Of a stretch of DNA of 64,000 nt, positions 1-64,000 are shown in pieces. The stretch spans positions 367,642 through 431,641 of the forward strand of contig CAWIDS010000001.1 in the NCBI GenBank assembly GCA_963834935.1, read 5' to 3'. The notes under the pieces are model-generated. The model was not told the origin of the DNA and ran no database searches. It saw only the letters and a list, made by a program, of their open reading frames with translations. The position numbers were made by a program, and so were the translations under genes. The number at the start of each line of letters is the position of its first letter. Within the stretch, counting starts at the first letter, position 1. This DNA comes from Candidatus Nomurabacteria bacterium. Its GTDB lineage: Bacteria; Patescibacteriota; Minisyncoccia; Phycocordibacterales; CALRBL01.

Positions 1-4
1 AGAA

Positions 5-1087
5 GTGAAGGAAGGCTTCATGTCGCGCCTGCAAGTGCCGCTTTTCATCGGCGGAGTGAAGATGCACGACAAGATAATCTTCGCTAGAAATCTCGGCGGC
101 ATGCTCGAAGCGGGACTTTCGCTTTCCCGCGCCCTCCAGGTGATGGAACATCAGAGCAAAGACAAGCGCCTCAAGGGCATTTTCGGCAGCTTGAATGCCA
201 CGATCAGCCAAGGCAAGACATTCCATGAAGCGCTCGCAGTTTACCCTCATGTCTTCAATACCCTTTTCATCTCCATGGTAAAGGCTGGCGAGGGATCGGG
301 CAATCTTGCAAACTCTCTGAAAGAAGTGGCCGACCAGATAGAAAAGAGCTATCTTCTCCAGAAAAAGATACAAGGAGCGATGATTTATCCGTCGATCATA
401 TTCACCTTGATGATAGTCATCGGCGTGCTGATGCTTATCTACGTGGTGCCTGGCCTCACAAGCACGTTCCAAGACCTTCATACCCAGCTTCCGGCCAGCA
501 CCCAATTCGTCATTACCTTGAGCGATTTCCTGAAGAACCACTATTTCAGCTCCTTTTTGATACTCGTTGCGGCAGTCGGAAGCATTTATGGCATCTTGCA
601 TACGGAAAAAGGCAAGAGGACTTTTGATTTTCTGGTGCTCCGCCTTCCTGTTGTCGGCAATATAGTCATCGAATCCAATTCAGCCCGCACCGCCCGCACC
701 CTTTCTTCGCTCCTGAATTCAGGCGTCGATCTCATCCTTGCCACCCAGATTACTTCCGAAGTCTTGCAGAACTATTACTACAAGAAAGTCCTCGACGAAG
801 CCAAAGTTCTCATTGAGAAAGGCCAGCCGATGTCGAAAGTCTTTTCCGATAACGAGAATATCTATCCTGCTTTTGTCGGCGAAATGATGAGCGTAGGCGA
901 AGAGACCGGAAGGCTTGGAGCGATGCTTGTCGGAGTGGCAGTCTTCTATGAAGGCGAAGTCGACCAGAAGACGAAGGATATGTCGACTATCATCGAGCCG
1001 GTACTCATGATCATCATCGGTCTTGCTGTCGGATTCTTCGCCGTATCGATGATCACCCCTACCTACACCGTCCTCAACAACATCTAA
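5..1087 (+). CDS. pilC: Type IV pilus / type II secretion platform protein PilC/GspF (5'-truncated at window edge)
   Basis: Translation shows the two-repeat GspF-type polytopic membrane architecture and conserved GspF-family motifs. It lies directly upstream of prepilin genes. The ORF is open to the window start. Confidence 0.75.
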   Translation: MKEGFMSRLQVPLFIGGVKMHDKIIFARNLGGMLEAGLSLSRALQVMEHQSKDKRLKGIFGSLNATISQGKTFHEALAVYPHVFNTLFISMVKAGEGSGNLANSLKEVADQIEKSYLLQKKIQGAMIYPSIIFTLMIVIGVLMLIYVVPGLTSTFQDLHTQLPASTQFVITLSDFLKNHYFSSFLILVAAVGSIYGILHTEKGKRTFDFLVLRLPVVGNIVIESNSARTARTLSSLLNSGVDLILATQITSEVLQNYYYKKVLDEAKVLIEKGQPMSKVFSDNENIYPAFVGEMMSVGEETGRLGAMLVGVAVFYEGEVDQKTKDMSTIIEPVLMIIIGLAVGFFAVSMITPTYTVLNNI

Positions 1088-1088
1088 C

Positions 1089-2891
1089 ATGGCATTGCAT
1101 TTCAAAAAGTCATCCGCAGGCTTCACTTTAGTCGAGATGCTCATAGTGATAGCCGTCTTCCTGCTTATCACCACGGCGATCTCGACGACTTATATAAAAG
1201 TATTCAACGTGCTTTCTTTGAACAAGATGAAGATACTTGCTTTGGATGCGGCAGATGAACAGATCGAGCTCATCAGGAATCTGCCGTACAGCCAGGTAGG
1301 GGAAGTGAATGGCATTCCAAACGGCAAGATTCCTCACACGAGCACCATAACGGAAGGCGGAATACCTTTCACTCTGACTACGACGATCCGCAATGTGGAT
1401 GATCCATTCGATGGCACGATCGGAAGTAGCACCAATCCTGACCTTTCTCCAGCCGATTACAAATCAGTGGAAGTGCAAGTGGATGCCTCTTCGTCTGTGC
1501 CATTCAAGAGCCTGAAGCTCGATACTATTGTGGCTCCACTCAATCTTGAGACCGCATCCACAAATGGTGCCCTCTTAGTAAAAGTCTTTGATGCAAATGG
1601 TAATCCGGTTGCTGATGCCAATGTCCATATCGTCAATGTCGCCACCACAACACCGATCATTATCGATGACGTTACCAACGACGCCGGCAACCTGCTTATC
1701 GTGGACGTACCGCCTGGTACGAACGCTTACCAGATTACTGTCTCGAAACCGGGCTATTCGATTGATCAGACTTATCCGGTAGGAGGTTCAGGCAATCCTA
1801 ATCCAACGAAGCAGAACGTCACTGTCCTTCTCCAGCAGCTGAGCCAGGCAAGCTTCTCGATCGACAAGGTGAGCTCGCTGACCATCAATACCGAGAATTA
1901 CCTTTGCGCTGCCATTCCGAATGTCACCACCAGCATTACAGGCTCAAAGCTTATAGGCACGCCGAACGTCTACAAGTACTCCTCAACCAGCACAACTGAC
2001 GGCACGGGGAGGCTTGTGCTTTCAAATCTTGAGTGGGATATTTATTCGCTTTTGGTGAATGATTCCACTTATGAGCTTATCGGATCAAATCCGACATTCC
2101 CTTTAAGCATCCTTCCTGGTAGCACGCAAAGCGTGAATCTGATTGTCGAACCGAAAAACCCTGACACGCTCGTAGTTTCGGTCACCGATTCCACCACCAA
2201 TCTTCCTCTGACAAATGCTTCGGTGACTCTTTCGAATGGCGGATACAATTCTACTCTGACTACTGGGCAGGGCTTCATCCGCCAGACTGATTGGTCGGGA
2301 GGAAGCGGCCAGTCTGACAGCATCAATGCTAATCAATATTATTCCGACGATTCGAATATTGATACTACAGGAACTCCGGGCGGCGTAGTGCTCAAGCAAG
2401 TATTCGGCAGCTATGTTTCATCTGGACAGCTCGTTTCCTCAACTTATGACACGGGCACGAGCACCAATTTCTCGCAGATCCTTTGGAATCCACACGACGA
2501 GCCAGTGCAGACCGGCTCAAGCACAGCATTCCAGATCGCTACTTCGAATACGGACACTGCAACTACTACGTGGAATTTCGTCGGTCCTGATGGGACGTCT
2601 GCGACCTATTTTACTACGGCTGATCAGACAATAAACGCGGCTCAGAACGGCACGCGCTATATCCGCTATAAGATGTATCTTTCGACGGCTAATTCGGCGT
2701 ATACCCCGAACATCTCCGATGTCACCATTACTTTCGCTTCCTCATGCATACCGCCGGGACAAGTTTTTTTCAGCGGCCTCTCTTCAGGAAGCTATACGCT
2801 TAGTGTGTCGGATGCTGGTTATCAGACGAGCAGCCAATCTACGAGCATTGCTTCGCCATGGCAGTCAGCTACCGTCCCTTTATCCCAATAA
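1089..2891 (+). CDS. Giant type IV pilin-like protein (prepilin-type N-terminal cleavage/methylation domain plus long Ser/Thr-rich domain)
   Basis: N-terminus is MALHFKKSSAGFTLVEMLIVIAVF, the canonical class-III signal (G|FTLxE followed by a hydrophobic helix). The start follows pilC by 1 nt. About 550 aa of Thr/Ser/Asn-rich beta-type sequence follows. Confidence 0.75.
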   Translation: MALHFKKSSAGFTLVEMLIVIAVFLLITTAISTTYIKVFNVLSLNKMKILALDAADEQIELIRNLPYSQVGEVNGIPNGKIPHTSTITEGGIPFTLTTTIRNVDDPFDGTIGSSTNPDLSPADYKSVEVQVDASSSVPFKSLKLDTIVAPLNLETASTNGALLVKVFDANGNPVADANVHIVNVATTTPIIIDDVTNDAGNLLIVDVPPGTNAYQITVSKPGYSIDQTYPVGGSGNPNPTKQNVTVLLQQLSQASFSIDKVSSLTINTENYLCAAIPNVTTSITGSKLIGTPNVYKYSSTSTTDGTGRLVLSNLEWDIYSLLVNDSTYELIGSNPTFPLSILPGSTQSVNLIVEPKNPDTLVVSVTDSTTNLPLTNASVTLSNGGYNSTLTTGQGFIRQTDWSGGSGQSDSINANQYYSDDSNIDTTGTPGGVVLKQVFGSYVSSGQLVSSTYDTGTSTNFSQILWNPHDEPVQTGSSTAFQIATSNTDTATTTWNFVGPDGTSATYFTTADQTINAAQNGTRYIRYKMYLSTANSAYTPNISDVTITFASSCIPPGQVFFSGLSSGSYTLSVSDAGYQTSSQSTSIASPWQSATVPLSQ

Positions 2892-2892
2892 T

Positions 2893-3516
2893 ATGAATTC
2901 AAAAATCACAGCAAAAAAAGGATTCTCATTGCTTGAAATGCTCGTGGTGATGGGCATTCTCACCCTTTTCATCGCCCTTGTGTCCGATTTCCAAGCGAAG
3001 ATATTTATCTATGACGAAATCTTCCAGGGAGGAAATACCACGGATTTGGAAGCACTTTCAGTACTCAAGACCATGGCTGCCGAGATGAGGTCGATGTCGC
3101 CTTCGAGTGCAGGTGCTTATCCGATAGATAATGCAGGAACGAGCACAATCACCTTTTACGATGATATCAATAATGACGGCAGCAAGGAGAAAATACGCTA
3201 TTTTTTATCAGGGACGACGCTCGAGCGCGGGCTTACATATGGATCAGGCAATCCTGTCGTTTATAATCCGTCATCCGAGACGATCACCACGCTCATCACC
3301 AATGTCCGCAATGCAAGCACGACGCCGATCTTCAGTTACTATGACGATACATATTACGGACAAGCCTCTTCAACCCCGCTTTCGTACCCTTTGAATATTT
3401 TCAGCATAAGCCTGGTCAATATGAATGTCATCATTGATGCTGATCCGAACAAGCCGCTGTCGCCGCTTAATGAATCGACAAGCGTAACCATCCGTAATCT
3501 GAAGAATAATTTATGA
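2893..3516 (+). CDS. Type IV pilin / pseudopilin-like protein
   Basis: ATG at 2893 gives MNSKITAKKGFSLLEMLVVMGILTLF, a prepilin-type N-terminal motif with Glu5. The six-frame ORF extends further upstream, but that extension overlaps the previous gene. Confidence 0.7.
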   Translation: MNSKITAKKGFSLLEMLVVMGILTLFIALVSDFQAKIFIYDEIFQGGNTTDLEALSVLKTMAAEMRSMSPSSAGAYPIDNAGTSTITFYDDINNDGSKEKIRYFLSGTTLERGLTYGSGNPVVYNPSSETITTLITNVRNASTTPIFSYYDDTYYGQASSTPLSYPLNIFSISLVNMNVIIDADPNKPLSPLNESTSVTIRNLKNNL

Positions 3517-3776
3517 AAAACTTAGCGAAAAAAAATAAAGGCTTCATGCTCGTGGGCATTCTCGTCTTCGCTTCGATCGCCGTGCTCATCATGAGCACTA
3601 TCGTCAGCGGAGCTGTGTCGAATATCGAGCTTACGGAACGGTTGACTGACAAGGAAAAAGCATTCCAGATAGCGGAAGCAGGCGTGGATTATTATCGCTG
3701 GCACCTCGCTCATGCCTCGCAGGATTTTCAGGACGGCACTGGCAAATCGGGTCCTTATGTCCCATCAATTCTATGA
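3513..3776 (+). CDS. Minor pilin / PilX-like N-terminal module (possible 5' part of a frameshifted larger gene)
   Basis: MKNLAKKNKGFMLVGILVFASIAVLIMS is a pilin-like N-terminal TM segment without Glu5, then AEAGVDYYRW. The ORF ends by a frame change that overlaps the next ORF. Confidence 0.4.
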   Translation: MKNLAKKNKGFMLVGILVFASIAVLIMSTIVSGAVSNIELTERLTDKEKAFQIAEAGVDYYRWHLAHASQDFQDGTGKSGPYVPSIL

Positions 3777-4983
3777 CAAGGATAGCAATCTGATCGGAAG
3801 CTTCTCGCTGAATATAATTCCACCGCTTACCGGCTCGACGGTAGTGAAGGTCCAATCGACGGGTAATGTGGTCACTTCTTCGGAAAGCCGTGAGATACAA
3901 TCTACTCTTGCTATTCCGTCGCTCGCCCAATTCGCTGTCGTTGCCAACGACAATATGCGTTTCGGCCAAGGAACTACGGTATACGGCCCTATCCAATCCA
4001 ATTATGGAATCCATTTTGATGGCGTCGCTCACAATCTTGTCTCGAGCGCACTTTCTTCATACGTCGATCCAGACACAGGCTACACGCAGTTTGGAGTTTA
4101 CACTGCGGTCATTCCCCCGCCAGGAAGCGGCACGTACAGCGGATCCATTCCAGCTGAGGCTCCACCAAGCACGCCCGCAGCCCGGAGCGACGTCTTCATG
4201 GCAGGCAGGCAATTTCCCGTGACGACATTTGATTTTACCGGAATGACCACCGACCTTGCTTCGATGAAAGCCACTGCCCAGGCTTCCACCTCGAACAGCT
4301 ACTTCGCAAGCTCCGGCTCTTACGGCTACAACATTATCCTGAAGACGAACGGAACATACGATTTATACAAGGTGACGCAGCTGCAAACGCCTACGAATTC
4401 ATGCACCACTTATAGCGATCCCAGTCCAGCGACAGTAGGATGGGGATCGTGGTCAGTCAAGACGCAGCAATTCCTCAAGAATTATACTTTTCCTTCAAGC
4501 GGAGTGATATTCATCGAGGATAATGTCTGGGTCGAAGGTCAGATCAATCATGCTCGCCTTACTATCGCTTCAGGAAAATTCCCCGATAATCCTTCGACCA
4601 GGACAAGTATTACGGTGAACAACAACCTTCTCTACACTAATTTTGACGGAACTGACTCGCTCTCTCTCGTCTCTCAGAATAATGTCAATGTGGGAATGTA
4701 CGGCTTGGACACACTTACGATCGATGGCGCTTTGGTTGCCCAGAACGGCAGAGTCGGCCGTTTTTACTATGCTACGCAATGCAGCCCTTATGCCACTCGC
4801 ACCAATCTCACCCTTTACGGCATGATTGCTACCAACACTCGCTACGGCTTTGCTTACAGCGATGGCACGGGCTATACCAACCGCTATCTCAACTACGACG
4901 GCAACATGCTTTACGCCCCTCCGCCTGATTTTCCTTTGACTTCGAGTCTTTACAGCGTGATCGGCTGGCAATCGATTAAGTAG
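3712..4983 (+). CDS. Large pilus-associated protein, probably the C-terminal body of a PilX/PilY-like minor pilin
   Basis: The 423-aa ORF overlaps the preceding pilin-like ORF by 65 nt in another frame. It is Ser/Thr/Asn/Gly-rich with beta-rich repeats and has no N-terminal signal of its own. Confidence 0.45.
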   Translation: MPRRIFRTALANRVLMSHQFYDKDSNLIGSFSLNIIPPLTGSTVVKVQSTGNVVTSSESREIQSTLAIPSLAQFAVVANDNMRFGQGTTVYGPIQSNYGIHFDGVAHNLVSSALSSYVDPDTGYTQFGVYTAVIPPPGSGTYSGSIPAEAPPSTPAARSDVFMAGRQFPVTTFDFTGMTTDLASMKATAQASTSNSYFASSGSYGYNIILKTNGTYDLYKVTQLQTPTNSCTTYSDPSPATVGWGSWSVKTQQFLKNYTFPSSGVIFIEDNVWVEGQINHARLTIASGKFPDNPSTRTSITVNNNLLYTNFDGTDSLSLVSQNNVNVGMYGLDTLTIDGALVAQNGRVGRFYYATQCSPYATRTNLTLYGMIATNTRYGFAYSDGTGYTNRYLNYDGNMLYAPPPDFPLTSSLYSVIGWQSIK

Positions 4984-5017
4984 AGTCTCGTTTTTTGAGT
5001 GTGATATACTGACGGAC

Positions 5018-5785
5018 ATGAAAAAGAGGAAAAAAATCGTGATAGGCAATTGGAAGATGAACCCTGATACTTTTAAGGACGCGAAAGCATTGAATGATTC
5101 GATAAAAAGGAGAGCGTTGTCGGTAAAGAAGACATCAATCATCATCTGTCCGCCCTCGATTTACCTCCCGAATCTGAAAGGAACCTCATCTTCTAAAAAG
5201 ATCAGCTACGGCATACAGAATATCGGAAAAGAGAAATCAGGCGCATTTACCGGCGAAATTTCCGCTTCAATGGCTAAAAGCATGGGTGCTTCATACGCCA
5301 TCGTAGGTCATTCTGAGCGCCGCGCGGCCGGCGAGACTAATGAAGATACTTCGAAAAAAGTGGCATTGCTCATCGAGCAGAAGATAAGCCCGATACTTTG
5401 CATCGGGGAAAAGGCCGTAGACGAGCATGCCGGGCATCTTGCTTTCGTGAAGGAACAGCTCTCAATCGGCCTATCGAAAGTGACAACGGCGAATATCGGC
5501 CAAGTCATCATCGCCTACGAGCCGGTATATGCGATCGGAGCGAAGGATCCAGTGACCTCGCATGAGATACATCAGAGGAATATTTTCATAAAGAAGGTGC
5601 TTACCGGCATGTACGGCAAGGCGAAGGCATTCGAGATACCGATACTTTACGGAGGATCAGTCAATGCCGAGAATGCTTATGAATTGGTCAAAGGAGGTGA
5701 TGTCGACGGCCTTCTTGTCGGACGCGACAGTCTGAAGGCAGAAAATTTTATCCAGATTGCCAAGAAAATGGATTTACTCTCATGA
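5018..5785 (+). CDS. tpiA: Triosephosphate isomerase
   Basis: Motifs IVIGNWKMN, AIVGHSERR and AYEPVYAIG are present. Confidence 0.9.
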   Translation: MKKRKKIVIGNWKMNPDTFKDAKALNDSIKRRALSVKKTSIIICPPSIYLPNLKGTSSSKKISYGIQNIGKEKSGAFTGEISASMAKSMGASYAIVGHSERRAAGETNEDTSKKVALLIEQKISPILCIGEKAVDEHAGHLAFVKEQLSIGLSKVTTANIGQVIIAYEPVYAIGAKDPVTSHEIHQRNIFIKKVLTGMYGKAKAFEIPILYGGSVNAENAYELVKGGDVDGLLVGRDSLKAENFIQIAKKMDLLS

Positions 5786-6912
5786 TACGGAACCTTCGAG
5801 ACCTGTCTCCATCGGATATCCAAGGGAAAAAAGTGCTCGTGCGCGTTGATTTCAACGTGCCGGTGAAGGACGGCAAAGTGGTTGATGATTACAGGATCAT
5901 CAGGGCGCTTCCGACCATCAATTTTCTTCGCGAAAATGGGGCAAAAGTGCTTCTGTTAAGCCATATCGAGACAAAAGATGTTACGCCGACGCTCGTTCCC
6001 GTCTTTGATTACCTCTCGAATCTCTTTGAGCTTTCTTTTCTGAAAGATTGCTTCAATGACGAGGCAAAACTGAAGATTTCTTCCCTCAAGGACGGCGAAG
6101 TGATCCTGTTCGAGAATATCCGCCAGTATGAACAGGAGAAAAAGAATGATATGGATTTCGCAAAGCATCTCGCTTCGCTTGCTGATATCTATGTCGACGA
6201 TGCTTTTGCTGTCATGCACCGAGAGCATGCGTCGGTGGTCGGCGTTCCGAAATTCATTCCTTCATACGCAGGATTTTTGCTTTCGGATGAGATCAAGCAT
6301 CTGAAGATCGACGCAAGCACTCCGCACCCATTCCTTTTCATCCTCGGCGGAGCAAAATTCGAGACAAAGCTTCCCCTCATAAATACGTTCCTTGGAAAAG
6401 CGGACAAGGTTTTCGTGGCGGGCGCGCTGATCAATGATATGCTGAAAGCCAAAGGCTATGAAGTGGGTGTGTCCGTGGTTTCAGATCAGCTGATCGACAT
6501 AAGCGACATCATTAATGATCCGAAGCTCATCATTCCTGTCGATGTGGTGGTCAAGAATGGAGACGAGACAAAGACAAAAGCTATTTCTGCCGTAGCCAAA
6601 GATGATATGATAATGGATATTGGAGAGAAGACGATGAGTACGATCGCCGAAGAAGTGAAGAATGCGAAATACATTCTCTGGAACGGACCCCTCGGCTTTT
6701 ACGAAAAAGGATTCAAGGAGGCTACTGTCTCGCTTTGCAAGATGATCGGCGGAGGCTCAGCAGAATCGGTTGTCGGCGGAGGCGATACGCTTGCTTCGAT
6801 CCAGGAGCTTCATCTTGAAGATAAATTTACCTTTATTTCTACCGGAGGAGGAGCGATGCTCGAATTCCTTCTCAAAGGCACTCTTCCAGGCATCGAAGCT
6901 TTAGACAAATAG
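5782..6912 (+). CDS. pgk: Phosphoglycerate kinase
   Basis: VLVRVDFNVP near the N-terminus, the WNGPLGFYE hinge and GGGDT. It overlaps tpiA by 4 nt, consistent with coupled translation. Confidence 0.9.
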   Translation: MIRNLRDLSPSDIQGKKVLVRVDFNVPVKDGKVVDDYRIIRALPTINFLRENGAKVLLLSHIETKDVTPTLVPVFDYLSNLFELSFLKDCFNDEAKLKISSLKDGEVILFENIRQYEQEKKNDMDFAKHLASLADIYVDDAFAVMHREHASVVGVPKFIPSYAGFLLSDEIKHLKIDASTPHPFLFILGGAKFETKLPLINTFLGKADKVFVAGALINDMLKAKGYEVGVSVVSDQLIDISDIINDPKLIIPVDVVVKNGDETKTKAISAVAKDDMIMDIGEKTMSTIAEEVKNAKYILWNGPLGFYEKGFKEATVSLCKMIGGGSAESVVGGGDTLASIQELHLEDKFTFISTGGGAMLEFLLKGTLPGIEALDK

Positions 6913-6922
6913 GTATCCATAC

Positions 6923-8629
6923 ATGAAGAAGGTCGTCATCCGGGAACAGGAAGGGGAAACATTGCTTGATCACTTGCTCTTTCATCGTGGGATCGTCGGA
7001 CAAGACGAGAAAGAACGATTTCTCTATCCTTCATATGAAGAAGGCCTGAATGACCCTTATTTGCTTTCCGGCATGGAGAAGGCGGTTTCCCGCATAGATG
7101 AAGCGATAAAAAAGGAAGAAAAGATTCTCATATACAGCGATTATGACGCTGACGGTATTCCAGGGGCAGTCGTGCTCTCTGATTTTTTCAAGATGATCGG
7201 GTACATGAACGTCACCAACTACATCCCACACCGGCATGATGAAGGGTTCGGCCTGCACGAAGAAGCGATCGAGATCATTTCAAAAAACGGAATAACTTTG
7301 CTCATTACCGTCGATTGCGGCATAACTGACATAAAGGAAGTGGAAAAGGCGAATGGATTAGGGATTGACGTCATCATTACTGATCATCATCTACCCGGAG
7401 AAGCGCTGCCTGAAGCGTTCGCAATTATCGATCCGAAGCTGAGCCCGGAATATCCCGATCAGATGATTTGCGGATCGGGTGTCGCATTCAAGATCGTGCA
7501 AGCCATGCTTTCCAAAGACAGGAGGGGAGTTCCGGAAGGGAAAGAAAAGTGGCTTCTCGACATGGTTGGCTTGGCTACGCTTTCCGACATGGTTCCTCTC
7601 AAAGGCGAGAACAGGATTTTTGCCAAATACGGATTGAAGGTCCTCCAGAAGTCGCCCCGTCCCGGAATCCAGAAATTGCTTTCTTCGTTGAAGATTTCCC
7701 AAAAGGACGTCACTGAAGACGATATTGCCTTCATGGTCACACCGCGCATCAACGTGGCTTCCCGCATGGGTAGTCCAACAGATGCTTTCAAGCTTCTTTC
7801 CACTGATGATCCTGCTGAAGCTGCGATGCTGGTCGAGAAGCTTAATCTCCTGAATGACGAGCGCAAAGGGGTCGTGGCTGCAATAGTGAAGGAGATCAAG
7901 AACAAGATAAACAAGCGCGGACTTAAAGAGAAGAAAGTGATTGTCCTCGGCAATCCCTCATGGAAGCCAGCAGTGCTCGGCTTGGTTGCCAACAGCCTGA
8001 TGAAGGAATACCAGAAGCCAGCATTTCTCTGGGGCAGAAGCGGTAGTGAGTCGGGAACAGATGAATTGCTCAAAGGTTCCTGCCGGTCGGAAGGACAGAC
8101 AGATGTGGTTGCCTTGATGAGCAATGTGCCGAAAGGATTGTTCGACGATTTCGGCGGCCACAAGATGTCGGGAGGCTTTTCCGTATCCACCGAGAATATC
8201 CATCGATTAGATGAAGCCTTGAATGCCTCCTACGAAGAATTATTTTCAAAAAATATTAAAGACGAAGAAAAGCAGGCGGTTGATAGGGTTATTTCTATCG
8301 ACGATATCGATTTTTCACTATGGAACATCGTCGAGAAGCTCGCTCCTTTCGGCATAGACAATCACAAGCCAATCTTCCTTTTTAAGGATATCGTTCCAAC
8401 CGTTGTCAAACGCTTCGGCAAGAAGAGCGAGCATCTTGAGCTAGTCTTTAACAAGCAGAATCAGAAAAAGGTGTCTGCTATTTATTTTTTTACCGAGGAT
8501 AATCCTGAATTCAGCGCACTTTCGGCAGGAACGCCTTTCACCCTTCTTGCAACTCTCGAGAAGTCTACGTTTCGCGGATTCCCGGAACTGCGGCTCAGGA
8601 TCGTCGATGTTTCCGTCGTGTTACAATAG
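6923..8629 (+). CDS. recJ: Single-stranded-DNA-specific exonuclease RecJ
   Basis: DHH-family motifs are present: IYSDYDADGI, DHH (TDHHLP) and a DHHA1-like C-terminal half. Confidence 0.85.
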   Translation: MKKVVIREQEGETLLDHLLFHRGIVGQDEKERFLYPSYEEGLNDPYLLSGMEKAVSRIDEAIKKEEKILIYSDYDADGIPGAVVLSDFFKMIGYMNVTNYIPHRHDEGFGLHEEAIEIISKNGITLLITVDCGITDIKEVEKANGLGIDVIITDHHLPGEALPEAFAIIDPKLSPEYPDQMICGSGVAFKIVQAMLSKDRRGVPEGKEKWLLDMVGLATLSDMVPLKGENRIFAKYGLKVLQKSPRPGIQKLLSSLKISQKDVTEDDIAFMVTPRINVASRMGSPTDAFKLLSTDDPAEAAMLVEKLNLLNDERKGVVAAIVKEIKNKINKRGLKEKKVIVLGNPSWKPAVLGLVANSLMKEYQKPAFLWGRSGSESGTDELLKGSCRSEGQTDVVALMSNVPKGLFDDFGGHKMSGGFSVSTENIHRLDEALNASYEELFSKNIKDEEKQAVDRVISIDDIDFSLWNIVEKLAPFGIDNHKPIFLFKDIVPTVVKRFGKKSEHLELVFNKQNQKKVSAIYFFTEDNPEFSALSAGTPFTLLATLEKSTFRGFPELRLRIVDVSVVLQ

Positions 8630-8633
8630 GGGA

Positions 8634-9380
8634 ATGCAGCAGGGAAAAATAATCATATTCACCGATGGCTCATCTCGAGGTAATCCTGGCCCAGGCGGCT
8701 ATGCCTATATTTCAATATATCCCGATTCGCACGGCACGTTCAAAATAGATGAAGGCGGAGGCAAGGAATCGCTGACGACGAACAATCGCATGGAGCTTCG
8801 CGCTGCCATCGAGGCTCTGAATAATTTTGACGGCTATTTTGACTCGGCGGAAAATACTCAGAATGCCTATCACATTTATCTCGACTCGGCTTATGTCTTG
8901 AACGGCATTACCAAATGGGTCTTCGGCTGGGAAAGGAATGGCTGGCTGACCTCGCAAAAAGAAAAAGTAGTGAACGAGGATTTATGGAAAGAGCTGAAGT
9001 CATCGACCGAAGGAAAAAAGATTGAATGGCATCTGCTCAAAGGCCATGGCGGAATAGCAGGGAATGAAAGATGTGACGAGATTGCGACTGCTTTTGCCGA
9101 TTCAGTTACGGACCCAACGGCAGAACCGTCCCTTTTCAAAGGCAAAGCCAGCGACTATAAGATAGACATTTTCAATATGGAGATGAGTGCTGGCGTATCG
9201 AAAAGTTCCAAAGGCAAAAAGGCATATTCATATGTCAGTTCGATCAACGGCAAAGTGATGATCCATCGGACGTGGGCGGAATGTGAAGCTCGTGTCAAAG
9301 GCGAGAAAGGCGCGCGTTTTAAGAAAGCCCTGAGCAAGAGCGATGAGGATGAATTGATAAGCACTCTAGGAAAGATTTAG
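8634..9380 (+). CDS. rnhA: Ribonuclease HI with a C-terminal RNA/DNA hybrid-binding (Cauli_VI-like) domain
   Basis: ATG at 8634 gives MQQGKIIIFTDGSSRGNPGPGGYAY and HLLKGHGGIAGNERCDEIA, the RNase H catalytic core. The C-terminal 70 aa, KKAYSYVSSINGKVMIHRTWAECEARVKGEKGARFKKALSKSDE, matches the hybrid-binding-domain pattern. Confidence 0.8.
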   Translation: MQQGKIIIFTDGSSRGNPGPGGYAYISIYPDSHGTFKIDEGGGKESLTTNNRMELRAAIEALNNFDGYFDSAENTQNAYHIYLDSAYVLNGITKWVFGWERNGWLTSQKEKVVNEDLWKELKSSTEGKKIEWHLLKGHGGIAGNERCDEIATAFADSVTDPTAEPSLFKGKASDYKIDIFNMEMSAGVSKSSKGKKAYSYVSSINGKVMIHRTWAECEARVKGEKGARFKKALSKSDEDELISTLGKI

Positions 9381-9412
9381 AATGATTTTAAGATTACGCG
9401 GGAAAATAATGC

Positions 9413-10900
9413 ATGCCTTCGGCAAAGCTTTATTCTTTCATTTGCAGCTTTCTGTGCGGAGTAGCCGTTGCTAGCGCGTGGCGTGTCCCTTGGCAGCTGT
9501 CAGCATTGATGATTTCTACCCTTTTGTCATTGATGATTGCTGAAAGGAAGTTTCGGAATGTCATATTAATAGGATTGATCTTATTTTTTATAGGCATTCT
9601 TCGCTTGGATATCAACCAACTGATGAATAAGCCACTTCTTGATCCTTATGCCGGAAAAACATTCTCAGGAAAGGGTATCGTCATCGATGAGCCGGGCGAG
9701 GCGGATCATTACACGGAAATTGCGGTTAGTCTCGAGGGTATTAAAAAGACGCAGAATATCATCATAAAGTATGGAGGGAATGAGCGTGTCGGATACGGCG
9801 ACGAGATTTCCTTCTCAGGCACGCTGAAGAAGCCCCAGTCATTTGTCGCTGACAATGGTAGGATATTTGATTATCCGCACTATTTAGCCAAGGATTCCAT
9901 CTTTTATATCATTTCCACCTCGCATATCCGGCTGATCGGAAGGAATAAGGGAAATATGCTGAAAGCTTTTCTTTTCAAGGCGAAGCAGTCTTTCATAAAT
10001 CATATCGAATATGTCATTCCAGCGCCGGAGTCGTCGCTTCTTGGCGGCCTGACTGTCGCAGGCAAGCAGCTTCTCGGTGTGACTTTGGAAGATGAATACA
10101 AGATGGTAGGTCTCATTCATGTGGTCGTGCTTTCCGGATACAATGTAACTATCGTCGCTGAGGCGCTCGTCGCTTTGTTGTCGTTTCTTCCTTCTTTCAT
10201 AAGCTATGGCAGCGGAATCATAGGAATCATTCTCTTCTCGATCATGGCTGGAGGAAGTTCGACTATCATTCGCGCCGCAATAATGTCCATCATCGCCCTT
10301 ATAGGGAAACTGAACTACAAGAAGTATGATGTCTTGCGCGCCTTGATGATATCGGCAGGCCTGATGGCTTTTGCCAATCCGCTGATACTTGCCTATGATC
10401 CCTCGTTCCAACTCAGCTTCCTCGCGACGCTCGGCCTGATCCTTTTTTCTCCACACGTCCAGGATTTCTTGGAAAAAAGAGCGCGCGTCTCTCCTTCATC
10501 TTCTTTCGGACAAGTTCTTTCTTCGACTATCGCTACGCAGCTTTTTCTTTTGCCGTACCTGATATATTCGAATGGAGCGCTTTCTATCGTCGCCTTGCCT
10601 GCCAATCTTCTGGTGGTTTCTTTCGTTCCTCTGACCATGCTTTTCGGTTTCATCGCCGCTTCCACTTCCTATGTCTCCATTGTCCTGTCCTATCCGTTTG
10701 CTTTCATTTCTTTTGTGCTTCTGCGATACCAGCTTCGGATCGTAGGCATCTTCTCGTCTATCCCTTATGCCTCGGTCTCGGTGGGATCAATTCCGCTATG
10801 GCTGGTATTCTTATGCTACGTCATCTTCATCCTCGTCAAGTGTAAGAATCAAATTCTTCAGACGTCTGTTGGATTCAGGTCGAATATTAGTAAGCTTTAA
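9413..10900 (+). CDS. comEC: DNA internalization competence protein ComEC/Rec2 (DUF4131 plus competence domain, no C-terminal MBL domain)
   Basis: Polytopic membrane protein with the HVVVLSGYNVTIV motif typical of the ComEC competence domain. The OB-like N-terminal region follows the first TM helices. Length is 495 aa. Confidence 0.75.
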   Translation: MPSAKLYSFICSFLCGVAVASAWRVPWQLSALMISTLLSLMIAERKFRNVILIGLILFFIGILRLDINQLMNKPLLDPYAGKTFSGKGIVIDEPGEADHYTEIAVSLEGIKKTQNIIIKYGGNERVGYGDEISFSGTLKKPQSFVADNGRIFDYPHYLAKDSIFYIISTSHIRLIGRNKGNMLKAFLFKAKQSFINHIEYVIPAPESSLLGGLTVAGKQLLGVTLEDEYKMVGLIHVVVLSGYNVTIVAEALVALLSFLPSFISYGSGIIGIILFSIMAGGSSTIIRAAIMSIIALIGKLNYKKYDVLRALMISAGLMAFANPLILAYDPSFQLSFLATLGLILFSPHVQDFLEKRARVSPSSSFGQVLSSTIATQLFLLPYLIYSNGALSIVALPANLLVVSFVPLTMLFGFIAASTSYVSIVLSYPFAFISFVLLRYQLRIVGIFSSIPYASVSVGSIPLWLVFLCYVIFILVKCKNQILQTSVGFRSNISKL

Positions 10901-10916
10901 AAAACAAAAACATCAT

Positions 10917-11108
10917 ATGATATGGCAACACTGGGTTAACTTTATTGTCGGAGTGTGGCTTATCCTGTCTGCGTCATTCGGCGTTTCCCTCGGAAGCATG
11001 ACGACCAACTTGGCTGTCTCTGGAATAGTGGTCGCCGTCTTGTCTCTCTGGGGAGCATTGGCCAACCAGTCAGAATATAGCAGGATGGGAGGACATAGGC
11101 ATGCATAA
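10917..11108 (+). CDS. Small membrane protein, SPW-repeat-like
   Basis: ATG at 10917 gives MIWQHWVNFIVGVWLILSASFGVSLG, which resembles the WxxxGxWLIxSPW motif, followed by a second TM helix. The longer ORF upstream overlaps comEC. Confidence 0.35.
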   Translation: MIWQHWVNFIVGVWLILSASFGVSLGSMTTNLAVSGIVVAVLSLWGALANQSEYSRMGGHRHA

Positions 11109-11152
11109 GCTGAAGATATTCAATTAAAAACGGGGCAAGGGGCTCCGTTTTT

Positions 11153-11734
11153 TTATTTTGTGAATCTTTTCTCAACGGTTGCCCAATTGAGATTTTCGAA
11201 GAAAGCATCGATGTATTTCTTCTTATCCCCAGGCACGTAATCGAAAAGGTATGAATGTTCCCACATGTCGAGAGCGAGGATGATGTCGACGCTGTTTAGT
11301 TGTCCGAGATGTTGTTCATCCACCCACGAGTGCACGAGGCGATCGTTCTTCTTGTCGTATGAAAGGATTGCCCAACCGATGCCTCGAGTGAGAGCGATCG
11401 CCTTGAAGCGCGCAAGCCATGCGTCGAATGATCCCCATTCGGCGGCAAGAGCTTCCTTGAGGGAAGAGATGTCCTGATTTGCTCCGCCTTCGAATTGCTC
11501 GAAATAATATTCGTGATTCTTCATTCCGCAGAATTCGAAACCGAAGCGCCTCTGCATCTCGCTGATGGCATACGAATTCTTTTCAGGATCCGCGCCGAGC
11601 TCATTTATCTTCTCGATGATGAGGTTTGCATGCTTCACGTAGCCAGTGTAGAGCTTTATGTGTTCGTCGATCGTTTTCGCCGATATTCCTTTAAGTTCAG
11701 GAATAGTAAAAGTCCTTGCTTCAAATGTTTTCAT
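11153..11734 (-). CDS. sodA: Fe/Mn superoxide dismutase
   Basis: DMWEHSYLFDY and GIGWAIL match the Fe/Mn-SOD metal-ligand regions. Length is 193 aa. Confidence 0.85.
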   Translation of the reverse strand: MKTFEARTFTIPELKGISAKTIDEHIKLYTGYVKHANLIIEKINELGADPEKNSYAISEMQRRFGFEFCGMKNHEYYFEQFEGGANQDISSLKEALAAEWGSFDAWLARFKAIALTRGIGWAILSYDKKNDRLVHSWVDEQHLGQLNSVDIILALDMWEHSYLFDYVPGDKKKYIDAFFENLNWATVEKRFTK

Positions 11735-11775
11735 ATTTTTTAAGGTTAGCTGATAAGTACAGCTAGTATATCAAA

Positions 11776-12018
11776 TTAGATCAAACCTGCTTCTTTGAGC
11801 GTGGCAAAAGCGCCTTTTTTCTGGATAGTCTTGATAGCCTTGGTTGAAAGTGTGAGAGTGATGCTTTTCTGGAGCTCAGGAACAAAGATCTTCTTTTTCT
11901 GAAGATTGGCATAGCGTCGTCGCATTCCGGTAGGGTTGAACTGGGTAGCACGAGTGCGGTTTGAGTATCCGCCTCCGTTGATGCTTCCTTTATTTGTTAC
12001 TGCGCATGTTTTGGCCAT
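11776..12018 (-). CDS. rpmB: 50S ribosomal protein L28
   Basis: MAKTCAVTNKGSINGG..RTRATQFNPTGMRRR matches the L28 N-terminal pattern. The protein is small and basic. Confidence 0.85.
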   Translation of the reverse strand: MAKTCAVTNKGSINGGGYSNRTRATQFNPTGMRRRYANLQKKKIFVPELQKSITLTLSTKAIKTIQKKGAFATLKEAGLI

Positions 12019-12051
12019 AAGTGAGAGTCATGCTAACATATCTTCCATATT

Positions 12052-12675
12052 ATGCAAGGTACCCTTACAGACACCATTTTCTATATAATCGTCCTTATTT
12101 TCTCTATTGTCGTCCATGAAGTATCACATGGACTGATGGCTCAAAGGCTTGGCGACAAGACCGCTGAGTACGAGGGAAGGCTTACTTTAAACCCTATTCC
12201 GCACATTGATCTCGTCGGTTCCATCATCTTGCCACTGATTCTTATCCTTTCTGGATCGCCTATCTTGGTTGGCTGGGCGAAGCCAGTTCCTTATAATCCA
12301 TACAATTTCTACGATAAGCCCTGGATCAAGAAATGGGGAGAAGCGTTGGTTGCTATTGCCGGTCCTGCATCAAATATAGCCATAGCCCTTTTTTTCGGCC
12401 TTTTTCTGCGTTTTTTTAATCTTCTCCCCGCTGCAACGCCTCTTATTCAGACCATCATCTTAGTCAATATCGTCTTGGCGACATTTAATCTCGTTCCGCT
12501 CCCACCTCTCGACGGATCGAAGATCCTCTTCGCCTTCTTTCCGCTTCCGTGGGCACGTTTTCGCTTCCTTCTCGAGAAGCATTCTTTGGTTATCTCGCTC
12601 ATATTCATCCTTTTCTTGTGGCAGTTTTTTTCGCCTTTGATTTTCATTATTTATAGATTTATAGTAGGTGCATAA
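12052..12675 (+). CDS. Site-2 protease family (peptidase M50-like) membrane metalloprotease
   Basis: HExxH (VVHEVSHGLMA) sits inside the first TM helix, and the protein is polytopic and hydrophobic. Confidence 0.55.
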   Translation: MQGTLTDTIFYIIVLIFSIVVHEVSHGLMAQRLGDKTAEYEGRLTLNPIPHIDLVGSIILPLILILSGSPILVGWAKPVPYNPYNFYDKPWIKKWGEALVAIAGPASNIAIALFFGLFLRFFNLLPAATPLIQTIILVNIVLATFNLVPLPPLDGSKILFAFFPLPWARFRFLLEKHSLVISLIFILFLWQFFSPLIFIIYRFIVGA

Positions 12676-12917
12676 AATTTTTAAAGCAATAAAAAACCGT
12701 CACAAGCTTGTTTTGTGACGGGAGTGATAGTAGTGAGAAGTCAGAGCCTCACTTCCTGGACCTTGGGGAAGTAAGTTTTTTCTCCAGGTTATCGCGAAAT
12801 TGTCTCACGCTACCAAGGGCAGTTGCCGCAAAGTCATTGTAACCCATGGAGTGTTCCATTTCCAGCTGTTTATGCAATACGACAAAAGGTTAACATGTAA
12901 AAAAATTAGCCAATATG

Positions 12918-12946
12918 TTGCGTATTATAAGGTTGTATAGTATAGT
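12918..12946 (+). promoter_or_regulatory. Promoter-like element upstream of rpsL (TTGCGT-N17-TATAGT)
   Basis: TTGCGT at 12918–12923 and TATAGT at 12941–12946. It lies about 130 nt upstream of the rpsL start. Confidence 0.4.
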
Positions 12947-13076
12947 CTCCCTCACGTGTTCGGCCCCTTCGCGAATGCTTATTATCAAGAAGATAAGAAT
13001 GAGTAACTGACCTCTCGCACTAAGCGGAAGGGATGTGAAAACGCAGTCTTATCAAACCGTAACAAAAAAATTAACA

Positions 13077-13493
13077 ATGCCTACAGTCAACCAACTAGTG
13101 AAGCGAAATCGCAAAAAGACAGCTCGAAAGCCAAAAGCGGTCGCTTTGCAGCGAAGTTTTAACTCGCTCAAGAACCGTCCTCGTTTCTACCCGTCTCCTT
13201 TCAAGCGAGGTGTGTGTACAAAAGTGACCACAAAGACTCCTAAGAAGCCTAACTCAGCTATTCGAAAGATCGCCCGAGTGCGACTTACTAATGGAATGGA
13301 AGTTACTGCCTACATTCCCGGAATGGGCCACGCTCTTCAAGAGCACTCAGTGGTTCTTCTTCGAGGAGGAAAAGTGAAAGACGTCGGAATCCGATACACT
13401 ATCGTCCGAGGAAAGCTTGATGCCACAGCAGTAGATAAACGAATGAAGGGTCGAAGCATGTACGGAGCTAAGAAGCCTAAGAAAGGAAAGTAA
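13077..13493 (+). CDS. rpsL: 30S ribosomal protein S12
   Basis: [14 protein letters not shown] at the start, with a conserved S12 core including PKKPNSA and LRGG.VKD. Confidence 0.9.
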
Positions 13494-13510
13494 AATCTAA
13501 TTAAATATTT

Positions 13511-13981
13511 ATGCGAAGAAAAATAAAAAAACAGCCAGCTCCCGGTCCTGATGTTATCTACCAATCTGAAAAAGTTTCGAAGTTCGTCAACTACGTTATG
13601 GAACGAGGAAAGAAAGCGGTTGCTCGAAAAGTGGTTTACGATGCTTTCCAGGCTATCAAAGATAAAGAAAAAGTAGAGAATCCTCTCGAAGTCTTTGATA
13701 CAGCTCTAAAAAACACTGCTCCTTCAATGGAAGTCCGCTCACGACGAGTTGGAGGCGCCAACTATCAGGTCCCTCGAGAAGTTCGAGAAGTTCGACGAAA
13801 TTTCCTTTCAATGAAATGGATCATCGACGCCGCTCGATCAAAGAAAGGCCAGCCTATGCACTTGAAACTCGCTGATGAAATCATCCTTGCTTCAAAGAAC
13901 GAAGGTGAAGCCGTAAAGAAACGAGAAAACACTCACAAGATGGCCGAAGCCAACAAGGCTTTCGCACACTTTGCTTGGTAA
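13511..13981 (+). CDS. rpsG: 30S ribosomal protein S7
   Basis: MRRKIKKQP..DVIYQSEKVSKFVNYVM..GKK match the S7 family and it follows rpsL. Confidence 0.9.
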   Translation: MRRKIKKQPAPGPDVIYQSEKVSKFVNYVMERGKKAVARKVVYDAFQAIKDKEKVENPLEVFDTALKNTAPSMEVRSRRVGGANYQVPREVREVRRNFLSMKWIIDAARSKKGQPMHLKLADEIILASKNEGEAVKKRENTHKMAEANKAFAHFAW

Positions 13982-14093
13982 AAACTACGCTTTGTCATTT
14001 ATTTAAAATACACGCATAATTTCTGCTGAAATTTGCTCTGCTCGTGCACTGCGCAAGGTATTTTAAATAAATAACAAAGCTCCGTTCACAAAA

Positions 14094-14116
14094 AACTCCC
14101 AATGGGAGTTTTTTGT
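14094..14116 (+). terminator. Intrinsic terminator after rpsG region
   Basis: ACTCCCAATGGGAGT hairpin followed by TTTTTTGTTTTT. Confidence 0.6.
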
Positions 14117-14137
14117 TTTTGTGTTAACATTTCTGTA

Positions 14138-14257
14138 GATGAAAAAACGCTCTTGTATTTGTTGCGGAACTCAAATCGAAGAATGTATGGGTTTTTGTAA
14201 TCGCCCGAGATATACTCAAACTTTTCGAAGGAATAATTTCCGGAGAACAGATCAATG
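14138..14257 (+). CDS. Small Cys-rich (zinc-ribbon-like) peptide, 39 aa; speculative
   Basis: ATG at 14138 gives MKKRSCICCGTQIEECMGFCNRPRYTQTFRRNNFRRTDQ, with 5 Cys in CxCC..C..C spacing. It lies just downstream of an intrinsic terminator and is below the 60-aa track cutoff. Confidence 0.2.
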
Positions 14258-14318
14258 AAGTTTGCGGCAAATGTGCTCTTGGACATGAAGATGAAATCCT
14301 AACTCAACTCGGTCCTGT

Positions 14319-14831
14319 GTGACCGTTTTTTTATTTTGCTTTTTGATGGAAAAGGTGTATAAGGAATTCAGTATGTTTTTTAGTTTTGAATACTTCCTAG
14401 TGGTTTGGCTTTCCTCGTCCAAAAAAGTTCAATCTTGGTTGGTAGTCTGCTGGCTCTATGGGCGATACCAAGAAGAAGATGCTTACGAAAGTTTTCTTCG
14501 TCGCCCGCTACAGGAGATAGAGAGAATCCTAAGGGTATACGTTCTTGATGTTGAGTTTCGTCAGTTATTTTCTGTGGCGGGCTTGGGTATTGATGAAGAA
14601 AGCCGAAGTAGAAAAGGTTTTCCCTTATTCTATATTCGTATCAATCAAGATCTTGACCCAGACACTCAGCTTGAAGGACTTCTTCATGAAATACTTCATA
14701 TTGCTTGTCTTGAATACGGCGCGGTTTCTCCTGACGAAGCGAGGCTCACACAGACTGTCCAAAGAATCCTTAATCGGAAAAATAGGATAAAGATCCAAAA
14801 AATTTTTAGCCACTCAATCCAAACGGATTGA
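14319..14831 (+). CDS. Hypothetical protein with HExxH motif (possible zinc metallopeptidase-like)
   Basis: LLHEILHIACLEYG is located C-terminally. The gene is inserted between rpsG and fusA. The start codon is uncertain, with several in-frame Met. Confidence 0.4.
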   Translation: MTVFLFCFLMEKVYKEFSMFFSFEYFLVVWLSSSKKVQSWLVVCWLYGRYQEEDAYESFLRRPLQEIERILRVYVLDVEFRQLFSVAGLGIDEESRSRKGFPLFYIRINQDLDPDTQLEGLLHEILHIACLEYGAVSPDEARLTQTVQRILNRKNRIKIQKIFSHSIQTD

Positions 14832-15055
14832 GTTTTTTATTTAACGAAGAAAGCTGTCTCCTTTTGAGGGGTGACAGCTTTTGTGTTCTTGTTGCTTTCG
14901 CCGGAGTAAACTCCGACCAATTTTCGGGACGAATCCCTATTCTGGAAACTTGCGCTCCGAACCCCTTCTTTTTTTAAGTTGGTTTGGCAACAAGAACAAG
15001 TACATTCTATATTATTGAAATACCCTGTCAAATATTTTTTTTTGGGGAAATAAAA

Positions 15056-15090
15056 AACCTCACTATTTCTAGTGAGGACATCAGGAGTTT
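15056..15090 (-). terminator. Intrinsic terminator for the minus-strand nucleotidyltransferase/hypothetical gene pair
   Basis: Read on the minus strand: CCTCACTAGAAATAGTGAGG followed by TTTTTT. Confidence 0.55.
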
Positions 15091-15110
15091 TTTATTTTCA
15101 ATACACGATT

Positions 15111-15362
15111 CTATTCGACCAGTTGCCAGGTAGGAATAGAGGTACCTTCAATTGCTTGGCATTTCCATTCAGGATGCTTGGTGATCATCGCGAGCGTACC
15201 TTCGACTCCACGAGGAAGCTTTGCATCCATCAGCCGGACGTACTCTTCAGAGATGGTTTCTTTTATTTTTTGCCAGCTTTCCACCGAATGGGAATCTGGG
15301 TTTAAGGGTGAAATGACAACCGCTTGGTGGTCACCTGGCAACAAGAGAACTATTGGTTTCAT
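15111..15362 (-). CDS. Hypothetical protein
   Basis: 83-aa ORF downstream of and co-oriented with the nucleotidyltransferase gene. A minus-strand intrinsic terminator follows at about 15056–15090. Confidence 0.35.
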   Translation of the reverse strand: MKPIVLLLPGDHQAVVISPLNPDSHSVESWQKIKETISEEYVRLMDAKLPRGVEGTLAMITKHPEWKCQAIEGTSIPTWQLVE

Positions 15363-15404
15363 TCACCTCGATAGTACATAACTATCTATAATAAGTAAAA
15401 TATC

Positions 15405-16064
15405 TTATTCTAAATCCTCCGGACTCGTAATCTGCTTCCAAAAGGTTGAATAATGTATCTTTATCGGTCGATCGCCAACAGCTTTACTAAATGTCTGAGG
15501 AAGGCCGAATTCATTGCTTCCATTCAGGCGCGCCATTTCGTAATTGAAAATTTCAGGGCAGAGGACACAGGCGCCGGTATAAGTGAGATTTGAAGGAATG
15601 ATATTTTCCTTATCCTCGACGATTTCTTTGAGACAATTGTTTTCATCGACTATTATCTTTCCACCACTTCGTCTCTCTTCTGATTTGTTAACCAAGATCG
15701 CCCAGTCTTTTTCTGATACGAGTTTTTCCAAATCTTCTTTCGAATAAATGTCGTCGCCCATAAGGACGAGGAATTCTTCAGTAAGGAGTTGTTTTGCTTC
15801 GAGGAGGGAATGAGCTGTACCAAGCGCTTCTTTTTGTTCAATATAATGAACATTTCTTCCATTCCATGAATTGCCAAAATACCCCTTGATCTTGTCACCA
15901 AGATAGCCGATTACCAGTACAATATCGGTGATTTCATCGGGAAGTGCATCAAATTTATGTTCAAGTAGATTCTTTCCTTTATACACAAGCATCGGTTTTG
16001 GGGTGGCAATACTCAAATCTCCCATCCTTTTTCCTTTCCCAGCAGCCAGTATTACGCATTTCAT
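15405..16064 (-). CDS. Sugar-phosphate nucleotidyltransferase (NTP_transferase fold)
   Basis: MKCVILAAGKGKRM is the G-rich N-terminal pyrophosphorylase motif (L-x2-G-x-G-T-R-M pattern), with later YIEQKEALGTAHSL. Start is taken at the Met 6 codons into the ORF. Confidence 0.7.
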   Translation of the reverse strand: MKCVILAAGKGKRMGDLSIATPKPMLVYKGKNLLEHKFDALPDEITDIVLVIGYLGDKIKGYFGNSWNGRNVHYIEQKEALGTAHSLLEAKQLLTEEFLVLMGDDIYSKEDLEKLVSEKDWAILVNKSEERRSGGKIIVDENNCLKEIVEDKENIIPSNLTYTGACVLCPEIFNYEMARLNGSNEFGLPQTFSKAVGDRPIKIHYSTFWKQITSPEDLE

Positions 16065-16079
16065 TATCGAAGATGATAT

Positions 16080-16200
16080 CACACAGCTCTGGAAGTCGGT
16101 TATTTTCTTGTTCTGCTTTTATGTAGCGTTTAGGATATCCTTCCGTTCAAGCGTAGTAAAAGTACGAAGAAGAAAATAACCGACTTCCAGAGCTGTGTGA
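16080..16200. repeat. 31-bp perfect inverted repeat (arms 16080–16110 and 16170–16200) with 59-bp spacer, between divergent nucleotidyltransferase gene and fusA
   Basis: TCACACAGCTCTGGAAGTCGGTTATTTTCTT ... AAGAAAATAACCGACTTCCAGAGCTGTGTGA; the arms are exact reverse complements. Confidence 0.8.
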
Positions 16201-16255
16201 TTGCGTATTTCCCCAAATAATGTTATTTTTCTCCTACTACTAATTAATTATATTT

Positions 16256-18397
16256 ATGAATCGCGACTATCCCCTTGAACGAGTACGTAACTTTGGAATC
16301 ATAGCCCACATCGACGCCGGAAAAACCACAACTTCCGAGCGAATTTTGTATTACACAGGTATGTCACACAAGATCGGCGAGGTGCACGAAGGGGAAGCAA
16401 CCACCGACTGGATGGAACAGGAAAAGGAACGAGGAATCACCATCACTGCGGCTGCCATCACTTGTTTTTGGACACCTACCTACTTAGGTGCTGACAAGAC
16501 TCAAATGCATCGATTCAACATCATCGATACGCCTGGTCACGTAGACTTCACAGTGGAAGTGGAACGATCTCTCAAAGTGCTCGACGGAGGAGTCGTCGTA
16601 TTCGACGGAGTTGCCGGCGTAGAGCCACAATCCGAGACAGTATGGCGACAGGCCGACAAATATCACGTACCTCGAATCTGCTTCATCAACAAGCTTGACC
16701 GAACAGGAGGATCGTTCGAACGATCATTCCAGTCAATTATCGACCGACTCACTAAGAAAGCGGTCCGAATGCAGCTTCCTATCGGTGAAGAAGGGGCTTT
16801 TGAAGAAGTCATAGACCTCTTAAAAATGAAGGCCTATGCCTTTGAAGGGGATATGGGTAACAAGATCATCGAAAAAGATATCCCTGAATCACATATGGCT
16901 GATGCTGTTAAATACCGAGCAGAACTTGTTGAGAAAATCGTTGAACACGATGACGAAGCGATGACAGATTTCCTTGAAGGAAAGGAAATCGAAATCGACC
17001 GATTGAAGAAGATTCTTCGAAAGGCAACTATTGCAAATCATATTTTTCCTGTATTCACCGGATCTGCCCTCAAGAATAGGGGTGTACAGCTTGTTCTCGA
17101 CGCCGTCGTTGAATATCTTCCATCTCCTCTCGATATTCCTCCAGTGAAGGGAATCGATCCTAATACCGACGAAGAAACATTCCGAAAGCCGTCAGATGAA
17201 GAGCCTTTTGCCGCTCTTGCTTTCAAACTTCAGTCAGATCCATTCGTCGGACAGCTCACTTTCTTCCGTGTTTACTCAGGAACGATCGAAGCTGGTTCAT
17301 ATATATACAACTCAACAACAGGTCAGAAGGAACGACTCGGACGAATCGTACGACTTCAAGCCAATAAGCGTGAAGAAGTGAAAAAAGTCTTCGCAGGAGA
17401 AATCGCCGCAGCCGTAGGACTGAAAGATGCGAAGACTTCGCACACATTTTGTGATGAAGCTCATCCGATCATCCTTGATCCAATCAAATTCGCTGAACCG
17501 GTGGTATCTCTTCGTATCGAACCCGCAACTAAAGCTGATCAGGAAAAAATGGGTATGGCTCTCAAGAAGCTTTCAGATGAAGATCCTACATTCCGAATCT
17601 CTTCAAACCCTGAAACGATGGAAACTATCATCTCCGGAATGGGAGAGCTTCACCTCGAAATCATGGTAGACCGAATGAAGAGGGAATTCAGCGTCAATGC
17701 GAACGTCGGCAAGCCTCAGGTAGCCTATCGAGAGACGATTCTTGGTTCTGCCGAAGAAGAATATAAATATATCAAGCAGTCAGGAGGAAAGGGACAGTAT
17801 GGTCACGTCAAGATTATTATCAAGCCGATGGAACCTCTTGTTGAAGGAGCCAAAATTCCAAAGAACGTAAAGCGTTATGAAGACTTCGAATTCATCGACA
17901 GCATCAAGGGAGGAGTCATTCCTCAGGAGTTCATTCCAGCCGTTGAAAAGGGTGTACGTGAAGCGATGGAGCGCGGAATCTCCGCTGGTTTCAAAATGGT
18001 CAACATTTCCTGCGAACTTATTTTCGGTTCATACCACGATGTGGACTCGTCCGAAATCGCCTACAAGATCGCCGCTTCCCAAGCATTCCAAGCTGCTGCC
18101 AAAAAAGCCCGTCCCGTCATTCTCGAGCCGATCATGAAAGTGGAAGTGGTCGTTCCGGAGAAATTCATGGGAGACATCACCGGAAACTTGAACTCAAAGC
18201 GTGCTCAGATTGAAGGAATGGAAGATCGAAACCTTCTGAAGGTCATCAAGGCCAAGGTGCCACTTTCTGAAATGTTCGGTTACACTACTACTCTTCGGTC
18301 AATGACTGAAGGACGAGGAAGCGCAACCATGGAATTCGACCACTACGATGTCGTTCCTCCTCATGTCGCTTCGACTATTGCTGAAGCGAGGAAATAA
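16256..18397 (+). CDS. fusA: Elongation factor G
   Basis: [20 protein letters not shown] and DTPGHVDF G-domain motifs. Length 713 aa. Confidence 0.95.
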
Positions 18398-18413
18398 ACG
18401 AAATTAAAATAAA

Positions 18414-18446
18414 AAAGAGACCGAGGCGTGAGCCTCGGTCTTTTGG
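18414..18446. terminator. Bidirectional intrinsic terminator between fusA and a convergent minus-strand ORF
   Basis: The GACCGAGGC-GTGA-GCCTCGGTC hairpin has an A-tract upstream and a T-tract downstream. Confidence 0.65.
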
Positions 18447-18803
18447 TTATAGCTTCAGTCTTGAAGGATAGGAATTGAGGAACACTCCGTAACAGAGACG
18501 TTTGCGGAACTTTAATGCTTCAAGCTGGCTGATGCTGCGCTTCCTTCTGTGGATCTCTTCGATCACATCATGGCATGAAGTATTCTTCTCTCCGATCCGG
18601 AGAGGAACGATTGCCATGCTTTCCTTCTCGTTCAGGAATCTTTTGATCAGCCGGCCGATATCAGGAAGAATTACAGTCTGGATTGAGCTCGCCCTTATCC
18701 CGTAAAATCGGCGGAAATGAAGAGCAAGCTCTTCTCCTGTAGCATGATTCCTGAGCCCTAGCGCAAAAATGACACCTGTCTCTCGTCGTACTCTTGTATG
18801 CAT
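18447..18803 (-). CDS. Hypothetical protein
   Basis: 118-aa ORF convergent with fusA, with a shared hairpin terminator between them. No recognisable motifs. Confidence 0.35.
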   Translation of the reverse strand: MHTRVRRETGVIFALGLRNHATGEELALHFRRFYGIRASSIQTVILPDIGRLIKRFLNEKESMAIVPLRIGEKNTSCHDVIEEIHRRKRSISQLEALKFRKRLCYGVFLNSYPSRLKL

Positions 18804-18897
18804 ATCTCAGTGCGATGTTACTCTCAATATTCCAAAAATCAAGCAAATAAAAAAGCGCCTTTTAAGGGGCGCAGGTTTGGGAAGGCTATCAGGATGC

Positions 18898-19686
18898 TCA
18901 GGAACCGCCAATAGGCACGACCCCTCCTTTTTCATCAGGAGCAGTCCTGACGGACTCGATGTATCGGGAAAGCTTCTCTTCATCGAAGAGAGACTGGAAT
19001 ACATTTCTTTGCCTGAGCGAAGGTTCTATCTCGTCGCCGACATAGAACCATGCTTGAGACATTCCTCTACGAATTTCACCGTTGACGAACGGATTTCCGT
19101 GGAGGTTGAGGTGTATCACGTCTTTCTCGCCGTTCTTGCCGACGCCGGTTATGAGGCGTTTCCTGACAAACTCTCCGTTTGCATGAATACCGGTCGGATC
19201 GGTCTTGAAGAACCTCTGGATCGGCAGGACGTAGCTTATCGGGCTATACTCAGTTGGTTCGAACATGAGCTCTCCTTCGATGAGGCCGATGTAGAGCGTG
19301 TAGTGCGTCCGATACTGCTCGCTTTGGACCATGCCAGTCTCTCTGGTCTCCGCCAAAAGCATAGCCAAGAGCTTGTCCTGGTTATTCCGGAGCTTCTTGT
19401 TGAGGATGAGGACAGGATCGATGCTTTCCCGCTTGAAGCCATAAAGGCGAAGAAGCTGATCGTGCAGAGGGTCGCCGGTAGTCTCACCAGCATCCAATTT
19501 CGCGATCATCGCTTCCTTTGCAACCTCAAGTTCTCGGCCGTAGCTTTCGCGGGTTTTTCTCATTCCTATTTCTGCTTGTCGCAGCGCTTCCTCAGATCTC
19601 AAGACTGCTTCTTTGAAAGCATTTGGTATCTTCAGGAAGTGTTCAGGATTCAGCGGTTCTTTCACATTTTCACTCATAATTCGCAA
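18898..19686 (-). CDS. Hypothetical protein
   Basis: 262-aa ORF with balanced composition, between fusA and tuf on the opposite strand. No family recognised. Confidence 0.45.
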   Translation of the reverse strand: MRIMSENVKEPLNPEHFLKIPNAFKEAVLRSEEALRQAEIGMRKTRESYGRELEVAKEAMIAKLDAGETTGDPLHDQLLRLYGFKRESIDPVLILNKKLRNNQDKLLAMLLAETRETGMVQSEQYRTHYTLYIGLIEGELMFEPTEYSPISYVLPIQRFFKTDPTGIHANGEFVRKRLITGVGKNGEKDVIHLNLHGNPFVNGEIRRGMSQAWFYVGDEIEPSLRQRNVFQSLFDEEKLSRYIESVRTAPDEKGGVVPIGGS

Positions 19687-19743
19687 AGTTCAGTCTAGGT
19701 TTAGGGTTTATCTCTTCCGAAACATTACTCTACCTTAGGGTAT

Positions 19744-19770
19744 TTGACAACAATCTTTCTTTTGTATACT
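19744..19770 (+). promoter_or_regulatory. Promoter-like element upstream of tuf (TTGACA ... TGtATACT)
   Basis: TTGACA at 19744–19749 and an extended −10 TGTATACT at 19763–19770, with a 15–16-nt spacer. Confidence 0.4.
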
Positions 19771-19902
19771 ATTGCTCCTACAACGCTTTTGCGTTTTGTT
19801 TTCGCTCGTTTTTAGCAATTTATCAAGCCGGCTCTAGGTTACTCAGAAGTTTTTAATGGCTTTTGAGAGAACTATAGCCACAATATTAACTAAATAAAAT
19901 AT

Positions 19903-21093
19903 ATGGCAGATGCATTTGATCGTTCAAAGCCTCACGTTAACGTAGGTACTATCGGACACGTTGACCACGGAAAGACCACTTTAACAGCGGCTATTCTTAG
20001 CGTCCTCGGACGAGCAGGAATGGATGTAAAGCTACGCGCAGTAGACGAGATTGACGGTGCTCCCGAGGAAAAAGCTCGAGGAATCACTATTTCCCTATCC
20101 CACAACGAGTATTCAACAAACGCAAGACATTACGCTCACATTGACGCCCCAGGTCACGCCGATTACATCAAGAACATGATTACTGGTGCCGCTCAGATGG
20201 ACGGCGCTATCCTCGTGGTAGCCGCAACTGACGGTGCTATGCCTCAGACTCGGGAGCACGTTCTTCTCGCAAAGCAGGTCGGAGTACCTAAGATTATTGT
20301 TTTCCTCAATAAATGCGACATGGTTGATGACAAAGACATGATCGACCTCGTCGAAGCTGAAATCCGAGAATTGCTTGCAAAGCAGGGATTTGACGAAAAC
20401 GCTCCAGTTATCCGAGGTTCAGCCCTGAAGGCCCTTGAAGCCAAGGACAACACTGACGAATGGTCAAAGAAAGTCCTCGAACTCGCTGATGCTCTTGATA
20501 ATTACATCCCAATGCCGGTCCGAGAGACTGACAAGCCATTCCTTATGCCTATCGAAGACATCTTCTCGATCGAAGGACGAGGAACCGTGGTAACGGGACG
20601 AATCGAGCGAGGTATAGTAAAAGTTGGTGAAGACGTAGAAATCGTCGGTATAAAGCCAACCTCAAAGACTACTGTTACTGGTATCGAAATGTTCAACAAG
20701 CAGCTTACTGAAGGTATGGCTGGAGACAATGCAGGAATTCTCCTTCGAGGTACCAAAAAAGAAGACCTTACTCGAGGCCAGGTTCTTGCAAAGGTTGGTT
20801 CAGTGACTCCTCATACCGAATTCGAAGCTGAAGTCTACATCTTGAAGAAAGAGGAAGGAGGACGACATACTCCATTCTTCTCAGGATACAAGCCTCAGTT
20901 CTACGTCCGAACAACAGACGTTACTGGAGAAGTGACATTGAAAGAAGGCGTTGAAATGGTTATGCCTGGAGATACCGTTACTTTCAAAGTTAAGCTCGTA
21001 GCCCCAGTCGCCCTTGAAGACAAGACACGATTCGCTATCCGAGAAGGAGGCAAGACTGTAGGTGCCGGAGTGGTCACAAAGATCGTAGCCTAA
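19903..21093 (+). CDS. tuf: Elongation factor Tu
   Basis: [18 protein letters not shown] and NKCD G-domain motifs. Length 396 aa. Confidence 0.95.
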
Positions 21094-21115
21094 GCGTTTC
21101 CCTAATCCTGACTTC

Positions 21116-21484
21116 ATGTCAACAACACAAACAACACCAAAAAAGAAAACAGCTCCTAAGGTTTCGAAGGAAGCAGGCGAACCCAAGCTTCGGATCCGCG
21201 TTCGCGCTTACGAGTCGAAGGTTCTCGACAATTCAGTGAAGCAGATCATGGATACTGCACTTCGATACGATGCGAAGATCCTCGGTCCGATTCCTCTTCC
21301 TACCGAAATCAAGAAATACACCGTCAACCGAGCGTCATTCGTATACAAGAATGCCCGTGAGCAGTTCGAAATGCGCGTCCACAAGCGTCTTATAGACATC
21401 CTGAACCCGTCTCCCCGCATCATCGAAGCCCTTACCAACCTTAACTTGCCATCAGGAGTCAATATCGACGTGAAAATGCTCTAA
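21116..21484 (+). CDS. rpsJ: 30S ribosomal protein S10 (with a Lys-rich N-terminal extension)
   Basis: RIRVRAYESKVLD...LPTEIKKYTV matches the S10 core. It sits 22 nt after tuf. Confidence 0.9.
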   Translation: MSTTQTTPKKKTAPKVSKEAGEPKLRIRVRAYESKVLDNSVKQIMDTALRYDAKILGPIPLPTEIKKYTVNRASFVYKNAREQFEMRVHKRLIDILNPSPRIIEALTNLNLPSGVNIDVKML

Positions 21485-21497
21485 AATCAATATCTGT

Positions 21498-22130
21498 ATG
21501 AAATACATCCTAGGAACAAAAGAATATATGACCCAGATCTTCAATGATGAAGGCGCGGTCATTCCTGTCACTCTCATCAAGGTTGCTCCTGCGGTGGTCA
21601 CACAGGTAAAGAGCAAGGAAAATGACGGCTATCAGTCGATTCAAGTCGGCTTCGGTGCCAAGAAAGAGAAAAATGCCAACAAGCCTCTCAAAGGCCATCT
21701 CAAGGATCTTGGAATGTTCCAGTATCTTCGGGAAGTCCGCCTCGACAAGGAGAAGGATGCCGCCAAGAACATGAAGAAAGATTGGACAGTAGGCGACAAG
21801 ATCGAGCCTACGGTCTTCGTTATCGGAGATGAAGTGGAAGTCTCCGCAAATTCAAAAGCAAAGGGTTTCCAAGGAGTAGTGAAGCGTCACGGTTTCAAAG
21901 GAGGCCCTCGTTCTCACGGTCAGAAGCATAGCGAACGTGAGCCAGGCTCGATTGGAACTGCAGGTTTCCAGCGCGTTTTCAAGGCTCGGCGAATGGCGGG
22001 CCGAATGGGGGGCAATCGCATTACCACCAAGAATCTCACTATCGTCAAAGTCGATGCAGAGAAGAACGAGATTTATATCAGAGGCGCAGTACCCGGCCGA
22101 AAGGGAACATTAGTAGAAATAAAAGGATAA
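21498..22130 (+). CDS. rplC: 50S ribosomal protein L3
   Basis: MKYILGTKEYMTQIF follows the L3 N-terminal pattern (GxKxGMTQ). Confidence 0.9.
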   Translation: MKYILGTKEYMTQIFNDEGAVIPVTLIKVAPAVVTQVKSKENDGYQSIQVGFGAKKEKNANKPLKGHLKDLGMFQYLREVRLDKEKDAAKNMKKDWTVGDKIEPTVFVIGDEVEVSANSKAKGFQGVVKRHGFKGGPRSHGQKHSEREPGSIGTAGFQRVFKARRMAGRMGGNRITTKNLTIVKVDAEKNEIYIRGAVPGRKGTLVEIKG

Positions 22131-22131
22131 T

Positions 22132-22803
22132 ATGGAAACTCTCATTTACACCCAGGAAGGAAAAGAAGCTCGAAAGTTCACTCTACCTGAAAGCATTTTC
22201 GGTTTGAATTGGAATGCAGACCTTGTTCATCAGGTGGTCGTCTCGGAAGAATCGAATCGCCGCACGAATGTCGCTCACACCAAGACACGCGGAGAAGTAT
22301 CCGGAGGAGGCAAGAAGCCTTGGCAGCAGAAAGGTACCGGCCGCGCCCGACACGGATCAACCCGATCTCCGATCTGGGTAGGAGGAGGTGTCGCTCATGG
22401 TCCCCGAAACAACAAGAATTTCGATCGAAAGGTCAACAAGAAGATGAAGGCAAAAGCCCTCTACACTATTCTTGCAAAGAAGTATAGGGATGGCGAACTT
22501 ATCTTCATCGATTCATTCACTTTTGAGCCGAAGACCAAGCTTGCCAAAGGCTTCATCGAGACTATGGCAAAGGTAAAAGGCTTCGAGCGATTGGGCACCA
22601 AGAAAACCAACAAGGCATACATCGCTACTTCAACAAAAGAATTGGCTGCGCGACGGGCTTTCAATAACATTAGCAATATCTTCGTCGGAGACATGCGAAA
22701 TCTTCATCCAGTCGATATCCTGAACTTCAAGTACTTGATCATTACCAACCCTGAAGATTCCATCAAGACTCTTGAAGCAAAGATGAATCCAGCAACAAAA
22801 TAA
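22132..22803 (+). CDS. rplD: 50S ribosomal protein L4
   Basis: KPWQQKGTGRARHGS..PIWVGGGVAHGP. Confidence 0.9.
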   Translation: METLIYTQEGKEARKFTLPESIFGLNWNADLVHQVVVSEESNRRTNVAHTKTRGEVSGGGKKPWQQKGTGRARHGSTRSPIWVGGGVAHGPRNNKNFDRKVNKKMKAKALYTILAKKYRDGELIFIDSFTFEPKTKLAKGFIETMAKVKGFERLGTKKTNKAYIATSTKELAARRAFNNISNIFVGDMRNLHPVDILNFKYLIITNPEDSIKTLEAKMNPATK

Positions 22804-22807
22804 TCAT

Positions 22808-23089
22808 ATGAACCAGCCAAACACCAACGTCATCAGGAAGCTTCATGTCACCGAGAAATCGAGCCTTCTTTCGGAAGGCGGAGTATATTCGTTCGAAGTG
22901 GAGAAGTCTGCCACTAAGAAGCAGATTGCCAAGAATGTCGCCCTGCTCTACAAAGTCACTCCTCTGAAGGTGAGCGTCATCAACATGAAGTCTAAGGCTG
23001 TATTTTCACGCGGAAAAGCGGGAAAAACCTCCTCATTCAAAAAGGCTTACGTCTATCTCAAGAAAGGGGATGTCATTGATATGGCATAG
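22808..23089 (+). CDS. rplW: 50S ribosomal protein L23
   Basis: Position between L4 and L2, and VIRKLHVTEKS..YSFEV matches the L23 pattern. Confidence 0.85.
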   Translation: MNQPNTNVIRKLHVTEKSSLLSEGGVYSFEVEKSATKKQIAKNVALLYKVTPLKVSVINMKSKAVFSRGKAGKTSSFKKAYVYLKKGDVIDMA

Positions 23090-23106
23090 CATTTAATAAT
23101 AAAATC

Positions 23107-23949
23107 ATGAAGCACTACAAACCAACATCACCATCGAGACGAAACATGTCGACAACGACATATCGAGGAGTCATCACTGCAAGCGAGCCTCTCAAGTCTC
23201 TTACCTCAGGCTTCAAGCGATCTGTAGGACGCAACCATCATGGCCGCGTCACCACCCGCCACAAGGGAGCAGGACACAAGCGCCTTTTCCGTGATGTTGA
23301 TTTCAAATATAATAAGCGGGATATCGAAGGAAAGATCGCCACTGTCGAATATGATCCGAACCGAGGCGGATTCATCAGCTTGGTCGTCTACAAGGACGGC
23401 GAGAAACGATATTCCCTTTTCCCCAAGACTCTCAAAGTCGGCGATGCAGTCATCGCTTCAGAAAAAGCCCCTGTTACTCCCGGAAACAAGCTTCCTCTTC
23501 GAAACATTCCAGTCGGAACATTCGTTTATGCCGTCGAGCTCCGGCCTCAAGGCGGCGCAAAGATAGCTCGAGGCGCAGGAAACTACGCTGAGGTCATCGC
23601 TCAAGATGGTGGCTATACTCAGGTCAAATTGCCTTCATCAGAAGTTCGAAAGATCATTGATACCGCTTGGGCTACAGTAGGTGAAGTAGCAAATGACGAA
23701 CGACGCTTGGTCAATTTCGGAAAAGCGGGACGGAGTCGATGGATGGGTATCCGACCAACTGTCCGAGGTACTGCTATGAACCCGGTTGATCATCCTCATG
23801 GAGGAGGAGAAGGACGACAGGGCCGAGGACGCCGACGCGCCATCTCAGTCTATGGAAAACCGACAGGCAAGGGTCAGAAATCTCGAACTCCAAAGAAATA
23901 CTCGAACAATCTCATCGTCTCTCGACGAAAAGTAGGAAAGAAGAAATAG
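23107..23949 (+). CDS. rplB: 50S ribosomal protein L2
   Basis: MNPVDHPHGGGEGR and GKPTGKGQKSR. Confidence 0.95.
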   Translation: MKHYKPTSPSRRNMSTTTYRGVITASEPLKSLTSGFKRSVGRNHHGRVTTRHKGAGHKRLFRDVDFKYNKRDIEGKIATVEYDPNRGGFISLVVYKDGEKRYSLFPKTLKVGDAVIASEKAPVTPGNKLPLRNIPVGTFVYAVELRPQGGAKIARGAGNYAEVIAQDGGYTQVKLPSSEVRKIIDTAWATVGEVANDERRLVNFGKAGRSRWMGIRPTVRGTAMNPVDHPHGGGEGRQGRGRRRAISVYGKPTGKGQKSRTPKKYSNNLIVSRRKVGKKK

Positions 23950-23959
23950 GAACACTTGG

Positions 23960-25324
23960 ATGAAAATTCCCTCAAAAGTACATTTCTGGCATAAATGCAT
24001 CGAATGCCAGTCAGTCTATACGCCTGATTCGTTTCTATATACTTGCCCGAAATGTGGCGGCCTGCTTTCTGTCGAGCGTGATGAGAAATGGATAGACAAG
24101 AAAGTAGGAAAAGGCAAAGCCGCCCAGAAATATTTCGATAATATCCGCTACGGAAAGGCTCGAAGTGTATATCCGAATGACAGCGGAGTCTTCATGTGGC
24201 TCGATCACCTTCTTCCCGGCTTTCCTAAAGAATTAGTCATCTCCCTTCGCGAAGGATTCACGGATCTGTTTGAGATTCCGCAGTGGCTCCAGAAGCAGAT
24301 CGGTCTCAAGCATCTCTACATAAAGATGGAAGGGCAGCTTCCGTCAGAAAGCTTCAAGGATCGGGGAATGTCGCTAGCTATTTCTGAAGCGCTTCGTTTG
24401 CAGAGCGAATACCCTAAGCTTGGCATCAAGTATGTTGCTTGCGCCTCGACAGGTGACACTTCAGCAGCTGCGGCTATCTACAGCGCCTACGTGAAAGACA
24501 AGCTCGGCTGCCTAGTTTTTCTTCCTCATGAGCGCATTTCCCCTGGCCAGCTTTTCCAGGCAATGGCACATGGAGCCAAGGTCCTGGCTATCAAGCACAA
24601 GAAAGGCTTCGATGGCTGCATGGAACTCATTCAGCAGTATTGCGCCAATCACCCCGAAATCGTATTGGTGAATTCAAAGAACGCTCTCAGGCTTGTCGGA
24701 CAAGAGACGATCGCGCTTGAAATATGCCAGGATCTGAGTTGGAAGGTACCGGATTGGATTTCCGTTCCTTGCGGAAACGGAGGCAACCTCACCGCGCTTC
24801 TTACCTCGCTTCTACGCATGAAGAAACGCGGACTCATCAGTAAACTTCCTAAGATTATCGTTGCTCAGACAAAAGGGGCGAACACCCTGGTGCGATGGTC
24901 AAAGAGCGATTTCAAGAAATATGCGCCAGGAGAATTCAAGGAAACCATCGCTTCAGCCATGAATATCCAAAGCCCTGTTAGCTTTCCTCGCATCAAAAAG
25001 CTTTATCCGGAGTTCCGAATCGAGTTCTTCGATGTTGATGAGAAAAAGATTCAACAAAGCAGAGCTCTATTCATGAGTGCGGGGGCCAACATCTGCCCGC
25101 AGACAGCCGTCGCCTTGAATGCTGTCCTTCAGGCCAGAAAAAAGGGTAAAATCAAGGAAAACGAGGTAATAGTGACTATTGGTACGGCTAGCGGCATCAA
25201 ATTCTCAGAATCAGGCATCGAATATCACATGGGAGGCAAGAAAAACACTCACGCTAATCCTCCTTTGATAGTCGAAGGCACCCTTTCAAGCATCGAAAAA
25301 GCGGTCGGAAACGGAAAGAAATAA
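23960..25324 (+). CDS. Threonine-synthase-family PLP enzyme with N-terminal zinc ribbon, inserted in the S10 operon
   Basis: N-terminal CIECQSVYTPDSFLYTCPKCGG is a 4-Cys ribbon. ESFKDRGMSLAISEA contains the PLP-lysine motif (SFKDRG) of fold-type II / threonine synthase. The Gly-rich loop CGNGGN is present. Length 454 aa. Confidence 0.7.
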   Translation: MKIPSKVHFWHKCIECQSVYTPDSFLYTCPKCGGLLSVERDEKWIDKKVGKGKAAQKYFDNIRYGKARSVYPNDSGVFMWLDHLLPGFPKELVISLREGFTDLFEIPQWLQKQIGLKHLYIKMEGQLPSESFKDRGMSLAISEALRLQSEYPKLGIKYVACASTGDTSAAAAIYSAYVKDKLGCLVFLPHERISPGQLFQAMAHGAKVLAIKHKKGFDGCMELIQQYCANHPEIVLVNSKNALRLVGQETIALEICQDLSWKVPDWISVPCGNGGNLTALLTSLLRMKKRGLISKLPKIIVAQTKGANTLVRWSKSDFKKYAPGEFKETIASAMNIQSPVSFPRIKKLYPEFRIEFFDVDEKKIQQSRALFMSAGANICPQTAVALNAVLQARKKGKIKENEVIVTIGTASGIKFSESGIEYHMGGKKNTHANPPLIVEGTLSSIEKAVGNGKK

Positions 25325-25331
25325 TAAAGGT

Positions 25332-25359
25332 TTGACATTAGCCCAATCTTTGCTAGTAT
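25332..25359 (+). promoter_or_regulatory. Internal promoter between thrC-like gene and rpsS (TTGACAT-N-TGCTAGTAT)
   Basis: TTGACA at 25332–25337 and TGcTAGTAT ending at 25359, with a 16-nt spacer. Confidence 0.5.
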
Positions 25360-25410
25360 TGCTTTTACGGCTCTTAAAGAGCTTTTAATTTGCCCTAGAA
25401 TTTCAATTAA

Positions 25411-25752
25411 ATGACACGATCACTTAAAAAAGGACCATACGTCGAAGAACGACTCCTCAAGAAGATTGAGGGCAAAAAACCTACCGAAACCGGGGTTATT
25501 AAGACATGGTACCGCCGAAGCCAAATTTCTCCTGAGATGATTGGATTCATTTTCGGAGTCCACAATGGCAAGCAGCATATCGAGGTCCTTGTTACCGAGG
25601 AAATGGTCGGTCACCGCTTGGGAGAGTTCTCTCATACGAAGAAGTTCCTCCGACACGGAGGAAAGATGCAGAAGGAGCAGGAAGCTGCAAAGAAGGACGC
25701 TGAGATCGCCGCAGCAAAGGCCGCAAAATCATCTGACGTCGCTAAGAAATAA
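25411..25752 (+). CDS. rpsS: 30S ribosomal protein S19 (with Lys/Ala-rich C-terminal tail)
   Basis: [11 protein letters not shown]...GHRLGEF... Confidence 0.9.
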
Positions 25753-25769
25753 GCCATATTTAATATTTT

Positions 25770-26105
25770 ATGAAATCTTACCTCAAAAACTATCGACAAT
25801 CTCCCCGCAAGGTCCGCCTTGTGGCTGATGCGGTACGAGGCAAGGCGGTCACTGTGGCTCTACGCGATTTGGTTTTCACCAATAAGCGCGCTACCGACCC
25901 AATCGCCAAGCTCATCCTGAGCGCGGTATCGAACGCAAAGAACAATTTCAATGCAAAGGAAGAGAATCTTTTCATAAAGGATATCCAAGTGAACAAAGGC
26001 GTCGTCCTAAAAAGGATGATGCCTCGAGCTCGCGGATCAGCATCAAGGATTAACAAGCGCTCAAGCCATATTTCAGTGGTCTTGGAAGAAAAGCAGAGCA
26101 AATAA
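25770..26105 (+). CDS. rplV: 50S ribosomal protein L22
   Basis: Operon position and an L22-like basic sequence ([15 protein letters not shown]). Confidence 0.9.
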
Positions 26106-26112
26106 TAATTTT

Positions 26113-26787
26113 ATGTCACACAACGTCCACCCATATTCTCATAGGCTTGGAATTATCAGAGACTGGAAGTCTCGTTGGTTCGGCGACAACAAGCAGTATC
26201 GCGATTTTTTGAAGTGCGATATCCTCATCCGGCAGTTCCTTGAGAAGCGCCTTAAGGGCATGTATGTGAGTGGTATTGAAATCGAGCGAAGCCAGAAGAC
26301 ATTCCGCATCGTCATCAAGACATCTCGCCCCGGAATGATCATCGGCCGAAGCGGGGAAGGAGCGACAAAGCTCCGAAACGACATCGTAAAGAAGCTTGAT
26401 GCGATTGGGATTAGCCACGGCGAGGAACTGAAGATTGACATCGAGGAAATCAAGTCGCCGGAATCGAATTCGGCTATCGTAGTTCAGATGATCGCTGAAG
26501 GTCTCGAGAAGCGAATGCCTTTCAGGAGAGTGATGAAGCAGATGGTAGAGAAAGTCATGGCTAATCGAGACGTTCAGGGAGTAAAGATATACCTCGGAGG
26601 CCGCCTCGGCGGTGCGGATATGGCACGTTCAGAAGTGCTGAAGAAAGGACGCATCCCTCTTCAGACATTCCGCGCGGATATCGATTACGCGATCGGCCGG
26701 GCGACTATCCCTCAGGGAGATCTCGGAATCAAAGTCTGGATCTACAAGGGAGAGATCTTCGCTAATGAGGAAAGCAAAACTAATTAA
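26113..26787 (+). CDS. rpsC: 30S ribosomal protein S3
   Basis: KH-domain region (GIEIERS..IVIKTSRPGMIIGRSG) and the S3 C-terminal domain. Confidence 0.9.
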   Translation: MSHNVHPYSHRLGIIRDWKSRWFGDNKQYRDFLKCDILIRQFLEKRLKGMYVSGIEIERSQKTFRIVIKTSRPGMIIGRSGEGATKLRNDIVKKLDAIGISHGEELKIDIEEIKSPESNSAIVVQMIAEGLEKRMPFRRVMKQMVEKVMANRDVQGVKIYLGGRLGGADMARSEVLKKGRIPLQTFRADIDYAIGRATIPQGDLGIKVWIYKGEIFANEESKTN

Positions 26788-26792
26788 TCTTT

Positions 26793-27224
26793 ATGGCATC
26801 CCTAATTCCTAAAAAAGTAAAGCATCGAAAATGGCAGACTGGCCGTGTAAATCCTAAGAAAGTAGGAGTTGAGACGCGGGGTACCACTCTTTCTTTCGGC
26901 TCATACGGCATCAAAGCCGTCAGTGCTGCTCGCATCCGCTCGAATCAGATAGAATCAGCCCGAAAGGTATTGGCCCGCTCAGTGAGCAAAGTAGGGAGAA
27001 TGTGGATACGTGTCTTTACCGACCGTCCTTACACCGCAAAGCCTGCAGAGGTGGGAATGGGCAAAGGAAAAGGAGATCCGCAAGGATATTGTTTCGAAGT
27101 GAAGCCGGGCCGAGTCCTTTTCGAAATTGATGGAGTTCCAGAAGCGGTTGCACGCGAGGCCCTTCGAAAGGCGGGAACGAAGCTTCCTGTGAAGATAAAG
27201 ATCCTTAAGCGCGAACAAGCATAA
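26793..27224 (+). CDS. rplP: 50S ribosomal protein L16
   Basis: MASLIPKKVKHRKWQTGR follows the L16 N-terminal pattern. Confidence 0.9.
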   Translation: MASLIPKKVKHRKWQTGRVNPKKVGVETRGTTLSFGSYGIKAVSAARIRSNQIESARKVLARSVSKVGRMWIRVFTDRPYTAKPAEVGMGKGKGDPQGYCFEVKPGRVLFEIDGVPEAVAREALRKAGTKLPVKIKILKREQA

Positions 27225-27228
27225 ACAT

Positions 27229-27398
27229 ATGAAAAAAGAATCACAAACGCTTTTAATAGAGAAGAGAAAGAAGCTTGCCGAGTTCCGCTTCAATATTTCG
27301 ACGGGCAAGATAAAGAACGTGAAGGAAGGCAGGGCTCTCCGAAAAGACATTGCCCGCATCCTTACTGAAGCCAACATGGAAGCGAAAAAAGCATAAAT
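27229..27398 (+). CDS. rpmC: 50S ribosomal protein L29 (56 aa; below ORF-track cutoff)
   Basis: Manual translation from ATG 27229 gives MKKESQTLLIEKRKKLAEFRFNISTGKIKNVKEGRALRKDIARILTEANMEAKKA, an L29-like helical basic protein in the expected slot between L16 and S17. Confidence 0.7.
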
Positions 27399-27400
27399 TT

Positions 27401-27643
27401 ATGAATACAACAAAAATCACAAAGAAAACCCTTTCGGGAATCGTGGTCTCAGACAAGATGAAGGACACCGCCGTCGTAAAGGTGGTCCGGTTTGTCAAAC
27501 ACCCGAAGTATGGTAAATTCCAGAAGCTTGCCAAGAAATTCAAGGCTGATGACAAGGGAAATACCGTGAAGATCGGAGACAAGGTTTCCATCGAGGAATG
27601 CCGCCCGATTTCCAAAGACAAGCATTTCAGAATAGTAAAATAA
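27401..27643 (+). CDS. rpsQ: 30S ribosomal protein S17
   Basis: ATG at 27401 gives MNTTKITKKTLSGIVVSDKM..TAVV.V.R..HPKYGK, the S17 pattern. Confidence 0.85.
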   Translation: MNTTKITKKTLSGIVVSDKMKDTAVVKVVRFVKHPKYGKFQKLAKKFKADDKGNTVKIGDKVSIEECRPISKDKHFRIVK

Positions 27644-27647
27644 TAAT

Positions 27648-28019
27648 ATGATCCAGCCAAGAAGCATCGTGAATATCAGTGACAACTCCGGAGGAAAGAT
27701 CGGCCGTATCTTCAAAGTGCTCGGAAGCTCGAAGAAGCGATATGCCGAAATAGGAGATATTGTCGTCCTTTCAGTCCAGAAGGCTGAGCCTCGAAAAGGA
27801 GTAAAGAAGAAAGATGTCCTTCAGGCGGTGGTCGTAAGGCAGAAGAAGGCGCTCCGCCGAGTCGACGGATCATACATCCGATTCGACGAGAATGCGGTGG
27901 TCATCCTTGAAAAGGGAAAGAAAGAGCCTTTAGCCGGACGCGTCTTCGGTCCTATCCCGAGGGAAATCGCAGAGCAGGGTTACCAGAAAATAGCGTCGCT
28001 TGCGCCTGAAATCGTATAA
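27648..28019 (+). CDS. rplN: 50S ribosomal protein L14
   Basis: MIQPRSIVNISDNSGGK. Confidence 0.9.
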   Translation: MIQPRSIVNISDNSGGKIGRIFKVLGSSKKRYAEIGDIVVLSVQKAEPRKGVKKKDVLQAVVVRQKKALRRVDGSYIRFDENAVVILEKGKKEPLAGRVFGPIPREIAEQGYQKIASLAPEIV

Positions 28020-28032
28020 CTGAAAAATTAAA

Positions 28033-28251
28033 ATGATTAAAAAAGGAGACAAAATAATAGTGTTGGCAGGAAAAGACAAAGGCAAGACCGGCACTGTTGA
28101 GCGCGTCTTGCCTAAGGAGGATATGATCATCGTCTCCGGCGTCAATATCAAGAAGAAACACCGCAGGGCCCGAAAGACCAACGAGAAGGGATCTATTGTC
28201 GAGGTTGCTTCTCCTTTCCACATATCGAATGCCAAGAAAGCAGACAAATAA
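28033..28251 (+). CDS. rplX: 50S ribosomal protein L24 (short form)
   Basis: MIKKGDKIIVLAGKDKGKTG.V is the KOW motif. Length 72 aa. Confidence 0.8.
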   Translation: MIKKGDKIIVLAGKDKGKTGTVERVLPKEDMIIVSGVNIKKKHRRARKTNEKGSIVEVASPFHISNAKKADK

Positions 28252-28256
28252 ATCTT

Positions 28257-28799
28257 ATGAAAAACTCACCAAACATCCAGGAAAAAGCATCAACCCTCTT
28301 CGATACCTTGAAGGGACAATATGGCTATACCAATATCATGCAGTCTCCGAAGCTTGTGAAAGTGGTGATCAGCTCGGCCACCGGATCCGTCAAGGACCCG
28401 AAGAAGAAAATATTGATCGGAGATAGGATTACCAAGATCACCGGCCAGAAGGTGAGCGAGAAATCAGCCAAGAAGTCGATCGCTACTTTCAAGGTGCGCC
28501 AAGGCGATGCTGTCGGCTACCAAGTCACTCTCCGAGGAGCACGGATGTACGATTTCCTCAATAAACTCGTTCATATTGCTCTCCCTCGAACTCGGGACTT
28601 CCGCGGCCTTGAATCGAAGTCGATCGATGAGATGGGTAATGTCACCTTCGGCATCAAGGAGCACACTGTTTTTCCAGAGACGTCTGATGAGGAACTCAAA
28701 GACGTCTTCGGAATGGCGGTAACCATCGTGACTACCTCGAACAATAAAGAGGAAACTCGAAGTATCCTCGAGCACCTTGGCTTTTTGTTCAAAAAGTGA
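28257..28799 (+). CDS. rplE: 50S ribosomal protein L5
   Basis: Operon position and an L5-like sequence (YTNIMQSPKLVKVVI...). Confidence 0.9.
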   Translation: MKNSPNIQEKASTLFDTLKGQYGYTNIMQSPKLVKVVISSATGSVKDPKKKILIGDRITKITGQKVSEKSAKKSIATFKVRQGDAVGYQVTLRGARMYDFLNKLVHIALPRTRDFRGLESKSIDEMGNVTFGIKEHTVFPETSDEELKDVFGMAVTIVTTSNNKEETRSILEHLGFLFKK

Positions 28800-28820
28800 T
28801 AGCATAGCGAAACATTATTT

Positions 28821-29006
28821 ATGGCAAAAACATCCGTCGTCGCACGTTCACTAAAGAAACCAAAGTTCAAAAGCCGAGTAGTAAGGCGATGTTTTAGGTG
28901 CGGCCGAAAGAATGGCTATATGAGGGACTTCGACCTATGCCGAATCTGCTTCCGTGAGCTTGCCAATGAAGGAAAGATTCCAGGCATTAAGAAATCATCT
29001 TGGTAA
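28821..29006 (+). CDS. rpsZ: 30S ribosomal protein S14 type Z (zinc-binding)
   Basis: CFRCGRKNGYMRDFDLCRICFRELA carries the CxxC..CxxC motif. Length 61 aa. Confidence 0.85.
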   Translation: MAKTSVVARSLKKPKFKSRVVRRCFRCGRKNGYMRDFDLCRICFRELANEGKIPGIKKSSW

Positions 29007-29023
29007 AAATTTAAATACAATAT

Positions 29024-29416
29024 ATGCGAGACTCAATTTCAGAACTAATAACCAAGATAAAGAACGCAAGCGATCGCGGCCTTTCGATTGTCACTGTTCC
29101 TCATTCGAAGATTATGCTTGCCATTTCTGACGTTCTCCTCAAGGAAGGCTATATCAAGTCAGTCACCAAGAAGGGAAAGAAAGTGAGCAAGGTCCTTGAG
29201 CTCGGACTCGCTTATGACGAAGCAAAGCAGCCTCGGGTAACCGGAGTAGACCGCGTTTCGAAATTCTCAAAGCGCGTATATGTAGGTTCAAAGGAAATCC
29301 GCCCAGTCAAAAGCGGATACGGAACCCTCATCCTTACCACGCCGAATGGAATCCTTACTGATAAGGAAGCGAAGCAGCAAAAGGTCGGTGGTGAAGTTCT
29401 CTTTAAAATCTGGTAA
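29024..29416 (+). CDS. rpsH: 30S ribosomal protein S8
   Basis: MRDSISELITKIKNA and the operon slot. Confidence 0.9.
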   Translation: MRDSISELITKIKNASDRGLSIVTVPHSKIMLAISDVLLKEGYIKSVTKKGKKVSKVLELGLAYDEAKQPRVTGVDRVSKFSKRVYVGSKEIRPVKSGYGTLILTTPNGILTDKEAKQQKVGGEVLFKIW

Positions 29417-29428
29417 TAATATAAAATC

Positions 29429-29962
29429 ATGTCACGAGTAGGAAAACAAAACATAATAATCCCTGAAAAAACCGAGGTTGTTCTTGCGGACGGCAATCTC
29501 AAGGTAAAGGGACCTAAGGGGGAGCTCAGCCGCCATTTCAAGAGCTCGATCGAGATCAAGGTCGCAGACAAGGCGATCACCCTCTCTCCGAAGCGAAATG
29601 ACATCGCTTCGCGCGCCCTTTGGGGAACCTATGCTTCGCATATCATGAACATGATTGAAGGCGTCAATAAAAGCTTCTCAAAGAAGCTGATCATCGAAGG
29701 AATCGGATTCAAGGCGGATGTCGCCGGAAGCAATCTTAATCTCGCGCTCGGCTTCTCGCACCCTGTTGTCGTCGCCATTCCAAAAACGCTTACCGTTACT
29801 CACGAGAAAGGGGTGCTTACCATTGCAGGAATCGACAAGGATGAGGTGGGTGCTTTCAGCGCCAACATCCGAGCCTTGAAGAAGCCTGAGCCATACAAGG
29901 GCAAGGGAATCCGATATGAGAAGGAAGTGGTCCGCCGAAAACAAGGCAAGAAGTCCGTATAA
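29429..29962 (+). CDS. rplF: 50S ribosomal protein L6
   Basis: MSRVGKQNIIIPEKTEV and a two-domain L6 pattern. Confidence 0.9.
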   Translation: MSRVGKQNIIIPEKTEVVLADGNLKVKGPKGELSRHFKSSIEIKVADKAITLSPKRNDIASRALWGTYASHIMNMIEGVNKSFSKKLIIEGIGFKADVAGSNLNLALGFSHPVVVAIPKTLTVTHEKGVLTIAGIDKDEVGAFSANIRALKKPEPYKGKGIRYEKEVVRRKQGKKSV

Positions 29963-29967
29963 TATTT

Positions 29968-30318
29968 ATGACTAAAATAAACACAAAACAAGAACAGCGA
30001 ACAAGACGAAGAAATCGCATCCGAGCGAAGATTTCGGGTACGGCTTCTTCTCCTCGCCTCGCTGTCTTCAAATCTCTCAAACACATGCAGGCTCAGCTCA
30101 TCGATGACGAAAAGGGTGTCACTATCGTGTCTGCTTCATCTCAGGCCCTTAAAGGAAAGACCAAGACAGAAAGCGCAAAGGCTACTGGAATCGAGCTTGC
30201 CAAGAAAGCGATCGAGAAAAAGATAAAGAAGGTCGTTTTTGACCGAGGAGGCTATATTTACACTGGCCGAGTCAAGGCATTAGCAGAGGGAGCGCGCGAA
30301 GGAGGATTAACATTCTAA
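29968..30318 (+). CDS. rplR: 50S ribosomal protein L18
   Basis: RLAVFKSLKHMQAQLIDDEKG matches the L18 pattern. Confidence 0.85.
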   Translation: MTKINTKQEQRTRRRNRIRAKISGTASSPRLAVFKSLKHMQAQLIDDEKGVTIVSASSQALKGKTKTESAKATGIELAKKAIEKKIKKVVFDRGGYIYTGRVKALAEGAREGGLTF

Positions 30319-30322
30319 ATTT

Positions 30323-30943
30323 ATGGAACCAGAAATAATCACAACTGAACAAGAAAATACTCAAGCTCCAGCCGCCGCAGCTTCAGCCGTTCCTGCAGCA
30401 GCTGAGCCTCGACGCCGCAATGAGCGAAATTCTCGCGACGGAGGAAGGGGTGGCGACCGAAAGCCTCGCCGCGAGCCTCGGGCAAAGCCTGAATTCGACC
30501 AGAAAATCATCGATATCCGCCGAGTGACCCGAGTGACCTCAGGTGGACGACGATTCAGCTTCAGCGTGGCTCTTGTTGCTGGCAACCGAAAGGGCAAGGT
30601 GGGGGTTGGAACTGGAAAAGCCGGAGATACTTCTCTTGCTATCGACAAGGCGCTCAAGAATGCCAAGAAGAACATGATTGACGTCGTCTTGAATGACAAG
30701 ATGTCAATTCCTTACGGAGTCGAAGCGAAGTTCTGCAGCTCCCGAGTGGAAATCATTCCCGCTCTCGGAAAGGGAATTTCAGCCGGCAGCTCTGTCCGAG
30801 ACGTCATTGAGCTTGCGGGAATGAAAGATGTCTCTGCCAAGCTCCGCTCTGGCTCAAAGAATAAGCTCAATAATGCCCGTGTGGCAATCAAGGCTCTTTC
30901 GATGCTTCGAAGAAGCGCCCTCGCAGCAAAGCCTCAATCATAA
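30323..30943 (+). CDS. rpsE: 30S ribosomal protein S5 (Arg/Ala-rich N-terminal extension)
   Basis: RVTRVTSGGRRFSFSVALVAGNRKGKVGVGTGKA is the S5 dsRBD-like core. Confidence 0.9.
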   Translation: MEPEIITTEQENTQAPAAAASAVPAAAEPRRRNERNSRDGGRGGDRKPRREPRAKPEFDQKIIDIRRVTRVTSGGRRFSFSVALVAGNRKGKVGVGTGKAGDTSLAIDKALKNAKKNMIDVVLNDKMSIPYGVEAKFCSSRVEIIPALGKGISAGSSVRDVIELAGMKDVSAKLRSGSKNKLNNARVAIKALSMLRRSALAAKPQS

Positions 30944-30953
30944 CAATACTGCC

Positions 30954-31394
30954 ATGCAAATAAACCAAATCACGCGAGTACATAAGAATAAAAAATCGAT
31001 CAAAGTAGGTCGAGGAGGAAAGCGCGGAAAGACCGCTGGACGAGGAACCAAAGGGCAGCTTGCCCGATCAGGACGAAAATTGCGCCCTGAGCTCCGAGAC
31101 ATCATCAAGAAGCTTCCTAAGCTTCGTGGACGAGGAAAGAATTCTTTCCTTTCTATCCAGGTAAAACCTGTTATCGTCTCCCTTTCTCAAATTGAGACTC
31201 ATTTCTCGAATGGGGACAAAGTCACTCCTCAGGCATTAATGAAGAAAGGCGTCGTCAAGCACTACAAAGGCCGAAACCAGAACATCAAGATCCTCGGAGG
31301 AACTGAACTTTCAAAGAAAGTCATCGTTTCAGGATGCCTTGTGTCGGCTAGCGTCAAGGATGCCATCGTCAAAGCAGGCGGCAGCGTCAAATAA
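30954..31394 (+). CDS. rplO: 50S ribosomal protein L15
   Basis: ATG at 30954 gives MQINQITRVHKNKKSIKVGRGGKRGKTAGRGTKGQ, the L15 G/K/R-rich N-terminus. It sits 10 nt after rpsE, so there is no rpmD (L30). Confidence 0.85.
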   Translation: MQINQITRVHKNKKSIKVGRGGKRGKTAGRGTKGQLARSGRKLRPELRDIIKKLPKLRGRGKNSFLSIQVKPVIVSLSQIETHFSNGDKVTPQALMKKGVVKHYKGRNQNIKILGGTELSKKVIVSGCLVSASVKDAIVKAGGSVK

Positions 31395-31398
31395 ATCC

Positions 31399-32685
31399 AT
31401 GAATACTTTTTTCGAAAAAATAAACCTCGTCTTCCGTGACCCGGTTTTGAGACGAAGAATACTCTTTACTCTGGGAGCGCTTGTCATCTTCCAGTTCCTG
31501 GCCTCGATTCCTATTCCAGGAGTCGACAAGAACAAGCTGGCCACATTCTTTGCAAACAATCAGTTCCTCGGACTTTTGAATATTTTCTCGGGAGGAGGCC
31601 TTTCGAATCTCTCCATCGTCATGCTCGGAGTCTCTCCTTTCATCACAGGCTCTATCATCATGCAGCTTCTCACTATGATGTCAGAGAAGCTCAAGGACCT
31701 TTACCAGAATGAAGGCGAGGCCGGCAGGAAAAAATTTGCCCAATATGGACGAATTCTTACCGTTCCTCTTGCTCTCATTCAGTCATTCGGCTTCATCATC
31801 CTTCTTGAGAAGCAGGGTATCGTGCCGGCTCTTACTCTTGCTGGACTTTTCACTAACGTCATGATCATCGTTGCTGGTTCCGTCATTCTTCTTTGGATCG
31901 GAGAGCTTATTACTGAATTCGGAATTGGAAACGGCGTATCGCTTATCATTTTTGCCGGTATCGTCGGACGCATTCCAAAGGCAGTCAGCCAGACTGTCTT
32001 TACTTACAGCTCATCTGACATTCCTTTTTATGCCCTTTTCGTAATAGTCGCCCTTGTAATCGTCTACGCAGTGGTTTATGTCACTGAAGCAGAGCGTCCA
32101 GTGGCTGTCACTTATGCCAAGCGCGTTCGCGGCAACAAGGTGTACGGCGGCGTGTCGACCTATCTTCCACTTCGCCTTACCCAGGCTGGCGTTATTCCTA
32201 TCATTTTCGCCCTTTCGCTCCTTCTTTTCCCTCAGCTCATCTTCAACTTCCTCGCCAAGATCTCATTTGCCGGCGCATTCGGGGCTTTTGTCAATAATGC
32301 TTCGACATGGGTCCTCAATGTCTTGAATAACCAGCTCATCTACGCAGTTATCTACTTCCTGCTGGTGGTCTTCTTCACTTATTTCTACACTGCTGTCACT
32401 TTCGACCCGGATTCAATCTCCAAGAATCTCCAGCAGAATGGTGCATTCATCCCTGGAGTCCGCCCAGGCGACGCCACCTCGATGCACCTTACGAAGATCA
32501 TTACCCGCATCACCCTTGTCGGAGCCGTCTTTCTCGGCGTCATCGCCATTCTTCCTCTCATCCTTAAGGCTTACTCAGGAAATTCATCGCTCGCTATCGG
32601 AGGAACGGCCCTTCTCATCGTAGTTTCAGTAGTTCTCGATCTCGTAAAGAAAATCGATGCCCAAATCTCAATGCGTGAGTATTAA
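31399..32685 (+). CDS. secY: Preprotein translocase subunit SecY
   Basis: ATG at 31399 gives MNTFFEKINLVF..RRRILFTLGALVIFQ. There are 10 TM helices and SecY plug/hinge regions. Confidence 0.9.
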   Translation: MNTFFEKINLVFRDPVLRRRILFTLGALVIFQFLASIPIPGVDKNKLATFFANNQFLGLLNIFSGGGLSNLSIVMLGVSPFITGSIIMQLLTMMSEKLKDLYQNEGEAGRKKFAQYGRILTVPLALIQSFGFIILLEKQGIVPALTLAGLFTNVMIIVAGSVILLWIGELITEFGIGNGVSLIIFAGIVGRIPKAVSQTVFTYSSSDIPFYALFVIVALVIVYAVVYVTEAERPVAVTYAKRVRGNKVYGGVSTYLPLRLTQAGVIPIIFALSLLLFPQLIFNFLAKISFAGAFGAFVNNASTWVLNVLNNQLIYAVIYFLLVVFFTYFYTAVTFDPDSISKNLQQNGAFIPGVRPGDATSMHLTKIITRITLVGAVFLGVIAILPLILKAYSGNSSLAIGGTALLIVVSVVLDLVKKIDAQISMREY

Positions 32686-32739
32686 ACCTTAAGGATTAGG
32701 CTGCGAGCCACCAGAATCCTTTTGTGTTAGACTTACTTT

Positions 32740-33345
32740 ATGGATATCAAAACAATAGTTTTAATGGGGCGGTCGGGTTGTGGAAAGGGAACGCAGTCGA
32801 AACTGATGGAAGAATATATCGGAAAGACTGACGCGGAAGTGCGGTCGCTCTTCTATCTTGAAACCGGTCCGGAATTCAGGCACTTTATCCGCAATGAAGG
32901 GTATTCCAACAGCCTTGCCCTCAAGGTCGCTCAGAATGCCGAGCGCCAGCCGGACTTCCTCGCTATCTGGGTCTGGGCGAACGTGCTTGTCGATCATCTT
33001 AAGGAGAACATGCATCTGCTTGTCGACGGCACCCCGCGCTCATTGCCGGAAGCACAAGCCCTTCACACCGCCATGCTTTTTTACGGCAGGCCGAAGCCAC
33101 TGATCGTTTATCTCAATGTCAGCCGCGCATGGTCTGAAAAGCATTTGAAAGCGCGCGGCAGGGAAGACGACCGCAAGGACGAAGATATCAAGCGCCGCCT
33201 GGACTGGTTCGAGTCCGATGTTCTTCCTGCTATTGATTATTTCCGCAATAATCCCTATTATCATTTCGTCGAGATAAATGGCGAGCAGGCCGTAGACGGC
33301 GTCCATCGCGACATACTTACTCTCTGTGGTTTTACCCAAGACTGA
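32740..33345 (+). CDS. adk: Adenylate kinase
   Basis: IVLMGRSGCGKGTQS is the P-loop. Length 201 aa. Confidence 0.9.
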   Translation: MDIKTIVLMGRSGCGKGTQSKLMEEYIGKTDAEVRSLFYLETGPEFRHFIRNEGYSNSLALKVAQNAERQPDFLAIWVWANVLVDHLKENMHLLVDGTPRSLPEAQALHTAMLFYGRPKPLIVYLNVSRAWSEKHLKARGREDDRKDEDIKRRLDWFESDVLPAIDYFRNNPYYHFVEINGEQAVDGVHRDILTLCGFTQD

Positions 33346-34096
33346 AAAAGAAATAGAGCTCATGAGACAAGGAGGCAAGATCCTTGCCTCTATTTTGCGC
33401 GAGATAAAAGGAAAAGTTGAAATCGGAGTTACGACGGATTTTCTGAATGATGAAGCAAACAGGCTGTGCGGGAAGCACAAAGTCATACCCAGCTTCTTGA
33501 ACTACACTCCATACGGGGCAGAGCGGCCATACCCCTCGAGCATCTGCATTTCAGTCAATGACGAAGTCGTCCATGGCATGCCGAATGAGAATCCGAAGAT
33601 CCTCAAGGAAGGGGATATCATTACTCTCGATATGGGCATTACCTACAAAGGATTAGTGGTTGATAGCGCAATCACTGTCGGTGTCGGAAAGATAGACGCC
33701 GAGGCAGAGAAGCTTCTCAAAGGCACGGAAGAATCCCTGGCAGCTGGAATCGCGGCAGCCAAGATCGGCAAGAAGACGGGAGATATCGGCGCCGCAATCG
33801 AAAAGGTGATTAATAAATACGGCTTCGGAATTCCCGAAGAGCTTGGCGGCCACGGCGTTGGTCATTCAGTGCACGAGGATCCTTTCGTTCCCAATTTCGG
33901 CAAGCCTCGCCAAGGAGCGGCAATCAAGAACGGCATGACCTTCGCCATCGAGCCGATCATCAACGAAGGCACGAAAAGGATCGTCCTTGCCCCCGACGGC
34001 TACACCTACCGGACCGCTGACGGAAAGCGGAGCGCCCATTTTGAGCATACGGTCGCGATCGTTGATGGAGTTGCTGAAATCTTGACTCAGGAATAA
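33326..34096 (+). CDS. map: Methionine aminopeptidase type I
   Basis: EIELMRQGGKILA, metal ligands D..D, H, E and E in the pita-bread fold (ITLDMGI, HGVGHSVHE, AIEP). It overlaps adk by 20 nt. Confidence 0.85.
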   Translation: MVLPKTEKEIELMRQGGKILASILREIKGKVEIGVTTDFLNDEANRLCGKHKVIPSFLNYTPYGAERPYPSSICISVNDEVVHGMPNENPKILKEGDIITLDMGITYKGLVVDSAITVGVGKIDAEAEKLLKGTEESLAAGIAAAKIGKKTGDIGAAIEKVINKYGFGIPEELGGHGVGHSVHEDPFVPNFGKPRQGAAIKNGMTFAIEPIINEGTKRIVLAPDGYTYRTADGKRSAHFEHTVAIVDGVAEILTQE

Positions 34097-34119
34097 TTTT
34101 TTTAGGGTATAATGTTCTC

Positions 34120-36906
34120 ATGGAACTTTTTTCTTCGCCCCAAGAAGAGATCGAACATTTGAAGCAAGAGATCCTTCACAAGGAAGAGCTTTTGAAGCAG
34201 GCAGGCGAAAAGCCTGATCGTGATGCCGCGGTCTTCAATCAGATAGAGGAGTACAAGAAGCTTCCGCAGGCCGAAATCCTCGCCAAGGGCCATCGCATGA
34301 TCGAGCCGCATATCAAGAAGGCAGCACTCGACCTTTTTCCCGAAGAGCATGACGCTCAGATGGGCGAATTAATGGCGTTGCTCGAGGGGAAAGGGGTGCT
34401 CAATACGCTCGCGGTCGTCGAGGCCATGAAGAATCCGCATATAGAAGACGATTTTCACCGTTATCTCGTCGAGTACATCAAGAGCAATCTTCCGGCTTTG
34501 AACCTCAAGGAAAAGACTCCGCTTTATCGGTCTCTCAACCACACCCTTTTTGAAGTCTCTCTTCCCGAAGCCAAGAAAGACGAAAAAGAAAAGAATCTCA
34601 AGGAGCTCATTTCAAGCATGGAACAGTTCTACGCGGGAATGCTTTCAGTGGCTGACAGCAGCGACAAGGAAAATTATTTTTCGATTGAGCTGGCCCTCTC
34701 CCATGATAGCGACGAGTTCATCTTTTACGTCTCTGTTCCCGACAAGAAAAAAAGCCTCTTTGAGAAGAATATCCTCTCGGTCTTTCCGCATGCGAAGCTG
34801 GTCATAAAGAAGGACGATTATAACATCTTCAATCCGGATGGAGCGGTGGTTGCGTCGGTCGCCACGCAGGCCAAGAATGCCATTTACCCCATCAAGACCT
34901 ACGAGAATTTCGATTATGATCCGCTCAATGTCATCATAAATGCCTTTTCCAAGCTGAAGAAAGGAGGCGAAGGCGCATCACTGCAGCTTATCCTCAATCC
35001 TGCCGGTGATTACTACGTCAAGCGCTACAAGGATGCCCTCGGTCAGATTCTGAAGGGAGTGCCAGTGAAGAAAGCTATCGATATACGTCACACATTCATG
35101 GGGGAAATCGGAAAAGGCTTCAAGGAAATGGCTTTGGATATGGTCAACGATGCCGTCTCTTCAAGCAAGAAGGAGAACGACAAGCCGAAGCCACTCGATG
35201 AGACTGCAGTCGAAAACATAAAGAATAAGATCAGCACGCCGATCATGAATGCCAATATGAGGATAGTGGTATCAGCCGAGAATGCCGAGCGGGCATCGGA
35301 AGTGATATCAGAAATCGAGTCGTCCTTCAATCAGTTCGAGAATACGCTTGGCAATACGTTCAAGTGGCAGCGTATTCCGGAAAAAAAATTACCTCAATTC
35401 GTTCGCGATTTCACTTTTAGGATGTTCGAGCATGGCGAGCAGCTTCCTTTGAGTATTGCCGAAATCACCACCTTCATGCATTTTCCCGGAGCAGGCATCC
35501 TAGGCGGAGGCCAGCTCAAACAGGCTAAGGCCGGTACTGCTCCCGCACCACTTGATATTCCTCAGACTGGGGTCTACCTCGGAATAAACAGCCACCGCAA
35601 CCATGATGTTTCTGTTTACATGTCTCCCGAAGACCGCTTGCGTCATTTTTATGTTATAGGCCAGACCGGAACGGGAAAGACGACTCTTCTTAAGAATATG
35701 ATCGTCCAGGATATTGAGAACGGGGAAGGAGTCTGCTTCATTGATCCTCATGGATCGGACGTGCAAGATATCCTTGCTCGCGTGCCGAAGGAGCGTTACG
35801 GGGACGTTATCTATTTCGACCCGAGCTACCATGACCGTCCGATGGGCATGAATATGCTCGAATACGATCCTGCCTATCCTGAGCAAAAGACCTTCGTGGT
35901 CAATGAGCTCTTTTCTATTTTTGACAAGCTTTTCGATATGAAGACTACCGGAGGACCGATGTTCGAGCAATATTTCAGGAATGCCACCATGCTCGTGCTC
36001 GAGGATCCTGAAAGCGGCAACACACTAGTAGATGTTTCTCGCGTGCTTTCGAACAAAGCCTTTCGCGACCTGAAGATTTCCCGCTGCAAGAACCCGATTG
36101 TCACCCAGTTCTGGACGGAGATAGCCGCCAAAGCCGGCGGGGAATCGTCGCTTGCCAATATCGTGCCGTACATTACCAGCAAATTTGATGTGTTCCTGTC
36201 GAACGACATCATGCGCCCGCTCATTGCCCAGGAAAAATCCTCTTTCAATTTCCGGGAAGTGATGGATAAGAAGAAGATCCTACTTGTAAACCTCTCGAAG
36301 GGCAGGCTTGGCGACATCAATGCCAATCTTATCGGCCTCATTCTGGTCGGAAAGATCCTGATGGCAGCCCTTTCGCGCGTTGATTCGCTTGCCACAGGTT
36401 TTGCGCCTTTCTACTTGTACATCGACGAGTTTCAGAACATCACCACTAATTCCATCTCGACTATCCTTTCCGAGGCCCGCAAGTACAAGCTGTCGCTCCA
36501 TATCGCCCACCAGTTCATTGCCCAGCTCAAGGACGATATCCGCGATGCAGTCTTTGGCAACGTCGGCTCAATCGTCTCATATCGCGTGGGAGCAGAAGAT
36601 GCCGAGTATCTGGAGAAGCAATTCACGCCGGTATTCGCAGCCAATGACATCATGAATCTAGATAATCTTAATGCCTATGCCAAGCTTCTAATAAATGGCC
36701 GGCCGGCGCGTCCGTTCAATATCGCAGTGCCTTTCCCAAACAAGGTAGATACTTCACACCTCGAATCGCTTAAGCAGCTTTCATACCTTAAATACGGCAC
36801 CGACCGGGCAACAATCGAGGAAATCATCCTGCAAAAATACAAAAAAGAAGAACCCGTGCCCAAACCCGCTCCCGCAGCCAACCCATTCGATAGTTTGAAG
36901 GTCTGA
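34120..36906 (+). CDS. Large soluble P-loop ATPase, VirB4/VirD4 (TrwB/TraG)-like HerA–FtsK-superfamily domain with a 500-aa N-terminal domain of unknown function
   Basis: Walker A is YVIGQTGTGKTT at about aa 515 and Walker B is FYLYIDEFQNI at about aa 770, followed by ARKYKLSLHIAHQ. This is the Arg-Lys plus conserved Gln pattern of T4SS-type ATPases. There are no predicted TM helices and the N-terminus is coiled-coil. Confidence 0.6.
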   Translation: MELFSSPQEEIEHLKQEILHKEELLKQAGEKPDRDAAVFNQIEEYKKLPQAEILAKGHRMIEPHIKKAALDLFPEEHDAQMGELMALLEGKGVLNTLAVVEAMKNPHIEDDFHRYLVEYIKSNLPALNLKEKTPLYRSLNHTLFEVSLPEAKKDEKEKNLKELISSMEQFYAGMLSVADSSDKENYFSIELALSHDSDEFIFYVSVPDKKKSLFEKNILSVFPHAKLVIKKDDYNIFNPDGAVVASVATQAKNAIYPIKTYENFDYDPLNVIINAFSKLKKGGEGASLQLILNPAGDYYVKRYKDALGQILKGVPVKKAIDIRHTFMGEIGKGFKEMALDMVNDAVSSSKKENDKPKPLDETAVENIKNKISTPIMNANMRIVVSAENAERASEVISEIESSFNQFENTLGNTFKWQRIPEKKLPQFVRDFTFRMFEHGEQLPLSIAEITTFMHFPGAGILGGGQLKQAKAGTAPAPLDIPQTGVYLGINSHRNHDVSVYMSPEDRLRHFYVIGQTGTGKTTLLKNMIVQDIENGEGVCFIDPHGSDVQDILARVPKERYGDVIYFDPSYHDRPMGMNMLEYDPAYPEQKTFVVNELFSIFDKLFDMKTTGGPMFEQYFRNATMLVLEDPESGNTLVDVSRVLSNKAFRDLKISRCKNPIVTQFWTEIAAKAGGESSLANIVPYITSKFDVFLSNDIMRPLIAQEKSSFNFREVMDKKKILLVNLSKGRLGDINANLIGLILVGKILMAALSRVDSLATGFAPFYLYIDEFQNITTNSISTILSEARKYKLSLHIAHQFIAQLKDDIRDAVFGNVGSIVSYRVGAEDAEYLEKQFTPVFAANDIMNLDNLNAYAKLLINGRPARPFNIAVPFPNKVDTSHLESLKQLSYLKYGTDRATIEEIILQKYKKEEPVPKPAPAANPFDSLKV

Positions 36907-36926
36907 AAATGTGCTAGAATCGACTG

Positions 36927-37514
36927 ATGACACATCCAAAATACGAAAGGACATTAGTGGTGCTGAAGCCTGACGCCTTGCAGCGAGGTTTGATAGGGGA
37001 AATCATTGGCCGCTTCGAAAGGGTAGGAATGAAGCTTGTCGGTATCAAGATGTTCACCCCCACTCAGGAATTTGTCGAGAAGCACTATACTTTGGACTCT
37101 GCCTGGAAAAAAAGCGTCGGTGAGAAGAATATAAAAGGTTATTTAGACAAAGGGCTCACTCCGCCAACGGCCGATCCTCTTGAAGCAGGACAGGAAATAC
37201 TCACTCGGCTTACGAATTATCTCGCCAGCGGGCCGATTGTGGCCATGGTCTGGCAGGGAGCGCACGCCGTCGGCCTGACACGCAAGCTCGTCGGTAGTAC
37301 CGAGCCTCTTTCATCAGATGTCGGAACCATCCGTGGCGACTTCGTTCATGATTCATATGTCCTTTCGGCTGATGATAAGCGTGCTGTGCGCAATCTCATC
37401 CACGCATCCGGCTCGATACCAGAAGCGGATATGGAAATTCCTCATTGGTTCTTGGAAAATGAGCTTGTGGACTACGTCTTAGTGCAGGAAAAAGTTCTGT
37501 ACGATGCAAATTAA
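36927..37514 (+). CDS. ndk: Nucleoside diphosphate kinase (long form with internal insertion)
   Basis: ERTLVVLKPDALQRGLIGEIIGRFE and NLIHAS(G)S match the active-site His region. Confidence 0.85.
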   Translation: MTHPKYERTLVVLKPDALQRGLIGEIIGRFERVGMKLVGIKMFTPTQEFVEKHYTLDSAWKKSVGEKNIKGYLDKGLTPPTADPLEAGQEILTRLTNYLASGPIVAMVWQGAHAVGLTRKLVGSTEPLSSDVGTIRGDFVHDSYVLSADDKRAVRNLIHASGSIPEADMEIPHWFLENELVDYVLVQEKVLYDAN

Positions 37515-37685
37515 AATTTGTAAACTTGTTTTTACATTGGAAAGTATATAATGAGTTCAGGATTACTTGAGGTATTAACTTAGATTAAGTTTAGTTAAGG
37601 GAGCTCGCCGTACGGAAACGCCTTGGCGTCATGTCAGAGCACCCACCTAGTAATCAACTAGGGCTAATACCCCTAGGTAATCCTA

Positions 37686-37718
37686 AAAAGCACCGCATTG
37701 CTGCGGCGTTTTTTTGTT
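37686..37718 (+). terminator. Intrinsic terminator upstream of the 37739 gene (end of candidate sRNA / leader)
   Basis: GC-rich hairpin GCACCGCATTGCTGCGGCG followed by TTTTTTTGTTTT. Confidence 0.55.
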
Positions 37719-37738
37719 TTCAGCTTTTATTTTAATAG

Positions 37739-39295
37739 ATGGGGGTAACTCCATTGTGCCGTCCCCCCTCTCATGTAGAATTAAGAGATGAAAAAACAAT
37801 AGGCCTTCTCTTGGCATTATCATTGATCGTACCCACGTTAGCGTCGGCTAGCATAGGCAGCACAGTCAGTTCGTTTTTCGATTCGATTTTTCAGCTTCTC
37901 GACCTTTCTAATCAGACTGCTCAAGTAGCTCCCGCCGTCACTACTACCACGACTGCGGTCGCTTGTACCGATTTCAGCCGTACACTCGAATATGGCCAGG
38001 AAAGCTGGATAAATTTTGCGTATGGCTATGCTAGCTACGCAAGCAGCCATATCAGTAATGACCAGCAGCAGGCTGTCGACGTAAGCAATCTTGCTACGGC
38101 AGTCAAGAATGACACTGCCAAGCTGCAGAATATTCTCACCACTAGCGAAGGCGCTTCCATAAACGATGCTAAAGGCGTCTATGGAATAGATACCGTCAAG
38201 GCAGTCTTTGCTTTCCAGAACAAATACAATATTCCTGGCGCAGTGCCGGGAGTTTTCGACGCTCCTACTTTTGCTGAAGCTAACCAGCTTTATGGCTGCT
38301 TGAACAGGGCTTCAGTGACTCTCGTATCTCCAAACGGCAAATTCAAAGTGTTTCCCGATCAGAGCATCAGCATAAAATACTCCCTTGCAAAGATCCCTAA
38401 TACTACCAACCTTACGATCAGCTACTTGACCGCCCCATCATCTGTCGATACGACTGTCGTTGGAAATGTCATAGCAGTTGTGACATCAGTCAAAAACGGT
38501 AACGGGACATATACATGGCAAGTTCCTACAGGACTTGCGCCAGGAGAATACAAGCTAAGGCTCGTCCTCACCGGTAGTACCAAGAGTGACGTGAGTGATA
38601 ATGCTTTTACGGTGACTTCTCAAGTGCCTGATCTTTCAGTTTCTTTTCCGGATTCAGGTACAGTTCTCACCACTGGGCAGGTTTATGACATAAAATGGAA
38701 GTCGCTTACGGGAGCGAATGACACTTACACCATATCTCTTACTGGTCCGGGCGTAAGCAATATCACTCTCGGGACGGTAAATGCTTTGGCTGGCGATTTC
38801 AAGTGGCAAGTTCCGACGACTATCACCCCTTCAGACGGCTTCGGGCTGCTCTTCAATAATTCTACCAACCCTTCATCCCTCCAGTCAGCCTCAAAATCTT
38901 TCTCTATCGAGGCACCGAGCACGTCAGCTCTTAATTTCCTCATCCATTCAAAATTCCTAGGGGAAGAGAAGCAGAATAATTCGGTCACTACAGAAGACAG
39001 CTCCCTTTCAATTGATTCCATTACTGGATCTTCAGCAGGAAAGATCGATCATTGGAGCATGACTTTGATGTGTCCGACGAATTTGAGCCTCTATACGTCG
39101 AACGGCACCGCAAAAACGGCTTGCGATGGTAGGACTCCATTGAACATATCGAATATCAATGCTATTCCTGAGATACGAGTGATACGAAACGATGGTATAA
39201 GCGGAGGATCCATTCAGCTAGAGATAAAAGCATATGACAAATCGGGGAATGTCCTTGGTGATAAGACGTACTCATTAGCAGTAGCTTTTGGATAA
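37739..39295 (+). CDS. Secreted Ser/Thr-rich protein with putative peptidoglycan-binding (PG_binding_1-like) domain
   Basis: A signal-like hydrophobic segment (IGLLLALSLIVPTLASA) is present. GVYGIDTVKAVFAFQNKYNIPGAVPGVFDAPTF resembles the PG-binding repeat. Long Thr/Ser/Asn-rich repeats follow. Confidence 0.55.
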   Translation: MGVTPLCRPPSHVELRDEKTIGLLLALSLIVPTLASASIGSTVSSFFDSIFQLLDLSNQTAQVAPAVTTTTTAVACTDFSRTLEYGQESWINFAYGYASYASSHISNDQQQAVDVSNLATAVKNDTAKLQNILTTSEGASINDAKGVYGIDTVKAVFAFQNKYNIPGAVPGVFDAPTFAEANQLYGCLNRASVTLVSPNGKFKVFPDQSISIKYSLAKIPNTTNLTISYLTAPSSVDTTVVGNVIAVVTSVKNGNGTYTWQVPTGLAPGEYKLRLVLTGSTKSDVSDNAFTVTSQVPDLSVSFPDSGTVLTTGQVYDIKWKSLTGANDTYTISLTGPGVSNITLGTVNALAGDFKWQVPTTITPSDGFGLLFNNSTNPSSLQSASKSFSIEAPSTSALNFLIHSKFLGEEKQNNSVTTEDSSLSIDSITGSSAGKIDHWSMTLMCPTNLSLYTSNGTAKTACDGRTPLNISNINAIPEIRVIRNDGISGGSIQLEIKAYDKSGNVLGDKTYSLAVAFG

Positions 39296-39320
39296 AAAGA
39301 AAATCAGTTATAATCAGCTG

Positions 39321-40688
39321 ATGTCCAAACAACTTAAGCTGACTTTTTGCGGCGGATCGGGATCGGTGACCGGAGCGGATTTTCTTCTAGAGAATGAGAA
39401 CGTGAAGATACTCGTCGATTGCGGAATGGAACAAGGTACGAAAGTAGCGGATCAGTTCAATCACGCGCCTTTTCCGTACGATCCTGCCGAGATAGACATC
39501 CTGCTCGTCACTCATGGCCATATCGATCATGTCGGAAAGATTCCGAAGCTTGTGAAGGACGGCTTCAAAGGAATCATTTATTCCACGCCCGAAACCAAAG
39601 ACATCTCGGCCCTGATGCTCGAAGATAGCGTCAAGATTCTCGGTCAGGAAGCAGTCCGCAATGGCGTGCTGCCTCTTTATGAGGAAAAAGATGTTCAAAA
39701 AGCTTTTTCTTTCTGGAAGACTATCCCTTATCATCAGAAGACCGCCATCTTCCCTGAATTCGAAGTGTATATAAAAGACGCTGGTCATGTCCTTGGCTCG
39801 TCGATGTATGAAATACTGTACAACGGCAAAAAAATAGTTTTCACAGGTGACTTAGGAAACTCACCCACGCCGCTTCTCCGCGATACCGAAGATATTACTG
39901 ACGCTGATTACCTGATCATGGAAAGCGTCTATGGAGATCGCAATCATGAAGAGAAGGAACAAAGGAAAGCCAAGCTCGAAGATGTCATCGAAGATACCGT
40001 GAAAAGGAAAGGGGTACTGATGATTCCGTCATTTTCACTCGAGAAGACGCAAGTGATCCTCTACGAGATCAATGACCTCATCGAGGAAGGCCGCGTGCTG
40101 TCACTTCCGGTGTACATCGACTCGCCTTTGGCTATAAAGATCACCGAAATCTACAAGCGCTATCCCCAGGATTTCAATCCTGCCACACAGAAGCTCATCA
40201 AAGGAGGCGATGACATCTTCAATTTCCCTAAACTTCATTTCACCTCGACTTCCGACGAATCGAAAGCAATCAAGATGACTCCCGACCCAAAGATAATCAT
40301 CGCCGGTTCCGGAATGTCCAATGGTGGCCGCATCACACATCATGAATTGAATTATCTTCCTGATCCGAGAAACACTCTTCTTCTTGTAGGCTATCAGGCG
40401 GTCAATACTCTCGGCCGTCAAATCAGGGAAGGAGCGAAATCAGTCACTCTTTTCGGCCAGAACGTGCCTGTCCGCGCCCGCGTCGAGCATATCGACGGCT
40501 ATTCTTCTCACAAGGACTCCGAGCATCTAGTGGAATTCGCTGCAAAGACGGCAGATACGGTGAAGAAGGTCTTCGTGGTCATGGGAGAGCCGAAATCATC
40601 CCTTTTCCTCGTACAGCGTCTCCGTGATTATTACGGGATTGAAGCATACAATCCGATGCAAGGAGACAGCGTCATCTTAGAATGCTAA
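39321..40688 (+). CDS. Metallo-beta-lactamase / beta-CASP ribonuclease (RNase J-like)
   Basis: ATG at 39321 gives MSKQLKLTFCGGSGSVTGADFLL. The HxHxDH motif (THGHIDHVG) and beta-CASP motifs follow. Confidence 0.75.
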   Translation: MSKQLKLTFCGGSGSVTGADFLLENENVKILVDCGMEQGTKVADQFNHAPFPYDPAEIDILLVTHGHIDHVGKIPKLVKDGFKGIIYSTPETKDISALMLEDSVKILGQEAVRNGVLPLYEEKDVQKAFSFWKTIPYHQKTAIFPEFEVYIKDAGHVLGSSMYEILYNGKKIVFTGDLGNSPTPLLRDTEDITDADYLIMESVYGDRNHEEKEQRKAKLEDVIEDTVKRKGVLMIPSFSLEKTQVILYEINDLIEEGRVLSLPVYIDSPLAIKITEIYKRYPQDFNPATQKLIKGGDDIFNFPKLHFTSTSDESKAIKMTPDPKIIIAGSGMSNGGRITHHELNYLPDPRNTLLLVGYQAVNTLGRQIREGAKSVTLFGQNVPVRARVEHIDGYSSHKDSEHLVEFAAKTADTVKKVFVVMGEPKSSLFLVQRLRDYYGIEAYNPMQGDSVILEC

Positions 40689-40700
40689 TATATATAGAAT

Positions 40701-41282
40701 ATGAACACTGATAACAAGCATGGCAACAACAAGATAAAGATTTGCGTTTCTGGCTCGGCTGACATGAGTTTCCTTCCGCCTGAAGATTACGAGCGGGCGA
40801 AAGAGCTAGGGCGCGAAATTGTGCGCCAAGGAGCAACCCTTCTCACTGGCGCCACCACCGGTTTTCCGCTCTGGGCAGCCATGGGCGCAAAGGAACAAAA
40901 AGGCATTTCCATCGGTTTCTCGCCGGCATCAACTGAAAAAGAACACGTCAAGACATACCGGCTACCTTTGGATTACATGGATATTATCGTGTACACGGGA
41001 TTCAACTACACTGGCCGGGATCTTCTCCTCACTCGATCTTCAGACGCTGTCATCATCGGTCCGGGAAGGATAGGCACTATTCACGAATTCACTATTTCGT
41101 ACGAAGATAACAAGCCGGTCGGCGTGCTTGAAGGAGATTGGGATACTGATGAAGTCATCAGGAACATAATGGAAAAAAGCCATAGGACTAATCCGAAGAT
41201 CATCTTCGGCAAAGACCCTAAGGCTCTCGTAGCGAGGATCATTGAGATGGTGAAAAATGAGAAAGAGGAGATAAGGCTGTAA
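40701..41282 (+). CDS. LOG-family / TIGR00725 Rossmann-fold nucleotide-binding protein
   Basis: The LOG-like pattern has an N-terminal ICVSGSA Rossmann motif and PGRIGTIHEF (PGGxGTxxE). Length 193 aa. Confidence 0.6.
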   Translation: MNTDNKHGNNKIKICVSGSADMSFLPPEDYERAKELGREIVRQGATLLTGATTGFPLWAAMGAKEQKGISIGFSPASTEKEHVKTYRLPLDYMDIIVYTGFNYTGRDLLLTRSSDAVIIGPGRIGTIHEFTISYEDNKPVGVLEGDWDTDEVIRNIMEKSHRTNPKIIFGKDPKALVARIIEMVKNEKEEIRL

Positions 41283-41320
41283 AATAATAAAAAAATAAGC
41301 TTTTTATTTTTCCGATTATT

Positions 41321-41665
41321 TTACTTTACCTCGTTGACGATTGCTTCGAAGGTGGAAGGGGATTCCTTTGCGATCTGCGAAAGGACCTTCCGGTCGAGGG
41401 CGATGTTCGATTTCTTCAGTGCGCCGATGAACTTGCTGTATGAAAGGCCGTGAGGGCGGAGAGCGGCATTCAATCGGACTGTCCAGAGGGAACGCATGTC
41501 GTTCTTCTTGTCGCGTCGGTGGGCGAATGCGCTTGCTCCAGCATGGAAGATGGCTTCTTGGGCCTGTTTTTCTTTCTTTGATCGGCCGAAACGATAACCC
41601 TTTACCTGCTTGAGGATATTTCGTCGGCTCTTTAGTGCGTTTACTCCTTTTTTAACTCGTGTCAT
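41321..41665 (-). CDS. rplT: 50S ribosomal protein L20
   Basis: MTRVKKGVNALKSRRNILKQVKGYRFGRSK. Confidence 0.9.
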   Translation of the reverse strand: MTRVKKGVNALKSRRNILKQVKGYRFGRSKKEKQAQEAIFHAGASAFAHRRDKKNDMRSLWTVRLNAALRPHGLSYSKFIGALKKSNIALDRKVLSQIAKESPSTFEAIVNEVK

Positions 41666-41680
41666 ATGTTTATGTTAAAT

Positions 41681-41869
41681 TTATTTGCTCTTGATGAGGA
41701 ATCGGGACTTGTATTTGTTGCTCATAGTGAATGAGGCTGATCGGCTCTTCGATAGCTGGCTTCGGCCTGATTCCTTAGCGTTGAAATGGTTCTGGCCCGG
41801 CTTTCGAGCGACGATCTTGCCGTTTTTTGTGACCTTGAGCCTCTTCATGTATGATTTGTTTGTTTTCAT
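41681..41869 (-). CDS. rpmI: 50S ribosomal protein L35
   Basis: MKTNKSYMKRLKVTKNGKIVARKPGQNH is the L35 pattern (PK.KT....KRF..T..GK). Start is taken at the internal Met. The longer 82-aa ORF overlaps infC. Confidence 0.7.
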   Translation of the reverse strand: MKTNKSYMKRLKVTKNGKIVARKPGQNHFNAKESGRSQLSKSRSASFTMSNKYKSRFLIKSK

Positions 41870-41876
41870 TTTTTTA

Positions 41877-42389
41877 TTATGCCTTTTCGATGATGACTGT
41901 AAGCCCTTTGGGACTTTTTTTCGGTTCATCAGCCTTGAATTCTTCGGAAATCAGCTTGAGTATCCTGTCGAGCCTTTCTTTGAGGAAATCGACATTGAGA
42001 TACTTGGACCTTCCGGGAAGGAAGAGGTCTATCTTGATTTTATGGCCTTCCTTAAGCCATTCTGACGCTTTCTTAGCCTTGAGTTCAAGATCGTGTTCTC
42101 CGGTTCCTATCTTGACCTGCAGAGTCTTGATTTCTGCGATCTGGACGCGGGATTTTGAGGACTTAAGCTTCTTGTTTTCGTCGTACTGAAATTTACCATA
42201 ATCCATGATTTTTGCAACCGGGGGAAGGGCTTTGGGTGAAATCTCGATGAGGTCCAGCCCTGCTTCCCGGGCCTTGTTCAAGGCATCCGCAAGGGTGATC
42301 ACTCCGTAGTTTTCTCCCTCAGCGCCGATGACCCGGAGTTCAGGCGCAGTTATTTGATGGTTTATTCGCGTATGTGGTGTATGTGCCAA
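41877..42389 (-). CDS. infC: Translation initiation factor IF-3
   Basis: INHQITAPELRVIGAEGE..GVI....AL..A...GLDLIEISP.A.PPVAKIMDYGKFQY. Confidence 0.85.
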   Translation of the reverse strand: MAHTPHTRINHQITAPELRVIGAEGENYGVITLADALNKAREAGLDLIEISPKALPPVAKIMDYGKFQYDENKKLKSSKSRVQIAEIKTLQVKIGTGEHDLELKAKKASEWLKEGHKIKIDLFLPGRSKYLNVDFLKERLDRILKLISEEFKADEPKKSPKGLTVIIEKA

Positions 42390-42451
42390 GTGCTAAAATT
42401 TAACTTTTAATGTGTATGATACTTTAACACATTAAGGGAAATATGAAAGTA

Positions 42452-43111
42452 TTACTTCACGATACGGCCGTAATCGTTAAACACGAGCACTTTCCAGGGA
42501 TTCTTGCTGCGCCATTTCTGGAGAGGGGAGTATTGGACAACGGTCACCGCAGCGTTGTTTATAGGATTGAGAAAATCTAGTTTGACGAATTCGTGGGATT
42601 CAAGCTTGTTGCCTTTCTCGATGTAGGAGATGACCATCTTCAGGAAGATGCGGTGAGAGACGCACATGATGTGTTTTTCCGGCCGGGCAGCGAGGAATGC
42701 AAGCAGATTCTCGGCCCGTTTCCTCAGGTCTTCGAAGTTTTCTTCGTCCGAATAACGAAGGTCGCTCTGATGGAAGCTCCGGTCGATGACATCCATTATC
42801 TTCTGGACTTCAGGAGAGTCCGCATCCTTTCCTACGATTTCCGAAGGATTCTTGCGTTCGATGAGCAGAGGGCTCTCGACGATCTTCTTCTTGAGCGTCT
42901 CGTTGATGAAAGTAGAGGTCTCCTTGGCGCGCTGATAGGGGCTCGTGAAGATGATATCGACGGGTATATGCTTGAATCGCTCTCCGACGAATCGCGCCTG
43001 CGTCTGGCCGAGCTCGCTCAAGCTCCCCGATGCTCCTTGGCGGACATTGCTGGCATTATTAGCACTCTGGCCGTGCCTGATGAAATAGATTATTTTTTTT
43101 GACCACCACAT
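42452..43111 (-). CDS. Histidine phosphatase family protein (phosphoglycerate-mutase-like)
   Basis: IYFIRHGQS is the RHG catalytic motif at the N-terminus. Length 219 aa. Confidence 0.75.
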   Translation of the reverse strand: MWWSKKIIYFIRHGQSANNASNVRQGASGSLSELGQTQARFVGERFKHIPVDIIFTSPYQRAKETSTFINETLKKKIVESPLLIERKNPSEIVGKDADSPEVQKIMDVIDRSFHQSDLRYSDEENFEDLRKRAENLLAFLAARPEKHIMCVSHRIFLKMVISYIEKGNKLESHEFVKLDFLNPINNAAVTVVQYSPLQKWRSKNPWKVLVFNDYGRIVK

Positions 43112-43161
43112 GCGGATAAATATATCATATCTTCATCATCATTTTATGATAATATGGAAGA

Positions 43162-43434
43162 ATGTTCATGAGATCTCCGGAAAGCCCCATATCCCAGGAA
43201 AGTCTCGACTCCTTTTTGGAGAGTTTTCAAGCTGACTCGCTTTCCGAAATGAAGCAGCGTCTTGCAGAATATTTTCATCCGCTCATTGGCGAATCGACCA
43301 TCGAAGCGCATTACGATGATTTTGAGAAGGGGACAGGATCAATCATGTTCGGTGACAGGAAAATCGGCACCTTTGAAATATTTCCGTTCAAGGCCGTCTT
43401 AGATAAGGAGGAGATGATTAATTGTCTTAGTTAG
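43162..43434 (+). CDS. Hypothetical small protein
   Basis: 90-aa acidic ORF with no motifs. Its 3' end overlaps the putative ssrA promoter. Confidence 0.3.
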   Translation: MFMRSPESPISQESLDSFLESFQADSLSEMKQRLAEYFHPLIGESTIEAHYDDFEKGTGSIMFGDRKIGTFEIFPFKAVLDKEEMINCLS

Positions 43435-43450
43435 TTTTTCGTGTTATAAT
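43422..43450 (+). promoter_or_regulatory. Sigma70-like promoter of ssrA: TTGTCT-N17-TATAAT with TG extension
   Basis: TTGTCT at 43422–43427 and TATAAT at 43445–43450, preceded by TGt. The position is about 28 nt upstream of the mature tmRNA 5' end, consistent with a processed precursor. Confidence 0.5.
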
Positions 43451-43477
43451 TTGAGAGTTCATTGAAAATCAACCAAT

Positions 43478-43880
43478 GGGAATGACAGGCATCGACAGGA
43501 GAAGCCATTCCTGATTTGCGGCATAGAGCTCCGGGAACTCTTTAAAAGCCCGGAAAACCGAAATGCAAAATCTGCACTTTCAATGGCCAAGTCTGTTGTG
43601 TCTCCGTATTTCGGAGCCAACGATTTCGCTTTCGCTTACGTCCGAGCCTAAATTTTAGACTCGCGCCTAGCGACGCTTCATGGTCCTAGTCCTCTCGGGA
43701 ACAGCGGAGTGTTATAAAGATGAGGATGCTTCGCCAAGCGCCCCGTACGGCGACCAAGACAAGGGGCAAAGCTGACGACCATTTTGTTGATTTCAAGGCC
43801 GTCATTCGAACAAATCATCTACATGCCGTAGATTAGTCAGGAACCTCTCTTGCACCCGAGTTCAATTCTCGGCATTTCCA
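43478..43880 (+). ncRNA. ssrA: Transfer-messenger RNA (tmRNA, ssrA)
   Basis: The 5' GGGAATG pairs with the 3' CATTTCC as an acceptor stem with a G3·U wobble. The conserved ATCGACAGG box follows the 5' strand. A T-arm CCGAG-TTCAATT-CTCGG precedes the 3' acceptor strand and a discriminator A. An internal tag ORF GCC AAC GAT TTC GCT TTC GCT TAC GTC CGA GCC TAA encodes ANDFAFAYVRA. smpB lies about 2.6 kb downstream. Confidence 0.8.
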
Positions 43881-44014
43881 CTATTTTATTGTCTTCAAGT
43901 AGGCTTTGTAAGATAGGGCGTCCAGAGACGTCCTTTTAAAACGTGAAGGGCCCCAAGCCCTCCGGATCGATATACATTATCAAGGTCGCTTAACATTATT
44001 AGCATTATAAACAT

Positions 44015-46075
44015 ATGATTAAAAAAATTATTGCCATATTGGCAGCATTTCTACTCACATTGAATTTCATCCCGTCGCTGGTGTCTGCTGATCAGACAAT
44101 GGTCACCCAGACTACCACTACCACGGCAGCAACCATTCCGTCAGGTTTCGTATTCACTCGCGACCTTACGGTAGGAAGCACCGGACAAGATGTCGTGGAG
44201 CTTCAAGCATATCTTGTCGGCAAGGGATTCTTGGTCATTCCTCCAGGAGTGTCCGAAGGATATTTCGGTCCGCTTACTAAGGCAGCTCTCGGCTTGTTTC
44301 AGGCAAGCGTGAACATTTCGCCTTCAGTCGGATATTTCGGCCCGATTACCAGGAACTATCTCAACACTCATGGGGTAGTGACCGCCTTTCCTGACGGCTG
44401 TACTTCGAACGTCGGTTTCAGCACAACCACCGGCGCTTCGTGCGACACGTCAGGCGCACAGCAGCTCTGCCCTAACGGAAACACCCTTCAGAGCAATTGT
44501 ACTGTACCTTCAACCGTAGCTCTCTGCCCTAACGGAATGACTCTTGCAAGCAACTGTACTGCAGCTCCTGTAACATCATCAACTGGTTCTACTGCTACCG
44601 GCATCACTACTCCAGGCGCAGAAGGTATCTTGAGCATCACTCAGGGTCCTATCTCAACCTCAGTAGTCAACGTCGGCCAGACTCAGGCTCCGGTATTGAC
44701 AGTTCGAGCTCAGGCTCAGAACTCAGATATCGCCGTCCAGCGAATCACTGTTGACGTTGGTTCATCAACCACCATCTACAACAAGATCTACAGCCAGTTC
44801 TACGTTACAGACGGAACCAATGTCCTAGCGACAGTTCCTCTTAACTCGACTACTGTAGTTCAGAGCGGTACAGATTACGTAGTCAACCTTACTGGCTTCA
44901 ACATCCTTGTTCCAAAGAACACCTACAAGGATATCGTCATCAAGGCTGACTTGTTCTCTTCGATCGACTCAAACTACATCGCTTCTCCTTACGTATTAAG
45001 CGTAATGTCAAACGGAGTTCGTGGAATTGACGGAGCAGGAATCGATCAGTACGGTCCAACAGGCTCAATCAGCCAGACCATTACTATCAACCCAAGCTTG
45101 ACTGACAATGCTCAGGCAAACCTTTCGGCTGATCCTTCGACTCCCCTTACCAACACACAGGCAGTTACTGACACGACAAACAATCAGTACCTCGGCCTTC
45201 CTGTCCTCTTGTTCGATATCAATGCTCAGAATGACTCATTGCATATCCACAACTTGACAGTTCGATTCACAAGCAACGCTACAAGCACATTGACCGCCGC
45301 TTACTTGTACCAGGGTTCAACTCCTATACAGTCAGCTTCGATCAACAGCAGCAACGGTACAGCAGTGTTCAACAACATTCCTGACAATACCGCAGCAGCA
45401 GTCGTCGCTTTGAACTCGACACAGCCATTCACTGTACGTGCTGACGTAACAAACGTAGGAGTAACTCCAACGACTGTTACTGCAACTATCAACAGCGGAG
45501 ACCTTGTCGCTTACAACTCTCTTGACGAGAATGCGATCGTCAACGGATCAGCTGTAGGAAACACACAGACAGTAGTAGGAAAGGGACCACAGTTCAGCCT
45601 CGCATCGACGCCGACGATTTCGGTCAATGGGGTCAATGAGAGCGGAAGCACCCAGAGTACATCTACTGTGACAGCGACGTTCTACGTCAACGTCAAAGCA
45701 GTAGGCTCGAACGTCTACTTCCATGATCAGACCCTTCCTAATCCAATGTTTACCTTCAAAGTCTTTGACGCTGCAGGAAATGACGTGACATCTCAAGTTG
45801 CTGCCACAAGCTCAGGATTCATCATCCCTACCGGATCAGGAGTCGTGACTTCAGGTCAGCCAGCTCACACGTTCTACATCCCACAGTCGAACTCAGCAAC
45901 TATCGGTCCAGTGACCTTTAGCTTCGCAGGTAAGTATGGAAACGCTCCTCTCACGAACGGACCATATTCAGTTGAGATATCGGGAATCAATTCATCGACT
46001 GATGGAGTGAACTTCACGACAACCAACTACATGGACGGTCTATCAACATGGAGGACAAACGGAGTCAATCCTTAG
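44015..46075 (+). CDS. Secreted Ser/Thr-rich protein with peptidoglycan-binding-like domain
   Basis: The signal peptide is MIKKIIAILAAFLLTLNFIPSLVSA. STGQDVVELQAYLVGKGF...GYFGPLTKAALGLFQ matches the PG_binding_1 pattern (two repeats). About 550 aa of T/S/N-rich sequence follows. Confidence 0.6.
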   Translation: MIKKIIAILAAFLLTLNFIPSLVSADQTMVTQTTTTTAATIPSGFVFTRDLTVGSTGQDVVELQAYLVGKGFLVIPPGVSEGYFGPLTKAALGLFQASVNISPSVGYFGPITRNYLNTHGVVTAFPDGCTSNVGFSTTTGASCDTSGAQQLCPNGNTLQSNCTVPSTVALCPNGMTLASNCTAAPVTSSTGSTATGITTPGAEGILSITQGPISTSVVNVGQTQAPVLTVRAQAQNSDIAVQRITVDVGSSTTIYNKIYSQFYVTDGTNVLATVPLNSTTVVQSGTDYVVNLTGFNILVPKNTYKDIVIKADLFSSIDSNYIASPYVLSVMSNGVRGIDGAGIDQYGPTGSISQTITINPSLTDNAQANLSADPSTPLTNTQAVTDTTNNQYLGLPVLLFDINAQNDSLHIHNLTVRFTSNATSTLTAAYLYQGSTPIQSASINSSNGTAVFNNIPDNTAAAVVALNSTQPFTVRADVTNVGVTPTTVTATINSGDLVAYNSLDENAIVNGSAVGNTQTVVGKGPQFSLASTPTISVNGVNESGSTQSTSTVTATFYVNVKAVGSNVYFHDQTLPNPMFTFKVFDAAGNDVTSQVAATSSGFIIPTGSGVVTSGQPAHTFYIPQSNSATIGPVTFSFAGKYGNAPLTNGPYSVEISGINSSTDGVNFTTTNYMDGLSTWRTNGVNP

Positions 46076-46117
46076 TCTCTCTTGGATAGTCGCTCACTGA
46101 ACGTGACAAAACTAAGA

Positions 46118-46150
46118 CCGCCTCATTCAAGGGGCGGTTTTAGTTTTGTC
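46118..46150 (+). terminator. Intrinsic terminator after the 44015 gene
   Basis: ACCGCCTCATTCAAGGGGCGGT hairpin followed by TTTTAGTTTTG. A near-identical sequence recurs at 63148. Confidence 0.6.
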
Positions 46151-46159
46151 TCAACGGTG

Positions 46160-46187
46160 TTGACATAGAAAAAGAGCATGCTAGTAT
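46160..46187 (+). promoter_or_regulatory. Sigma70-like promoter TTGACAT-N-TGCTAGTAT
   Basis: TTGACA at 46160–46165 with a 16-nt spacer, and TGcTAGTAT at 46179–46187. The architecture and sequence are nearly identical to the promoter at 25332. Confidence 0.45.
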
Positions 46188-46430
46188 CTTTTTCATACCA
46201 GCTTCCGCTCTCATGGTGAGCAGGGGAAGCAGGCGATCCAATAAAAATATGATCAAATCAGACCATGGCCAAAAGGCCAATTGTCAGCGTAATATCCCGG
46301 TGAGCCTCCGCGGCTGTAGCAATTATTCCATCTTGGCTTCCAGCGGCGTCGCCCTCCCTCGTCGAGACTGATCGCCCCGCGGCGGCCGAAGCCTCCCGCC
46401 AAGGCCACATCGGCTGCTGCCGCGATCAAA

Positions 46431-46480
46431 ATGCCGGTCCCATCATGGGGGCCGGCATTTACTCTTCCTTTTTTATTTTA
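46431..46480. terminator. Bidirectional terminator (GC hairpin ATGCCGGTCCCATCATGGGGGCCGGCAT plus T-rich tract) shared by the upstream GC-rich element and smpB
   Basis: Hairpin followed by TTACTCTTCCTTTTTTATTTTAT on the plus strand. It lies immediately downstream of the smpB stop on the minus strand. Confidence 0.55.
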
Positions 46481-46916
46481 TCTTCCTGCCGATATCCCTT
46501 TCAGTATCCCGTTTCTTAATGCTTTGGCGCTTGTCGAATTTCTTCTTGCTTTCGGCGATGGCTATGTCGATCTTTATCTTGTTCTTCGAAGTATAAATCG
46601 AAAGGGGAATGAGGGTCTGCTTCTTCTTCGAATCGATGTCCGCCATCTCTTTTATCTCCTTCTTGTGGAGGAGTAACTTTCTGGGACGATGGGCGTCATA
46701 TGAAGAAAGAGCGTTGGCTGGCTGGAAAGCAGGAATATTCGCTCCGACGAGGAATGCTTCGCCGCCGCGCACTATTATATATGAGCCCTCAAGAGAAGAG
46801 CCTCCTTGCCTCAGGGATTTCACCTCGGTGCCCAGAAGCTCGATGCCTGCCGACATCTTTTCTTTGATCTCGTAGTTGAAATATGCCTTTTTGTTAGATG
46901 AAAGCTCCATGATCAA
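46473..46916 (-). CDS. smpB: SsrA-binding protein SmpB
   Basis: NKKAYFNYEI.E....GIEL.GTEVKS.......L..SY...........GANI..Y.......HRPRKLLLHKKEI is the SmpB signature. Confidence 0.9.
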   Translation of the reverse strand: MIMELSSNKKAYFNYEIKEKMSAGIELLGTEVKSLRQGGSSLEGSYIIVRGGEAFLVGANIPAFQPANALSSYDAHRPRKLLLHKKEIKEMADIDSKKKQTLIPLSIYTSKNKIKIDIAIAESKKKFDKRQSIKKRDTERDIGRKIK

Positions 46917-46947
46917 ATGTTAGCATGACTTATCCTATTATTGTATA

Positions 46948-48846
46948 ATGCACCATACTATGCCTGAAAATAAACACAAGAAGAATCAGAAACGGACCAG
47001 GATGCCCCGAAGCAATAGCCTGATAAATGCCCTTGTCATATTCATCCTGCTCATCATTGCTTATGCTTTTCTGGTCTCTCGCGATACATCCAATAATTCC
47101 ATCACTCTTTCCGACCTTGCCAACGACGTCAATGCCGGAAAAGTCAGTGAAATCGTCGTAAGGGGACAGGATCTTACTATCACCTATGCCGACAAGACCA
47201 TAAAGACTTCAAAAAAAGAGGCTGAAGATTCGCTTTCCACTACTCTTGTGAATTATGGCGTGCCTGCGGCAAAGATTGACGCGGTAAAGATTGACATCGA
47301 GAACGAGGGAGGCTTCGCCTATTGGTTCATCAATCTCGCTCCGTTCGTCATTCCGCTCATCGGAGTGGCTTTCTTCATCTGGATAATTACCCGCCAGATG
47401 AAAGGGACGGGAATGCAGGCATTCAGCTTCGGCCAATCGAAGGCGCGCATGACAGGCCCTGATGACAAGAAGCAGCGTGTTACCTTCAAAGATGTCGCTG
47501 GCGCCAAGGAAGCCAAGGAAGAGCTTTCAGAGATCGTTGACTTTCTGAAGAATCCGAAAAAGTTCTTGGACATCGGTGCCCGCATTCCGAAGGGAATATT
47601 GCTTATGGGTGCGCCTGGAACCGGAAAGACTTTGCTTGCCCGCGCTGTAGCTGGAGAGAGCAATGTCTCATTCTTCTCGATCTCCGGTTCGGAATTCGTC
47701 GAGATGTTCGTCGGAGTCGGTGCTTCGCGTGTCCGTGATCTTTTCAAGGTCGCCAAGCAGAACGCGCCCGCAATCATCTTCGTTGATGAGATCGATGCTG
47801 TTGGCCGTGTTCGAGGAACCGGAATGGGCGGCGGAAACGACGAGCGAGAACAGACCTTGAACCAGATTCTTGTCGAAATGGATGGCTTTGAACCGAACGA
47901 GAAAGTGATCGTCATGGCAGCCACTAACCGTCCCGATGTCCTTGACCCTGCGCTTCTTCGCCCGGGCCGCTTTGACCGCCGTGTCACTATAGACCTTCCT
48001 GATCGGTCTGATCGCGAGGCAATACTTGAAGTGCATTCAAAAGAAAAACCTTTTGCCGAAGATGTCGATTTGAAACTGATTGCAGAGCGAACGCCGGGAT
48101 TTTCCGGCGCCGACCTTTATTCGCTTATGAATGAAGGAGCTATCCTCGCGGCTCGCGAGAACCGCACTAAAGTTGCCCAGTTCGACCTCATCCGTTCGAT
48201 CGAAAAAGTGATGCTCGGTCCTGAACGCCGCAGCCATATCCTTTCAGTAAAAGAAAAAGAGCTCACTGCCTATCACGAAGCCGGACACGCCATTGTTGCT
48301 TCGGTCCTTCCGTATGCCGACCCGGTGCACAAGGTTTCTATCATCTCGCGCGGCCGTGCCGCCGGCTATACTCTCAAGCTTCCGCTTGAAGACAGGAAGC
48401 TTCAATCCAAAAAGGAATTCCTCGACGATATTGCTGTCTCTCTCGGGGGCTATGTCGTCGAGAAGGAGATCTACGGCGACCTCACCACAGGTTCTTCGAA
48501 CGACCTACAGGTCTCGAGCGCCTTGGCGCGCGACATGGTCACCAAATACGGAATGTCCGAGAGGATCGGTCCGATCGCCCTTGAAAGTTCCGGCGGTCGT
48601 GCTATGTTTGGTCGCGGGGTGGAAGACAAGGAATATTCAGCGGAAGTCGGCAAGCTCATCGATGAAGAAGTATCCAAAATAATGAATGAAGCGATGAAGA
48701 AGACCGAAGAAATCGTCGCTACTCACCGAAAGGCGCTTGATGCGATCGCCCAGCGTCTCGTCGCTGTCGAGACTATTGAAAGGGAAGAGTTCGACAATCT
48801 TCTCATCGCCAACGGCATCGTACCCAAAAAGAAGGAAATCGTTTAA
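46948..48846 (+). CDS. ftsH: ATP-dependent zinc metalloprotease FtsH
   Basis: An N-terminal TM pair, the AAA Walker A ([17 protein letters not shown]), the SRH, and the HEAGHAIV zinc motif. Confidence 0.95.
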
Positions 48847-48863
48847 TATTCATATTAAATTTC

Positions 48864-48936
48864 GCCATTGTAGCTCAGTTGGTAGAGCACTCCATTGGTA
48901 ATGGGGAGGTCTCCGGTTCAATCCCGGACAATGGCT
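48864..48936 (+). tRNA. tRNA-Thr (anticodon GGT)
   Basis: Manual cloverleaf: acceptor GCCATTG/CAATGGC, D-arm GCTC-AGTTGGTA-GAGC, anticodon arm CTCCA-TTGGTAA-TGGGG (anticodon GGT), T-arm TCCGG-TTCAATC-CCGGA. Confidence 0.85.
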
Positions 48937-48967
48937 CAGCGATGGGTGCGGTGTCGGCCCGCGCAAT

Positions 48968-49040
48968 GCCGAAGTAGCTCAGTTGGTAGAGCAATGCTTT
49001 CGTAAAGCAGAGGTCGCGAGTTCGATTCTCGCCTTCGGCT
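48968..49040 (+). tRNA. tRNA-Thr (anticodon CGT)
   Basis: Acceptor GCCGAAG/CTTCGGC, D-arm GCTC-AGTTGGTA-GAGC, anticodon arm ATGCT-TTCGTAA-AGCAG (anticodon CGT, 27:43 mismatch), T-arm GCGAG-TTCGATT-CTCGC. Confidence 0.8.
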
Positions 49041-49091
49041 CACTGTTTCCGCCACTTAGACTTTTCTTTCCTAATTTAGTAGACTTCCGAT

Positions 49092-49793
49092 ATGAACACA
49101 CAAAAGAAATATATCGTTTCAGCCATAGTGGCAATCATAGTCATAGGTATCCTTGTTTATAGACAGCATCAATATCAAAACCTGCCGGTGAGCGATGGAA
49201 GCCTGACAAGCCAAAGCACTTCTACTAGTTCAACAGCGACTTCTACATCTGCATCTGCATCTTCAACTTCATCTGCGACAAATCCAGGCTTTGCTGTCGT
49301 TTCGGTCAATGGCTTGAACGGCTACTCGGATTTCGGCTTCAGCTTCAACTATCCTTCATCGCTCAAGCTTTCTCAATCAGCTTCGCCGGTCCAGGAAGTG
49401 ACAGGAGGATTCGTCGCTACCGCCAACGGATTGAATGACACCACCTCGATGGCAACGCCTTCGAACACCACCGATATCTCGAGCTTCAGCGTGATAAAGG
49501 CTGCAGGAGTCAGCTCGGCAGCCTGCATAGCAGCCCCTGTCGGAAACGATTGGCTAAAAGATCTTGGAAAATCGACTATAAACGCTAATACGTTCTACAA
49601 ATACGAATATGGAAGCAAGAGCGGCAGCCGGTATTTCCAGACTGATGAATACGTCAGCGAGATTAACGGCAATTGCTACAAGGTAAGCGTCAGCAATGTC
49701 GGAACCCTTCCTCAGTCCGCAGCAGAAAGCTCATCGATCACGCAGTCGCTTTCAGTCCTTGATACCGTCATAAACTCGTTCAAGGCGCACTAA
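49092..49793 (+). CDS. Secreted/membrane-anchored Ser/Thr-rich hypothetical protein
   Basis: N-terminal TM/signal segment (IVSAIVAIIVIGILVY), then a poly-S/T/A low-complexity linker and a globular C-terminal domain. The stop is 1 nt before the prfB start. Confidence 0.5.
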   Translation: MNTQKKYIVSAIVAIIVIGILVYRQHQYQNLPVSDGSLTSQSTSTSSTATSTSASASSTSSATNPGFAVVSVNGLNGYSDFGFSFNYPSSLKLSQSASPVQEVTGGFVATANGLNDTTSMATPSNTTDISSFSVIKAAGVSSAACIAAPVGNDWLKDLGKSTINANTFYKYEYGSKSGSRYFQTDEYVSEINGNCYKVSVSNVGTLPQSAAESSSITQSLSVLDTVINSFKAH

Positions 49794-49794
49794 T

Positions 49795-50676
49795 TTGATG
49801 ATAGGATCCATCGAAAAAGAAAAGCGGATCCAGGAAATAGAAGAGCTGATGCTGGACGGCGATTTCTGGAAAGACAAAAGCAAAGCGCAGGAAATCGTCC
49901 GCGAATACGAGCAATTGAAAAGTGGGGAATCGGATGCTCCCGGCTATGACGCCGGCGACGCCATCATTACTATATTTTCCGGGGCAGGTGGCGACGATTC
50001 CGAGGATTTTTCCCGCATGCTTCTTCAGATGTACGAACGCTACATCGCCAAACGCGGCTGGCAGACGCAACTTATTCACGAGAACAAGAATGACCAAGGC
50101 GGCTATCGCAATATCACCTTCGAGGTAAAAGGCAAGAATGCCTATGGCGACTTGAAAAGGGAATCCGGCGTGCATCGCCTGGTCCGCCTTTCGCCGTTCA
50201 ATTCCAAGAAGCTCCGCCACACCTCATTTTCGATGGTGGAAGTCATTCCAAAATTCGACAAGACCGCGCCGCTCGAACTCAAGGAAGACGAAATCGATAT
50301 CACTATTGCCCGCGCCGGCGGCCCAGGCGGACAGAACGTTAACAAGCGCGAAACGGCAGTCCGCATCGTCCACATTCCGACCAAGCTTTCGGTCCATGTC
50401 ACATCGGAACGCAGCCAAGCCCAGAACAAGGAGAAGGCGCTTGCCATCCTCAAGGGGAAAATTTATGCCCGCCAGGAAGAGGAGCGCATCAAGAAGGAAA
50501 AAGGCATGTATGTCTCGAAGACCACCGATATCGAGTGGGGCAATCAGATCCGCTCGTACGTCCTTCATCCCTACAAGTTGGTCAAAGATCACCGTACCAA
50601 CGTCGAGATACATGATGCCGACAAGGTTCTTAACGGATATCTTGACGAATTTATTGAGGCTGAGCGAGCGCTTTAG
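49795..50676 (+). CDS. prfB: Peptide chain release factor 2 (no programmed frameshift detected)
   Basis: SPF tripeptide anticodon motif (RLSPFNS) and GGQ motif (GGPGGQNVNK). The N-terminus aligns to the post-frameshift part of E. coli RF2. TTG/ATG start at 49795/49798. Confidence 0.85.
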   Translation: MMIGSIEKEKRIQEIEELMLDGDFWKDKSKAQEIVREYEQLKSGESDAPGYDAGDAIITIFSGAGGDDSEDFSRMLLQMYERYIAKRGWQTQLIHENKNDQGGYRNITFEVKGKNAYGDLKRESGVHRLVRLSPFNSKKLRHTSFSMVEVIPKFDKTAPLELKEDEIDITIARAGGPGGQNVNKRETAVRIVHIPTKLSVHVTSERSQAQNKEKALAILKGKIYARQEEERIKKEKGMYVSKTTDIEWGNQIRSYVLHPYKLVKDHRTNVEIHDADKVLNGYLDEFIEAERAL

Positions 50677-50757
50677 GCTATTCTGCCGCCCGAGCGAGAA
50701 AAGCACATTTTATTTGGCGTTTTTCATAGAAAATATGTTACAATTCAAGGACTCGCA

Positions 50758-51438
50758 ATGATAAATTTCGACAACGTCTCAAAAATATACTCCGATAACA
50801 CCACTGCCCTTGATAATATTTCCTTCAGGATTGCTCCGAAGGAATTCGTCTCCATCGTGGGACAGTCGGGGGCAGGCAAGACCACCATCATCAAGATGAT
50901 TCTCGGCGAGGAAAAGCCCACCTACGGCTCCGTCCATTATGAGGAAACGGACATCCACTCCCTTAATCGTAAGGAAATGAACGAATACCGCCGGAAAATC
51001 GGCACCGTCTTCCAGGACTTCCGTCTCTTGGCTCACAAGAATGTCTTCGAGAACATTTCGTTCGCCATGGAGGCGGCCGGAAGGACGGAAGAGGAGATAG
51101 TCGTCGACGTGCCTCATGTCCTTGAGCTTGTTGATCTCGGCAACAAGATCTGGAATTTTCCCTATCAGCTGTCGGGAGGAGAGAAGCAGCGAGTAGCCAT
51201 TGCCCGGGCTCTCGTTAATCAGCCGGACATCATCATTGCCGACGAGCCGACAGGAAACCTCGATCCGCTCAATACCTACGAAATCATCCAGATCCTGAAG
51301 AAGATCAATGATCTCGGCACCACAGTGGTGTTGACGACCCACAATAAGGGGGTGATCGATTCACTCGGCAAGCGCGTCATTACCATGGAGCGTGGTAAGA
51401 TAGTGCGTGACGACAAGAAAGGCACGTATATTCTGTAA
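50758..51438 (+). CDS. ftsE: Cell-division ABC transporter ATP-binding protein FtsE
   Basis: Walker A is GQSGAGKTT, the ABC signature is LSGGEKQRVAIARAL, and Walker B is IIIADEPTGNLD. Confidence 0.85.
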   Translation: MINFDNVSKIYSDNTTALDNISFRIAPKEFVSIVGQSGAGKTTIIKMILGEEKPTYGSVHYEETDIHSLNRKEMNEYRRKIGTVFQDFRLLAHKNVFENISFAMEAAGRTEEEIVVDVPHVLELVDLGNKIWNFPYQLSGGEKQRVAIARALVNQPDIIIADEPTGNLDPLNTYEIIQILKKINDLGTTVVLTTHNKGVIDSLGKRVITMERGKIVRDDKKGTYIL

Positions 51439-51450
51439 TAAATCATAAAA

Positions 51451-52377
51451 ATGTTCTGGACCAAAGTAAAAAGAATAATCAAGGCAGGGTGGGTGAGCTT
51501 CGTGCGAAACGGCTCGGTATCCCTTGCCTCGACTCTGGTGATGACGGTTACCCTTTCGGTCATCACCTCGCTCGTCTTTACCGGCGCCCTTCTCCAGTCG
51601 ACTCTTAACGGCATCAAGGAGAAAGTGGACATCAATATCTATTTCGACAATAGCGCTACCGACGATCAGATAATGGCTTTCAAGAAGGCGCTCGATGCCC
51701 AGCCGGAAGTGGCCGCCACCACATATACCACTGCCGACCAGGCTCTTGCCAATTTCCGTGCCCGCCATCAGGACAATGCCTTGCTCATGAGCGCTCTCGA
51801 TGAAGTCGGAGGCAATCCTCTCGAGCCGACCATTAATGTCAAAGCCAAGGACCCTTCTCAATACCAGACTCTCGCCGATTTCATCCAGACGGAGAACGCT
51901 TCCGGCAACAATACCGTCGGCATCGTCAAGAAAGTGAGCTATGAGCAGAACAAGGACGCTATAGACGCCCTCGACCGCATCATTCATTCATCCGAACGCC
52001 TCGGTATCGTCATCGCCCTTTTCTTCATTTTGGTTTCCATTCTCATCACTTTTAATACCGTACGCCTCGCTATTTACGTCTCGCGCGATGAGATTTCTGT
52101 CATGCGCCTGGTGGGAGCGTCCGCACGCTATATCAAGGGGCCGTTTCTCGTCGTTGGAATCATTTACGGTATAGTCGGCGCTATTATCACCTTGCTCATC
52201 GCTTATCCTGTGGCCTATTGGCTCGGCCCCATCACTTACAACCTCGGCACCGGCTTGAATATCTTCACATATTATCTCAGCAACTTCCTTGAGATCGCTG
52301 CAGTCGTCTTCGGCGCAGGAATCATCTTCGGCGCCATCTCCAGCTACTTGGCAGTGGAGAAATATATCAAAGTCTAG
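51451..52377 (+). CDS. ftsX: Cell-division permease-like protein FtsX
   Basis: It is adjacent to ftsE. The topology is one N-terminal TM helix, a periplasmic domain, then 3 C-terminal TM helices (FtsX-like permease fold). Confidence 0.8.
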   Translation: MFWTKVKRIIKAGWVSFVRNGSVSLASTLVMTVTLSVITSLVFTGALLQSTLNGIKEKVDINIYFDNSATDDQIMAFKKALDAQPEVAATTYTTADQALANFRARHQDNALLMSALDEVGGNPLEPTINVKAKDPSQYQTLADFIQTENASGNNTVGIVKKVSYEQNKDAIDALDRIIHSSERLGIVIALFFILVSILITFNTVRLAIYVSRDEISVMRLVGASARYIKGPFLVVGIIYGIVGAIITLLIAYPVAYWLGPITYNLGTGLNIFTYYLSNFLEIAAVVFGAGIIFGAISSYLAVEKYIKV

Positions 52378-52398
52378 CTTGAAAAATGAAATATAAAA

Positions 52399-52437
52399 AA
52401 GCCGCACGTCCCTGTGAGGGGAAGTGCGGCGTAGTCA
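52399..52437. terminator. Bidirectional terminator between ftsX and paralog A
   Basis: An A-run precedes the hairpin GCCGCAC-GTCCCTGTGAGGGGAA-GTGCGGC. Confidence 0.5.
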
Positions 52438-52451
52438 GCCGGACGAATTGC

Positions 52452-53117
52452 TTAAGCTGGAATGCCTTGAGGAGAATCTCCGGGCTTGAAGACGTAGAAG
52501 TAGCTTTTCGGTTCAAGAGGAAAACCAAGTTCGTTCATGACGTCATAGAGATCGTCAAAAAGGGATCCCTTTCTTCCGTCAATCATCTCTTCAGCGGCTC
52601 GTTTCAGCATGCCACCGAGCTCGCGGGCGACGATGTTGTCATCGATGACCACAGTAGCTGGATGTCGGAGCAGCGAATCGAAATTCGGGTGCTCTACAAC
52701 CTTTACTGCCAGCACCTTGACGAAGCCGCTGCGCTTCAATTTTTTCCGTACTGTCCGCCATTTTCTGGCCAGGTCGAGGCAGTCCTCATTCAACTTCGGA
52801 TGCTTCAGGCTGATCCACAATACGTAACAGTCAAAACCGACGATGTCGAGGTCTCCGATATGCAAAAGGCTTGCCAGCTTGAGTCCTGAATGGAACCATA
52901 ATCCGAACATCAGCAGGCCGAAGGCCAGGAAGATGAGGGACTGGATGATATGCGTTCGCCGGCTGTTGGCCATAGCGAGATATTCTTCTGCAGATCTGTC
53001 GATCAGATCGTCGTCGGCTTGTGCCCGAGCGAAAAGAAGCCCGAGCAGGTTGAAGGTTGATAGTGTCGCTTTCTCGAGAGAGAAAGCCCGTTGCGGGTTA
53101 GGAGTCAAAGAGCTCAT
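52452..53117 (-). CDS. Paralogous 2-TM membrane protein family member A (unknown function)
   Basis: Shares RSAEEYLAM(A/V)NSR, an (L/V)AR.W.TV..KL..SGF block and a C-terminal D.Y......GF...P..Y block with ORF 53227..53949. It has its own promoter (TTGACA-N17-TACTAT on the minus strand at 53128–53156). Confidence 0.5.
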   Translation of the reverse strand: MSSLTPNPQRAFSLEKATLSTFNLLGLLFARAQADDDLIDRSAEEYLAMANSRRTHIIQSLIFLAFGLLMFGLWFHSGLKLASLLHIGDLDIVGFDCYVLWISLKHPKLNEDCLDLARKWRTVRKKLKRSGFVKVLAVKVVEHPNFDSLLRHPATVVIDDNIVARELGGMLKRAAEEMIDGRKGSLFDDLYDVMNELGFPLEPKSYFYVFKPGDSPQGIPA

Positions 53118-53127
53118 ACGGCTTGAA

Positions 53128-53156
53128 ATAGTACTTCACTTAAGTTGTTTTGTCAA
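53128..53156 (-). promoter_or_regulatory. Sigma70-like promoter (minus strand) TTGACA-N17-TACTAT for paralog A
   Basis: Plus-strand ATAGTA at 53128–53133 and TGTCAA at 53151–53156, 17-nt spacer. It is followed 10 nt later by the gene start. Confidence 0.5.
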
Positions 53157-53173
53157 TGATAATGAATTAAAAA

Positions 53174-53208
53174 ATGACTGCACCGGCAAGGTGCAGTCAT
53201 GGGTCCTG
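53174..53208 (-). terminator. Intrinsic terminator downstream of paralog B (11-bp perfect stem plus U-tract on minus strand)
   Basis: The stem is TGACTGCACC...GGTGCAGTCA, flanked by AAAAAA on the plus strand (U-run when read on minus). Confidence 0.6.
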
Positions 53209-53226
53209 AAATGAAATCCAGCCGAA

Positions 53227-53949
53227 TTACGAGCCGGACGATGTCGGCGCAAGCACCGTGTCGTCCTCTAAGTAATACGCTATCGGACGGACAGCAAAGC
53301 CGACATCGCGAGCAAACTCGTAAATATCGCTGAACGTATCGATGAGCTCTTCACAGTGTTCCTGGAATTCTTCCTTTCTTTCCTCTACGCGGATCATCTC
53401 CGACAGCTCCAGCAGTTTTTTGAAGAACAGTTCGCTGAACATCACCTCAAGAGCATCGGGCTGCACCGGCTGGTGCAGCTCGTCTTGGATGTCGGGAGAC
53501 GACGTTCGAATGATTTCTGCAAGCTCGCTCGCAAAGCCGCTCTGAACAAGTTTTATTTGCACCGTTTTCCAGTATCTTGCCACAGCACGGACATTCTCAT
53601 CCGGGCACGGGCACGTGGAGCGAAATTGCAGGATCCAGGTGACAATGGCGGCGTCGAAGAAAAATGAGGCGTAGGAGAATCTCGCGTTTTTGGTCCACAG
53701 CCCGAGACTGATACAGGCGACAAGCGCCAAGACAAGAAACGCGGCGCAGATCATCTGGTTCCACCTCGAATTGACCATGGCGAGGTATTCTTCCGCCGAT
53801 CGCGCTGAGGCAATCTGGATGTTGATGGAGCTCACCTTGTTGATCATCTCGCGGCTGAACCTCAAGCCGAAGAGGTTGAGGATTGCGTGGCGCGCCTCCT
53901 TTTTGGTGAAGACGCGCATTTCATTAGGTTCAGTATTTAAAGGTCTCAT
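53227..53949 (-). CDS. Paralogous 2-TM membrane protein family member B (unknown function)
   Basis: See member A for the shared blocks. Its own terminator lies downstream and a TTGACA-containing promoter-like element upstream (plus 53994–53999). Confidence 0.5.
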   Translation of the reverse strand: MRPLNTEPNEMRVFTKKEARHAILNLFGLRFSREMINKVSSINIQIASARSAEEYLAMVNSRWNQMICAAFLVLALVACISLGLWTKNARFSYASFFFDAAIVTWILQFRSTCPCPDENVRAVARYWKTVQIKLVQSGFASELAEIIRTSSPDIQDELHQPVQPDALEVMFSELFFKKLLELSEMIRVEERKEEFQEHCEELIDTFSDIYEFARDVGFAVRPIAYYLEDDTVLAPTSSGS

Positions 53950-54040
53950 ATGTGCATATATCCACTAAACAAATTACGTCGATAGGCTCATTTTGTCAAT
54001 AAAAAAGCCCCGCTGGGGCGGGGCTGTTCATGCGCATGTA

Positions 54041-54604
54041 TTACGCATGAACTTCGAATCTCATATTCCAGGTGACTTGTCTGAAGCAGAGGACGTCCTC
54101 TTTTGCTGCGGCAAGCTGCCGTGTCCTCCTGCTTCGTTCCATGACATTACCGGCGTGAAGGCGCCATTCGCCGGGATCAATGAGCTGTGTGATCTCGGAG
54201 TCGATCCAAGTAATCCTTGTCTCGATGCAATCTTCGACGATCTCGATGAGAAGCGGGATTTCTTCTTCACGCGTCGCCAGGACGCGCGAGGGAATCTTTT
54301 TGCCCCGGATCTTTTGGGCTATTTCCGCCACGATTCCGCCGCGGAGCGCACACTTCCTCATTCTCGACCATTCTTTCCCCACCATGCGCTCCGTCTTGCT
54401 GACGTATATTTCACGCTTGGTGGGGAAGAAATAATCAAAGAAGAAGGCGGCGATCAAGAACAGCAGCGCAAACACCGAGGGTGTAACGATGTAGTTCGGC
54501 AGTGGATGGTTTCCCTTATTGATGTATGTTATTGCCCCAAGGACAAGAGCCAATACCGCTACAGCGGAGAGGAAGACAGCGGTCCTTTTCCGCCATCTGA
54601 GCAC
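54041..54604 (-). CDS. Paralogous 2-TM membrane protein family member C (N-terminally shorter)
   Basis: Starts directly at the RW..(A)VFL...A..LG TM block that is shared with members A/B. A promoter TTGACA-N17-CATAAT lies on the minus strand at 54763–54791 (about 150-nt leader). The antisense 312-aa plus-strand ORF was rejected. Confidence 0.45.
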   Translation of the reverse strand: MLRWRKRTAVFLSAVAVLALVLGAITYINKGNHPLPNYIVTPSVFALLFLIAAFFFDYFFPTKREIYVSKTERMVGKEWSRMRKCALRGGIVAEIAQKIRGKKIPSRVLATREEEIPLLIEIVEDCIETRITWIDSEITQLIDPGEWRLHAGNVMERSRRTRQLAAAKEDVLCFRQVTWNMRFEVHA

Positions 54605-54839
54605 CTTGTTCCGGGACTTTTCAGCATTCAGGCCGAAGTTTTTCAGATAGCCTCCCCAGCGGGCTTCAGCCCACAGGTAAGCGAAGTAGCAGCCGAGGAT
54701 TTCCAGGCCTTCGCCTCGGAGTCCTCTCCTTTAGGTTTGGGTTCGTGTGTCATAAAATGTGCTTCTAGGCGGATTATGCCCCTCGAAAGTAAAAGTGTCA
54801 ACAGGAAGCAGCTAGCCGGCTGTGATAAAATAAAATTCA

Positions 54840-56507
54840 ATGAAAAAACACAAATATATTTTCGTTGTCGGAGGAGTGATGTCCGGAGTCGGAAAGGGAA
54901 TCACCACCTCCTCTATCGGAACAATATTTGAAGCTAAAGGTTACAAAGTAAATATCGTAAAAGCAGATCCCTATTTGAACGTCGACGCAGGAACTATGAA
55001 CCCCACCGAACACGGTGAGGTTTTTGTTTTGAATTCCGGACTGGAGACTGATCAAGATATGGGAAATTACGAACGCTTCATGAATCGCGATCTGACCGCC
55101 GACGACTACATGACTTCCGGCATGGTCTACAAGCACGTCATCGACAAGGAGCGGGCACTCGGTTTCAAAGGCAAGTGCATCGACGCCGACAACATCCGCG
55201 ACGAGATCGTCCATCGCTACGAGAACGCGGCGCGTACCAATCGTTCTGACATTTCGATTATTGAGATCGGAGGAACGGTGGGGGACTATCAGAACATCAT
55301 GTTCATCGAAGCCGCCCGTGTTTTGAAATTGAAACAGCCGGACGACGTGGTCTTCATGATGGTTTCGTACTTGCCGATTCCTGGCAAGCTCGGTGAAATG
55401 AAATCGAAACCCACCCAGAATGCCATCCGCCAATTGCAGTCGCACGGCGTGCAGGCGGATTTCATCATCGCCCGAAGCGACAGGCCTCTCGACAAGAAGC
55501 GCAAGGAAAAGATTGCCTTTTCGTGCAGTGTGCCTGCGGAAAATGTCATCTCCGCTCCCGACATCGAAAGCATCTACGACGTACCTCTCAATTTCGAGCG
55601 CGATCACATCGGCGAGATGCTTTCTAAGGCTCTCGGTATTAACGGCAGGAAAGTCAATCTGAATGAATGGAAAAAGTTCGTCGGCAAGGTCAAATCAGCC
55701 AAGAAAAAAGTGAATATCGTCGTTGTGGGAAAATATTTCGACACAGGTGATTTTGTTTTGTCCGACGCGTATGTATCCGTCATCGAAGCGATCAAATTCT
55801 CCTCGTATCATCAGGGAGTGAAGCCGATTCTCACTTGGGTCAATGCCAAGGATTTCGAAAAGAAAAGCCCGCAGGCCATCAAGAAGCTGCTTCAGACCAA
55901 GCTCGGCAAAGCGGACGGCATCCTGGTGCCTGGCGGCTTCGGCGAGACGGGCATTGAAGGCATGATAAACGTCATCCAGTTCGCCCGCGAGAAGAAGATT
56001 CCGTATCTCGGCCTCTGCTACGGCATGCAATTATTGGTCATCGAATTCGCACGGCACGTCGCTCACATGAAAGATGCCCACACTTCGGAGATTGATCCGC
56101 AGAGCAAACATCTGGTCATCGACATCATGGAACATCAGAAAAAACATCTCGCAGAAGGAAGATATGGAGCCTCGATGCGCCTCGGCTCGTATCCCTGCAT
56201 CCTGAAGAAGGGAAGCATTGCCGAGACCGCCTACCGCACCGCCGGCTGGATCAAGAATGGAAAGATCGACGAGCGCCACCGCCACCGCTATGAAGTGAAT
56301 GCTACGTTCATCAACCACCTGGTCACCGCCGGCCTGACCTTCTCCGGAACTTCTCCTGACAGTGCGCTGATGGAAATCGCCGAACTGCCGAAATCAAAGC
56401 ATCCCTTCTTCCTCGGCGCTCAGTTCCATCCCGAATTCCTGGCCCGCCCTTTGCGCCCGCATCCGCTGTTCAGCGAGTTTATAAAAGTTGCAGGGAAGGG
56501 AAAATAA
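54840..56507 (+). CDS. pyrG: CTP synthase
   Basis: KYIFVVGGVMSGVGKGITTSSIG marks the N-terminal synthetase domain. GLCYGMQ plus His/Glu mark the glutamine amidotransferase domain. Confidence 0.95.
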   Translation: MKKHKYIFVVGGVMSGVGKGITTSSIGTIFEAKGYKVNIVKADPYLNVDAGTMNPTEHGEVFVLNSGLETDQDMGNYERFMNRDLTADDYMTSGMVYKHVIDKERALGFKGKCIDADNIRDEIVHRYENAARTNRSDISIIEIGGTVGDYQNIMFIEAARVLKLKQPDDVVFMMVSYLPIPGKLGEMKSKPTQNAIRQLQSHGVQADFIIARSDRPLDKKRKEKIAFSCSVPAENVISAPDIESIYDVPLNFERDHIGEMLSKALGINGRKVNLNEWKKFVGKVKSAKKKVNIVVVGKYFDTGDFVLSDAYVSVIEAIKFSSYHQGVKPILTWVNAKDFEKKSPQAIKKLLQTKLGKADGILVPGGFGETGIEGMINVIQFAREKKIPYLGLCYGMQLLVIEFARHVAHMKDAHTSEIDPQSKHLVIDIMEHQKKHLAEGRYGASMRLGSYPCILKKGSIAETAYRTAGWIKNGKIDERHRHRYEVNATFINHLVTAGLTFSGTSPDSALMEIAELPKSKHPFFLGAQFHPEFLARPLRPHPLFSEFIKVAGKGK

Positions 56508-56563
56508 CGTTATTGTAGGCAAGCAGTTTTATCGGCCCTATGTTACTAATCTGGGCCAAACAT

Positions 56564-56637
56564 TGCGGGATCGTCTAATGGTAGGACTACAGATTCTGGA
56601 TCTGTGTATCTTGGTTCGAGTCCAAGTCCCGCAGCCA
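56564..56637 (+). tRNA. tRNA-Gln (anticodon CTG), 3' CCA encoded
   Basis: Acceptor TGCGGGA/TCCCGCA (U1–A72), a 3-bp D-stem GTC/GAC, anticodon arm ACAGA-TTCTGGA-TCTGT (anticodon CTG), T-arm CTTGG-TTCGAGT-CCAAG, discriminator G, then CCA. Confidence 0.85.
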
Positions 56638-56734
56638 ACACGTGCTAGCACATTTGTCAAGAGTAACTCGTGCGCACTAGTCGCGTCTGAAAAGTAATCA
56701 TCTAACTGAGATTTGTTGCTATAATACTAGGTAT

Positions 56735-57058
56735 ATGGAAAAACCTAATTCCGCATTACTGGAAGAAAATATGAAAGCTTCTGGATCAGACTCTGAAGTG
56801 TCAGGAGAAAAAGAGGTCTCAGAAGCAGAAAACAGTCATACAGAATTAGTAAAATTTAGCAAAAGATATTCTCACGAAGGTCGTCAAAAGATAGCTGAAG
56901 AAATAAAGGAGTTACGTTTTCAGTATTTTAAAAAGGAAAAAGGAAATCCTGAACGTCAAAAAACTATTGATGAACAAGAAAAAAGTATCGAGGTACTTCA
57001 AAAAGAAAAAGAACAATGTACCGGACCCCTTTCTTTAGACACTCATTCTACTCACTAA
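56735..57058 (+). CDS. Lys/Glu-rich coiled-coil hypothetical protein, 3' end truncated by IS insertion
   Basis: The last 14 codons (..CTGPLSLDTHSTH*) are read from the IS terminal inverted repeat that begins at 57017. Confidence 0.35.
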   Translation: MEKPNSALLEENMKASGSDSEVSGEKEVSEAENSHTELVKFSKRYSHEGRQKIAEEIKELRFQYFKKEKGNPERQKTIDEQEKSIEVLQKEKEQCTGPLSLDTHSTH

Positions 57059-57856
57059 GTTTAACTCTTTTTTCTGTATTTTCGCAAATTCTGACGGAGA
57101 CATTTTAAGTGCGGAATGTATGCGGCTTTGATTGTAGTAGTGGATCAGTCGGTACATTTCTGAGACGAGTTCACCGAGTGTTTTGAATCGGGAAGGATCT
57201 CCAAGCTCCACCTTGAATTTGTCATAGAACGATTCCTGGTAGCCGTTCTCCCATGGACAGCCGGGAGCTGAACGGGAAATGGATACTCCGACTGTTTGCA
57301 ATGCTCCAACAAATGTCTCCGAATTGTACTCACTGCCATTGTCGGAGTGAAATATTTCCGGTCTTGAATTTGAAAGCATCGCATTCATCAAGGCTGACAA
57401 GGTCAGTTGCACCGAATGGTTGGTGTAGACCGACACACCAACCACTTTCCTGGTGAACAAGTCCTCAACGGTTGCCACATACACAACCTTCCCTTGAAAA
57501 GGAATTCTGGTGAAGTCCGACACCCAGATATGGTTCTCGCATGAAGGGTATTCCGTCAACAACAGATTGGGGTAAGTGACCTTGATATTCCTTGTTTTCT
57601 TCCATTTTCTGCCACGCCTGCGATATGCTTTGATGCCGAATATGCTCATGACTCTTTGAACAGGTTTTCGGTTCATTTTGAGGTGGATAGCAATCCTTCT
57701 TGAGCCGTATGAGGGATGCTCCCTGAGGGTTTCCTCAATCCGGCACTTCAGCACCCAATCCCTGTCAGGTTTCTTTGGCTTGTAGTACAAAGTGCCTCGA
57801 GAAACGCCAAGCTCCCTGGCAAGCGTTGATTTGTCAGAAGATTTCATACTCCTCAA
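57035..57856 (-). CDS. IS3-family transposase OrfB (integrase core, DDE)
   Basis: WVSDFTRIPF..VYVATVEDLFTRKVVG ... HSDNGSEYNS ... PWENGYQESF give the D, D and E catalytic residues in rve spacing. Confidence 0.85.
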   Translation of the reverse strand: MRSMKSSDKSTLARELGVSRGTLYYKPKKPDRDWVLKCRIEETLREHPSYGSRRIAIHLKMNRKPVQRVMSIFGIKAYRRRGRKWKKTRNIKVTYPNLLLTEYPSCENHIWVSDFTRIPFQGKVVYVATVEDLFTRKVVGVSVYTNHSVQLTLSALMNAMLSNSRPEIFHSDNGSEYNSETFVGALQTVGVSISRSAPGCPWENGYQESFYDKFKVELGDPSRFKTLGELVSEMYRLIHYYNQSRIHSALKMSPSEFAKIQKKELNLVSRMSV

Positions 57857-57904
57857 TTCTTTTTTTGGGATTCAGACAGCTTGAGAGTCATCTCTCCAAC
57901 CAGT

Positions 57905-58105
57905 TCAAGAAGAGCTTTGTTTTCCTTTCTGAGTCGTGCCATCTCGGCATACGAGGGACCGTCCGCCGAGCCTCCCAGCCACTTGTATATGGTGTGGGTG
58001 GGAAACTCCGTGGTCTTTAGCCGCTTCCGCTACCGATATGCCATCATTTTTAATCCTACCTAAAACCTGCTCCTTTACTTCGGGAGCGATACGATATTTC
58101 TTCAT
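57905..58105 (-). pseudogene. IS3-family transposase OrfA (HTH), apparently interrupted by a 1-nt frameshift
   Basis: The annotated frame reads MKKYRIAPEVKEQVLGRIKNDGISVAEAAKDHGVS, then non-homologous sequence and a stop. The shifted frame continues with the canonical ...PTHTIYKWLGGSADGPSYAEMARLRKENKALLELVGEMTLKLSESQKKN and ends at the slippery site. Confidence 0.55.
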
Positions 58106-58218
58106 GTATGTATTCTACAAATTAGCTGTTAATTGTGTAGAAGGGGTGTTTAAAATTTGGGGACCGGGTCACTACCACTTCAGTCTTCGAGACCGTATGG
58201 GAGAAATACAGAAAGATC

Positions 58219-58542
58219 ATGCTGAGCATTCTCAAGAGGGACAAGGAGACGTTCCTCTGCTACCGGGATGACAGGATTCCCATCATGATCCATCTCCTTA
58301 TCCTCGTTATGTCACTTCCGGTGCTCATCATCATCTCCCTGCTCGAATACAAGTCTGCCTGGACGGGCACCACCTGCGTCTTCTTCGTATCGTTCGCCCT
58401 GTCCTTGTATTGGGTAGTAGTAACCGAACTGCAGAATCCCTCAAAGAGCCTATGGTTCGTGGAACGTGTTCCCGATGAATGGTTGACGATAGACATTGAT
58501 ATGCACTTCAAATTGGCAGAGGAGGAGAAAAACCAAAAGTGA
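58219..58542 (+). CDS. Hypothetical small membrane protein
   Basis: Two predicted TM helices. It is followed by a hairpin plus T-run at about 58548–58585. Confidence 0.3.
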   Translation: MLSILKRDKETFLCYRDDRIPIMIHLLILVMSLPVLIIISLLEYKSAWTGTTCVFFVSFALSLYWVVVTELQNPSKSLWFVERVPDEWLTIDIDMHFKLAEEEKNQK

Positions 58543-58907
58543 ACCTACGACCGAGAGCTATGGAGCTCCGGTCTTTTTTATTTACTTCCCTTCACCACTA
58601 TCCGAACATCCTCCCACGTGCGGAGCAGGATCTATAGCCAATTTTTCTACAATATCTAAAATATGAGGATAATACTCTGTCTTTAGGGTTGCAATGAGTG
58701 TTTGTAATAACCACGGGACCGTTCCTCTCACTGTGTAAATAAGTCTAGGATCTTCACCTTCTTCGATCCTTAGACCCATCAACAGAAATAGCCCCGCATT
58801 CGCATGAGGTTAAATTGCTGTGCGTTTCAAAATGAATTTCAGTACCGCATTTCTTGCACTTAATGTAGGTTTCTGTTTTGTTTTGGTTTGCAACGGGATT
58901 CATAAGA

Positions 58908-60191
58908 TTATTTTTTGTTCAGATCAAGCAACCATTCGTACAAAGGCTTAAACACAATCGTCACATCGTCTTTCTTAACCTCACGCTTATCATTCCACGT
59001 CAAAATAGTAAGCTTATTCACATTGAGCTCCTTCCCAGCCTCAACAAGTGCCCGTACTTCTCTCTGCTCGACTTCTGGGTTGCTTGCCTCGTAGCAGACC
59101 TGTATAAGCTCGAGTACTTCATTTCCTTTCTTAACAACAAAATCAACCTCTTTTTGGTTTCGAGTATGGTAATAAAACAATTCTCTACCAGGCTCATTGC
59201 CTTGCTTTACCAATTCGGTAAAAACAAGGTTTTCCATCAGCTTGCCATTGTTTGGAGAATGCTGGACCGCCTTTGCCGCCACAAATCCGTTATCAACCAC
59301 GTATGCTTTCTTTGGAGATCGCAACCGGAGACCTACTTTGGCTGAGAATCGATTCAGAGTGAATATCAAATACGCTTCGGTAAGATATCCGAGATACTTT
59401 TCTATAGTAGTCCCGCTCTTTGATCCAAGTGCCAACGCCATCTTCCGTATGCTGTAGAGCGAGGTGAAATTATTTACGAGATACGTTCCAAGACCGTCTA
59501 TCTGTCCGGAAAATCGCACATGATGCCTTCGCACCACATCCTTAAAAAGGAGTGAATCAAAAAGCACATCAAGATAGCCTCGAGGATCAACGTCTTTAAG
59601 CACGACTTCGGGATAACCACCGTTTGTCATGTATTGGTTAAGAATCTGCAAAAGCTGTCCGGACCCAGTCGGAGAAGCGAGATTTCCCTCGGTAAGTTGA
59701 AATCCTTTAGCTTTCAGTATTTCATTGAAATCAAAAGGCAATATCTGTATCGGTATATGTCGTCCCGTAAGTGCCGTAGCCAGTTCTTTTGAAAGCAATC
59801 GAGCGTTCGATCCGGTAATAACCAGATTATATCCTTCACGATGAAGCCTGTTTACGAATAATTCCCATTTCGGTAAGTTTTGTATTTCATCAAAGAGAAT
59901 ATATTTCGTATCTCCATAGGCAAGTTTTAATTCTTGCATCAACTCATTGAGGTCGAGCTGATCTTCACCAGGAAGCGATTCGTCATCAAAATTAAAATAG
60001 GCAAAAGACTGATCCTTGAGCAGCATCAGCGAAAATACGGACTTGCCTGCGCGGCGTGGTCCGAGAATAACTTTTATAAGGTCAGATGAGAGCCATTTTT
60101 TAGCCTCTTTTTCCTTGGTTCGCTCTATGTAAGGAAGTGACAAAAGTCGCTCTTTTTCCTCTTTTTGTTTTAAAACAGTCGTTTTTAGCAT
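58908..60191 (-). CDS. AAA+ ATPase, COG1373-like (AAA_14 plus DUF4143 architecture)
   Basis: Walker A is ILGPRRAGKS and Walker B is ILFDEIQNLPKWE. The C-terminal region is typical of the DUF4143 family. Confidence 0.7.
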   Translation of the reverse strand: MLKTTVLKQKEEKERLLSLPYIERTKEKEAKKWLSSDLIKVILGPRRAGKSVFSLMLLKDQSFAYFNFDDESLPGEDQLDLNELMQELKLAYGDTKYILFDEIQNLPKWELFVNRLHREGYNLVITGSNARLLSKELATALTGRHIPIQILPFDFNEILKAKGFQLTEGNLASPTGSGQLLQILNQYMTNGGYPEVVLKDVDPRGYLDVLFDSLLFKDVVRRHHVRFSGQIDGLGTYLVNNFTSLYSIRKMALALGSKSGTTIEKYLGYLTEAYLIFTLNRFSAKVGLRLRSPKKAYVVDNGFVAAKAVQHSPNNGKLMENLVFTELVKQGNEPGRELFYYHTRNQKEVDFVVKKGNEVLELIQVCYEASNPEVEQREVRALVEAGKELNVNKLTILTWNDKREVKKDDVTIVFKPLYEWLLDLNKK

Positions 60192-60287
60192 AGTATTTTA
60201 GCTGTACTGGGCATAAATTGCCTTTTTTGCACAGTACAAGTATTATACTGGTCAAAAAGGAGAAAAACAAGCTATAATCGTCAACAT

Positions 60288-60593
60288 ATGGAAATCGAGT
60301 CAAAAGAGCACATTCTGGCCAAAAGAGGAGAAATCGAGCAGGAGCTTGCTGATTTTCTGGCGGAAACAAAAAGCGATTTTACCGTGGATCATATTAAGGA
60401 CATCATCTACAACGAGGATGGCCAGGACGACCTGACCGATGTCATTGCAATGTTTGACACAGGACAAGGTGCGGCAGAACTCGATTCTATTTTAGAATTA
60501 GTGAATGATGCTTGGAATTATTTTCCGCACAAGATCATCGGCGGCCTTTCGCCGGCGGAGAAGCTCTTGGAATATCGCGAGAATCAGAAATGA
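60288..60593 (+). CDS. Hypothetical acidic protein
   Basis: 101-aa ORF downstream of a TATAAT element (60263–60268). Confidence 0.3.
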   Translation: MEIESKEHILAKRGEIEQELADFLAETKSDFTVDHIKDIIYNEDGQDDLTDVIAMFDTGQGAAELDSILELVNDAWNYFPHKIIGGLSPAEKLLEYRENQK

Positions 60594-60614
60594 TTTGCGT
60601 GCTAGAATATACGC

Positions 60615-61065
60615 ATGAAGCTCCGCAGTCTCGATATCGAAATCATCCATTTCTTCAGAAAAATATCCGAGCCGACAGCAAGGATCGGGTTGTTCGTGGT
60701 CTTTTTCTGGTTCGGAGCGTTGAAAGTATTTGGTGCAAGCCCTGCCACTCCGCTCGTACCGAGCTCTCTTTCAGCACACCATTCCGTTCATGCCCTTTTC
60801 CGTATTCATAGTCCTGTTCGGACTCTTTGAAATGCTTATCGGCCTTTTATTTCTATTCAAGGGATGCGAGCGCGTAGTGATCCCGCTCCTTTTCCTGCAC
60901 ATGATCACTACGTTCCTGCCGCTATTTCTCATCCCGCAGGAGACATGGTCGGGATTCCTCGTGCCAACGCTTGAAGGCCAGTACATTATCAAGAATCTCG
61001 TCATCATCGCGGCCGCCATCGGCATTGCGGCGCATTTGCATCCGATATCTCGACGTGGTCAATAG
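60615..61065 (+). pseudogene. DUF417 (YkgB-like) inner-membrane protein, split into two overlapping frames
   Basis: ORFs 60615..60830 and 60730..61065 together resemble one DUF417-type protein, with a frameshift around 60740–60830. Confidence 0.4.
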
Positions 61066-61103
61066 CTATAGGCCCCGACTCGAATCTGTCATATAATTAC
61101 AGC

Positions 61104-62108
61104 ATGAAATCAGAAAGAAACTTTGCTTTTCTGCGCATCGCATTCGGCTGCGTGTGGGCCATCGACGCTTGGTTCAAATGGCAACCAGCATTTCTCAATG
61201 GCTTGAGCGACATGCTGACATCAATGCTCGACGGCCAGCCAGCATGGGTCCAAGCTTGGATTCATCTTTGGATCAACATGGTTAGTGTCCACCCTCATCT
61301 GTTTGCGGTTCTCATCGCTCTCATTGAGACCGTAATTGCATTCAGTCTCATCTTCGGTTTTCTCACCCGCATCGGATTGTGGGTCAGCATGATCTTTGCA
61401 TTTCTCATCTGGTCCATTGGCGAGGCGTTCGGCGGACCATATGTCGCCGGTTCCACCGATATCGGCTGTGCCTGCATATATATCTTCGTCGCTATCGGAC
61501 TGTATCTTGGCGCCTCATGGAGGGCATACAGCCTGGACGGATTGCTGCAGCAAAAGTATCCGAACTTTTTGCTGTGGAGGGACGGCAAGCAGAGCACTCC
61601 TCGTAATGACAAGAAAGACGGCATCATCAGCTTGCTCATCCTTGGGATGATAATCCTCGGTTCGATACTTCTCGCGGAACATGTGCCTCCCACTTCATCA
61701 CCCTCAATGCCAATGACTTCCGATCAGAGTATGGGCACGGGACCTGGTGCTATGGCTCCCTCGGGCATGACGCTGAAGACGTTCGACCTCAAACCATCTG
61801 ATCCTGTACCGACAGTCAACTTCACCATTACCCGCGATCCTGTTTCGATGGGAGGATGGGATGTCCATATCACCACGACGAATTTCACCTTTACTCCGCA
61901 GGATGTGAATCAGGCTCCGGTCGCTGACCAAGGGCATGCCCATCTCTATGTCGATGACGCGATGTACGTCGTCTATGGCAATTGGTATCACCTCGATGAC
62001 GTTCCTATTGGACAGCACACGATCACCGTATCGCTCATGGCCAATGATCACAGCATCTTCTCCGAGAACGGAAAGTGGATCGAAGCAACGACCACTATCA
62101 CGCAATAA
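61104..62108 (+). CDS. DoxX-like membrane protein with C-terminal extracytoplasmic domain
   Basis: N-terminal 4-TM DoxX-like region (RIAFGCVWAIDAWFKW ... LIETVIAFSLIFGFLTRIG) followed by a soluble domain of about 150 aa. Confidence 0.45.
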   Translation: MKSERNFAFLRIAFGCVWAIDAWFKWQPAFLNGLSDMLTSMLDGQPAWVQAWIHLWINMVSVHPHLFAVLIALIETVIAFSLIFGFLTRIGLWVSMIFAFLIWSIGEAFGGPYVAGSTDIGCACIYIFVAIGLYLGASWRAYSLDGLLQQKYPNFLLWRDGKQSTPRNDKKDGIISLLILGMIILGSILLAEHVPPTSSPSMPMTSDQSMGTGPGAMAPSGMTLKTFDLKPSDPVPTVNFTITRDPVSMGGWDVHITTTNFTFTPQDVNQAPVADQGHAHLYVDDAMYVVYGNWYHLDDVPIGQHTITVSLMANDHSIFSENGKWIEATTTITQ

Positions 62109-62116
62109 ATACATCC

Positions 62117-62538
62117 ATGAACACCCCACAAGAAAAATTGCAGGTCGCCATGAAATACGCGATGGCCAACAGGCCGAAGGTCGGAGGCTTTCCGTTCCTA
62201 GCCGAGTGCCTGCGGAAAGCGGAGTCGAGCATAATCTCTGGTCTTTGCCGGGAGCGCAAAGTATTTATGTCATGAAAGACGGCGTCGTGGTACAGCAAGG
62301 CACGCCGCTTGTTTCCGGCATGGCCGACGTTCCTGATTTCAGCGAGGAGGCGCTTATCGCCGCCCTTCGCACCGATCAGGCTGACAAGAGTACGTTTCCG
62401 GAATTCCTCTCTGCTTCGTGGAAAGCTGGCATCATCGGCTATGACGTGGATTTTTCCGCGCGGACTGTCTCGTATTTCGGAGCTCGCGCCGAGCGATACG
62501 TTGAATCGTATCCTGCGCTCGAAGTCGGAGAATTTTAA
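62117..62538 (+). pseudogene. DUF1398-family protein, frameshifted
   Basis: The N-terminal part MNTPQEKLQVAMKYAMANRPKVGGFPFLAECLRKA is in one frame. The remainder ..NLWSLPGAQSIYVMKDGVVVQQGTPLV...EALIAALRTDQ... is in another frame, overlapping around 62220–62275. Confidence 0.45.
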
Positions 62539-63147
62539 ATAGCTTTCGCCAACTGCTCACTCGTCGGCCGAGTAAGTTTGTAGATGCCGTCCTTCAAATT
62601 CGGGATGTAATGGAGCTCGGTTGTGGTCTTAAAATAGGTCATTATTTCGTCAACAGTTCGGAGCATTGTAGGACTCGCAACCATGAAAGGACTCTCCTGC
62701 CTTTGCAGAGACTCATCTTTTAATAGTTCGAAGGTAGTATTTAACCTAGGGACCCACTTCGGGAAAAGTCTTTGTGTCGCTACTCATGCATGATCGTTGA
62801 TCGAACGGGACGAGAAGTCAATGTAAGCAAACTTGAACTTCCTATAAACCACTATCTGGATTACAATTACCTCATTGGAATACACGCCTCGCTCCCCTTG
62901 GGGCACACAGAGGCCCCGATGCACACAAAATCAAGGACCAAAAATATTCAAAGGATCGATTGAATAACTCATCTTTTTATTAAGACTCTTTCATTTGGAA
63001 AGCGTGGGGTTCGTGGTTCTCTTGGGGATCGCCTGTCGGTATGGGTCTGGGCTGGGCACTGTTCATCATCCCGCTCGGATATTTTCTCCTTCTGCTTCAT
63101 ATGGCAGGAATTCTCCACTAAATAAAATATCAAAAGCCTATAGCAAA

Positions 63148-63178
63148 ACCGCCTCAATCAAGGGGCGGTTTTCTAAAC
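63148..63178. terminator. Terminator ACCGCCTCAATCAAGGGGCGGTTTT (near-copy of the 46118 terminator)
   Basis: Hairpin plus T-tract, downstream of the minus-strand 63198 gene. Confidence 0.5.
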
Positions 63179-63197
63179 TGTAAGGCGTTAGAGACAA

Positions 63198-63578
63198 TTA
63201 CCATGTACTACTCCACAAGTTTTGAAACATCTGCTGTTCTTGCTCAAACAGTTTCTGTTGTTCGGCAAACAGTTGTTGCAGAGCATTCTGCTCATCCTGT
63301 ATCTCCTTTTGCATCGAAGTAATATCCGTACTTGTTAAGGGTGTCGTCGTTGAGAATGTTTGCCATTTTCCATCTTTATATACCGTATAGACCTGACCCT
63401 TAAAATTATTTGGCAAGTTCATCTGGACACTGACGCCGCCATCAGGCGTCGTCGATGTTGTTACATAGGGACTCGAAGATGCTGTTTGGGCATGGGCCAC
63501 TGACGCCGTCATGAACATCAAGGCGGCTACAAACCAAGCAACTACTGAGATACTTATTTTCTGTACGTTTGTTTTCAT
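63198..63578 (-). CDS. Secreted hypothetical protein (signal peptide)
   Basis: The internal Met gives MKTNVQKISISVVAWFVAALMFMTASVAHAQ, a Sec signal with AHA↓Q. A terminator lies downstream at 63148–63178. Confidence 0.4.
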   Translation of the reverse strand: MKTNVQKISISVVAWFVAALMFMTASVAHAQTASSSPYVTTSTTPDGGVSVQMNLPNNFKGQVYTVYKDGKWQTFSTTTPLTSTDITSMQKEIQDEQNALQQLFAEQQKLFEQEQQMFQNLWSSTW

Positions 63579-63753
63579 ATTTTGACAAAAGCTACGGTTA
63601 AAAAGCCTGTCCTCCGGCGGCCGACCACTCCGCCTGACCATTGACGTCATATTAAACGTATCTCCCTCAAAAAGGTGTCGTGCCTTCTCATGTATAAATA
63701 AAAAAGCAAGTAAATTAACATTCCTGAAAAAATTGATAAAATAAGGCTACCGT

Positions 63754-64000
63754 ATGAACAACGACGACATACAATTAGTAGCTAAGGCCAAAGAAAATCC
63801 CAAGGAGTACGAGAAACTCTACACCAAATATTCCGATAAAGTGTTCAACTATTTCTGGTACCGCACAGGGCACGACAAAATGCTTTCAGAAGACTTAATG
63901 CAAGAGACTTTTTTGCGTGGCTTTCAATACCTCAACCGTTTCAATAATCGGGGTTATTCATACCTCACCTACCTCATCACCATCGCTCATAATGTTCTCG
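63754..64000 (+). CDS. ECF-type RNA polymerase sigma factor (sigma-70 region 2), 3'-truncated at window edge
   Basis: YEKLYTKYSDKVFNYFWYRTGHDKMLSEDLMQETFLRGFQYLNRF matches ECF region 2.1–2.2. Confidence 0.7.
   Translation, partial: MNNDDIQLVAKAKENPKEYEKLYTKYSDKVFNYFWYRTGHDKMLSEDLMQETFLRGFQYLNRFNNRGYSYLTYLITIAHNVL

Follow-up and report, generated by a model that had tools for sequence, protein, structure and literature searches.

A perfect inverted repeat between the divergent promoters of a nucleotidyltransferase gene and fusA in a Patescibacteria genome: a possible solitary MITE-like insertion

The 64-kb stretch of DNA analysed here, hereafter called the window, comes from a Patescibacteria (Paceibacteria) genome whose EF-G is at most 81% identical to that of species representatives; the closest EF-G proteins in the databases are 94% and 91% identical (L096 and L097, respectively). 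The genes of interest follow one another in the order rpsL, rpsG, an interval of 2.27 kb, the inverted repeat that is the subject of this work, and fusA.

13035-13493: rpsL
13511-13981: rpsG
13989-14080, plus strand: structured RNA motif, which begins 8 nt past the stop codon of rpsG; a terminator-like hairpin (14088-14116) comes next
15405-16064, minus strand: sugar-phosphate nucleotidyltransferase gene (219 aa), divergent from fusA
16256-18397, plus strand: fusA (EF-G, 713 aa)

The interval after rpsG has a lower G+C content and contains the hairpin at 13989-14080 with its terminator-like site, small ORFs, an M78-like ORF, an 83-aa ORF and the nucleotidyltransferase gene. As a preliminary description of this DNA had it, the repeat lies between the divergent nucleotidyltransferase gene (Pfam NTP_transferase, 5e-16; identical database protein P0001) and fusA. 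Its right arm ends 54 nt before the fusA ATG at 16256. The same description placed one arm over the first codons or 5' UTR of the minus-strand gene, which is incorrect as to the codons: that gene begins with the ATG at 16064, in agreement with homologues that begin MKAVIL and with P0001, which is likewise 219 aa long, and the left arm lies 13 nt upstream, with no coding overlap. The M78-like ORF (14319-14831, plus strand, 170 aa) contains a HEILH (HExxH) motif, and its match to Peptidase_M78 (IrrE-like) is weak (E = 0.0018, below the Pfam cut-off). On the other side of fusA, the split str operon has a further variable insert, the 1.5-kb fusA-tuf interval (18398-19902); it holds overlapping ORFs of 309 aa (plus strand) and of 262 and 118 aa (minus strand) with no Pfam match. 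Farther along the window lie a tmRNA (43478-43883, Rfam 79.7 bits), two adjacent tRNA-Thr genes (48864-49041) and a tRNA-Gln gene (56564-56637).

The repeat itself consists of two arms and a spacer, to none of which a strand is assigned.

16078-16109: left arm of a perfect 32-bp inverted repeat, ATCACACAGCTCTGGAAGTCGGTTATTTTCTT
16110-16169: spacer of 60 nt, an imperfect continuation of the stem on the plus strand
16170-16201: right arm, which is the left arm in perfect reverse complement and whose last base is the first T of the fusA -35 box

Within the window there are exactly two occurrences of the 31-mer TCACACAGCTCTGGAAGTCGGTTATTTTCTT, one at 16079-16109 on the plus strand and one at 16170-16200 on the minus strand, so that of the arm coordinates given previously those of the right arm hold, whereas those of the left arm (16080-16110) are one base off. 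If one G/G mismatch is allowed, the arms grow to 36 bp (16078-16113 and 16166-16201), with 52 nt between them. The earlier assertion that such a repeat exceeds chance in 64 kb is borne out: none of 100 dinucleotide-preserving shuffles gave a match to the 31-mer, and about 7e-13 perfect 32-bp inverted repeats with a spacer of at most 200 nt are expected by chance per 64 kb. There is no longer perfect inverted repeat within the 1.02 Mb of Patescibacteria sequence examined. Folding of the RNA of the region, a check proposed at the outset, gave a very stable structure on both strands (plus strand, -83.7 kcal/mol, z = -13.9; minus strand, -71.3 kcal/mol, z = -9.4), and the 124-nt element folded as DNA at -42.8 kcal/mol. 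On the plus strand the stem extends imperfectly into the spacer, through three pairs (16111-16113 with 16166-16168) and nine further ones (16114-16122 with 16156-16164), two of which are G-U. The spacer folded alone gave -15.9 kcal/mol (z = -2.1) on the plus strand and -5.9 kcal/mol (z = +0.4) on the minus strand; it includes a 10-bp palindrome, AGGATATCCT, at 16132-16141.

The structured RNA motif downstream of rpsG resembles the repeat in that it lies in the same rpsG-to-fusA interval and has a long closing stem around an interior of 46-60 nt. Rather than a plain palindrome, it is a conserved three-way-junction core (ACGCAUA, a hairpin, UGCUCUGCUCG, a hairpin and CUGCGCAAG) enclosed by a long closing stem of variable sequence, and in relatives the interior recurs while the closing stems differ in sequence yet stay paired. 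A covariance model, R1, built from seven copies of the motif gave 14 matches in 1.01 Mb, with scores of 40-91 bits.

Window: 13989-14080, plus strand, after rpsG
L003: 478-573 and 1749-1844, both minus strand, and 12918-13011
L006: 7783-7879
L009: 5412-5517, after fusA
L010: 831-922
L022: 4326-4418, after rpsG
L024: 12561-12652, minus strand
L026: 8151-8280, after fusA
L029: 410-501 and 3480-3571
L037: 1146-1238 and 13329-13421, one of the two after rpsG

The motif often begins about 10-80 nt past the stop codon of rpsG or fusA, and there are several copies per genome. Pairing within the motif amounted to 91%, versus 37-49% in slid controls, with 30 of 32 pairs changed on both sides, in an alignment fitted to the model, which favours pairing. 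No Rfam family matched the motif in the window or in seven loci carrying it, and R1 had no match in the L081-L095 loci. The motif is a covariation-supported structured RNA that is absent from Rfam; possible roles are those of an element associated with 3' ends or terminators and of a riboswitch-like leader. When R1 was run with filters off on the fusA-upstream repeat, the two strands scored 10.7 and 10.5 bits, as against the range given above for the matches, and such low scores indicate that the two hairpins are unrelated; unlike the motif, the repeat has neither the conserved core nor the three-way junction. The idea that the two hairpins (13989-14080 and 16078-16201) form the ends of a cassette between rpsG and fusA was discarded because the first is a motif found at many places, and also because the layout running from rpsG to the nucleotidyltransferase gene and fusA is common to relatives. 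After the motif and its terminator-like hairpin comes a candidate cysteine-rich frame of about 39 aa (14140-14259, plus strand; MKKRSCICCGTQIEECMGFC...), read by eye and with an internal stop within these coordinates; the layout resembles that of a regulated leader and its gene.

On either side of the repeat, at its very edges, lie the predicted core promoters of the two divergent genes.

16073-16081, minus strand: extended -10 box of the nucleotidyltransferase gene, TGaTATCAT, predicted from the sequence
16201-16229, plus strand: predicted fusA promoter, with a -35 box TTGCGT (16201-16206), a 17-nt spacer, TG (16221-16222) and a -10 box TATTTT (16224-16229)

The layout of the predicted fusA promoter is common to 13 genomes (L004, L081, L082, L084, L085, L087, L088 and L090-L095, compared over a conserved segment that corresponds to 16201-16255 of the window). 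It comprises a -35 box made of TTGC and two variable bases, a spacer of 17 nt that closes with TAATG(C/T), and a -10 box that reads TAGCTT in L081 and TATTTT in the other 12; TCTCCTACTA follows the -10 box in most of them. In a generic promoter scan the fusA promoter fell below threshold, with 8 of 12 matches. As for the nucleotidyltransferase gene, in most relatives a -10 box (TATACT or TAATAT) precedes the ATG by 6-15 nt. In the window the distance is 8 nt, and the left arm, with its outer end, supplies the TG of the predicted extended box. Both transcripts are accordingly predicted from the promoter sequences to start at the outer edges of the repeat and to read away from it. Since both are predicted to start outside the hairpin, the suggestion that the repeat acts in RNA as an attenuator or RNase III site is disfavoured: the fusA promoter begins where the right arm ends, and the other gene has its -10 box between its own ATG and the hairpin. 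In addition, the upstream plus-strand ORF has its own terminator-like site (14812-14833), and no plus-strand gene reads into the element. From this arrangement I infer the transcription starts as well as the absence of a role in RNA. Nor is the repeat an intrinsic terminator, since no T-run follows the stem: the tail downstream is TGCGTATTTC, the loop measures 60 nt, and a terminator scan was silent at this position. In more distant Paceibacteria (L003, L012, L014, L016-L021 and others) a short G+C hairpin comes directly after the fusA promoter (TTGCAA, 17 nt, TATAGT or TATACT), and a CUUUUUAUUUUU tract then precedes the ATG; this arrangement lies some 15-60 nt ahead of fusA. This terminator-like leader, which the window and its clade do not have, could be an attenuator.

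The divergent nucleotidyltransferase/fusA pair is kept in ten related contigs (L004, L081, L082, L084-L088, L090 and L091). None of them has, in this place, either the repeat or any palindrome like it, and the repeat is also absent from the two loci closest by EF-G, L096 and L097; the comparison of fusA upstream regions that the preliminary description called for thus found it in no relative. A second metagenome scan, made with the conserved promoter word, returned only relatives of the L004 clade, again devoid of the repeat. The most informative contig is L088, whose intergenic sequence is the same as that of L089, a 1.4-kb fragment. In L088 and L089, CAT (the nucleotidyltransferase start on the reverse strand) is followed by 13 nt and ATTGCGCATT, with a single AT. 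In the window, CAT is followed by 13 nt, AT, the element (CACACAG...CTGTGTG) and ATTGCGTATT, that is, the element is succeeded by AT and then by TGCGTATT... Taking 122 nt out of the window restores the L088 geometry exactly, the insertion boundaries being anchored on the start codon and on the ATTGCG word, as automatic pairwise alignment places the gap imprecisely. L088 is distant from the window (78% identity for EF-G and 63% for the nucleotidyltransferase) and the 13-nt stretches differ in sequence; the equal spacing, seen in these two sequences, could be a coincidence. Taken together, the absence of the repeat from relatives and the identical 13-nt offset in L088 suggest that the repeat is a discrete insertion, which can be delimited as follows, again with no strand assigned.

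16078-16079: AT, left copy of a candidate 2-bp target-site duplication (single AT in L088)
16080-16199: putative inserted element of 120 bp, CACACAG...CTGTGTG, delimited by comparison with the insertion-free L088/L089 and by reference to the ORF list
16200-16201: AT, candidate duplication, right copy; from 16200 onwards, the right edge of the repeat, the sequence is again homologous to the fusA promoter region of relatives (L004/L082, blastn E = 4e-8)

The terminal inverted repeats of the element are perfect and 30 bp long. Because AT is self-complementary, the repeat measures 32 bp rather than 30 when the flanking AT is counted, and the presence of AT at both ends, as against the single AT of the distant L088, is indistinguishable from a 2-bp extension of the arms. 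The element (120-124 bp) is devoid of any credible ORF, the only ORFs that touch it being antisense ones that run in from the nucleotidyltransferase gene, and the whole of it forms one hairpin.

The region in which this element sits is variable. In most of the contigs that keep the gene pair, orfX (117-132 aa) lies between the two genes, in the same direction as fusA; L084 has two unannotated genes in its place, and the window contains neither orfX nor a remnant of it. By EF-G identity, L088 (90%) falls below six orfX-bearing genomes (93-98% to one another), and the window falls outside them all (78-80%). Since L088, which branches below the orfX genomes, and the window both lack orfX, the compact state seen in these sequences is probably ancestral. 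For the same reasons (no orfX remnant in the window, and an absence that L088 shares and that is probably ancestral), loss of orfX was rejected as the origin of the repeat. In L004, the stretch between orfX and the fusA promoter (1129-1661) encodes a DUF6364-like antitoxin candidate and a YafQ/ParE-family toxin (Pfam, 1.2e-9), that is, a type II toxin-antitoxin pair. Upstream of the same fusA promoter L092, which has no nucleotidyltransferase gene on its contig, displays a sequence resembling orfX together with a toxin-like 3' end. L096 and L097 have no nucleotidyltransferase gene beside fusA but other upstream genes, and the fusA promoter and leader of L096 are unrelated to those of the window. 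The sequence just upstream of the fusA -35 box therefore differs in almost every lineage, being occupied by orfX, by the YafQ-family toxin cassette or by unrelated genes, and in these comparisons the -35 box marks a hotspot of recombination or insertion. Like the promoter and leader, the beginning of fusA in the window (16256-16315) resembles the L004/L088 clade: its first 60 nt match L088, L082 and L004 at 51-53 of 60 positions and L096 and L097 at 46-48 of 60, whereas the rest of the gene is nearer to L096 and L097, a weak hint that a recombination junction may lie near the 5' end of fusA.

Two similarities between the repeat and relatives were considered. The left flank and arm match the 3' end of the YafQ-like toxin gene of L004 at 15 of 17 nt, which is not significant, as 13 of 200 shuffles reach it. 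The inner left arm and the start of the spacer align with the fusA promoter region of L081 with a score of 26, reached by 3 of 1000 random windows; this similarity is borderline, being one of 13 comparisons made. An inverted repeat of another sort was noticed in the rpsG-fusA spacer of L026 (5860-5995), where a unit of about 27 nt (CTAAAAAGCTAA.AGCTACAAGCTA) occurs three times, twice in direct and once in inverted orientation. These copies fold into a hairpin of 18 bp whose loop measures 30 nt, and their sequence is unrelated to that of the repeat in the window.

Further copies of the repeat were sought at several levels. The 64-kb window yielded no second copy when as many as three mismatches were tolerated, and the repeat has no copy in 97 related or fetched loci. 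Exact arm words had no match in the genome and metagenome collections scanned. One of two viral scans with arm words was empty and the other returned a single 19-mer match (L083), which was attributed to chance: it lies at the start of a coding sequence, and the number of matches is about what chance predicts. BLAST found no match in plasmids and only one 22-nt match (E = 0.1) in phages. A 20/23 match at 63075-63097 of the window belongs to an unrelated region in which no flanking similarity was seen, and was likewise treated as chance. No Rfam family matched the repeat at gathering thresholds; in a permissive search the best hits were plant microRNA hairpin models, at 39 bits versus a threshold of 140. 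The 64-kb window contains neither a transposase nor a full-length element whose ends match, matching ends were likewise absent from the fetched loci, and a literature search on MITEs in Patescibacteria retrieved no relevant paper. The preliminary description had held that a repeat absent from close relatives, without further copies and without effect on transcript boundaries would be a neutral recent duplication; the first two circumstances apply within the window, the relatives and the collections searched.

The reading that I favour, with roughly even confidence, is that the repeat is a solitary MITE-like palindromic insertion into a compact divergent promoter region, a conclusion drawn from sequence comparison. 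Among the suggestions made earlier, that of a MITE remnant fits best, given the absence of the repeat from all relatives and the restoration of the L088 site upon removal of 122 nt; repetitiveness, the property that defines a MITE, has no support in the sequence searched, no second copy having been found in the window, the fetched loci or the collections scanned. The element has terminal inverted repeats, a small size (within about 50-500 bp) without coding capacity, and an empty site (at a distance of 78% EF-G identity). The TA target duplication of Correia-type elements is not there: the flanks are AT/AT, and shifting the boundary gives TA on the left and TT on the right. The candidate duplication is AT, versus the TA typical of IS630/mariner-type MITEs. 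From these features I infer the AT duplication and a mechanism of insertion in which a discrete, non-coding palindromic element of about 120 bp would have entered this lineage only, most likely as a MITE or similar foldback element, its target being the very compact region that contains the back-to-back promoters of the nucleotidyltransferase gene and fusA. The element is probably young, because its arms are still perfect. Its arrival would have moved the core promoters 122 bp further apart without destroying either: the predicted fusA -35 and -10 boxes appear intact directly to its right, and the predicted nucleotidyltransferase -10 box directly to its left, having gained an upstream TG. As both genes are predicted to be transcribed away from it, the element is probably in neither mRNA, and any effect would be exerted at the DNA level, by loss of upstream promoter contacts or by the new extended -10 box, or there would be none. 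Published bacterial MITEs have a similar size and shape, adjoin promoters and can supply promoter elements (PMC10969869, PMC2649163). Other histories are possible, given an upstream sequence that differs in almost every lineage.

The main competitor, which I consider unlikely, is an in-place inverted duplication, whereby template switching or fold-back repair would have copied a native stretch in reverse with no mobile element involved. It would account for the single copy in all the sequence searched and sits well with the rearrangement of the region upstream of the fusA -35 box in nearly every lineage; moreover, the spacer palindrome AGGATATCCT could seed a fold-back. The alignment with the L081 promoter region would, if real, favour in-place duplication over an imported mobile element, but it is borderline after 13 comparisons and missing for most other relatives. 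Neither arm matches the sequence of relatives on either side of the site, and the extra 122 nt fall cleanly between two kept landmarks, at the same 13-nt offset as in L088, as an insertion predicts. A DNA switch or operator is less probable still. Here the repeat would be a cruciform or a protein-binding palindrome that couples the divergent promoters, or would flank an invertible segment flipped by a recombinase; indeed, it fills the whole space between the two predicted core promoters, and perfect arms are expected of a recombinase target or of a maintained palindrome. An assembler, moreover, cannot orient a 60-nt segment between 32-bp arms unless single reads span an arm and the spacer. However, no relative has a palindrome at this position, so that the cruciform or repressor site put forward earlier finds no support as a conserved operator; the 60-nt spacer holds no convincing promoter, whether judged by the clade's own consensus or by the promoter scan, and no recombinase was seen among the neighbouring genes. 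Besides, 60 bp is little for a segment on which a recombinase has to form a synapse, and a spacer of 60 nt makes the extrusion of a cruciform less likely.

A role as an RNA hairpin in the fusA or nucleotidyltransferase transcript, or as a small RNA of its own, serving as attenuator, stability element or RNase III site, has an even slighter chance than a DNA switch. Its appeal is the very stable predicted structure, with a spacer that folds better on the plus strand by virtue of the two G-U pairs, and a long double-stranded stem such as RNase III substrates have, as has been shown for transcribed Correia elements (PMC2649163, PMC10969869). Against it stand the promoter positions described above (the conserved fusA -35 and -10 boxes downstream of the hairpin, the nucleotidyltransferase -10 box between hairpin and ATG), the terminator-like site that ends the upstream plus-strand ORF so that no plus-strand gene reads in, and a stem that, with no T-run behind it, is no intrinsic terminator. 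The structure is kept in no relative, and the strand asymmetry amounts to these two G-U pairs only. The least probable explanation, which would be surprising if true, is an artefact of assembly. The source is a contig of an uncultured organism from a metagenome-assembled genome, and the sequence is in none of the independent assemblies scanned, but the 60-nt spacer is unique and the flanks are collinear with relatives. An arm length of 32 matches no common k-mer overlap size, and fold-back chimeras give long palindromes at contig ends, not short internal ones. Finally, perfect arms could be read as a sign of maintenance and not of youth, the element then being functional, either as a DNA switch that couples or insulates fusA and the nucleotidyltransferase gene or as a stand-alone hairpin RNA gene with its own promoter; I hold this to be quite improbable.

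On its own the repeat is an event of minor importance, specific to one lineage and probably neutral. The genomes of Patescibacteria are small and streamlined; the presence in this one of a transposon-like palindrome between the predicted core promoters of fusA and of the gene beside it shows that even essential translation genes of these organisms adjoin a recombination and insertion hotspot. If further copies exist, they would define a MITE family in this phylum and provide a natural experiment on promoter spacing. More useful are the by-products of the analysis: a predicted fusA promoter kept in 13 genomes, a hypervariable junction upstream of its -35 box, and an RNA motif absent from Rfam.

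How the element compares with known systems bears on its classification. Several classes were set aside on inspection: no integron attC motifs are present in the sequence (read by eye), the half-sites of a CRP-like TGTGA/TCACA site are in the wrong order and spacing (also by eye), the element ends in CA...TG and not in TG...CA as IS3- or Tn7-type ends do, and no reverse transcriptase gene that would accompany retron-like repeats occurs among the neighbouring ORFs. Among the long perfect hairpins of these genomes the commonest are bidirectional intrinsic terminators, which are likewise intergenic and have a long perfect stem, but their loop is 0-4 nt as compared with 60 nt here, and the repeat has no flanking A/T runs and lies between divergent starts, not convergent ends. 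With invertons it shares inverted repeats around a short segment upstream of genes, in this case between two divergent ones, yet the segment is only 60 bp, with no convincing internal promoter and no recombinase gene nearby. Quasipalindromes and template-switch fold-backs are similar in being perfect single-copy inverted repeats at a rearrangement-prone site with a short central palindrome, and differ in that here no confident donor sequence was found and the extra bases form a clean insertion relative to L088. The closest parallels are the Correia elements of Neisseria (CREE) and the ERIC elements of enterobacteria. In contrast to these, the element of the window is present in one copy in the sequence searched, with no family or partner transposase found and AT in place of TA, and, unlike Correia elements, it is predicted to be untranscribed, so that RNase III processing is not expected. 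Like them, it is about 120 bp long and non-coding, has long terminal inverted repeats, folds into one hairpin, and is intergenic, beside promoters, with a possible 2-bp duplication flanking it; and, as with Correia ends, one of its ends may contribute part of a promoter, the TG of an extended -10 box (PMC10969869, PMC2649163).

Follow-up and report, generated by a model that had tools for sequence, protein, structure and literature searches.

An open reading frame of 454 aa encoding a PLP enzyme lies between two ribosomal protein genes, rplB and rpsS, in the window, that is, the whole 64,000-nt stretch of DNA from an ultra-small bacterium of the Patescibacteria that was analysed, exactly as a sequence-only reading had described it. 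This ORF, thrC, starts with ATG and occupies 23960..25324 on the + strand, with the stop codon included in the end coordinate. Upstream of the insertion, rplB (23107..23949, +) encodes the 280-aa ribosomal protein L2; its homologues are named L2, with Pfam domains Ribosomal_L2_N and Ribosomal_L2_C. Downstream, rpsS (25411..25752, +) encodes ribosomal protein S19 and is the first gene of the downstream unit. The rplB stop codon is separated from thrC by 10 nt, and thrC from rpsS by 86 nt. The latter is the longest spacer from tuf to adk, where the others measure 1–54 nt. On both sides of the insert, the gene order is that of the canonical S10 operon (rpsJ-rplC-rplD-rplW-rplB-rpsS-rplV-rpsC-rplP-rpmC-rpsQ); in contrast to that operon, the window carries a metabolic gene at the rplB–rpsS boundary. 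The codon usage of thrC is typical for the window (fourth closest of 41 genes) and the GC content is uniform, so a foreign origin by composition was rejected.

Threonine synthase (ThrC, EC 4.2.3.1) is a PLP enzyme that forms L-threonine and phosphate from O-phospho-L-homoserine and water. Based on profile searches, residues 94–407 of the window protein match Pfam PALP (PF00291), the fold-type II PLP enzymes (5e-46, 157.8 bits), and the protein scores 199.3 bits against the TIGR00260 thrC equivalog, for which the cut-off is 167.1. It stays under the cut-offs of all the narrower NCBIfam threonine synthase models, NF006050, NF004170 and NF005035 (161.6 bits versus a cut-off of 303 for NF006050). 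Cysteate synthase and other enzymes derived from threonine synthase belong to the same superfamily and share this ancestry. However, against the cysteate synthase model TIGR03844, the window protein reaches 47.2 bits, far under the cut-off of 324.9, and is thus not a member. In the PDB sequence comparison, threonine synthases account for all the best solved relatives, and the Arabidopsis enzyme (1e5x) aligns over residues 19–442 of the window protein with 239 bits. Similarly, the AF2 model of the protein (pLDDT 89.6, pTM 0.91) has 2c2b_A as its top Foldseek match (TM 0.89/0.91), and threonine synthases fill the first 22 places in the list.

The motifs of the solved threonine synthases are also kept, namely SFK133DRG, ASTGDTS, N238-S-x-N-x-x-R244, G-N273-x-G-N276 and T409-A-x-G-x-K414. 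Residues K133, A162–S168, N238/S239/R244 and N273/N276 find identical counterparts in the alignment with 1e5x, 2d1f, 2zsj, 6cgq and 1uim, and are at least 90% conserved both in and outside the Patescibacteria clade of threonine synthases. In particular, Lys133, the PLP Schiff-base lysine (codon at 24356..24358, +), matches the SFKD lysine of the five solved enzymes and is invariant in our alignment A1. From the complex of the Thermus thermophilus enzyme, we take ASTG[ND]TS, N-S-x-N-x-x-R and G-N-x-G-N to be the motifs that bind the carboxylate and phosphate of the substrate; with the roles assigned in this way, every residue of these motifs is retained relative to the solved enzymes. Collectively, the family, fold and aligned motifs indicate that the ORF is a genuine threonine synthase of the long form, with the corresponding predicted activity. 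The earlier assignment to the threonine synthase family of fold-type II PLP enzymes is therefore upheld, as the profile searches lead to ThrC and neither to cysteate synthase nor to another family.

The translation contains C13-I-E-C16, C29-P-K-C32 and E-S-F-K133-D-R-G, and hence both the N-terminal four-Cys ribbon and the SFKDRG lysine motif that had been reported. The four Cys of the Zn-ribbon (C13, C16, C29 and C32; 23996..24055, +) are at least 90% conserved within the Patescibacteria clade. The region gives sub-threshold matches to DUF7129 and several Zn-ribbon Pfam families, and its pLDDT in the AF2 model is 82–97. The ribbon, already noted in the sequence-only reading, is nothing unusual, being normal in long-form bacterial threonine synthases; all four Cys occur in 74 of 75 long-form homologues from outside the Patescibacteria (non-CPR).

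The best sequence and fold match is the threonine synthase of Arabidopsis thaliana (1E5X, 2C2B, 2C2G), a plant long form activated by SAM (rmsd 2.6 Å), although the identity is about one third (31–34% in the Foldseek alignments). The N-terminal extension domain and ASTGDTS are common to both proteins; the plant-type extension of the window protein is seen in the 1e5x alignment, which begins at residue 19, and in the fold match over the whole chain. In contrast, the Arabidopsis enzyme is without the four-Cys ribbon, having Ser at C29, while the other three Cys positions lie outside the aligned crystal-structure sequence. Moreover, several positions that the plant enzyme shares with the other long forms carry different residues in the Patescibacteria clade (H40R, W55A, W71Y, K80W, C124E, H128P and L135R), and the change at position 135 turns the SFKDLG of those forms into SFKDRG. 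The core of the clade often resembles the short bacterial forms instead (E124, P128 and R135). These short forms (M. tuberculosis 2D1F, A. aeolicus 2ZSJ, B. subtilis 6CGQ/6NMX and T. thermophilus 1UIM/1V7C) have the same catalytic core and motifs as the window protein, with 128–156 bits and a TM to target of 0.84–0.91, but are without the first ~90 residues, comprising the ribbon and N-terminal domain, and have ASTGNTS where the window has ASTGDTS. The long-form Zn-ribbon bacterial enzymes of the NF006050/PRK08197 type (loci L014–L089, 35–40% identical) have the same architecture and align over the full length.

In the tree, the window protein falls in a well-conserved, monophyletic Patescibacteria clade, which has members in many of these bacteria and has the long-form bacterial threonine synthases as its sister group. 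Identity to the window protein spans 60–82% over the 120 best clusters of the clade, and the CPR clade and the other long forms have 90 positions in common that are at least 90% conserved in each group. The stem branch of the clade is long, at 0.39 substitutions per site, and its members depart from all other compared threonine synthases at otherwise constant positions (G130E, K249E, P309T, I334M and H/N411S). This long stem and these clade-specific changes, as well as the high conservation within the clade, which implies selection, would fit a threonine synthase-like enzyme with a job other than de novo threonine synthesis, either salvage of O-phosphohomoserine from a host or a lyase or synthase reaction on another phospho-amino acid. 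The gene neighbourhoods also favour such a role. The long-form Zn-ribbon enzymes outside the clade usually adjoin a Cys/Met-PLP enzyme, aspartokinase, homoserine dehydrogenase or asd (43 of 76 non-CPR loci), whereas members of the clade rarely do so: an Asp-family pathway gene adjoins thrC at one of 14 independent clade loci, and 13 are without such a neighbour. Among the ORFs of at least 150 aa in the 64-kb window, none is thrA, asd, hom, thrB or an aspartokinase, but this search covered only about a sixth of the 432,723-bp contig. Furthermore, the search lists suggest fewer CPR clusters for ThrA-type fusions (~45, at ≥53% identity) than for the threonine synthase clade (>120, at ≥60%), and no fusion from the 432,723-bp contig is found among the 120 best relatives of the ThrA encoded at the Levyibacteriota locus L002.

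We nevertheless consider a different job unlikely. The window protein exceeds the TIGR00260 cut-off and lies far below that of cysteate synthase, and the phosphate- and carboxylate-binding residues are all retained. In addition, the orthologue at L002, 70% identical to the window protein, lies within a thrA-asd-ilvA cluster beside thrS, in the order thrS(-), thrC–aspartokinase/homoserine-DH fusion–asd, ilvA(-). In reduced genomes, operons are often dispersed. A small P-loop kinase beside thrC was considered as a substitute homoserine kinase and dropped, because the candidates compared (SKI-like in L090, Cytidylate_kin2 in L011, AAA_18 in L007, gmk in L003, adk in L008 and a 190-aa ORF in L002) are not mutually homologous beyond one weak pair. 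By eye, the 190-aa ORF beside thrC in L002 appears HD-domain-like, with an HD..D motif. A literature search linking threonine synthase, thrC or homoserine with Patescibacteria or CPR returned nothing relevant.

The window was compared at this junction with four related loci. In L092 (RplB 94% identical) and L095 (84%), rplB is followed directly by rpsS, without thrC. The L092 sequence covers only the first 30 nt of rpsS, and the ten N-terminal residues are identical in the window and L092; the L095 counterpart is annotated S19. Up to the junction, the sequence on either side of thrC is colinear with that of L092 and L095. For L093 and L094, the unit is closed after rplB by strong terminators, which are followed by unrelated genes. 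Across the five related genomes, the junction is thus found in three states, namely empty, with thrC, or with a terminator and unrelated genes. The terminators and unrelated genes of L093 and L094 indicate that the operon boundary at rplB–rpsS is variable. Neither rplB nor rpsS lies near the threonine synthase gene at any of the 14 other independent clade loci, or at any of the 89 threonine synthase loci overall, and none of the 14 has thrC in a ribosomal operon. Judged by this synteny, thrC at this position is an insertion specific to the lineage, not a trait that all relatives share, in line with what had been proposed for the locus.

Two other origins of this arrangement were weighed. An assembly artefact, with a piece of thrC sequence wrongly joined to the ribosomal cluster in a chimeric contig, might be suspected from the metagenome-type assembly and from an exact look-up of the gene product that gave no record. 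However, the ORF is complete and fits exactly between a stop codon and a -35 box, its flanks are colinear with L092 and L095, and its composition and codon usage fit the window. Moreover, NCBI, Logan and ENA all list the identical protein for a 432,723-bp contig, and we find an artefact hardly credible. It is also very unlikely that thrC at this position is the older state, lost by precise deletion from L092 and L095. A repeat at the junction could mediate deletion as well as insertion, and L093 and L094 show that change at the junction is frequent, but two independent precise deletions would be needed. In bacteria generally, rplB and rpsS are adjacent, no other threonine synthase locus of the clade is in a ribosomal operon, and the nearest relatives of the gene (79–82% identical) are found elsewhere, beside uvrB, TGT or the ATP synthase operon.

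The repeat in question is a short direct repeat (D4) at the two ends of the insert. The left copy, GGAAAGAAGAAATA (23935..23948, +), lies in the last rplB codons, and the right copy, GGAAAGAAATAATA (25313..25326, +), lies in the thrC tail that encodes G-K-K-stop. The first 12 nt of the right copy equal the rplB tail of L092 (12/12 nt), and the rplB tail of the left copy is also present in L095, L093 and L092. The sequence GGAAAGAAATAA has a single occurrence in the window. The junction repeat is purine-rich, and its size is similar to that of chance repeats of the same region. Additionally, there are no inverted repeats at the insert ends, and the insert holds thrC alone, with no transposase gene. 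By these features, the insert is neither a transposon nor an insertion sequence, and the flanking repeat is a duplication-like scar or microhomology without a mobile element.

Directly after thrC, at 25332..25359 (+), lies a sigma-70-type promoter-like site for rpsS and the downstream genes (TTGACA-16-TAGTAT). It consists of the -35 box TTGACA, a 16-nt spacer and the extended -10 element TGcTAGTAT (tTGcTAGTAT), a 10/12 match with TG. By chance, one strand of 64 kb is expected to have ~4.2 sites of at least 10/12, or 0.19 when TG is required, and the chance of such a site in the 86-nt spacer is ~0.004, or 2e-4 with TG. A hairpin of 5–6 bp (GGCTCTTAAAGAGCT, -6.3 kcal/mol) followed by TTTTAATTT occupies 25369..25392 (+). 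The pattern TTGAC[A/T]-16-TGCTAGTAT, the hairpin and the T-run are all kept in the rplB–rpsS spacers of L092 (105 nt) and L095 (81 nt), and the hairpin position and its 3' arm (AAGAGCTTTT) are conserved in both. The near-consensus promoter that had been noted here is thus a real site, above chance and shared with two relatives. From its sequence and position, the hairpin might act as a weak terminator of the upstream unit, as the 5'-terminal stem-loop of the rpsS transcript, or as both. No Rfam RNA family was found in 23000..26000 at E ≤ 1. A site similar to the putative rpsS promoter precedes the tmRNA gene.

A second promoter-like site (19744..19772, +; TTGACA-17-TACTAT) lies upstream of tuf, with a small hairpin after it at 19782..19795, and is probably the start of a tuf-rpsJ-rplC-rplD-rplW-rplB-thrC unit. 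From 19795 to thrC, the + strand has no terminator-like site; the sole match, a weak one, falls within thrC at 24043. A further promoter-like site (23076..23105) is not regarded as the rplB promoter, because its end is 2 nt from the ATG of rplB and the homologues support the 280-aa start.

These features bear on the proposal that the insertion split the operon and that selection restored expression, that is, that a single S10 operon was interrupted by thrC and that a promoter newly evolved or selected downstream of it restored rpsS–secY expression. In its favour, the promoter-like site is real and strong (10/12 with TG) and immediately 3' of thrC, and the S10 operon of E. coli has a single promoter, as classical S10 operons do. 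In contrast, the thrC-free loci L092 and L095 share with the window the -35 box, 16-nt spacer, -10 element, hairpin and T-run, as well as the unusually long rplB–rpsS spacer, and L093 and L094 terminate the unit after rplB. Given both observations, the two-unit split predates the insertion, and we regard a restored promoter as highly improbable. Because the relatives without thrC carry the same promoter, hairpin and T-run, the comparison indicates that the putative rpsS promoter predates the thrC insertion. Compared with the canonical S10 operon, the cluster in this lineage appears divided at rplB–rpsS by a promoter and hairpin in the window, L092 and L095, and by a terminator and foreign genes in L093 and L094.

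The reading that we favour, and hold to be probable, is that a genuine ThrC gene was relocated into a pre-existing unit boundary after rplB, and that the older rpsS promoter was retained. In this one lineage, thrC would have moved with its 10-nt leader, and with no mobile-element genes, into the final rplB codons or just 3' of that gene. The recombination may have used microhomology or a target duplication at GGAAAGAA..ATA. The landing spot would already have separated the unit from tuf and S10 to L2 from the unit beginning with S19, the latter with its own promoter. Since this boundary would be the older feature, thrC most likely forms the final cistron of the unit tuf-rpsJ-rplCDWB, and its predicted co-transcription would lead to co-expression with the translation machinery. 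The rpsS gene and those downstream of it would stay on the older putative promoter at 25332..25359, and no repair would have been required.

The enzyme side of this locus is ordinary annotation, as the clade is already labelled threonine synthase in public databases. For the ribosomal genes, the comparisons suggest that the S10 cluster is not one operon in this Patescibacteria lineage, and that rplB–rpsS is a conserved transcription boundary with its own putative promoter. The junction would then be a clean natural example of the harmless entry of a gene into a core ribosomal cluster. Threonine synthases of this clade apparently occur in more clusters than the upstream pathway genes and are rarely linked to them; in the literature searched, we found no paper on this pattern. 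We think it rather unlikely that strong constraint maintains the clade enzyme in many genomes from which the other steps from aspartate to threonine have disappeared, and that it serves there to convert a host-derived phospho-amino acid, either O-phosphohomoserine or a related compound. If a host phospho-amino acid were indeed converted to threonine or another product, capture of the gene by a ribosomal-protein unit would reflect a growth-linked, near-essential role. The distribution of the clade enzyme is a lead on what these symbionts may take from their hosts.

The open reading frame (ORF) between rplB and rpsS that a sequence-only reading had singled out for its SFKDRG motif and four cysteines is borne out by translation and coordinates. 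This ORF, thrC (23960..25324, +), starts 10 nt past the rplB stop codon, ends 86 nt before rpsS, and encodes 454 aa containing C13-x2-C16, C29-x2-C32, and S-F-K133-D-R-G. It is preceded by tuf, rpsJ, rplC, rplD, rplW, and rplB and followed by rpsS, rplV, rpsC, rplP, rpmC, rpsQ, rplN, rplX, rplE, rpsN, rpsH, rplF, rplR, rpsE, rplO, secY, adk, and map. The L30 gene is absent between rpsE and rplO, and missing L30 is a trait of Patescibacteria (CPR). The names of homologues assign the organism to this group as well. The 86-nt gap exceeds every other spacer from tuf to adk.

Additional features were observed in and around this cluster. A promoter-like site scoring 10/12 (23076..23105, +) stops 2 nt short of the rplB start codon; the deposited RplB of the source genome begins 13 codons later (267 aa), and most listed homologues favor the 280-aa start. 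The fusA-tuf interval holds two overlapping antisense ORFs (18769..19698) of 309 aa (+) and 262 aa (−), neither with a Pfam match. Straight after map lie genes for a 928-aa VirD4/TraG-like coupling ATPase and ndk (34120..37514, +), and the infA-rpmJ-rpsM-rpsK-rpsD-rpoA-rplQ block, which usually comes after map in bacteria, is missing directly 3′ of it. Moreover, an IS3-type integrase (rve) gene and an AAA_14/DUF4143 ATPase gene (57035..60191, −), the latter with the minimum GC3 (0.41) among 41 genes checked, may belong to a mobile region.

The thrC product carries a fold-type II PLP domain according to Pfam and scores 199.3 bits against the NCBIfam equivalog TIGR00260 (thrC; cut-off 167.1). 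Cysteate synthase, cysteine synthases, and threonine dehydratases were rejected as identities, with scores far under their NCBIfam cut-offs, so the original assignment to the threonine synthase (TS) family stands. Among solved structures, every strong match is a TS, with the Arabidopsis enzyme at the top (239 bits over residues 19–442) and the short bacterial forms lower (128–156 bits). An AlphaFold model, with an alignment of 44 Patescibacteria TS clade members as input (mean column identity 69%), reached pLDDT 89.6 and pTM 0.91 and superposes on Arabidopsis TS (2c2b_A) over the whole chain (TM 0.89/0.91). Additionally, the PLP lysine and the ASTGDTS, N-S-x-N-x-x-R, G-N-x-G-N, and T-A-x-G-x-K motifs align with those of the solved enzymes. 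Judged from sequence profiles and the model, the thrC product is predicted to be an ordinary threonine synthase of a familiar type, and its gene occupies an uncommon site for which an explanation can be given.

At E ≤ 1e-10, a protein search with the window TS yielded 6,409 relatives. Identity is 60–82% for the 120 highest-ranking of these, and the named ones among them are "threonine synthase" of Parcubacteria, Paceibacterota, Levybacteria, and Minisyncoccia, all Patescibacteria groups. A neighbor-joining tree was built from 68 clade members, 75 full-length homologues of 35–40% identity from other metagenome bacteria, Arabidopsis TS, and four short-form TS as the outgroup. Phylogenetic placement, raised by the initial reading, puts the window gene in a Patescibacteria TS clade that is monophyletic in 40/40 bootstraps, with a long stem (0.39) and, as sister, a long-form group including the plant enzyme. 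The Zn-ribbon is a family trait, because its four cysteines occur in 74/75 long forms outside the clade. The clade has its own residues where all other TS compared are constant (G130E, K249E, P309T, I334M, and H/N411S); G130E lies three residues ahead of the PLP lysine, and K249E turns GQKT into GQET. V240K and E246V changes are found nearby and might represent a charge swap. The clade core often agrees with short-form TS rather than with plant-like forms.

Aspartate-family neighbors stand beside TS in 43/76 loci outside the clade and in only 1/14 independent clade loci. Outside the clade, 12 loci have aspartokinase or homoserine dehydrogenase near TS, and 3 have asd. A Cys/Met-PLP enzyme of ~400 aa, of the cystathionine gamma-synthase family, is encoded beside the long-form TS in 31 non-CPR loci (Pfam-checked in L017, 7343..8551; the other 30 include L019, L027, L043, L060, L067, L071, L072, L074, and L086), and at least 11 of them show an 8-nt overlap between the start of its gene and the TS stop. 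This tight thrC-metB-like pair recalls the plant O-phosphohomoserine branch point. The Levyibacteriota locus L002 (JACQKQ010000003, 1..13296), whose TS is 70% identical, shows substantial amino acid biosynthesis on a Patescibacteria contig: DAHP synthase, 3-dehydroquinate synthase, thrC, an aspartokinase/homoserine dehydrogenase (ThrA) fusion ~50% identical to Ignavibacteria and Bacteroidota counterparts, asd, and ilvA (−), with thrS (−) divergent from thrC. The gene order there is thrS (−) | thrC, ThrA fusion, asd | ilvA (−). With this arrangement among the grounds, we regard the clade as orthologous threonine synthase, its enzymatic activity being inferred. No thrB, hom, asd, or aspartokinase gene was found within the 64-kb window among its ORFs of 150 aa or more. 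When the L002 ThrA fusion served as query, ~45 CPR-like clusters (at least 53% identity) ranked ahead of Ignavibacteria/Bacteroidota sequences, and none of the ~45 came from a contig with the length of the source contig (432,723 bp). By contrast, the TS match ranked 120th still shared 60% identity, which hints that thrC is represented by more sequence clusters in these genomes than the upstream pathway genes are. A changed role or changed regulation of the clade TS appears improbable. None of the papers searched deals with threonine synthase in Patescibacteria.

Other clade TS genes lie between TGT and gmk/uvrB, after the ATP-synthase operon before uvrB, amid glycosyltransferases, between uppS and polyprenyl synthase, or beside infC-rplT, and RplW, RplB, RpsS, RplV, or RpsC was near TS in 0/89 TS loci. 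Among relatives chosen by RplB identity, L092 (94%) has rplB, a 105-nt spacer, and rpsS, and L095 (84%) contains the complete canonical cluster, with rplB and rpsS 81 nt apart; both lack thrC there, indicating an insertion rather than an ancestral feature. In L093 (87%) and L094 (83%), a strong terminator immediately 3′ of rplB is followed by unrelated ORFs, and rpsS was not found within 4 kb. Thus, the thrC position is specific to the window's lineage, and the junction is changeable. In L093 (3817..7817), these are four ORFs of 242–285 aa without Pfam matches. In L094 (4843..8843), they comprise a 185-aa ORF in convergent orientation, an ECF-type sigma factor gene, and four further unknown ORFs; neither set is related to the other or to the window.

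The codon usage of thrC (4th closest of 41 genes) and its GC content are window-typical, and its nearest relatives are 79–82% identical, so that it has diverged about as much as RplB has between related genomes (83–87%). On these grounds, a gene already resident in the genome and moved to this site is a better fit than a recent arrival from a foreign source. Neither a transposase gene nor terminal inverted repeats are present in the insert. Its two borders carry GGAAAGAAGAAATA (the end of rplB) and GGAAAGAAATAATA (the end of thrC); the thrC tail is identical to the L092 rplB tail at 12/12 nt, and the native ends of TS relatives are AVGK or AVKK. These matches hint at recombination between stretches of microhomology, or at duplication of a small target, within the last rplB codons; the evidence is suggestive only, because the flanking repeat is short and purine-rich.

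As first noted, a promoter-like site lies directly 3′ of thrC (25332..25359, +; TTGACA, 16 nt, TAGTAT with TG ahead), and it is better than chance expectation. A hairpin of 5–6 bp with a T-run follows in the rpsS spacer (25369..25392, +). Sites scoring at least 10/12 over the −35 and −10 boxes are expected 4.2 ± 1.9 times per strand per 64 kb (~0.2 with TG); the window has 17 on the + strand, which bears most genes, and 4 on the − strand, so the surplus tracks the coding strand. Furthermore, TTGTCT-17-TGtTATAAT (43422..43450) lies ~28 nt upstream of the tmRNA gene (43478..43883, +; Rfam, 79.7 bits; missed by ARAGORN). From this strand excess and the tmRNA site, sigma-70-type promoters appear to be in use. 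In the interval between rplB and rpsS, the thrC-less L092 and L095 carry TTGAC[A/T] and TGCTAGTAT separated by 16 nt, with a hairpin of 5 bp (−6.5 and −6.7 kcal/mol) and T-run ~10 nt past the −10 box; TTTGCTAGTAT and AAGAGCTTTT are unchanged across all three genomes. The thrC insertion point precedes the −35 box by 7 nt. Because both are kept without thrC, the internal promoter and long spacer are older than the insertion. The earlier proposal that the insertion split the operon and selection then restored rpsS-secY expression is not supported, as there was nothing to restore; on comparative sequence evidence, the putative rpsS promoter is ancestral, not compensatory.

Similarly, TTGACA-17-TACTAT upstream of tuf (19744..19795, +) is followed ~10 nt on by a small hairpin (19782) and T-run, and this promoter-then-hairpin layout may be how transcription starts are generally built in the source organism. 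A second TTGACA-16-TGCTAGTAT site, with boxes identical to those of rpsS, lies in 46160..46480 (+), where the ~280 GC-rich, strongly folding nucleotides that follow it end in a hairpin and T-run (near 46428–46480). With no ORF of at least 150 aa and a best Rfam match that is not credible (animal miRNA, E 0.005), this region is a candidate unannotated small RNA.

Between 19795 and the 25369 hairpin, the + strand has no terminator-like site but one weak match at 24043, inside thrC. For this reason, thrC would be the final cistron of a tuf-S10-L3-L4-L23-L2 unit, expressed with the translation apparatus, while rpsS and the downstream genes would be transcribed from the older promoter. The 25369..25392 hairpin might weakly terminate the upstream unit, shield the 5′ end of the rpsS transcript as a stem-loop, or do both. 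The interest of these findings lies mainly in the retention of thrC in reduced genomes and in an rplB/rpsS boundary that varies between relatives.

Follow-up and report, generated by a model that had tools for sequence, protein, structure and literature searches.

A conserved chromosomal DUF8128 ATPase of Patescibacteria as a possible anchorless coupling protein of the type IV secretion system

A 928-residue ATPase encoded between the methionine aminopeptidase (map) and nucleoside diphosphate kinase (ndk) genes of a Candidatus Nomurabacteria bacterium, here called DUF8128-T4CP, joins a C-terminal motor domain of the VirD4/TraD/TrwB type to a soluble N-terminal region, and its gene belongs to the vertically inherited core of Paceibacteria/Parcubacteria, where it is conserved like SecY and the ribosomal proteins. 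[quoted passage not shown] Much of bacterial diversity belongs to the Patescibacteria, which subsist at the expense of host cells. To our knowledge, the need of a bacterium for its own T4SS in order to grow was first demonstrated in this group. The window, i.e., the whole stretch of DNA that was analyzed (64,000 nt), contains the following features of interest, and the encoded protein is identical to P0001 on a 432-kb NCBI contig.

33326..34096, plus strand: map, methionine aminopeptidase, upstream neighbor (PF00557, E 2.5e-42)
34120..36906, plus strand: DUF8128-T4CP ATPase gene, 928 aa (ORF call)
34120..34494, plus strand: N-terminal helical module, residues 1-125 (six short helices in both models)
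34495..35499, plus strand: DUF8128 (PF26449) alpha/beta domain, modeled with a VirB4 N-terminal-domain-like fold, residues ~126-460
35500..35574, plus strand: poorly ordered linker with a conserved TAPAP stretch, residues ~461-485 (models, family consensus)
35575..36759, plus strand: VirD4/TraD/TrwB-type P-loop motor domain, residues ~486-880 (Pfam, NCBIfam, motifs)
36760..36903, plus strand: C-terminal helices and Pro-rich tail with a conserved terminal PF motif, residues ~881-928 (models, family consensus)
36927..37514, plus strand: ndk, nucleoside diphosphate kinase, downstream neighbor (PF00334, E 2e-34)
37693..37716, plus strand: terminator-like hairpin and T-run after ndk (consensus scan, pattern match only)

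The C-terminal half is a T4CP ATPase of the VirD4/TraD/TrwB type, and not a VirB4, as judged by sequence. The motifs that the original prediction had read were recovered, namely Walker A (GQTGTGKT, residues 514-521), Walker B (YLYIDE(F), residues 765-771), and ARKYKLSLHIAHQ (residues 786-798), and both Walker motifs are invariant or nearly invariant across the family. Scores above the curated Pfam cut-offs were obtained for PF02534 (T4SS-DNA_transf, 30.6 versus 20.1 bits, residues 508-833), PF12696 (TraG-D_C, 24.8 versus 22 bits), PF10412 (TrwB_AAD_bind, 23.3 versus 20.5 bits), and PF01935 (DUF87, 24.9 versus 23.2 bits), the last of which is confined to residues 495-545. The top NCBIfam matches were SXT_TraD and the CD1115 VirD4-like family, with all equivalog and subfamily cut-offs missed by a wide margin (e.g., SXT_TraD, 50 versus 366 bits). 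TrwB and DotL/IcmO were the only solved structures found when the family profile was compared with PDB sequences, a result slightly better than that of the single protein, which gave only a weak match to the TrwB P-loop. TrwB of R388, VirD4, TraD/TraG, and DotL/IcmO share the VirD4-type P-loop domain and the TraG-D_C region with DUF8128-T4CP; a helical insert of eight helices (residues ~589-717, model pLDDT 55-80) lies between Walker A and Walker B, where canonical T4CPs have their all-alpha domain, and PF10412 spans this region in relatives. Confidence in the structural model is low for the ATPase half (pLDDT 50-75).

Other members of the superfamily fit this half poorly. No match to the VirB4 Pfam models PF12846 (AAA_10) and PF03135 was found in DUF8128-T4CP, TIGR00929 (VirB4) matched at nothing but the P-loop (20.8 bits, cut-off 643), and hhalign against a genuine AAA_10 VirB4 from a Bacillus plasmid gave a probability of 0.9%. 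The expectation of a "VirB4/VirD4-like" protein was thus correct in its VirD4/TraD/TrwB part, and it did not hold for VirB4 except in the fold of the N-terminal domain. The FtsK/SpoIIIE motor model PF01580 had no match in the protein and only sub-threshold P-loop matches in a few relatives, and the N-terminal membrane domain of FtsK/SpoIIIE is likewise absent. HerA (NF040819) reached 15 bits versus a cut-off of 970, with no full-length match to the HAS barrel plus ATPase arrangement. A defense-system ATPase was also considered and rejected, as the PADLOC HerA matches covered the P-loop only and mad8 (E 6e-12) the ATPase domain only; no defense partners were adjacent to the gene. The broader assignment, to the type IV secretion ATPases within the HerA/FtsK superfamily and as a soluble protein, was supported.

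The N-terminal half differs from what had been expected, a 500-residue coiled coil of no known family: only residues ~1-125 form a bundle of short helices, and residues ~126-460 are the alpha/beta domain DUF8128, modeled confidently (pLDDT 84.6). The PF26449 assignment is a precomputed Pfam match, given without a score, that the identical protein shares with all of the 120 closest clusters. In structural alignment, the full-length model is co-linear with TrwK chains, and this domain of about 335 residues has, in the model, the fold of a VirB4-type N-terminal domain. A literature search for PF26449 or DUF8128 found no publication. VirB4 proteins (TrwK and the Gram-positive AAA_10 type) follow the same plan of a soluble alpha/beta N-terminal domain and then a motor, but DUF8128-T4CP has no significant sequence similarity to them and is not encoded beside VirB3, VirB6, or VirB8 genes. 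The helical module carries a conserved NPH..DDFHRfLV motif and is the least conserved part of the protein (median identity 38%), whereas the motor domain is the most conserved (71%); the linker between the two halves has pLDDT below 50 at residues 461-474. Short-form relatives are without most of the helical module. At locus L094 the module corresponds to a separate upstream ORF of 141 aa (hmmsearch E 1.8e-5 in a three-locus ORF set; hhalign E 7e-4, probability 27%), and a small upstream ORF at locus L095 was rejected as a detached module because the short form there itself retains half of it.

Canonical T4CPs are tethered to the membrane by two N-terminal transmembrane helices. As had been predicted, DUF8128-T4CP has none: the highest 19-residue Kyte-Doolittle window (1.94, residues 733-751) falls on a core helix of the ATPase domain, no transmembrane-like segment occurs in the N-terminal 700 residues, and the hydropathy picture is the same across 77 family members. 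The place of the N-terminal transmembrane domain is taken by a soluble region of about 460 residues; the membrane anchor has been replaced by the VirB4-like DUF8128 domain together with the helical module of about 125 residues. In further contrast to canonical T4CPs, the gene is chromosomal, single-locus, conserved like those for ribosomal proteins, and not linked to relaxase or virB genes.

Relatives of DUF8128-T4CP were detected in at least 592 species genomes, and full-length identity to it is 59% or higher in more than 120 clusters. The median identity to the window protein is 54%, where SecY and the ribosomal proteins of these genomes give 49-64%, and patescibacterial orthologs are 51-78% identical. 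Orphan T4CP homologs in Patescibacteria are already known. According to a 2025 survey by Quinonero-Coronel et al. (PMC12102498), thousands of orphan VirD4-type homologs exist in this phylum, where they are near-universal and encoded away from virB4; T4CP homologs were counted in 2,918 genomes and VirB4 in 2,417, typical Parcubacteria genomes in Table S3 have one t4cp1 match flagged as not near VirB4, and separate t4cp2 (TcpA/FtsK-like) matches are also listed. DUF8128-T4CP, which shares the phylum, the near-universal occurrence, and the distance from virB4, very probably belongs to this set, and the sections and tables consulted contain no description of the N-terminal domain, the VirB4-like fold, the loss of the anchor, or the map/ndk synteny.

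The gene lies 23 nt after map and 20 nt before ndk, downstream of an intact S10-spc-secY-adk-map series, in agreement with the original prediction. It had also been suggested that the alpha operon was replaced after map; infA, rpsM, and rpoA are indeed absent there and were not found after map in any related locus, but no replacement has occurred, the position between map and ndk being an old, fixed arrangement in Paceibacteria/Parcubacteria (map, zero to three variable ORFs, the DUF8128-T4CP gene, ndk). Among 80 related loci, map is upstream on the plus strand in about 35 (within 400 nt in 15 of the 69 with sufficient upstream flank) and ndk is present in about 40 (within 500 nt in 24 of the 70 with sufficient downstream flank), and the order is common to most sub-clades. 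In two or three sub-clades, the gene instead lies beside the dcw cluster (mraZ-rsmH-ftsL-ftsI-murF), a relocation that tracks lineage, and recR, rmuC, dnaB, and dnaX also occur as alternative neighbors. The idea that the two synteny classes represent two paralogs was rejected, since context follows sub-clades at equal divergence, which indicates relocated orthologs. The neighbors in the 80 loci are all housekeeping genes, and neither VirB6/VirB8-type or other T4SS genes nor relaxase or mating-pair-formation genes were found within 10 kb on either side in the window or in these loci, as anticipated for the first two. One MAG was observed to carry two copies of the gene (L001 and L002).

Placement in the tail of the ribosomal super-operon was supported as well. 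The hairpin at 37693-37716 is the first intergenic plus-strand terminator-like site downstream of secY, the few earlier matches being intra-coding, and it probably ends a transcription unit with map, the DUF8128-T4CP gene, and ndk, so far as a pattern match can indicate; co-transcription with the ribosomal operon is plausible. The whole window is without Shine-Dalgarno motifs, and TAtAAT/AATAAT-like strings stand 4-10 nt before most starts, including those within the ribosomal operon, so the junction sequences are uninformative on co-transcription. Because these features are window-wide, TATAAT-N6-ATG before the gene and TGcTAGAAT-N6-ATG before ndk were rejected as evidence for a dedicated promoter of a leaderless mRNA.

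Outside Patescibacteria, the cellular relatives with an informative setting lie in conjugation or T4SS modules, with distant full-length ones in those of Firmicutes. On the Bacillus subtilis plasmid NZ_CP032854.1, the first gene of a Tcp-like conjugation operon encodes an 886-aa relative (WP_121549396.1; hhalign against the family profile, probability 100, E 2e-39, 680 columns). A Replic_Relax gene comes immediately after it, with TcpC, TcpE, and an AAA_10 VirB4 further downstream, and the same gene order is found on a Shouchella clausii plasmid. Such operon-heading proteins of small Bacillaceae plasmids, for example WP_121549396.1 and WP_248290882.1 on NZ_CP012476.1, are annotated as "DUF87 domain-containing protein". 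In Clostridium botulinum pCLK, an 800-aa relative (WP_012300815.1; probability 99.8, E 1e-29) overlaps and follows a TrbC/VirB2 pilin gene, and another match is a TraG-like ORF on Sulfolobus pNOB8. These three WP proteins are similar in length to DUF8128-T4CP and homologous across DUF8128 and the ATPase, being 21-25% identical and without the first ~145-190 residues (the helical module); unlike DUF8128-T4CP, they are plasmid-borne and encoded in a T4SS operon beside a Replic_Relax or VirB2 pilin gene, and, being uncharacterized, they provide context only. The nearest relatives whose surroundings are informative are thus ATPases in the coupling position of conjugation modules from Gram-positive bacteria.

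On the proposed coupling role, DUF8128-T4CP would oligomerize, probably as a hexamer like TrwB, and dock through its VirB4-like N-terminal domain on the inner-membrane platform of the MPF-FATA-derived T4SS, where it could bind VirB3/VirB8-type partners, sit next to a VirB4 protomer, or substitute for one; ATP hydrolysis might then drive the transfer of a macromolecule, either nucleic acid or protein, to the channel. The survey and a second study describe the patescibacterial T4SS as derived from the monoderm MPF-FATA type and, in a Saccharimonadia model, as essential for epibiotic growth (PMC12102498, PMC12857230). Several findings count against coupling to this T4SS: the 80 loci are free of T4SS genes within 10 kb, the survey places T4CPs in more genomes than VirB4 (PMC12102498), and the ATPase model is of low confidence. 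The survey also reports that, in Ca. Southlakia epibionticum, the t4cp homolog, which may be of another family, is not essential, whereas other T4SS genes are. In addition, phages of Bacillus and Geobacillus encode full-length relatives although they carry no T4SS, and stand-alone soluble relatives of the ATPase domain exist, and this motor is evidently able to work without a T4SS.

These last observations bear on a second explanation, namely that a descendant of coupling proteins was exapted to housekeeping as a T4SS-independent cytoplasmic nucleic-acid motor, for example in chromosome or replicon segregation, in DNA resolution or clearing at division, or in recombination and repair. The missing membrane anchor, the lack of virB linkage, the alternative neighbors (dcw genes, recR, rmuC, dnaB, dnaX), and a conservation equal to that of the translation and secretion core would all suit such a motor, and exaptation is entertained by the survey authors themselves (PMC12102498). 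The phage relatives point the same way: members of PHROG phrog_5156 (phage G gp156, TP-84 gp48, D6E ORF23) have the two-domain architecture of DUF8128-T4CP (E 3e-78, positions 37-811 of 824) and share its N-domain fold (BFVD E 1e-17), but they are viral, 19-21% identical, and encoded between lysis and early/lysogeny-replication genes, that of D6E near a partition gene. However, all non-patescibacterial cellular relatives with informative context belong to conjugation/T4SS modules, the VirB4-like N-terminal domain serves for docking to the platform in the one homolog whose structure is solved, the t4cp2 matches of Table S3 make an additional FtsK-type translocase probable (PMC12102498), and housekeeping synteny is weak functional evidence in genomes so small. 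The housekeeping explanation is considered less likely than the coupling role.

A role in importing host DNA or RNA, through ComEC and type IV pili (T4P) or through an inward-running T4SS that feeds nucleotide salvage, is unlikely. Nucleic-acid translocation is a T4CP property, adk and ndk flank the gene, the genes that come next in many genomes encode a beta-CASP nuclease and a SLOG protein, and a 2026 preprint describes a cultivated member of the Minisyncoccota for which host RNA serves as food and T4SS-like tubes are seen where the two cells meet (10.64898/2026.06.21.733656). On the other hand, adk owes its presence to the universal spc operon, and the linkage to ndk and the beta-CASP nuclease is lost in the dcw-context clades. 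The archaeal Ced import ATPases CedB and CedD gave weak matches (E 6e-4 to 8e-4), limited to the P-loop. ComEC, PilC, a pilin-like protein, and RecJ are encoded in the window, as the original prediction had noted for ComEC and T4P, but the ComEC, PilC, and pilin-like genes are more than 23 kb away and comEC/pil linkage was seen in none of the 80 loci, leaving the suggested uptake motor tied to ComEC/T4P without specific support. In the reviews consulted, none of the competence systems relies on a T4CP, and Ca. Southlakia epibionticum is viable despite a mutation abolishing natural transformation, from which it follows that T4P/T4SS essentiality is not owed to ComEC (PMC12857230). The more specific version, in which DUF8128-T4CP, docked by its VirB4-mimicking N-domain, would be the missing motor of the essential T4SS run inward, reeling in host RNA or DNA from which beta-CASP, Adk, and Ndk make NTPs, is a quite speculative and improbable one; if true, it would explain why a conjugation-type motor is a core gene at the end of the ribosomal operon.

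Recent acquisition of the gene after map as an ICE or phage remnant is effectively refuted: despite the phrog_5156 match, relatives in 534 plasmid and 11 phage records, and an rve-family transposase elsewhere in the window (57035-57856), the position is conserved across many sub-clades, GC content (0.48-0.50) equals that of the flanks, the gene is neither surrounded by a repeat pair nor close to an integrase or relaxase, identity is only 19-27% for plasmid and phage relatives versus 51-78% for patescibacterial orthologs, and a viral origin was rejected because only 8 of 2.9 million IMG/VR contigs matched, distantly (30-40% identity) and in the ATPase half only. The possibility of a recent island with mobile flanks and no synteny, raised with the original prediction, was thus examined and found to be contradicted by conserved synteny and the lack of mobile flanks.

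With these analyses, a fold can now be assigned to DUF8128, so far a Pfam domain of unknown function, and the combination of a T4CP-type motor with a VirB4-type N-terminal domain bears on the divergence of the two sister type IV secretion ATPases. As the product of a core gene, with a VirB4-like putative docking domain and with full-length relatives in the coupling position of Gram-positive conjugation operons and beside a VirB2 pilin gene, DUF8128-T4CP provides a concrete, testable candidate for substrate coupling to the patescibacterial T4SS.

The gene under study is a 928-codon ORF that lies downstream of an intact S10-spc-secY-adk-map series and encodes a protein with the motifs of a P-loop ATPase:

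33326-34096, map, methionine aminopeptidase (PF00557), ending 23 nt upstream of the ORF
34120-36906, + strand, the 928-codon ORF
36927-37514, ndk, nucleoside diphosphate kinase (PF00334), starting 20 nt downstream of the ORF
residue 514 of the protein, Walker A, GQTGTGKT
residue 765 of the protein, Walker B, YLYIDE(F)
residues 786-798 of the protein, third quoted motif, ARKYKLSLHIAHQ

The ORF call, the flanking Pfam matches and a check of the motifs bear out the size, position and ATPase motifs of the original prediction. No transmembrane segment was detected by hydropathy (19-residue windows) in this protein or in 77 family members, and the highest-scoring window (residues 733-751, 1.94) corresponds to a helix in the core of the ATPase domain.

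Residues ~486-880 score above the curated Pfam cut-offs for coupling-protein families:

residues 508-833, T4SS-DNA_transf (PF02534), 30.6 bits against a cut-off of 20.1
TraG-D_C (PF12696), 24.8 bits against a cut-off of 22
TrwB_AAD_bind (PF10412), 23.3 bits against a cut-off of 20.5

The top NCBIfam models for the 928-aa protein were SXT_TraD and the CD1115 VirD4-like family, all far under the equivalog cut-offs, and the VirB4 model TIGR00929 reached 20.8 bits (cut-off 643) in the P-loop only. When a family profile of 33 diverse members was used, the PDB sequences matched were TrwB and DotL/IcmO only, and a genuine AAA_10-type VirB4 of a Bacillus plasmid gave no match (probability 0.9%). Judged by sequence, the motor belongs to the VirD4/TraD type, that is, the type IV coupling proteins (T4CPs), and is neither a VirB4 nor a generic AAA ATPase. 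The superfamily assignment made earlier was thus correct, given the Pfam coupling-protein matches above cut-off, and the VirD4/TraD-type sequence rules against a generic AAA domain.

The N-terminal half had been described as a 500-residue coiled coil of no family, which is contradicted by the precomputed Pfam domain PF26449 (DUF8128) present in all close homologues; no mention of this domain was found in literature searches. The 14 best Foldseek matches of the full-length model were all TrwK/VirB4 chains (TrwK is the VirB4 of R388), with ~700-940 aligned columns and low TM-scores (~0.2) that are due to domain orientation and the poorly modelled ATPase half (pLDDT 50-75). Because other RecA-like ATPases and Hcp proteins were absent among the top matches of the N-terminal half, the match probably concerns the VirB4-specific part, its N-terminal domain. 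In the 928-aa protein as a whole, an N-domain with a VirB4-type fold is joined to a motor that is T4CP-type in sequence, and the membrane anchor of T4CPs is absent.

The first ~125 residues form a helical module, most of which is missing from short-form members of the family. In at least one lineage (locus L094), a separate 141-aa ORF (9574-9999, + strand) consists of this module with its NPH..D..H..LV motif and abuts a short-form DUF8128-T4CP gene located downstream (10001-12523); its counterpart in the window's family is residues ~60-130 of the DUF8128-T4CP protein itself. The equivalent upstream ORF in another locus (L095) showed no similarity to the module. The split arrangement in L094 suggests that the helical module is a separable subunit, joined to the motor protein in some lineages and encoded apart from it in others.

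A search of a large protein collection revealed more than 120 clusters with full-length identity of at least 59%, all from Parcubacteria/Paceibacteria-type sources, the named ones being labelled 'TraM recognition domain-containing protein'. Taken by itself, the N-domain yields ~1,015 representatives when clustered at 50%, relatives are encoded in at least 592 species-level genomes, and the same DUF8128-ATPase fusion is kept in all divergent members checked (27-40% identity, 800-1120 aa). Across 25 genomes sharing all markers, the median identities to the window proteins were as follows:

928-aa gene, 54%
SecY, 60%
Map, 51%
Adk, 35%
Ndk, 48%
ribosomal proteins, 49-64%

Within the 928-aa protein, identity was 71% in the ATPase domain, 44% in DUF8128 and 38% in the helical module. 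This pattern marks the gene as part of the vertically inherited core. Two loci of the Nomurabacteria MAG CALRBL01 carry one member with 77% and one with 63% identity to the window protein, representing either a true paralogue pair or a mixed bin.

Synteny was compared across 80 fetched loci. In about half of those with usable flanks, the order is rpsE-rplO-secY-adk-map, 0-3 lineage-specific ORFs, the family gene and ndk, followed by a small TM protein, a beta-CASP nuclease, a SLOG protein and reverse-strand rplT/rpmI/infC. Two or three related sub-clades carry the family gene after mraZ-rsmH-ftsL-ftsI-murF and before yqeY, rmuC, recR, dnaB and cysS, and the other remaining loci place it amid assorted unclustered genes; short-form members have PBP, FtsQ-like, PMT, GtrA and dnaX genes as neighbours. 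Gene context follows sub-clade membership while sequence divergence is equal, indicating that the genes in the alternative contexts are relocated orthologues. The original prediction had the gene replacing the alpha operon, which is overstated: infA/rpsM/rpoA follow map in none of the compared genomes, so the spc/alpha split is old and was not made by this gene. The region downstream of ndk in the window holds the following genes:

37739-39295, + strand, 518-aa protein, predicted to be secreted, that has Ig-like repeats of the Kre9/KNH-like kind plus a weak peptidoglycan-binding domain
39288-40688, + strand, beta-CASP/metallo-beta-lactamase nuclease, also given as Anti-Pycsar_Apyc1 in the precomputed Pfam list
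40701-41282, + strand, SLOG cluster-4 (LDcluster4) protein

The nuclease-SLOG pair is kept in many related genomes, again downstream of ndk, and the secreted-type protein is lineage-specific, being a singleton cluster among the 80 loci.

No terminator-like site was found in the 23-nt and 20-nt gaps around the ORF. The first intergenic hairpin with a T-run after secY lies beyond ndk (37693-37716, + strand), which makes it plausible that map, the 928-aa gene and ndk are co-transcribed with the ribosomal operon. TATAAT-like strings before the starts of the 928-aa gene and ndk were considered as promoters and rejected, because similar strings precede most starts in this genome. Shine-Dalgarno motifs are essentially absent from starts in the window (e.g., 29968, 34120, 36927, 56735, 60288, and 61104), and most genes, those of the ribosomal operon among them, are preceded by a TAtAAT/AATAAT/TAAAAT-like string whose end lies 4-10 nt from the start. 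Such strings could be AT-rich signals for non-SD initiation or could mean that leaderless transcripts are widespread. Other features of the window are:

13982-16255, low-GC stretch (0.40 vs ~0.47 elsewhere) between rpsG and fusA, suggestive of an insertion into the str operon
14319-14831 (+), 15111-15362 (-) and 15405-16082 (-), three non-ribosomal ORFs of this stretch, the start of the last resembling a nucleotidyl-transferase (ILAAGKGKRMG)
23960-25324, + strand, 454-aa PLP-dependent enzyme (PF00291 PALP, E 5e-46) whose N-terminus bears a Cys-rich, zinc-ribbon-like motif, between rplB and rpsS of the S10 operon, another non-ribosomal gene within the super-operon
43478-43883, + strand, tmRNA (Rfam 79.7 bits, missed by ARAGORN), ~2.6 kb from smpB
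46473-46916, - strand, smpB
46948-48846, FtsH
57035-57856, - strand, IS3-like integrase-core transposase (rve, rve_3, HTH_21)
58908-60191, - strand, AAA_14/DUF4143 ATPase adjoining the transposase (GC of the stretch 0.42-0.44), with it a probable mobile element unrelated to the 928-aa gene

Relatives were also found in phages and plasmids. The PHROGs family phrog_5156 matches residues 153-909 (E 3e-78), and tblastn placed its kin in Bacillus phage G (gp156), Geobacillus phages TP-84 (gp48) and D6E (ORF23), and others; these homologues are 19-21% identical with both domains aligned, share the N-domain fold (BFVD, E 1e-17) and are located between lysis genes and early/lysogeny genes. IMG/VR gave only eight distant matches to the ATPase half, comprising stand-alone soluble ATPases of ~360-450 aa and one 874-aa protein with a hydrophobic N-terminus. 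The plasmid relatives tell more: 534 records match, and 278 of these are from Bacillus. On the B. subtilis plasmid NZ_CP032854.1, an 886-aa homologue (hhalign probability 100, E 2e-39, 680 columns, both domains) is first in a Tcp-like conjugation operon, followed by Replic_Relax (PF13814), two small ORFs, TcpC (PF12642), a small ORF, a TcpE-family protein, an AAA_10 VirB4 (389 bits), a small ORF and a 784-aa transfer protein; a Shouchella clausii plasmid has the same order. An 800-aa member of C. botulinum pCLK (probability 99.8, E 1e-29) overlaps the stop codon of a TrbC/VirB2 pilin gene, and the Sulfolobus pNOB8 TraG-like ORF also matches. Thus, cellular relatives with informative context are all inside type IV secretion/conjugation modules, and in Bacillaceae plasmids the family member holds the coupling-protein position beside a relaxase-type gene. 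The small Bacillaceae plasmids NZ_CP032854.1 and NZ_CP012476.1 are typed 'non-mobilizable' by MOB-suite, which may be an under-call given their apparently complete Tcp-like operon (DUF87/DUF8128-type ATPase, Replic_Relax, TcpC, TcpE, and AAA_10 VirB4).

According to a recent survey (Quinonero-Coronel et al. 2025, PMC12102498), of 3,035 Patescibacteria genomes 2,417 encode VirB4, which forms a clade nested within the monoderm MPF-FATA class. The survey counted 5,713 T4CP homologues in 2,918 genomes, of which just 148 lie close to virB4. Orphan VirD4-type genes in Patescibacteria are thus already published there; in Ca. Southlakia epibionticum the t4cp homologue proved non-essential by Tn-seq, and exaptation 'cannot be ruled out' in the authors' words. 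A 2025 review (PMC12857230) emphasises that the patescibacterial type IV secretion system (T4SS), with VirB2-like pilins, is essential for epibiotic growth, and a 2026 preprint (10.64898/2026.06.21.733656) reports one cultivated Minisyncoccota that lives on host RNA and shows T4SS-like tubes at the interface.

We give roughly an even chance to the 928-aa protein being an anchorless coupling ATPase that docks on the T4SS and energises substrate delivery. To the observed architecture, homologies and conservation this reading adds docking, partner and substrate, which we infer: the ATPase would oligomerise, its VirB4-like N-domain may dock it peripherally on the T4SS inner-membrane platform, and the docked motor would then energise delivery of a macromolecular substrate. 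The main rival, a nucleic-acid motor that would serve chromosome maintenance or division independently of the T4SS, is possible but distinctly less probable; it is favoured by the uniformly housekeeping neighbourhoods (dcw, recR, rmuC, dnaB, and dnaX), by phage homologues without any T4SS and, as a published hint, by T4CP homologues occurring in more genomes than VirB4 (PMC12102498). The DNA uptake originally proposed, here widened to import of host nucleic acids, seems rather unlikely: the adk/ndk/beta-CASP neighbourhood and the preprint on RNA feeding (10.64898/2026.06.21.733656) make it attractive, but adk merely belongs to the spc operon, ndk linkage is lost in some clades, and the gene has no linkage to comEC or pil genes, which leaves the supposed competence link unsupported. 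A recent mobile origin is effectively refuted, as the core-gene conservation signature and a context that is shared or tracks sub-clade argue against a recent island lacking synteny; GC of the gene (0.48-0.50) equals that of its flanks, no repeat pair brackets it, and no relaxase, integrase or VirB4/B6/B8 cluster was found in any of the 80 loci.

In the sources consulted, no description was found of the VirB4-NTD-like fold of DUF8128, of the absent anchor, of conservation at core-gene level, of synteny with map and ndk, or of a relationship to the Bacillaceae, Clostridium and phage proteins. The analysis assigns a fold to DUF8128 and describes a T4CP-type motor that has no anchor, carries a VirB4-like N-domain and has become fixed among the core genes. 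The 928-aa protein is a specific candidate for the coupling motor so far missing from an essential, poorly understood secretion system.
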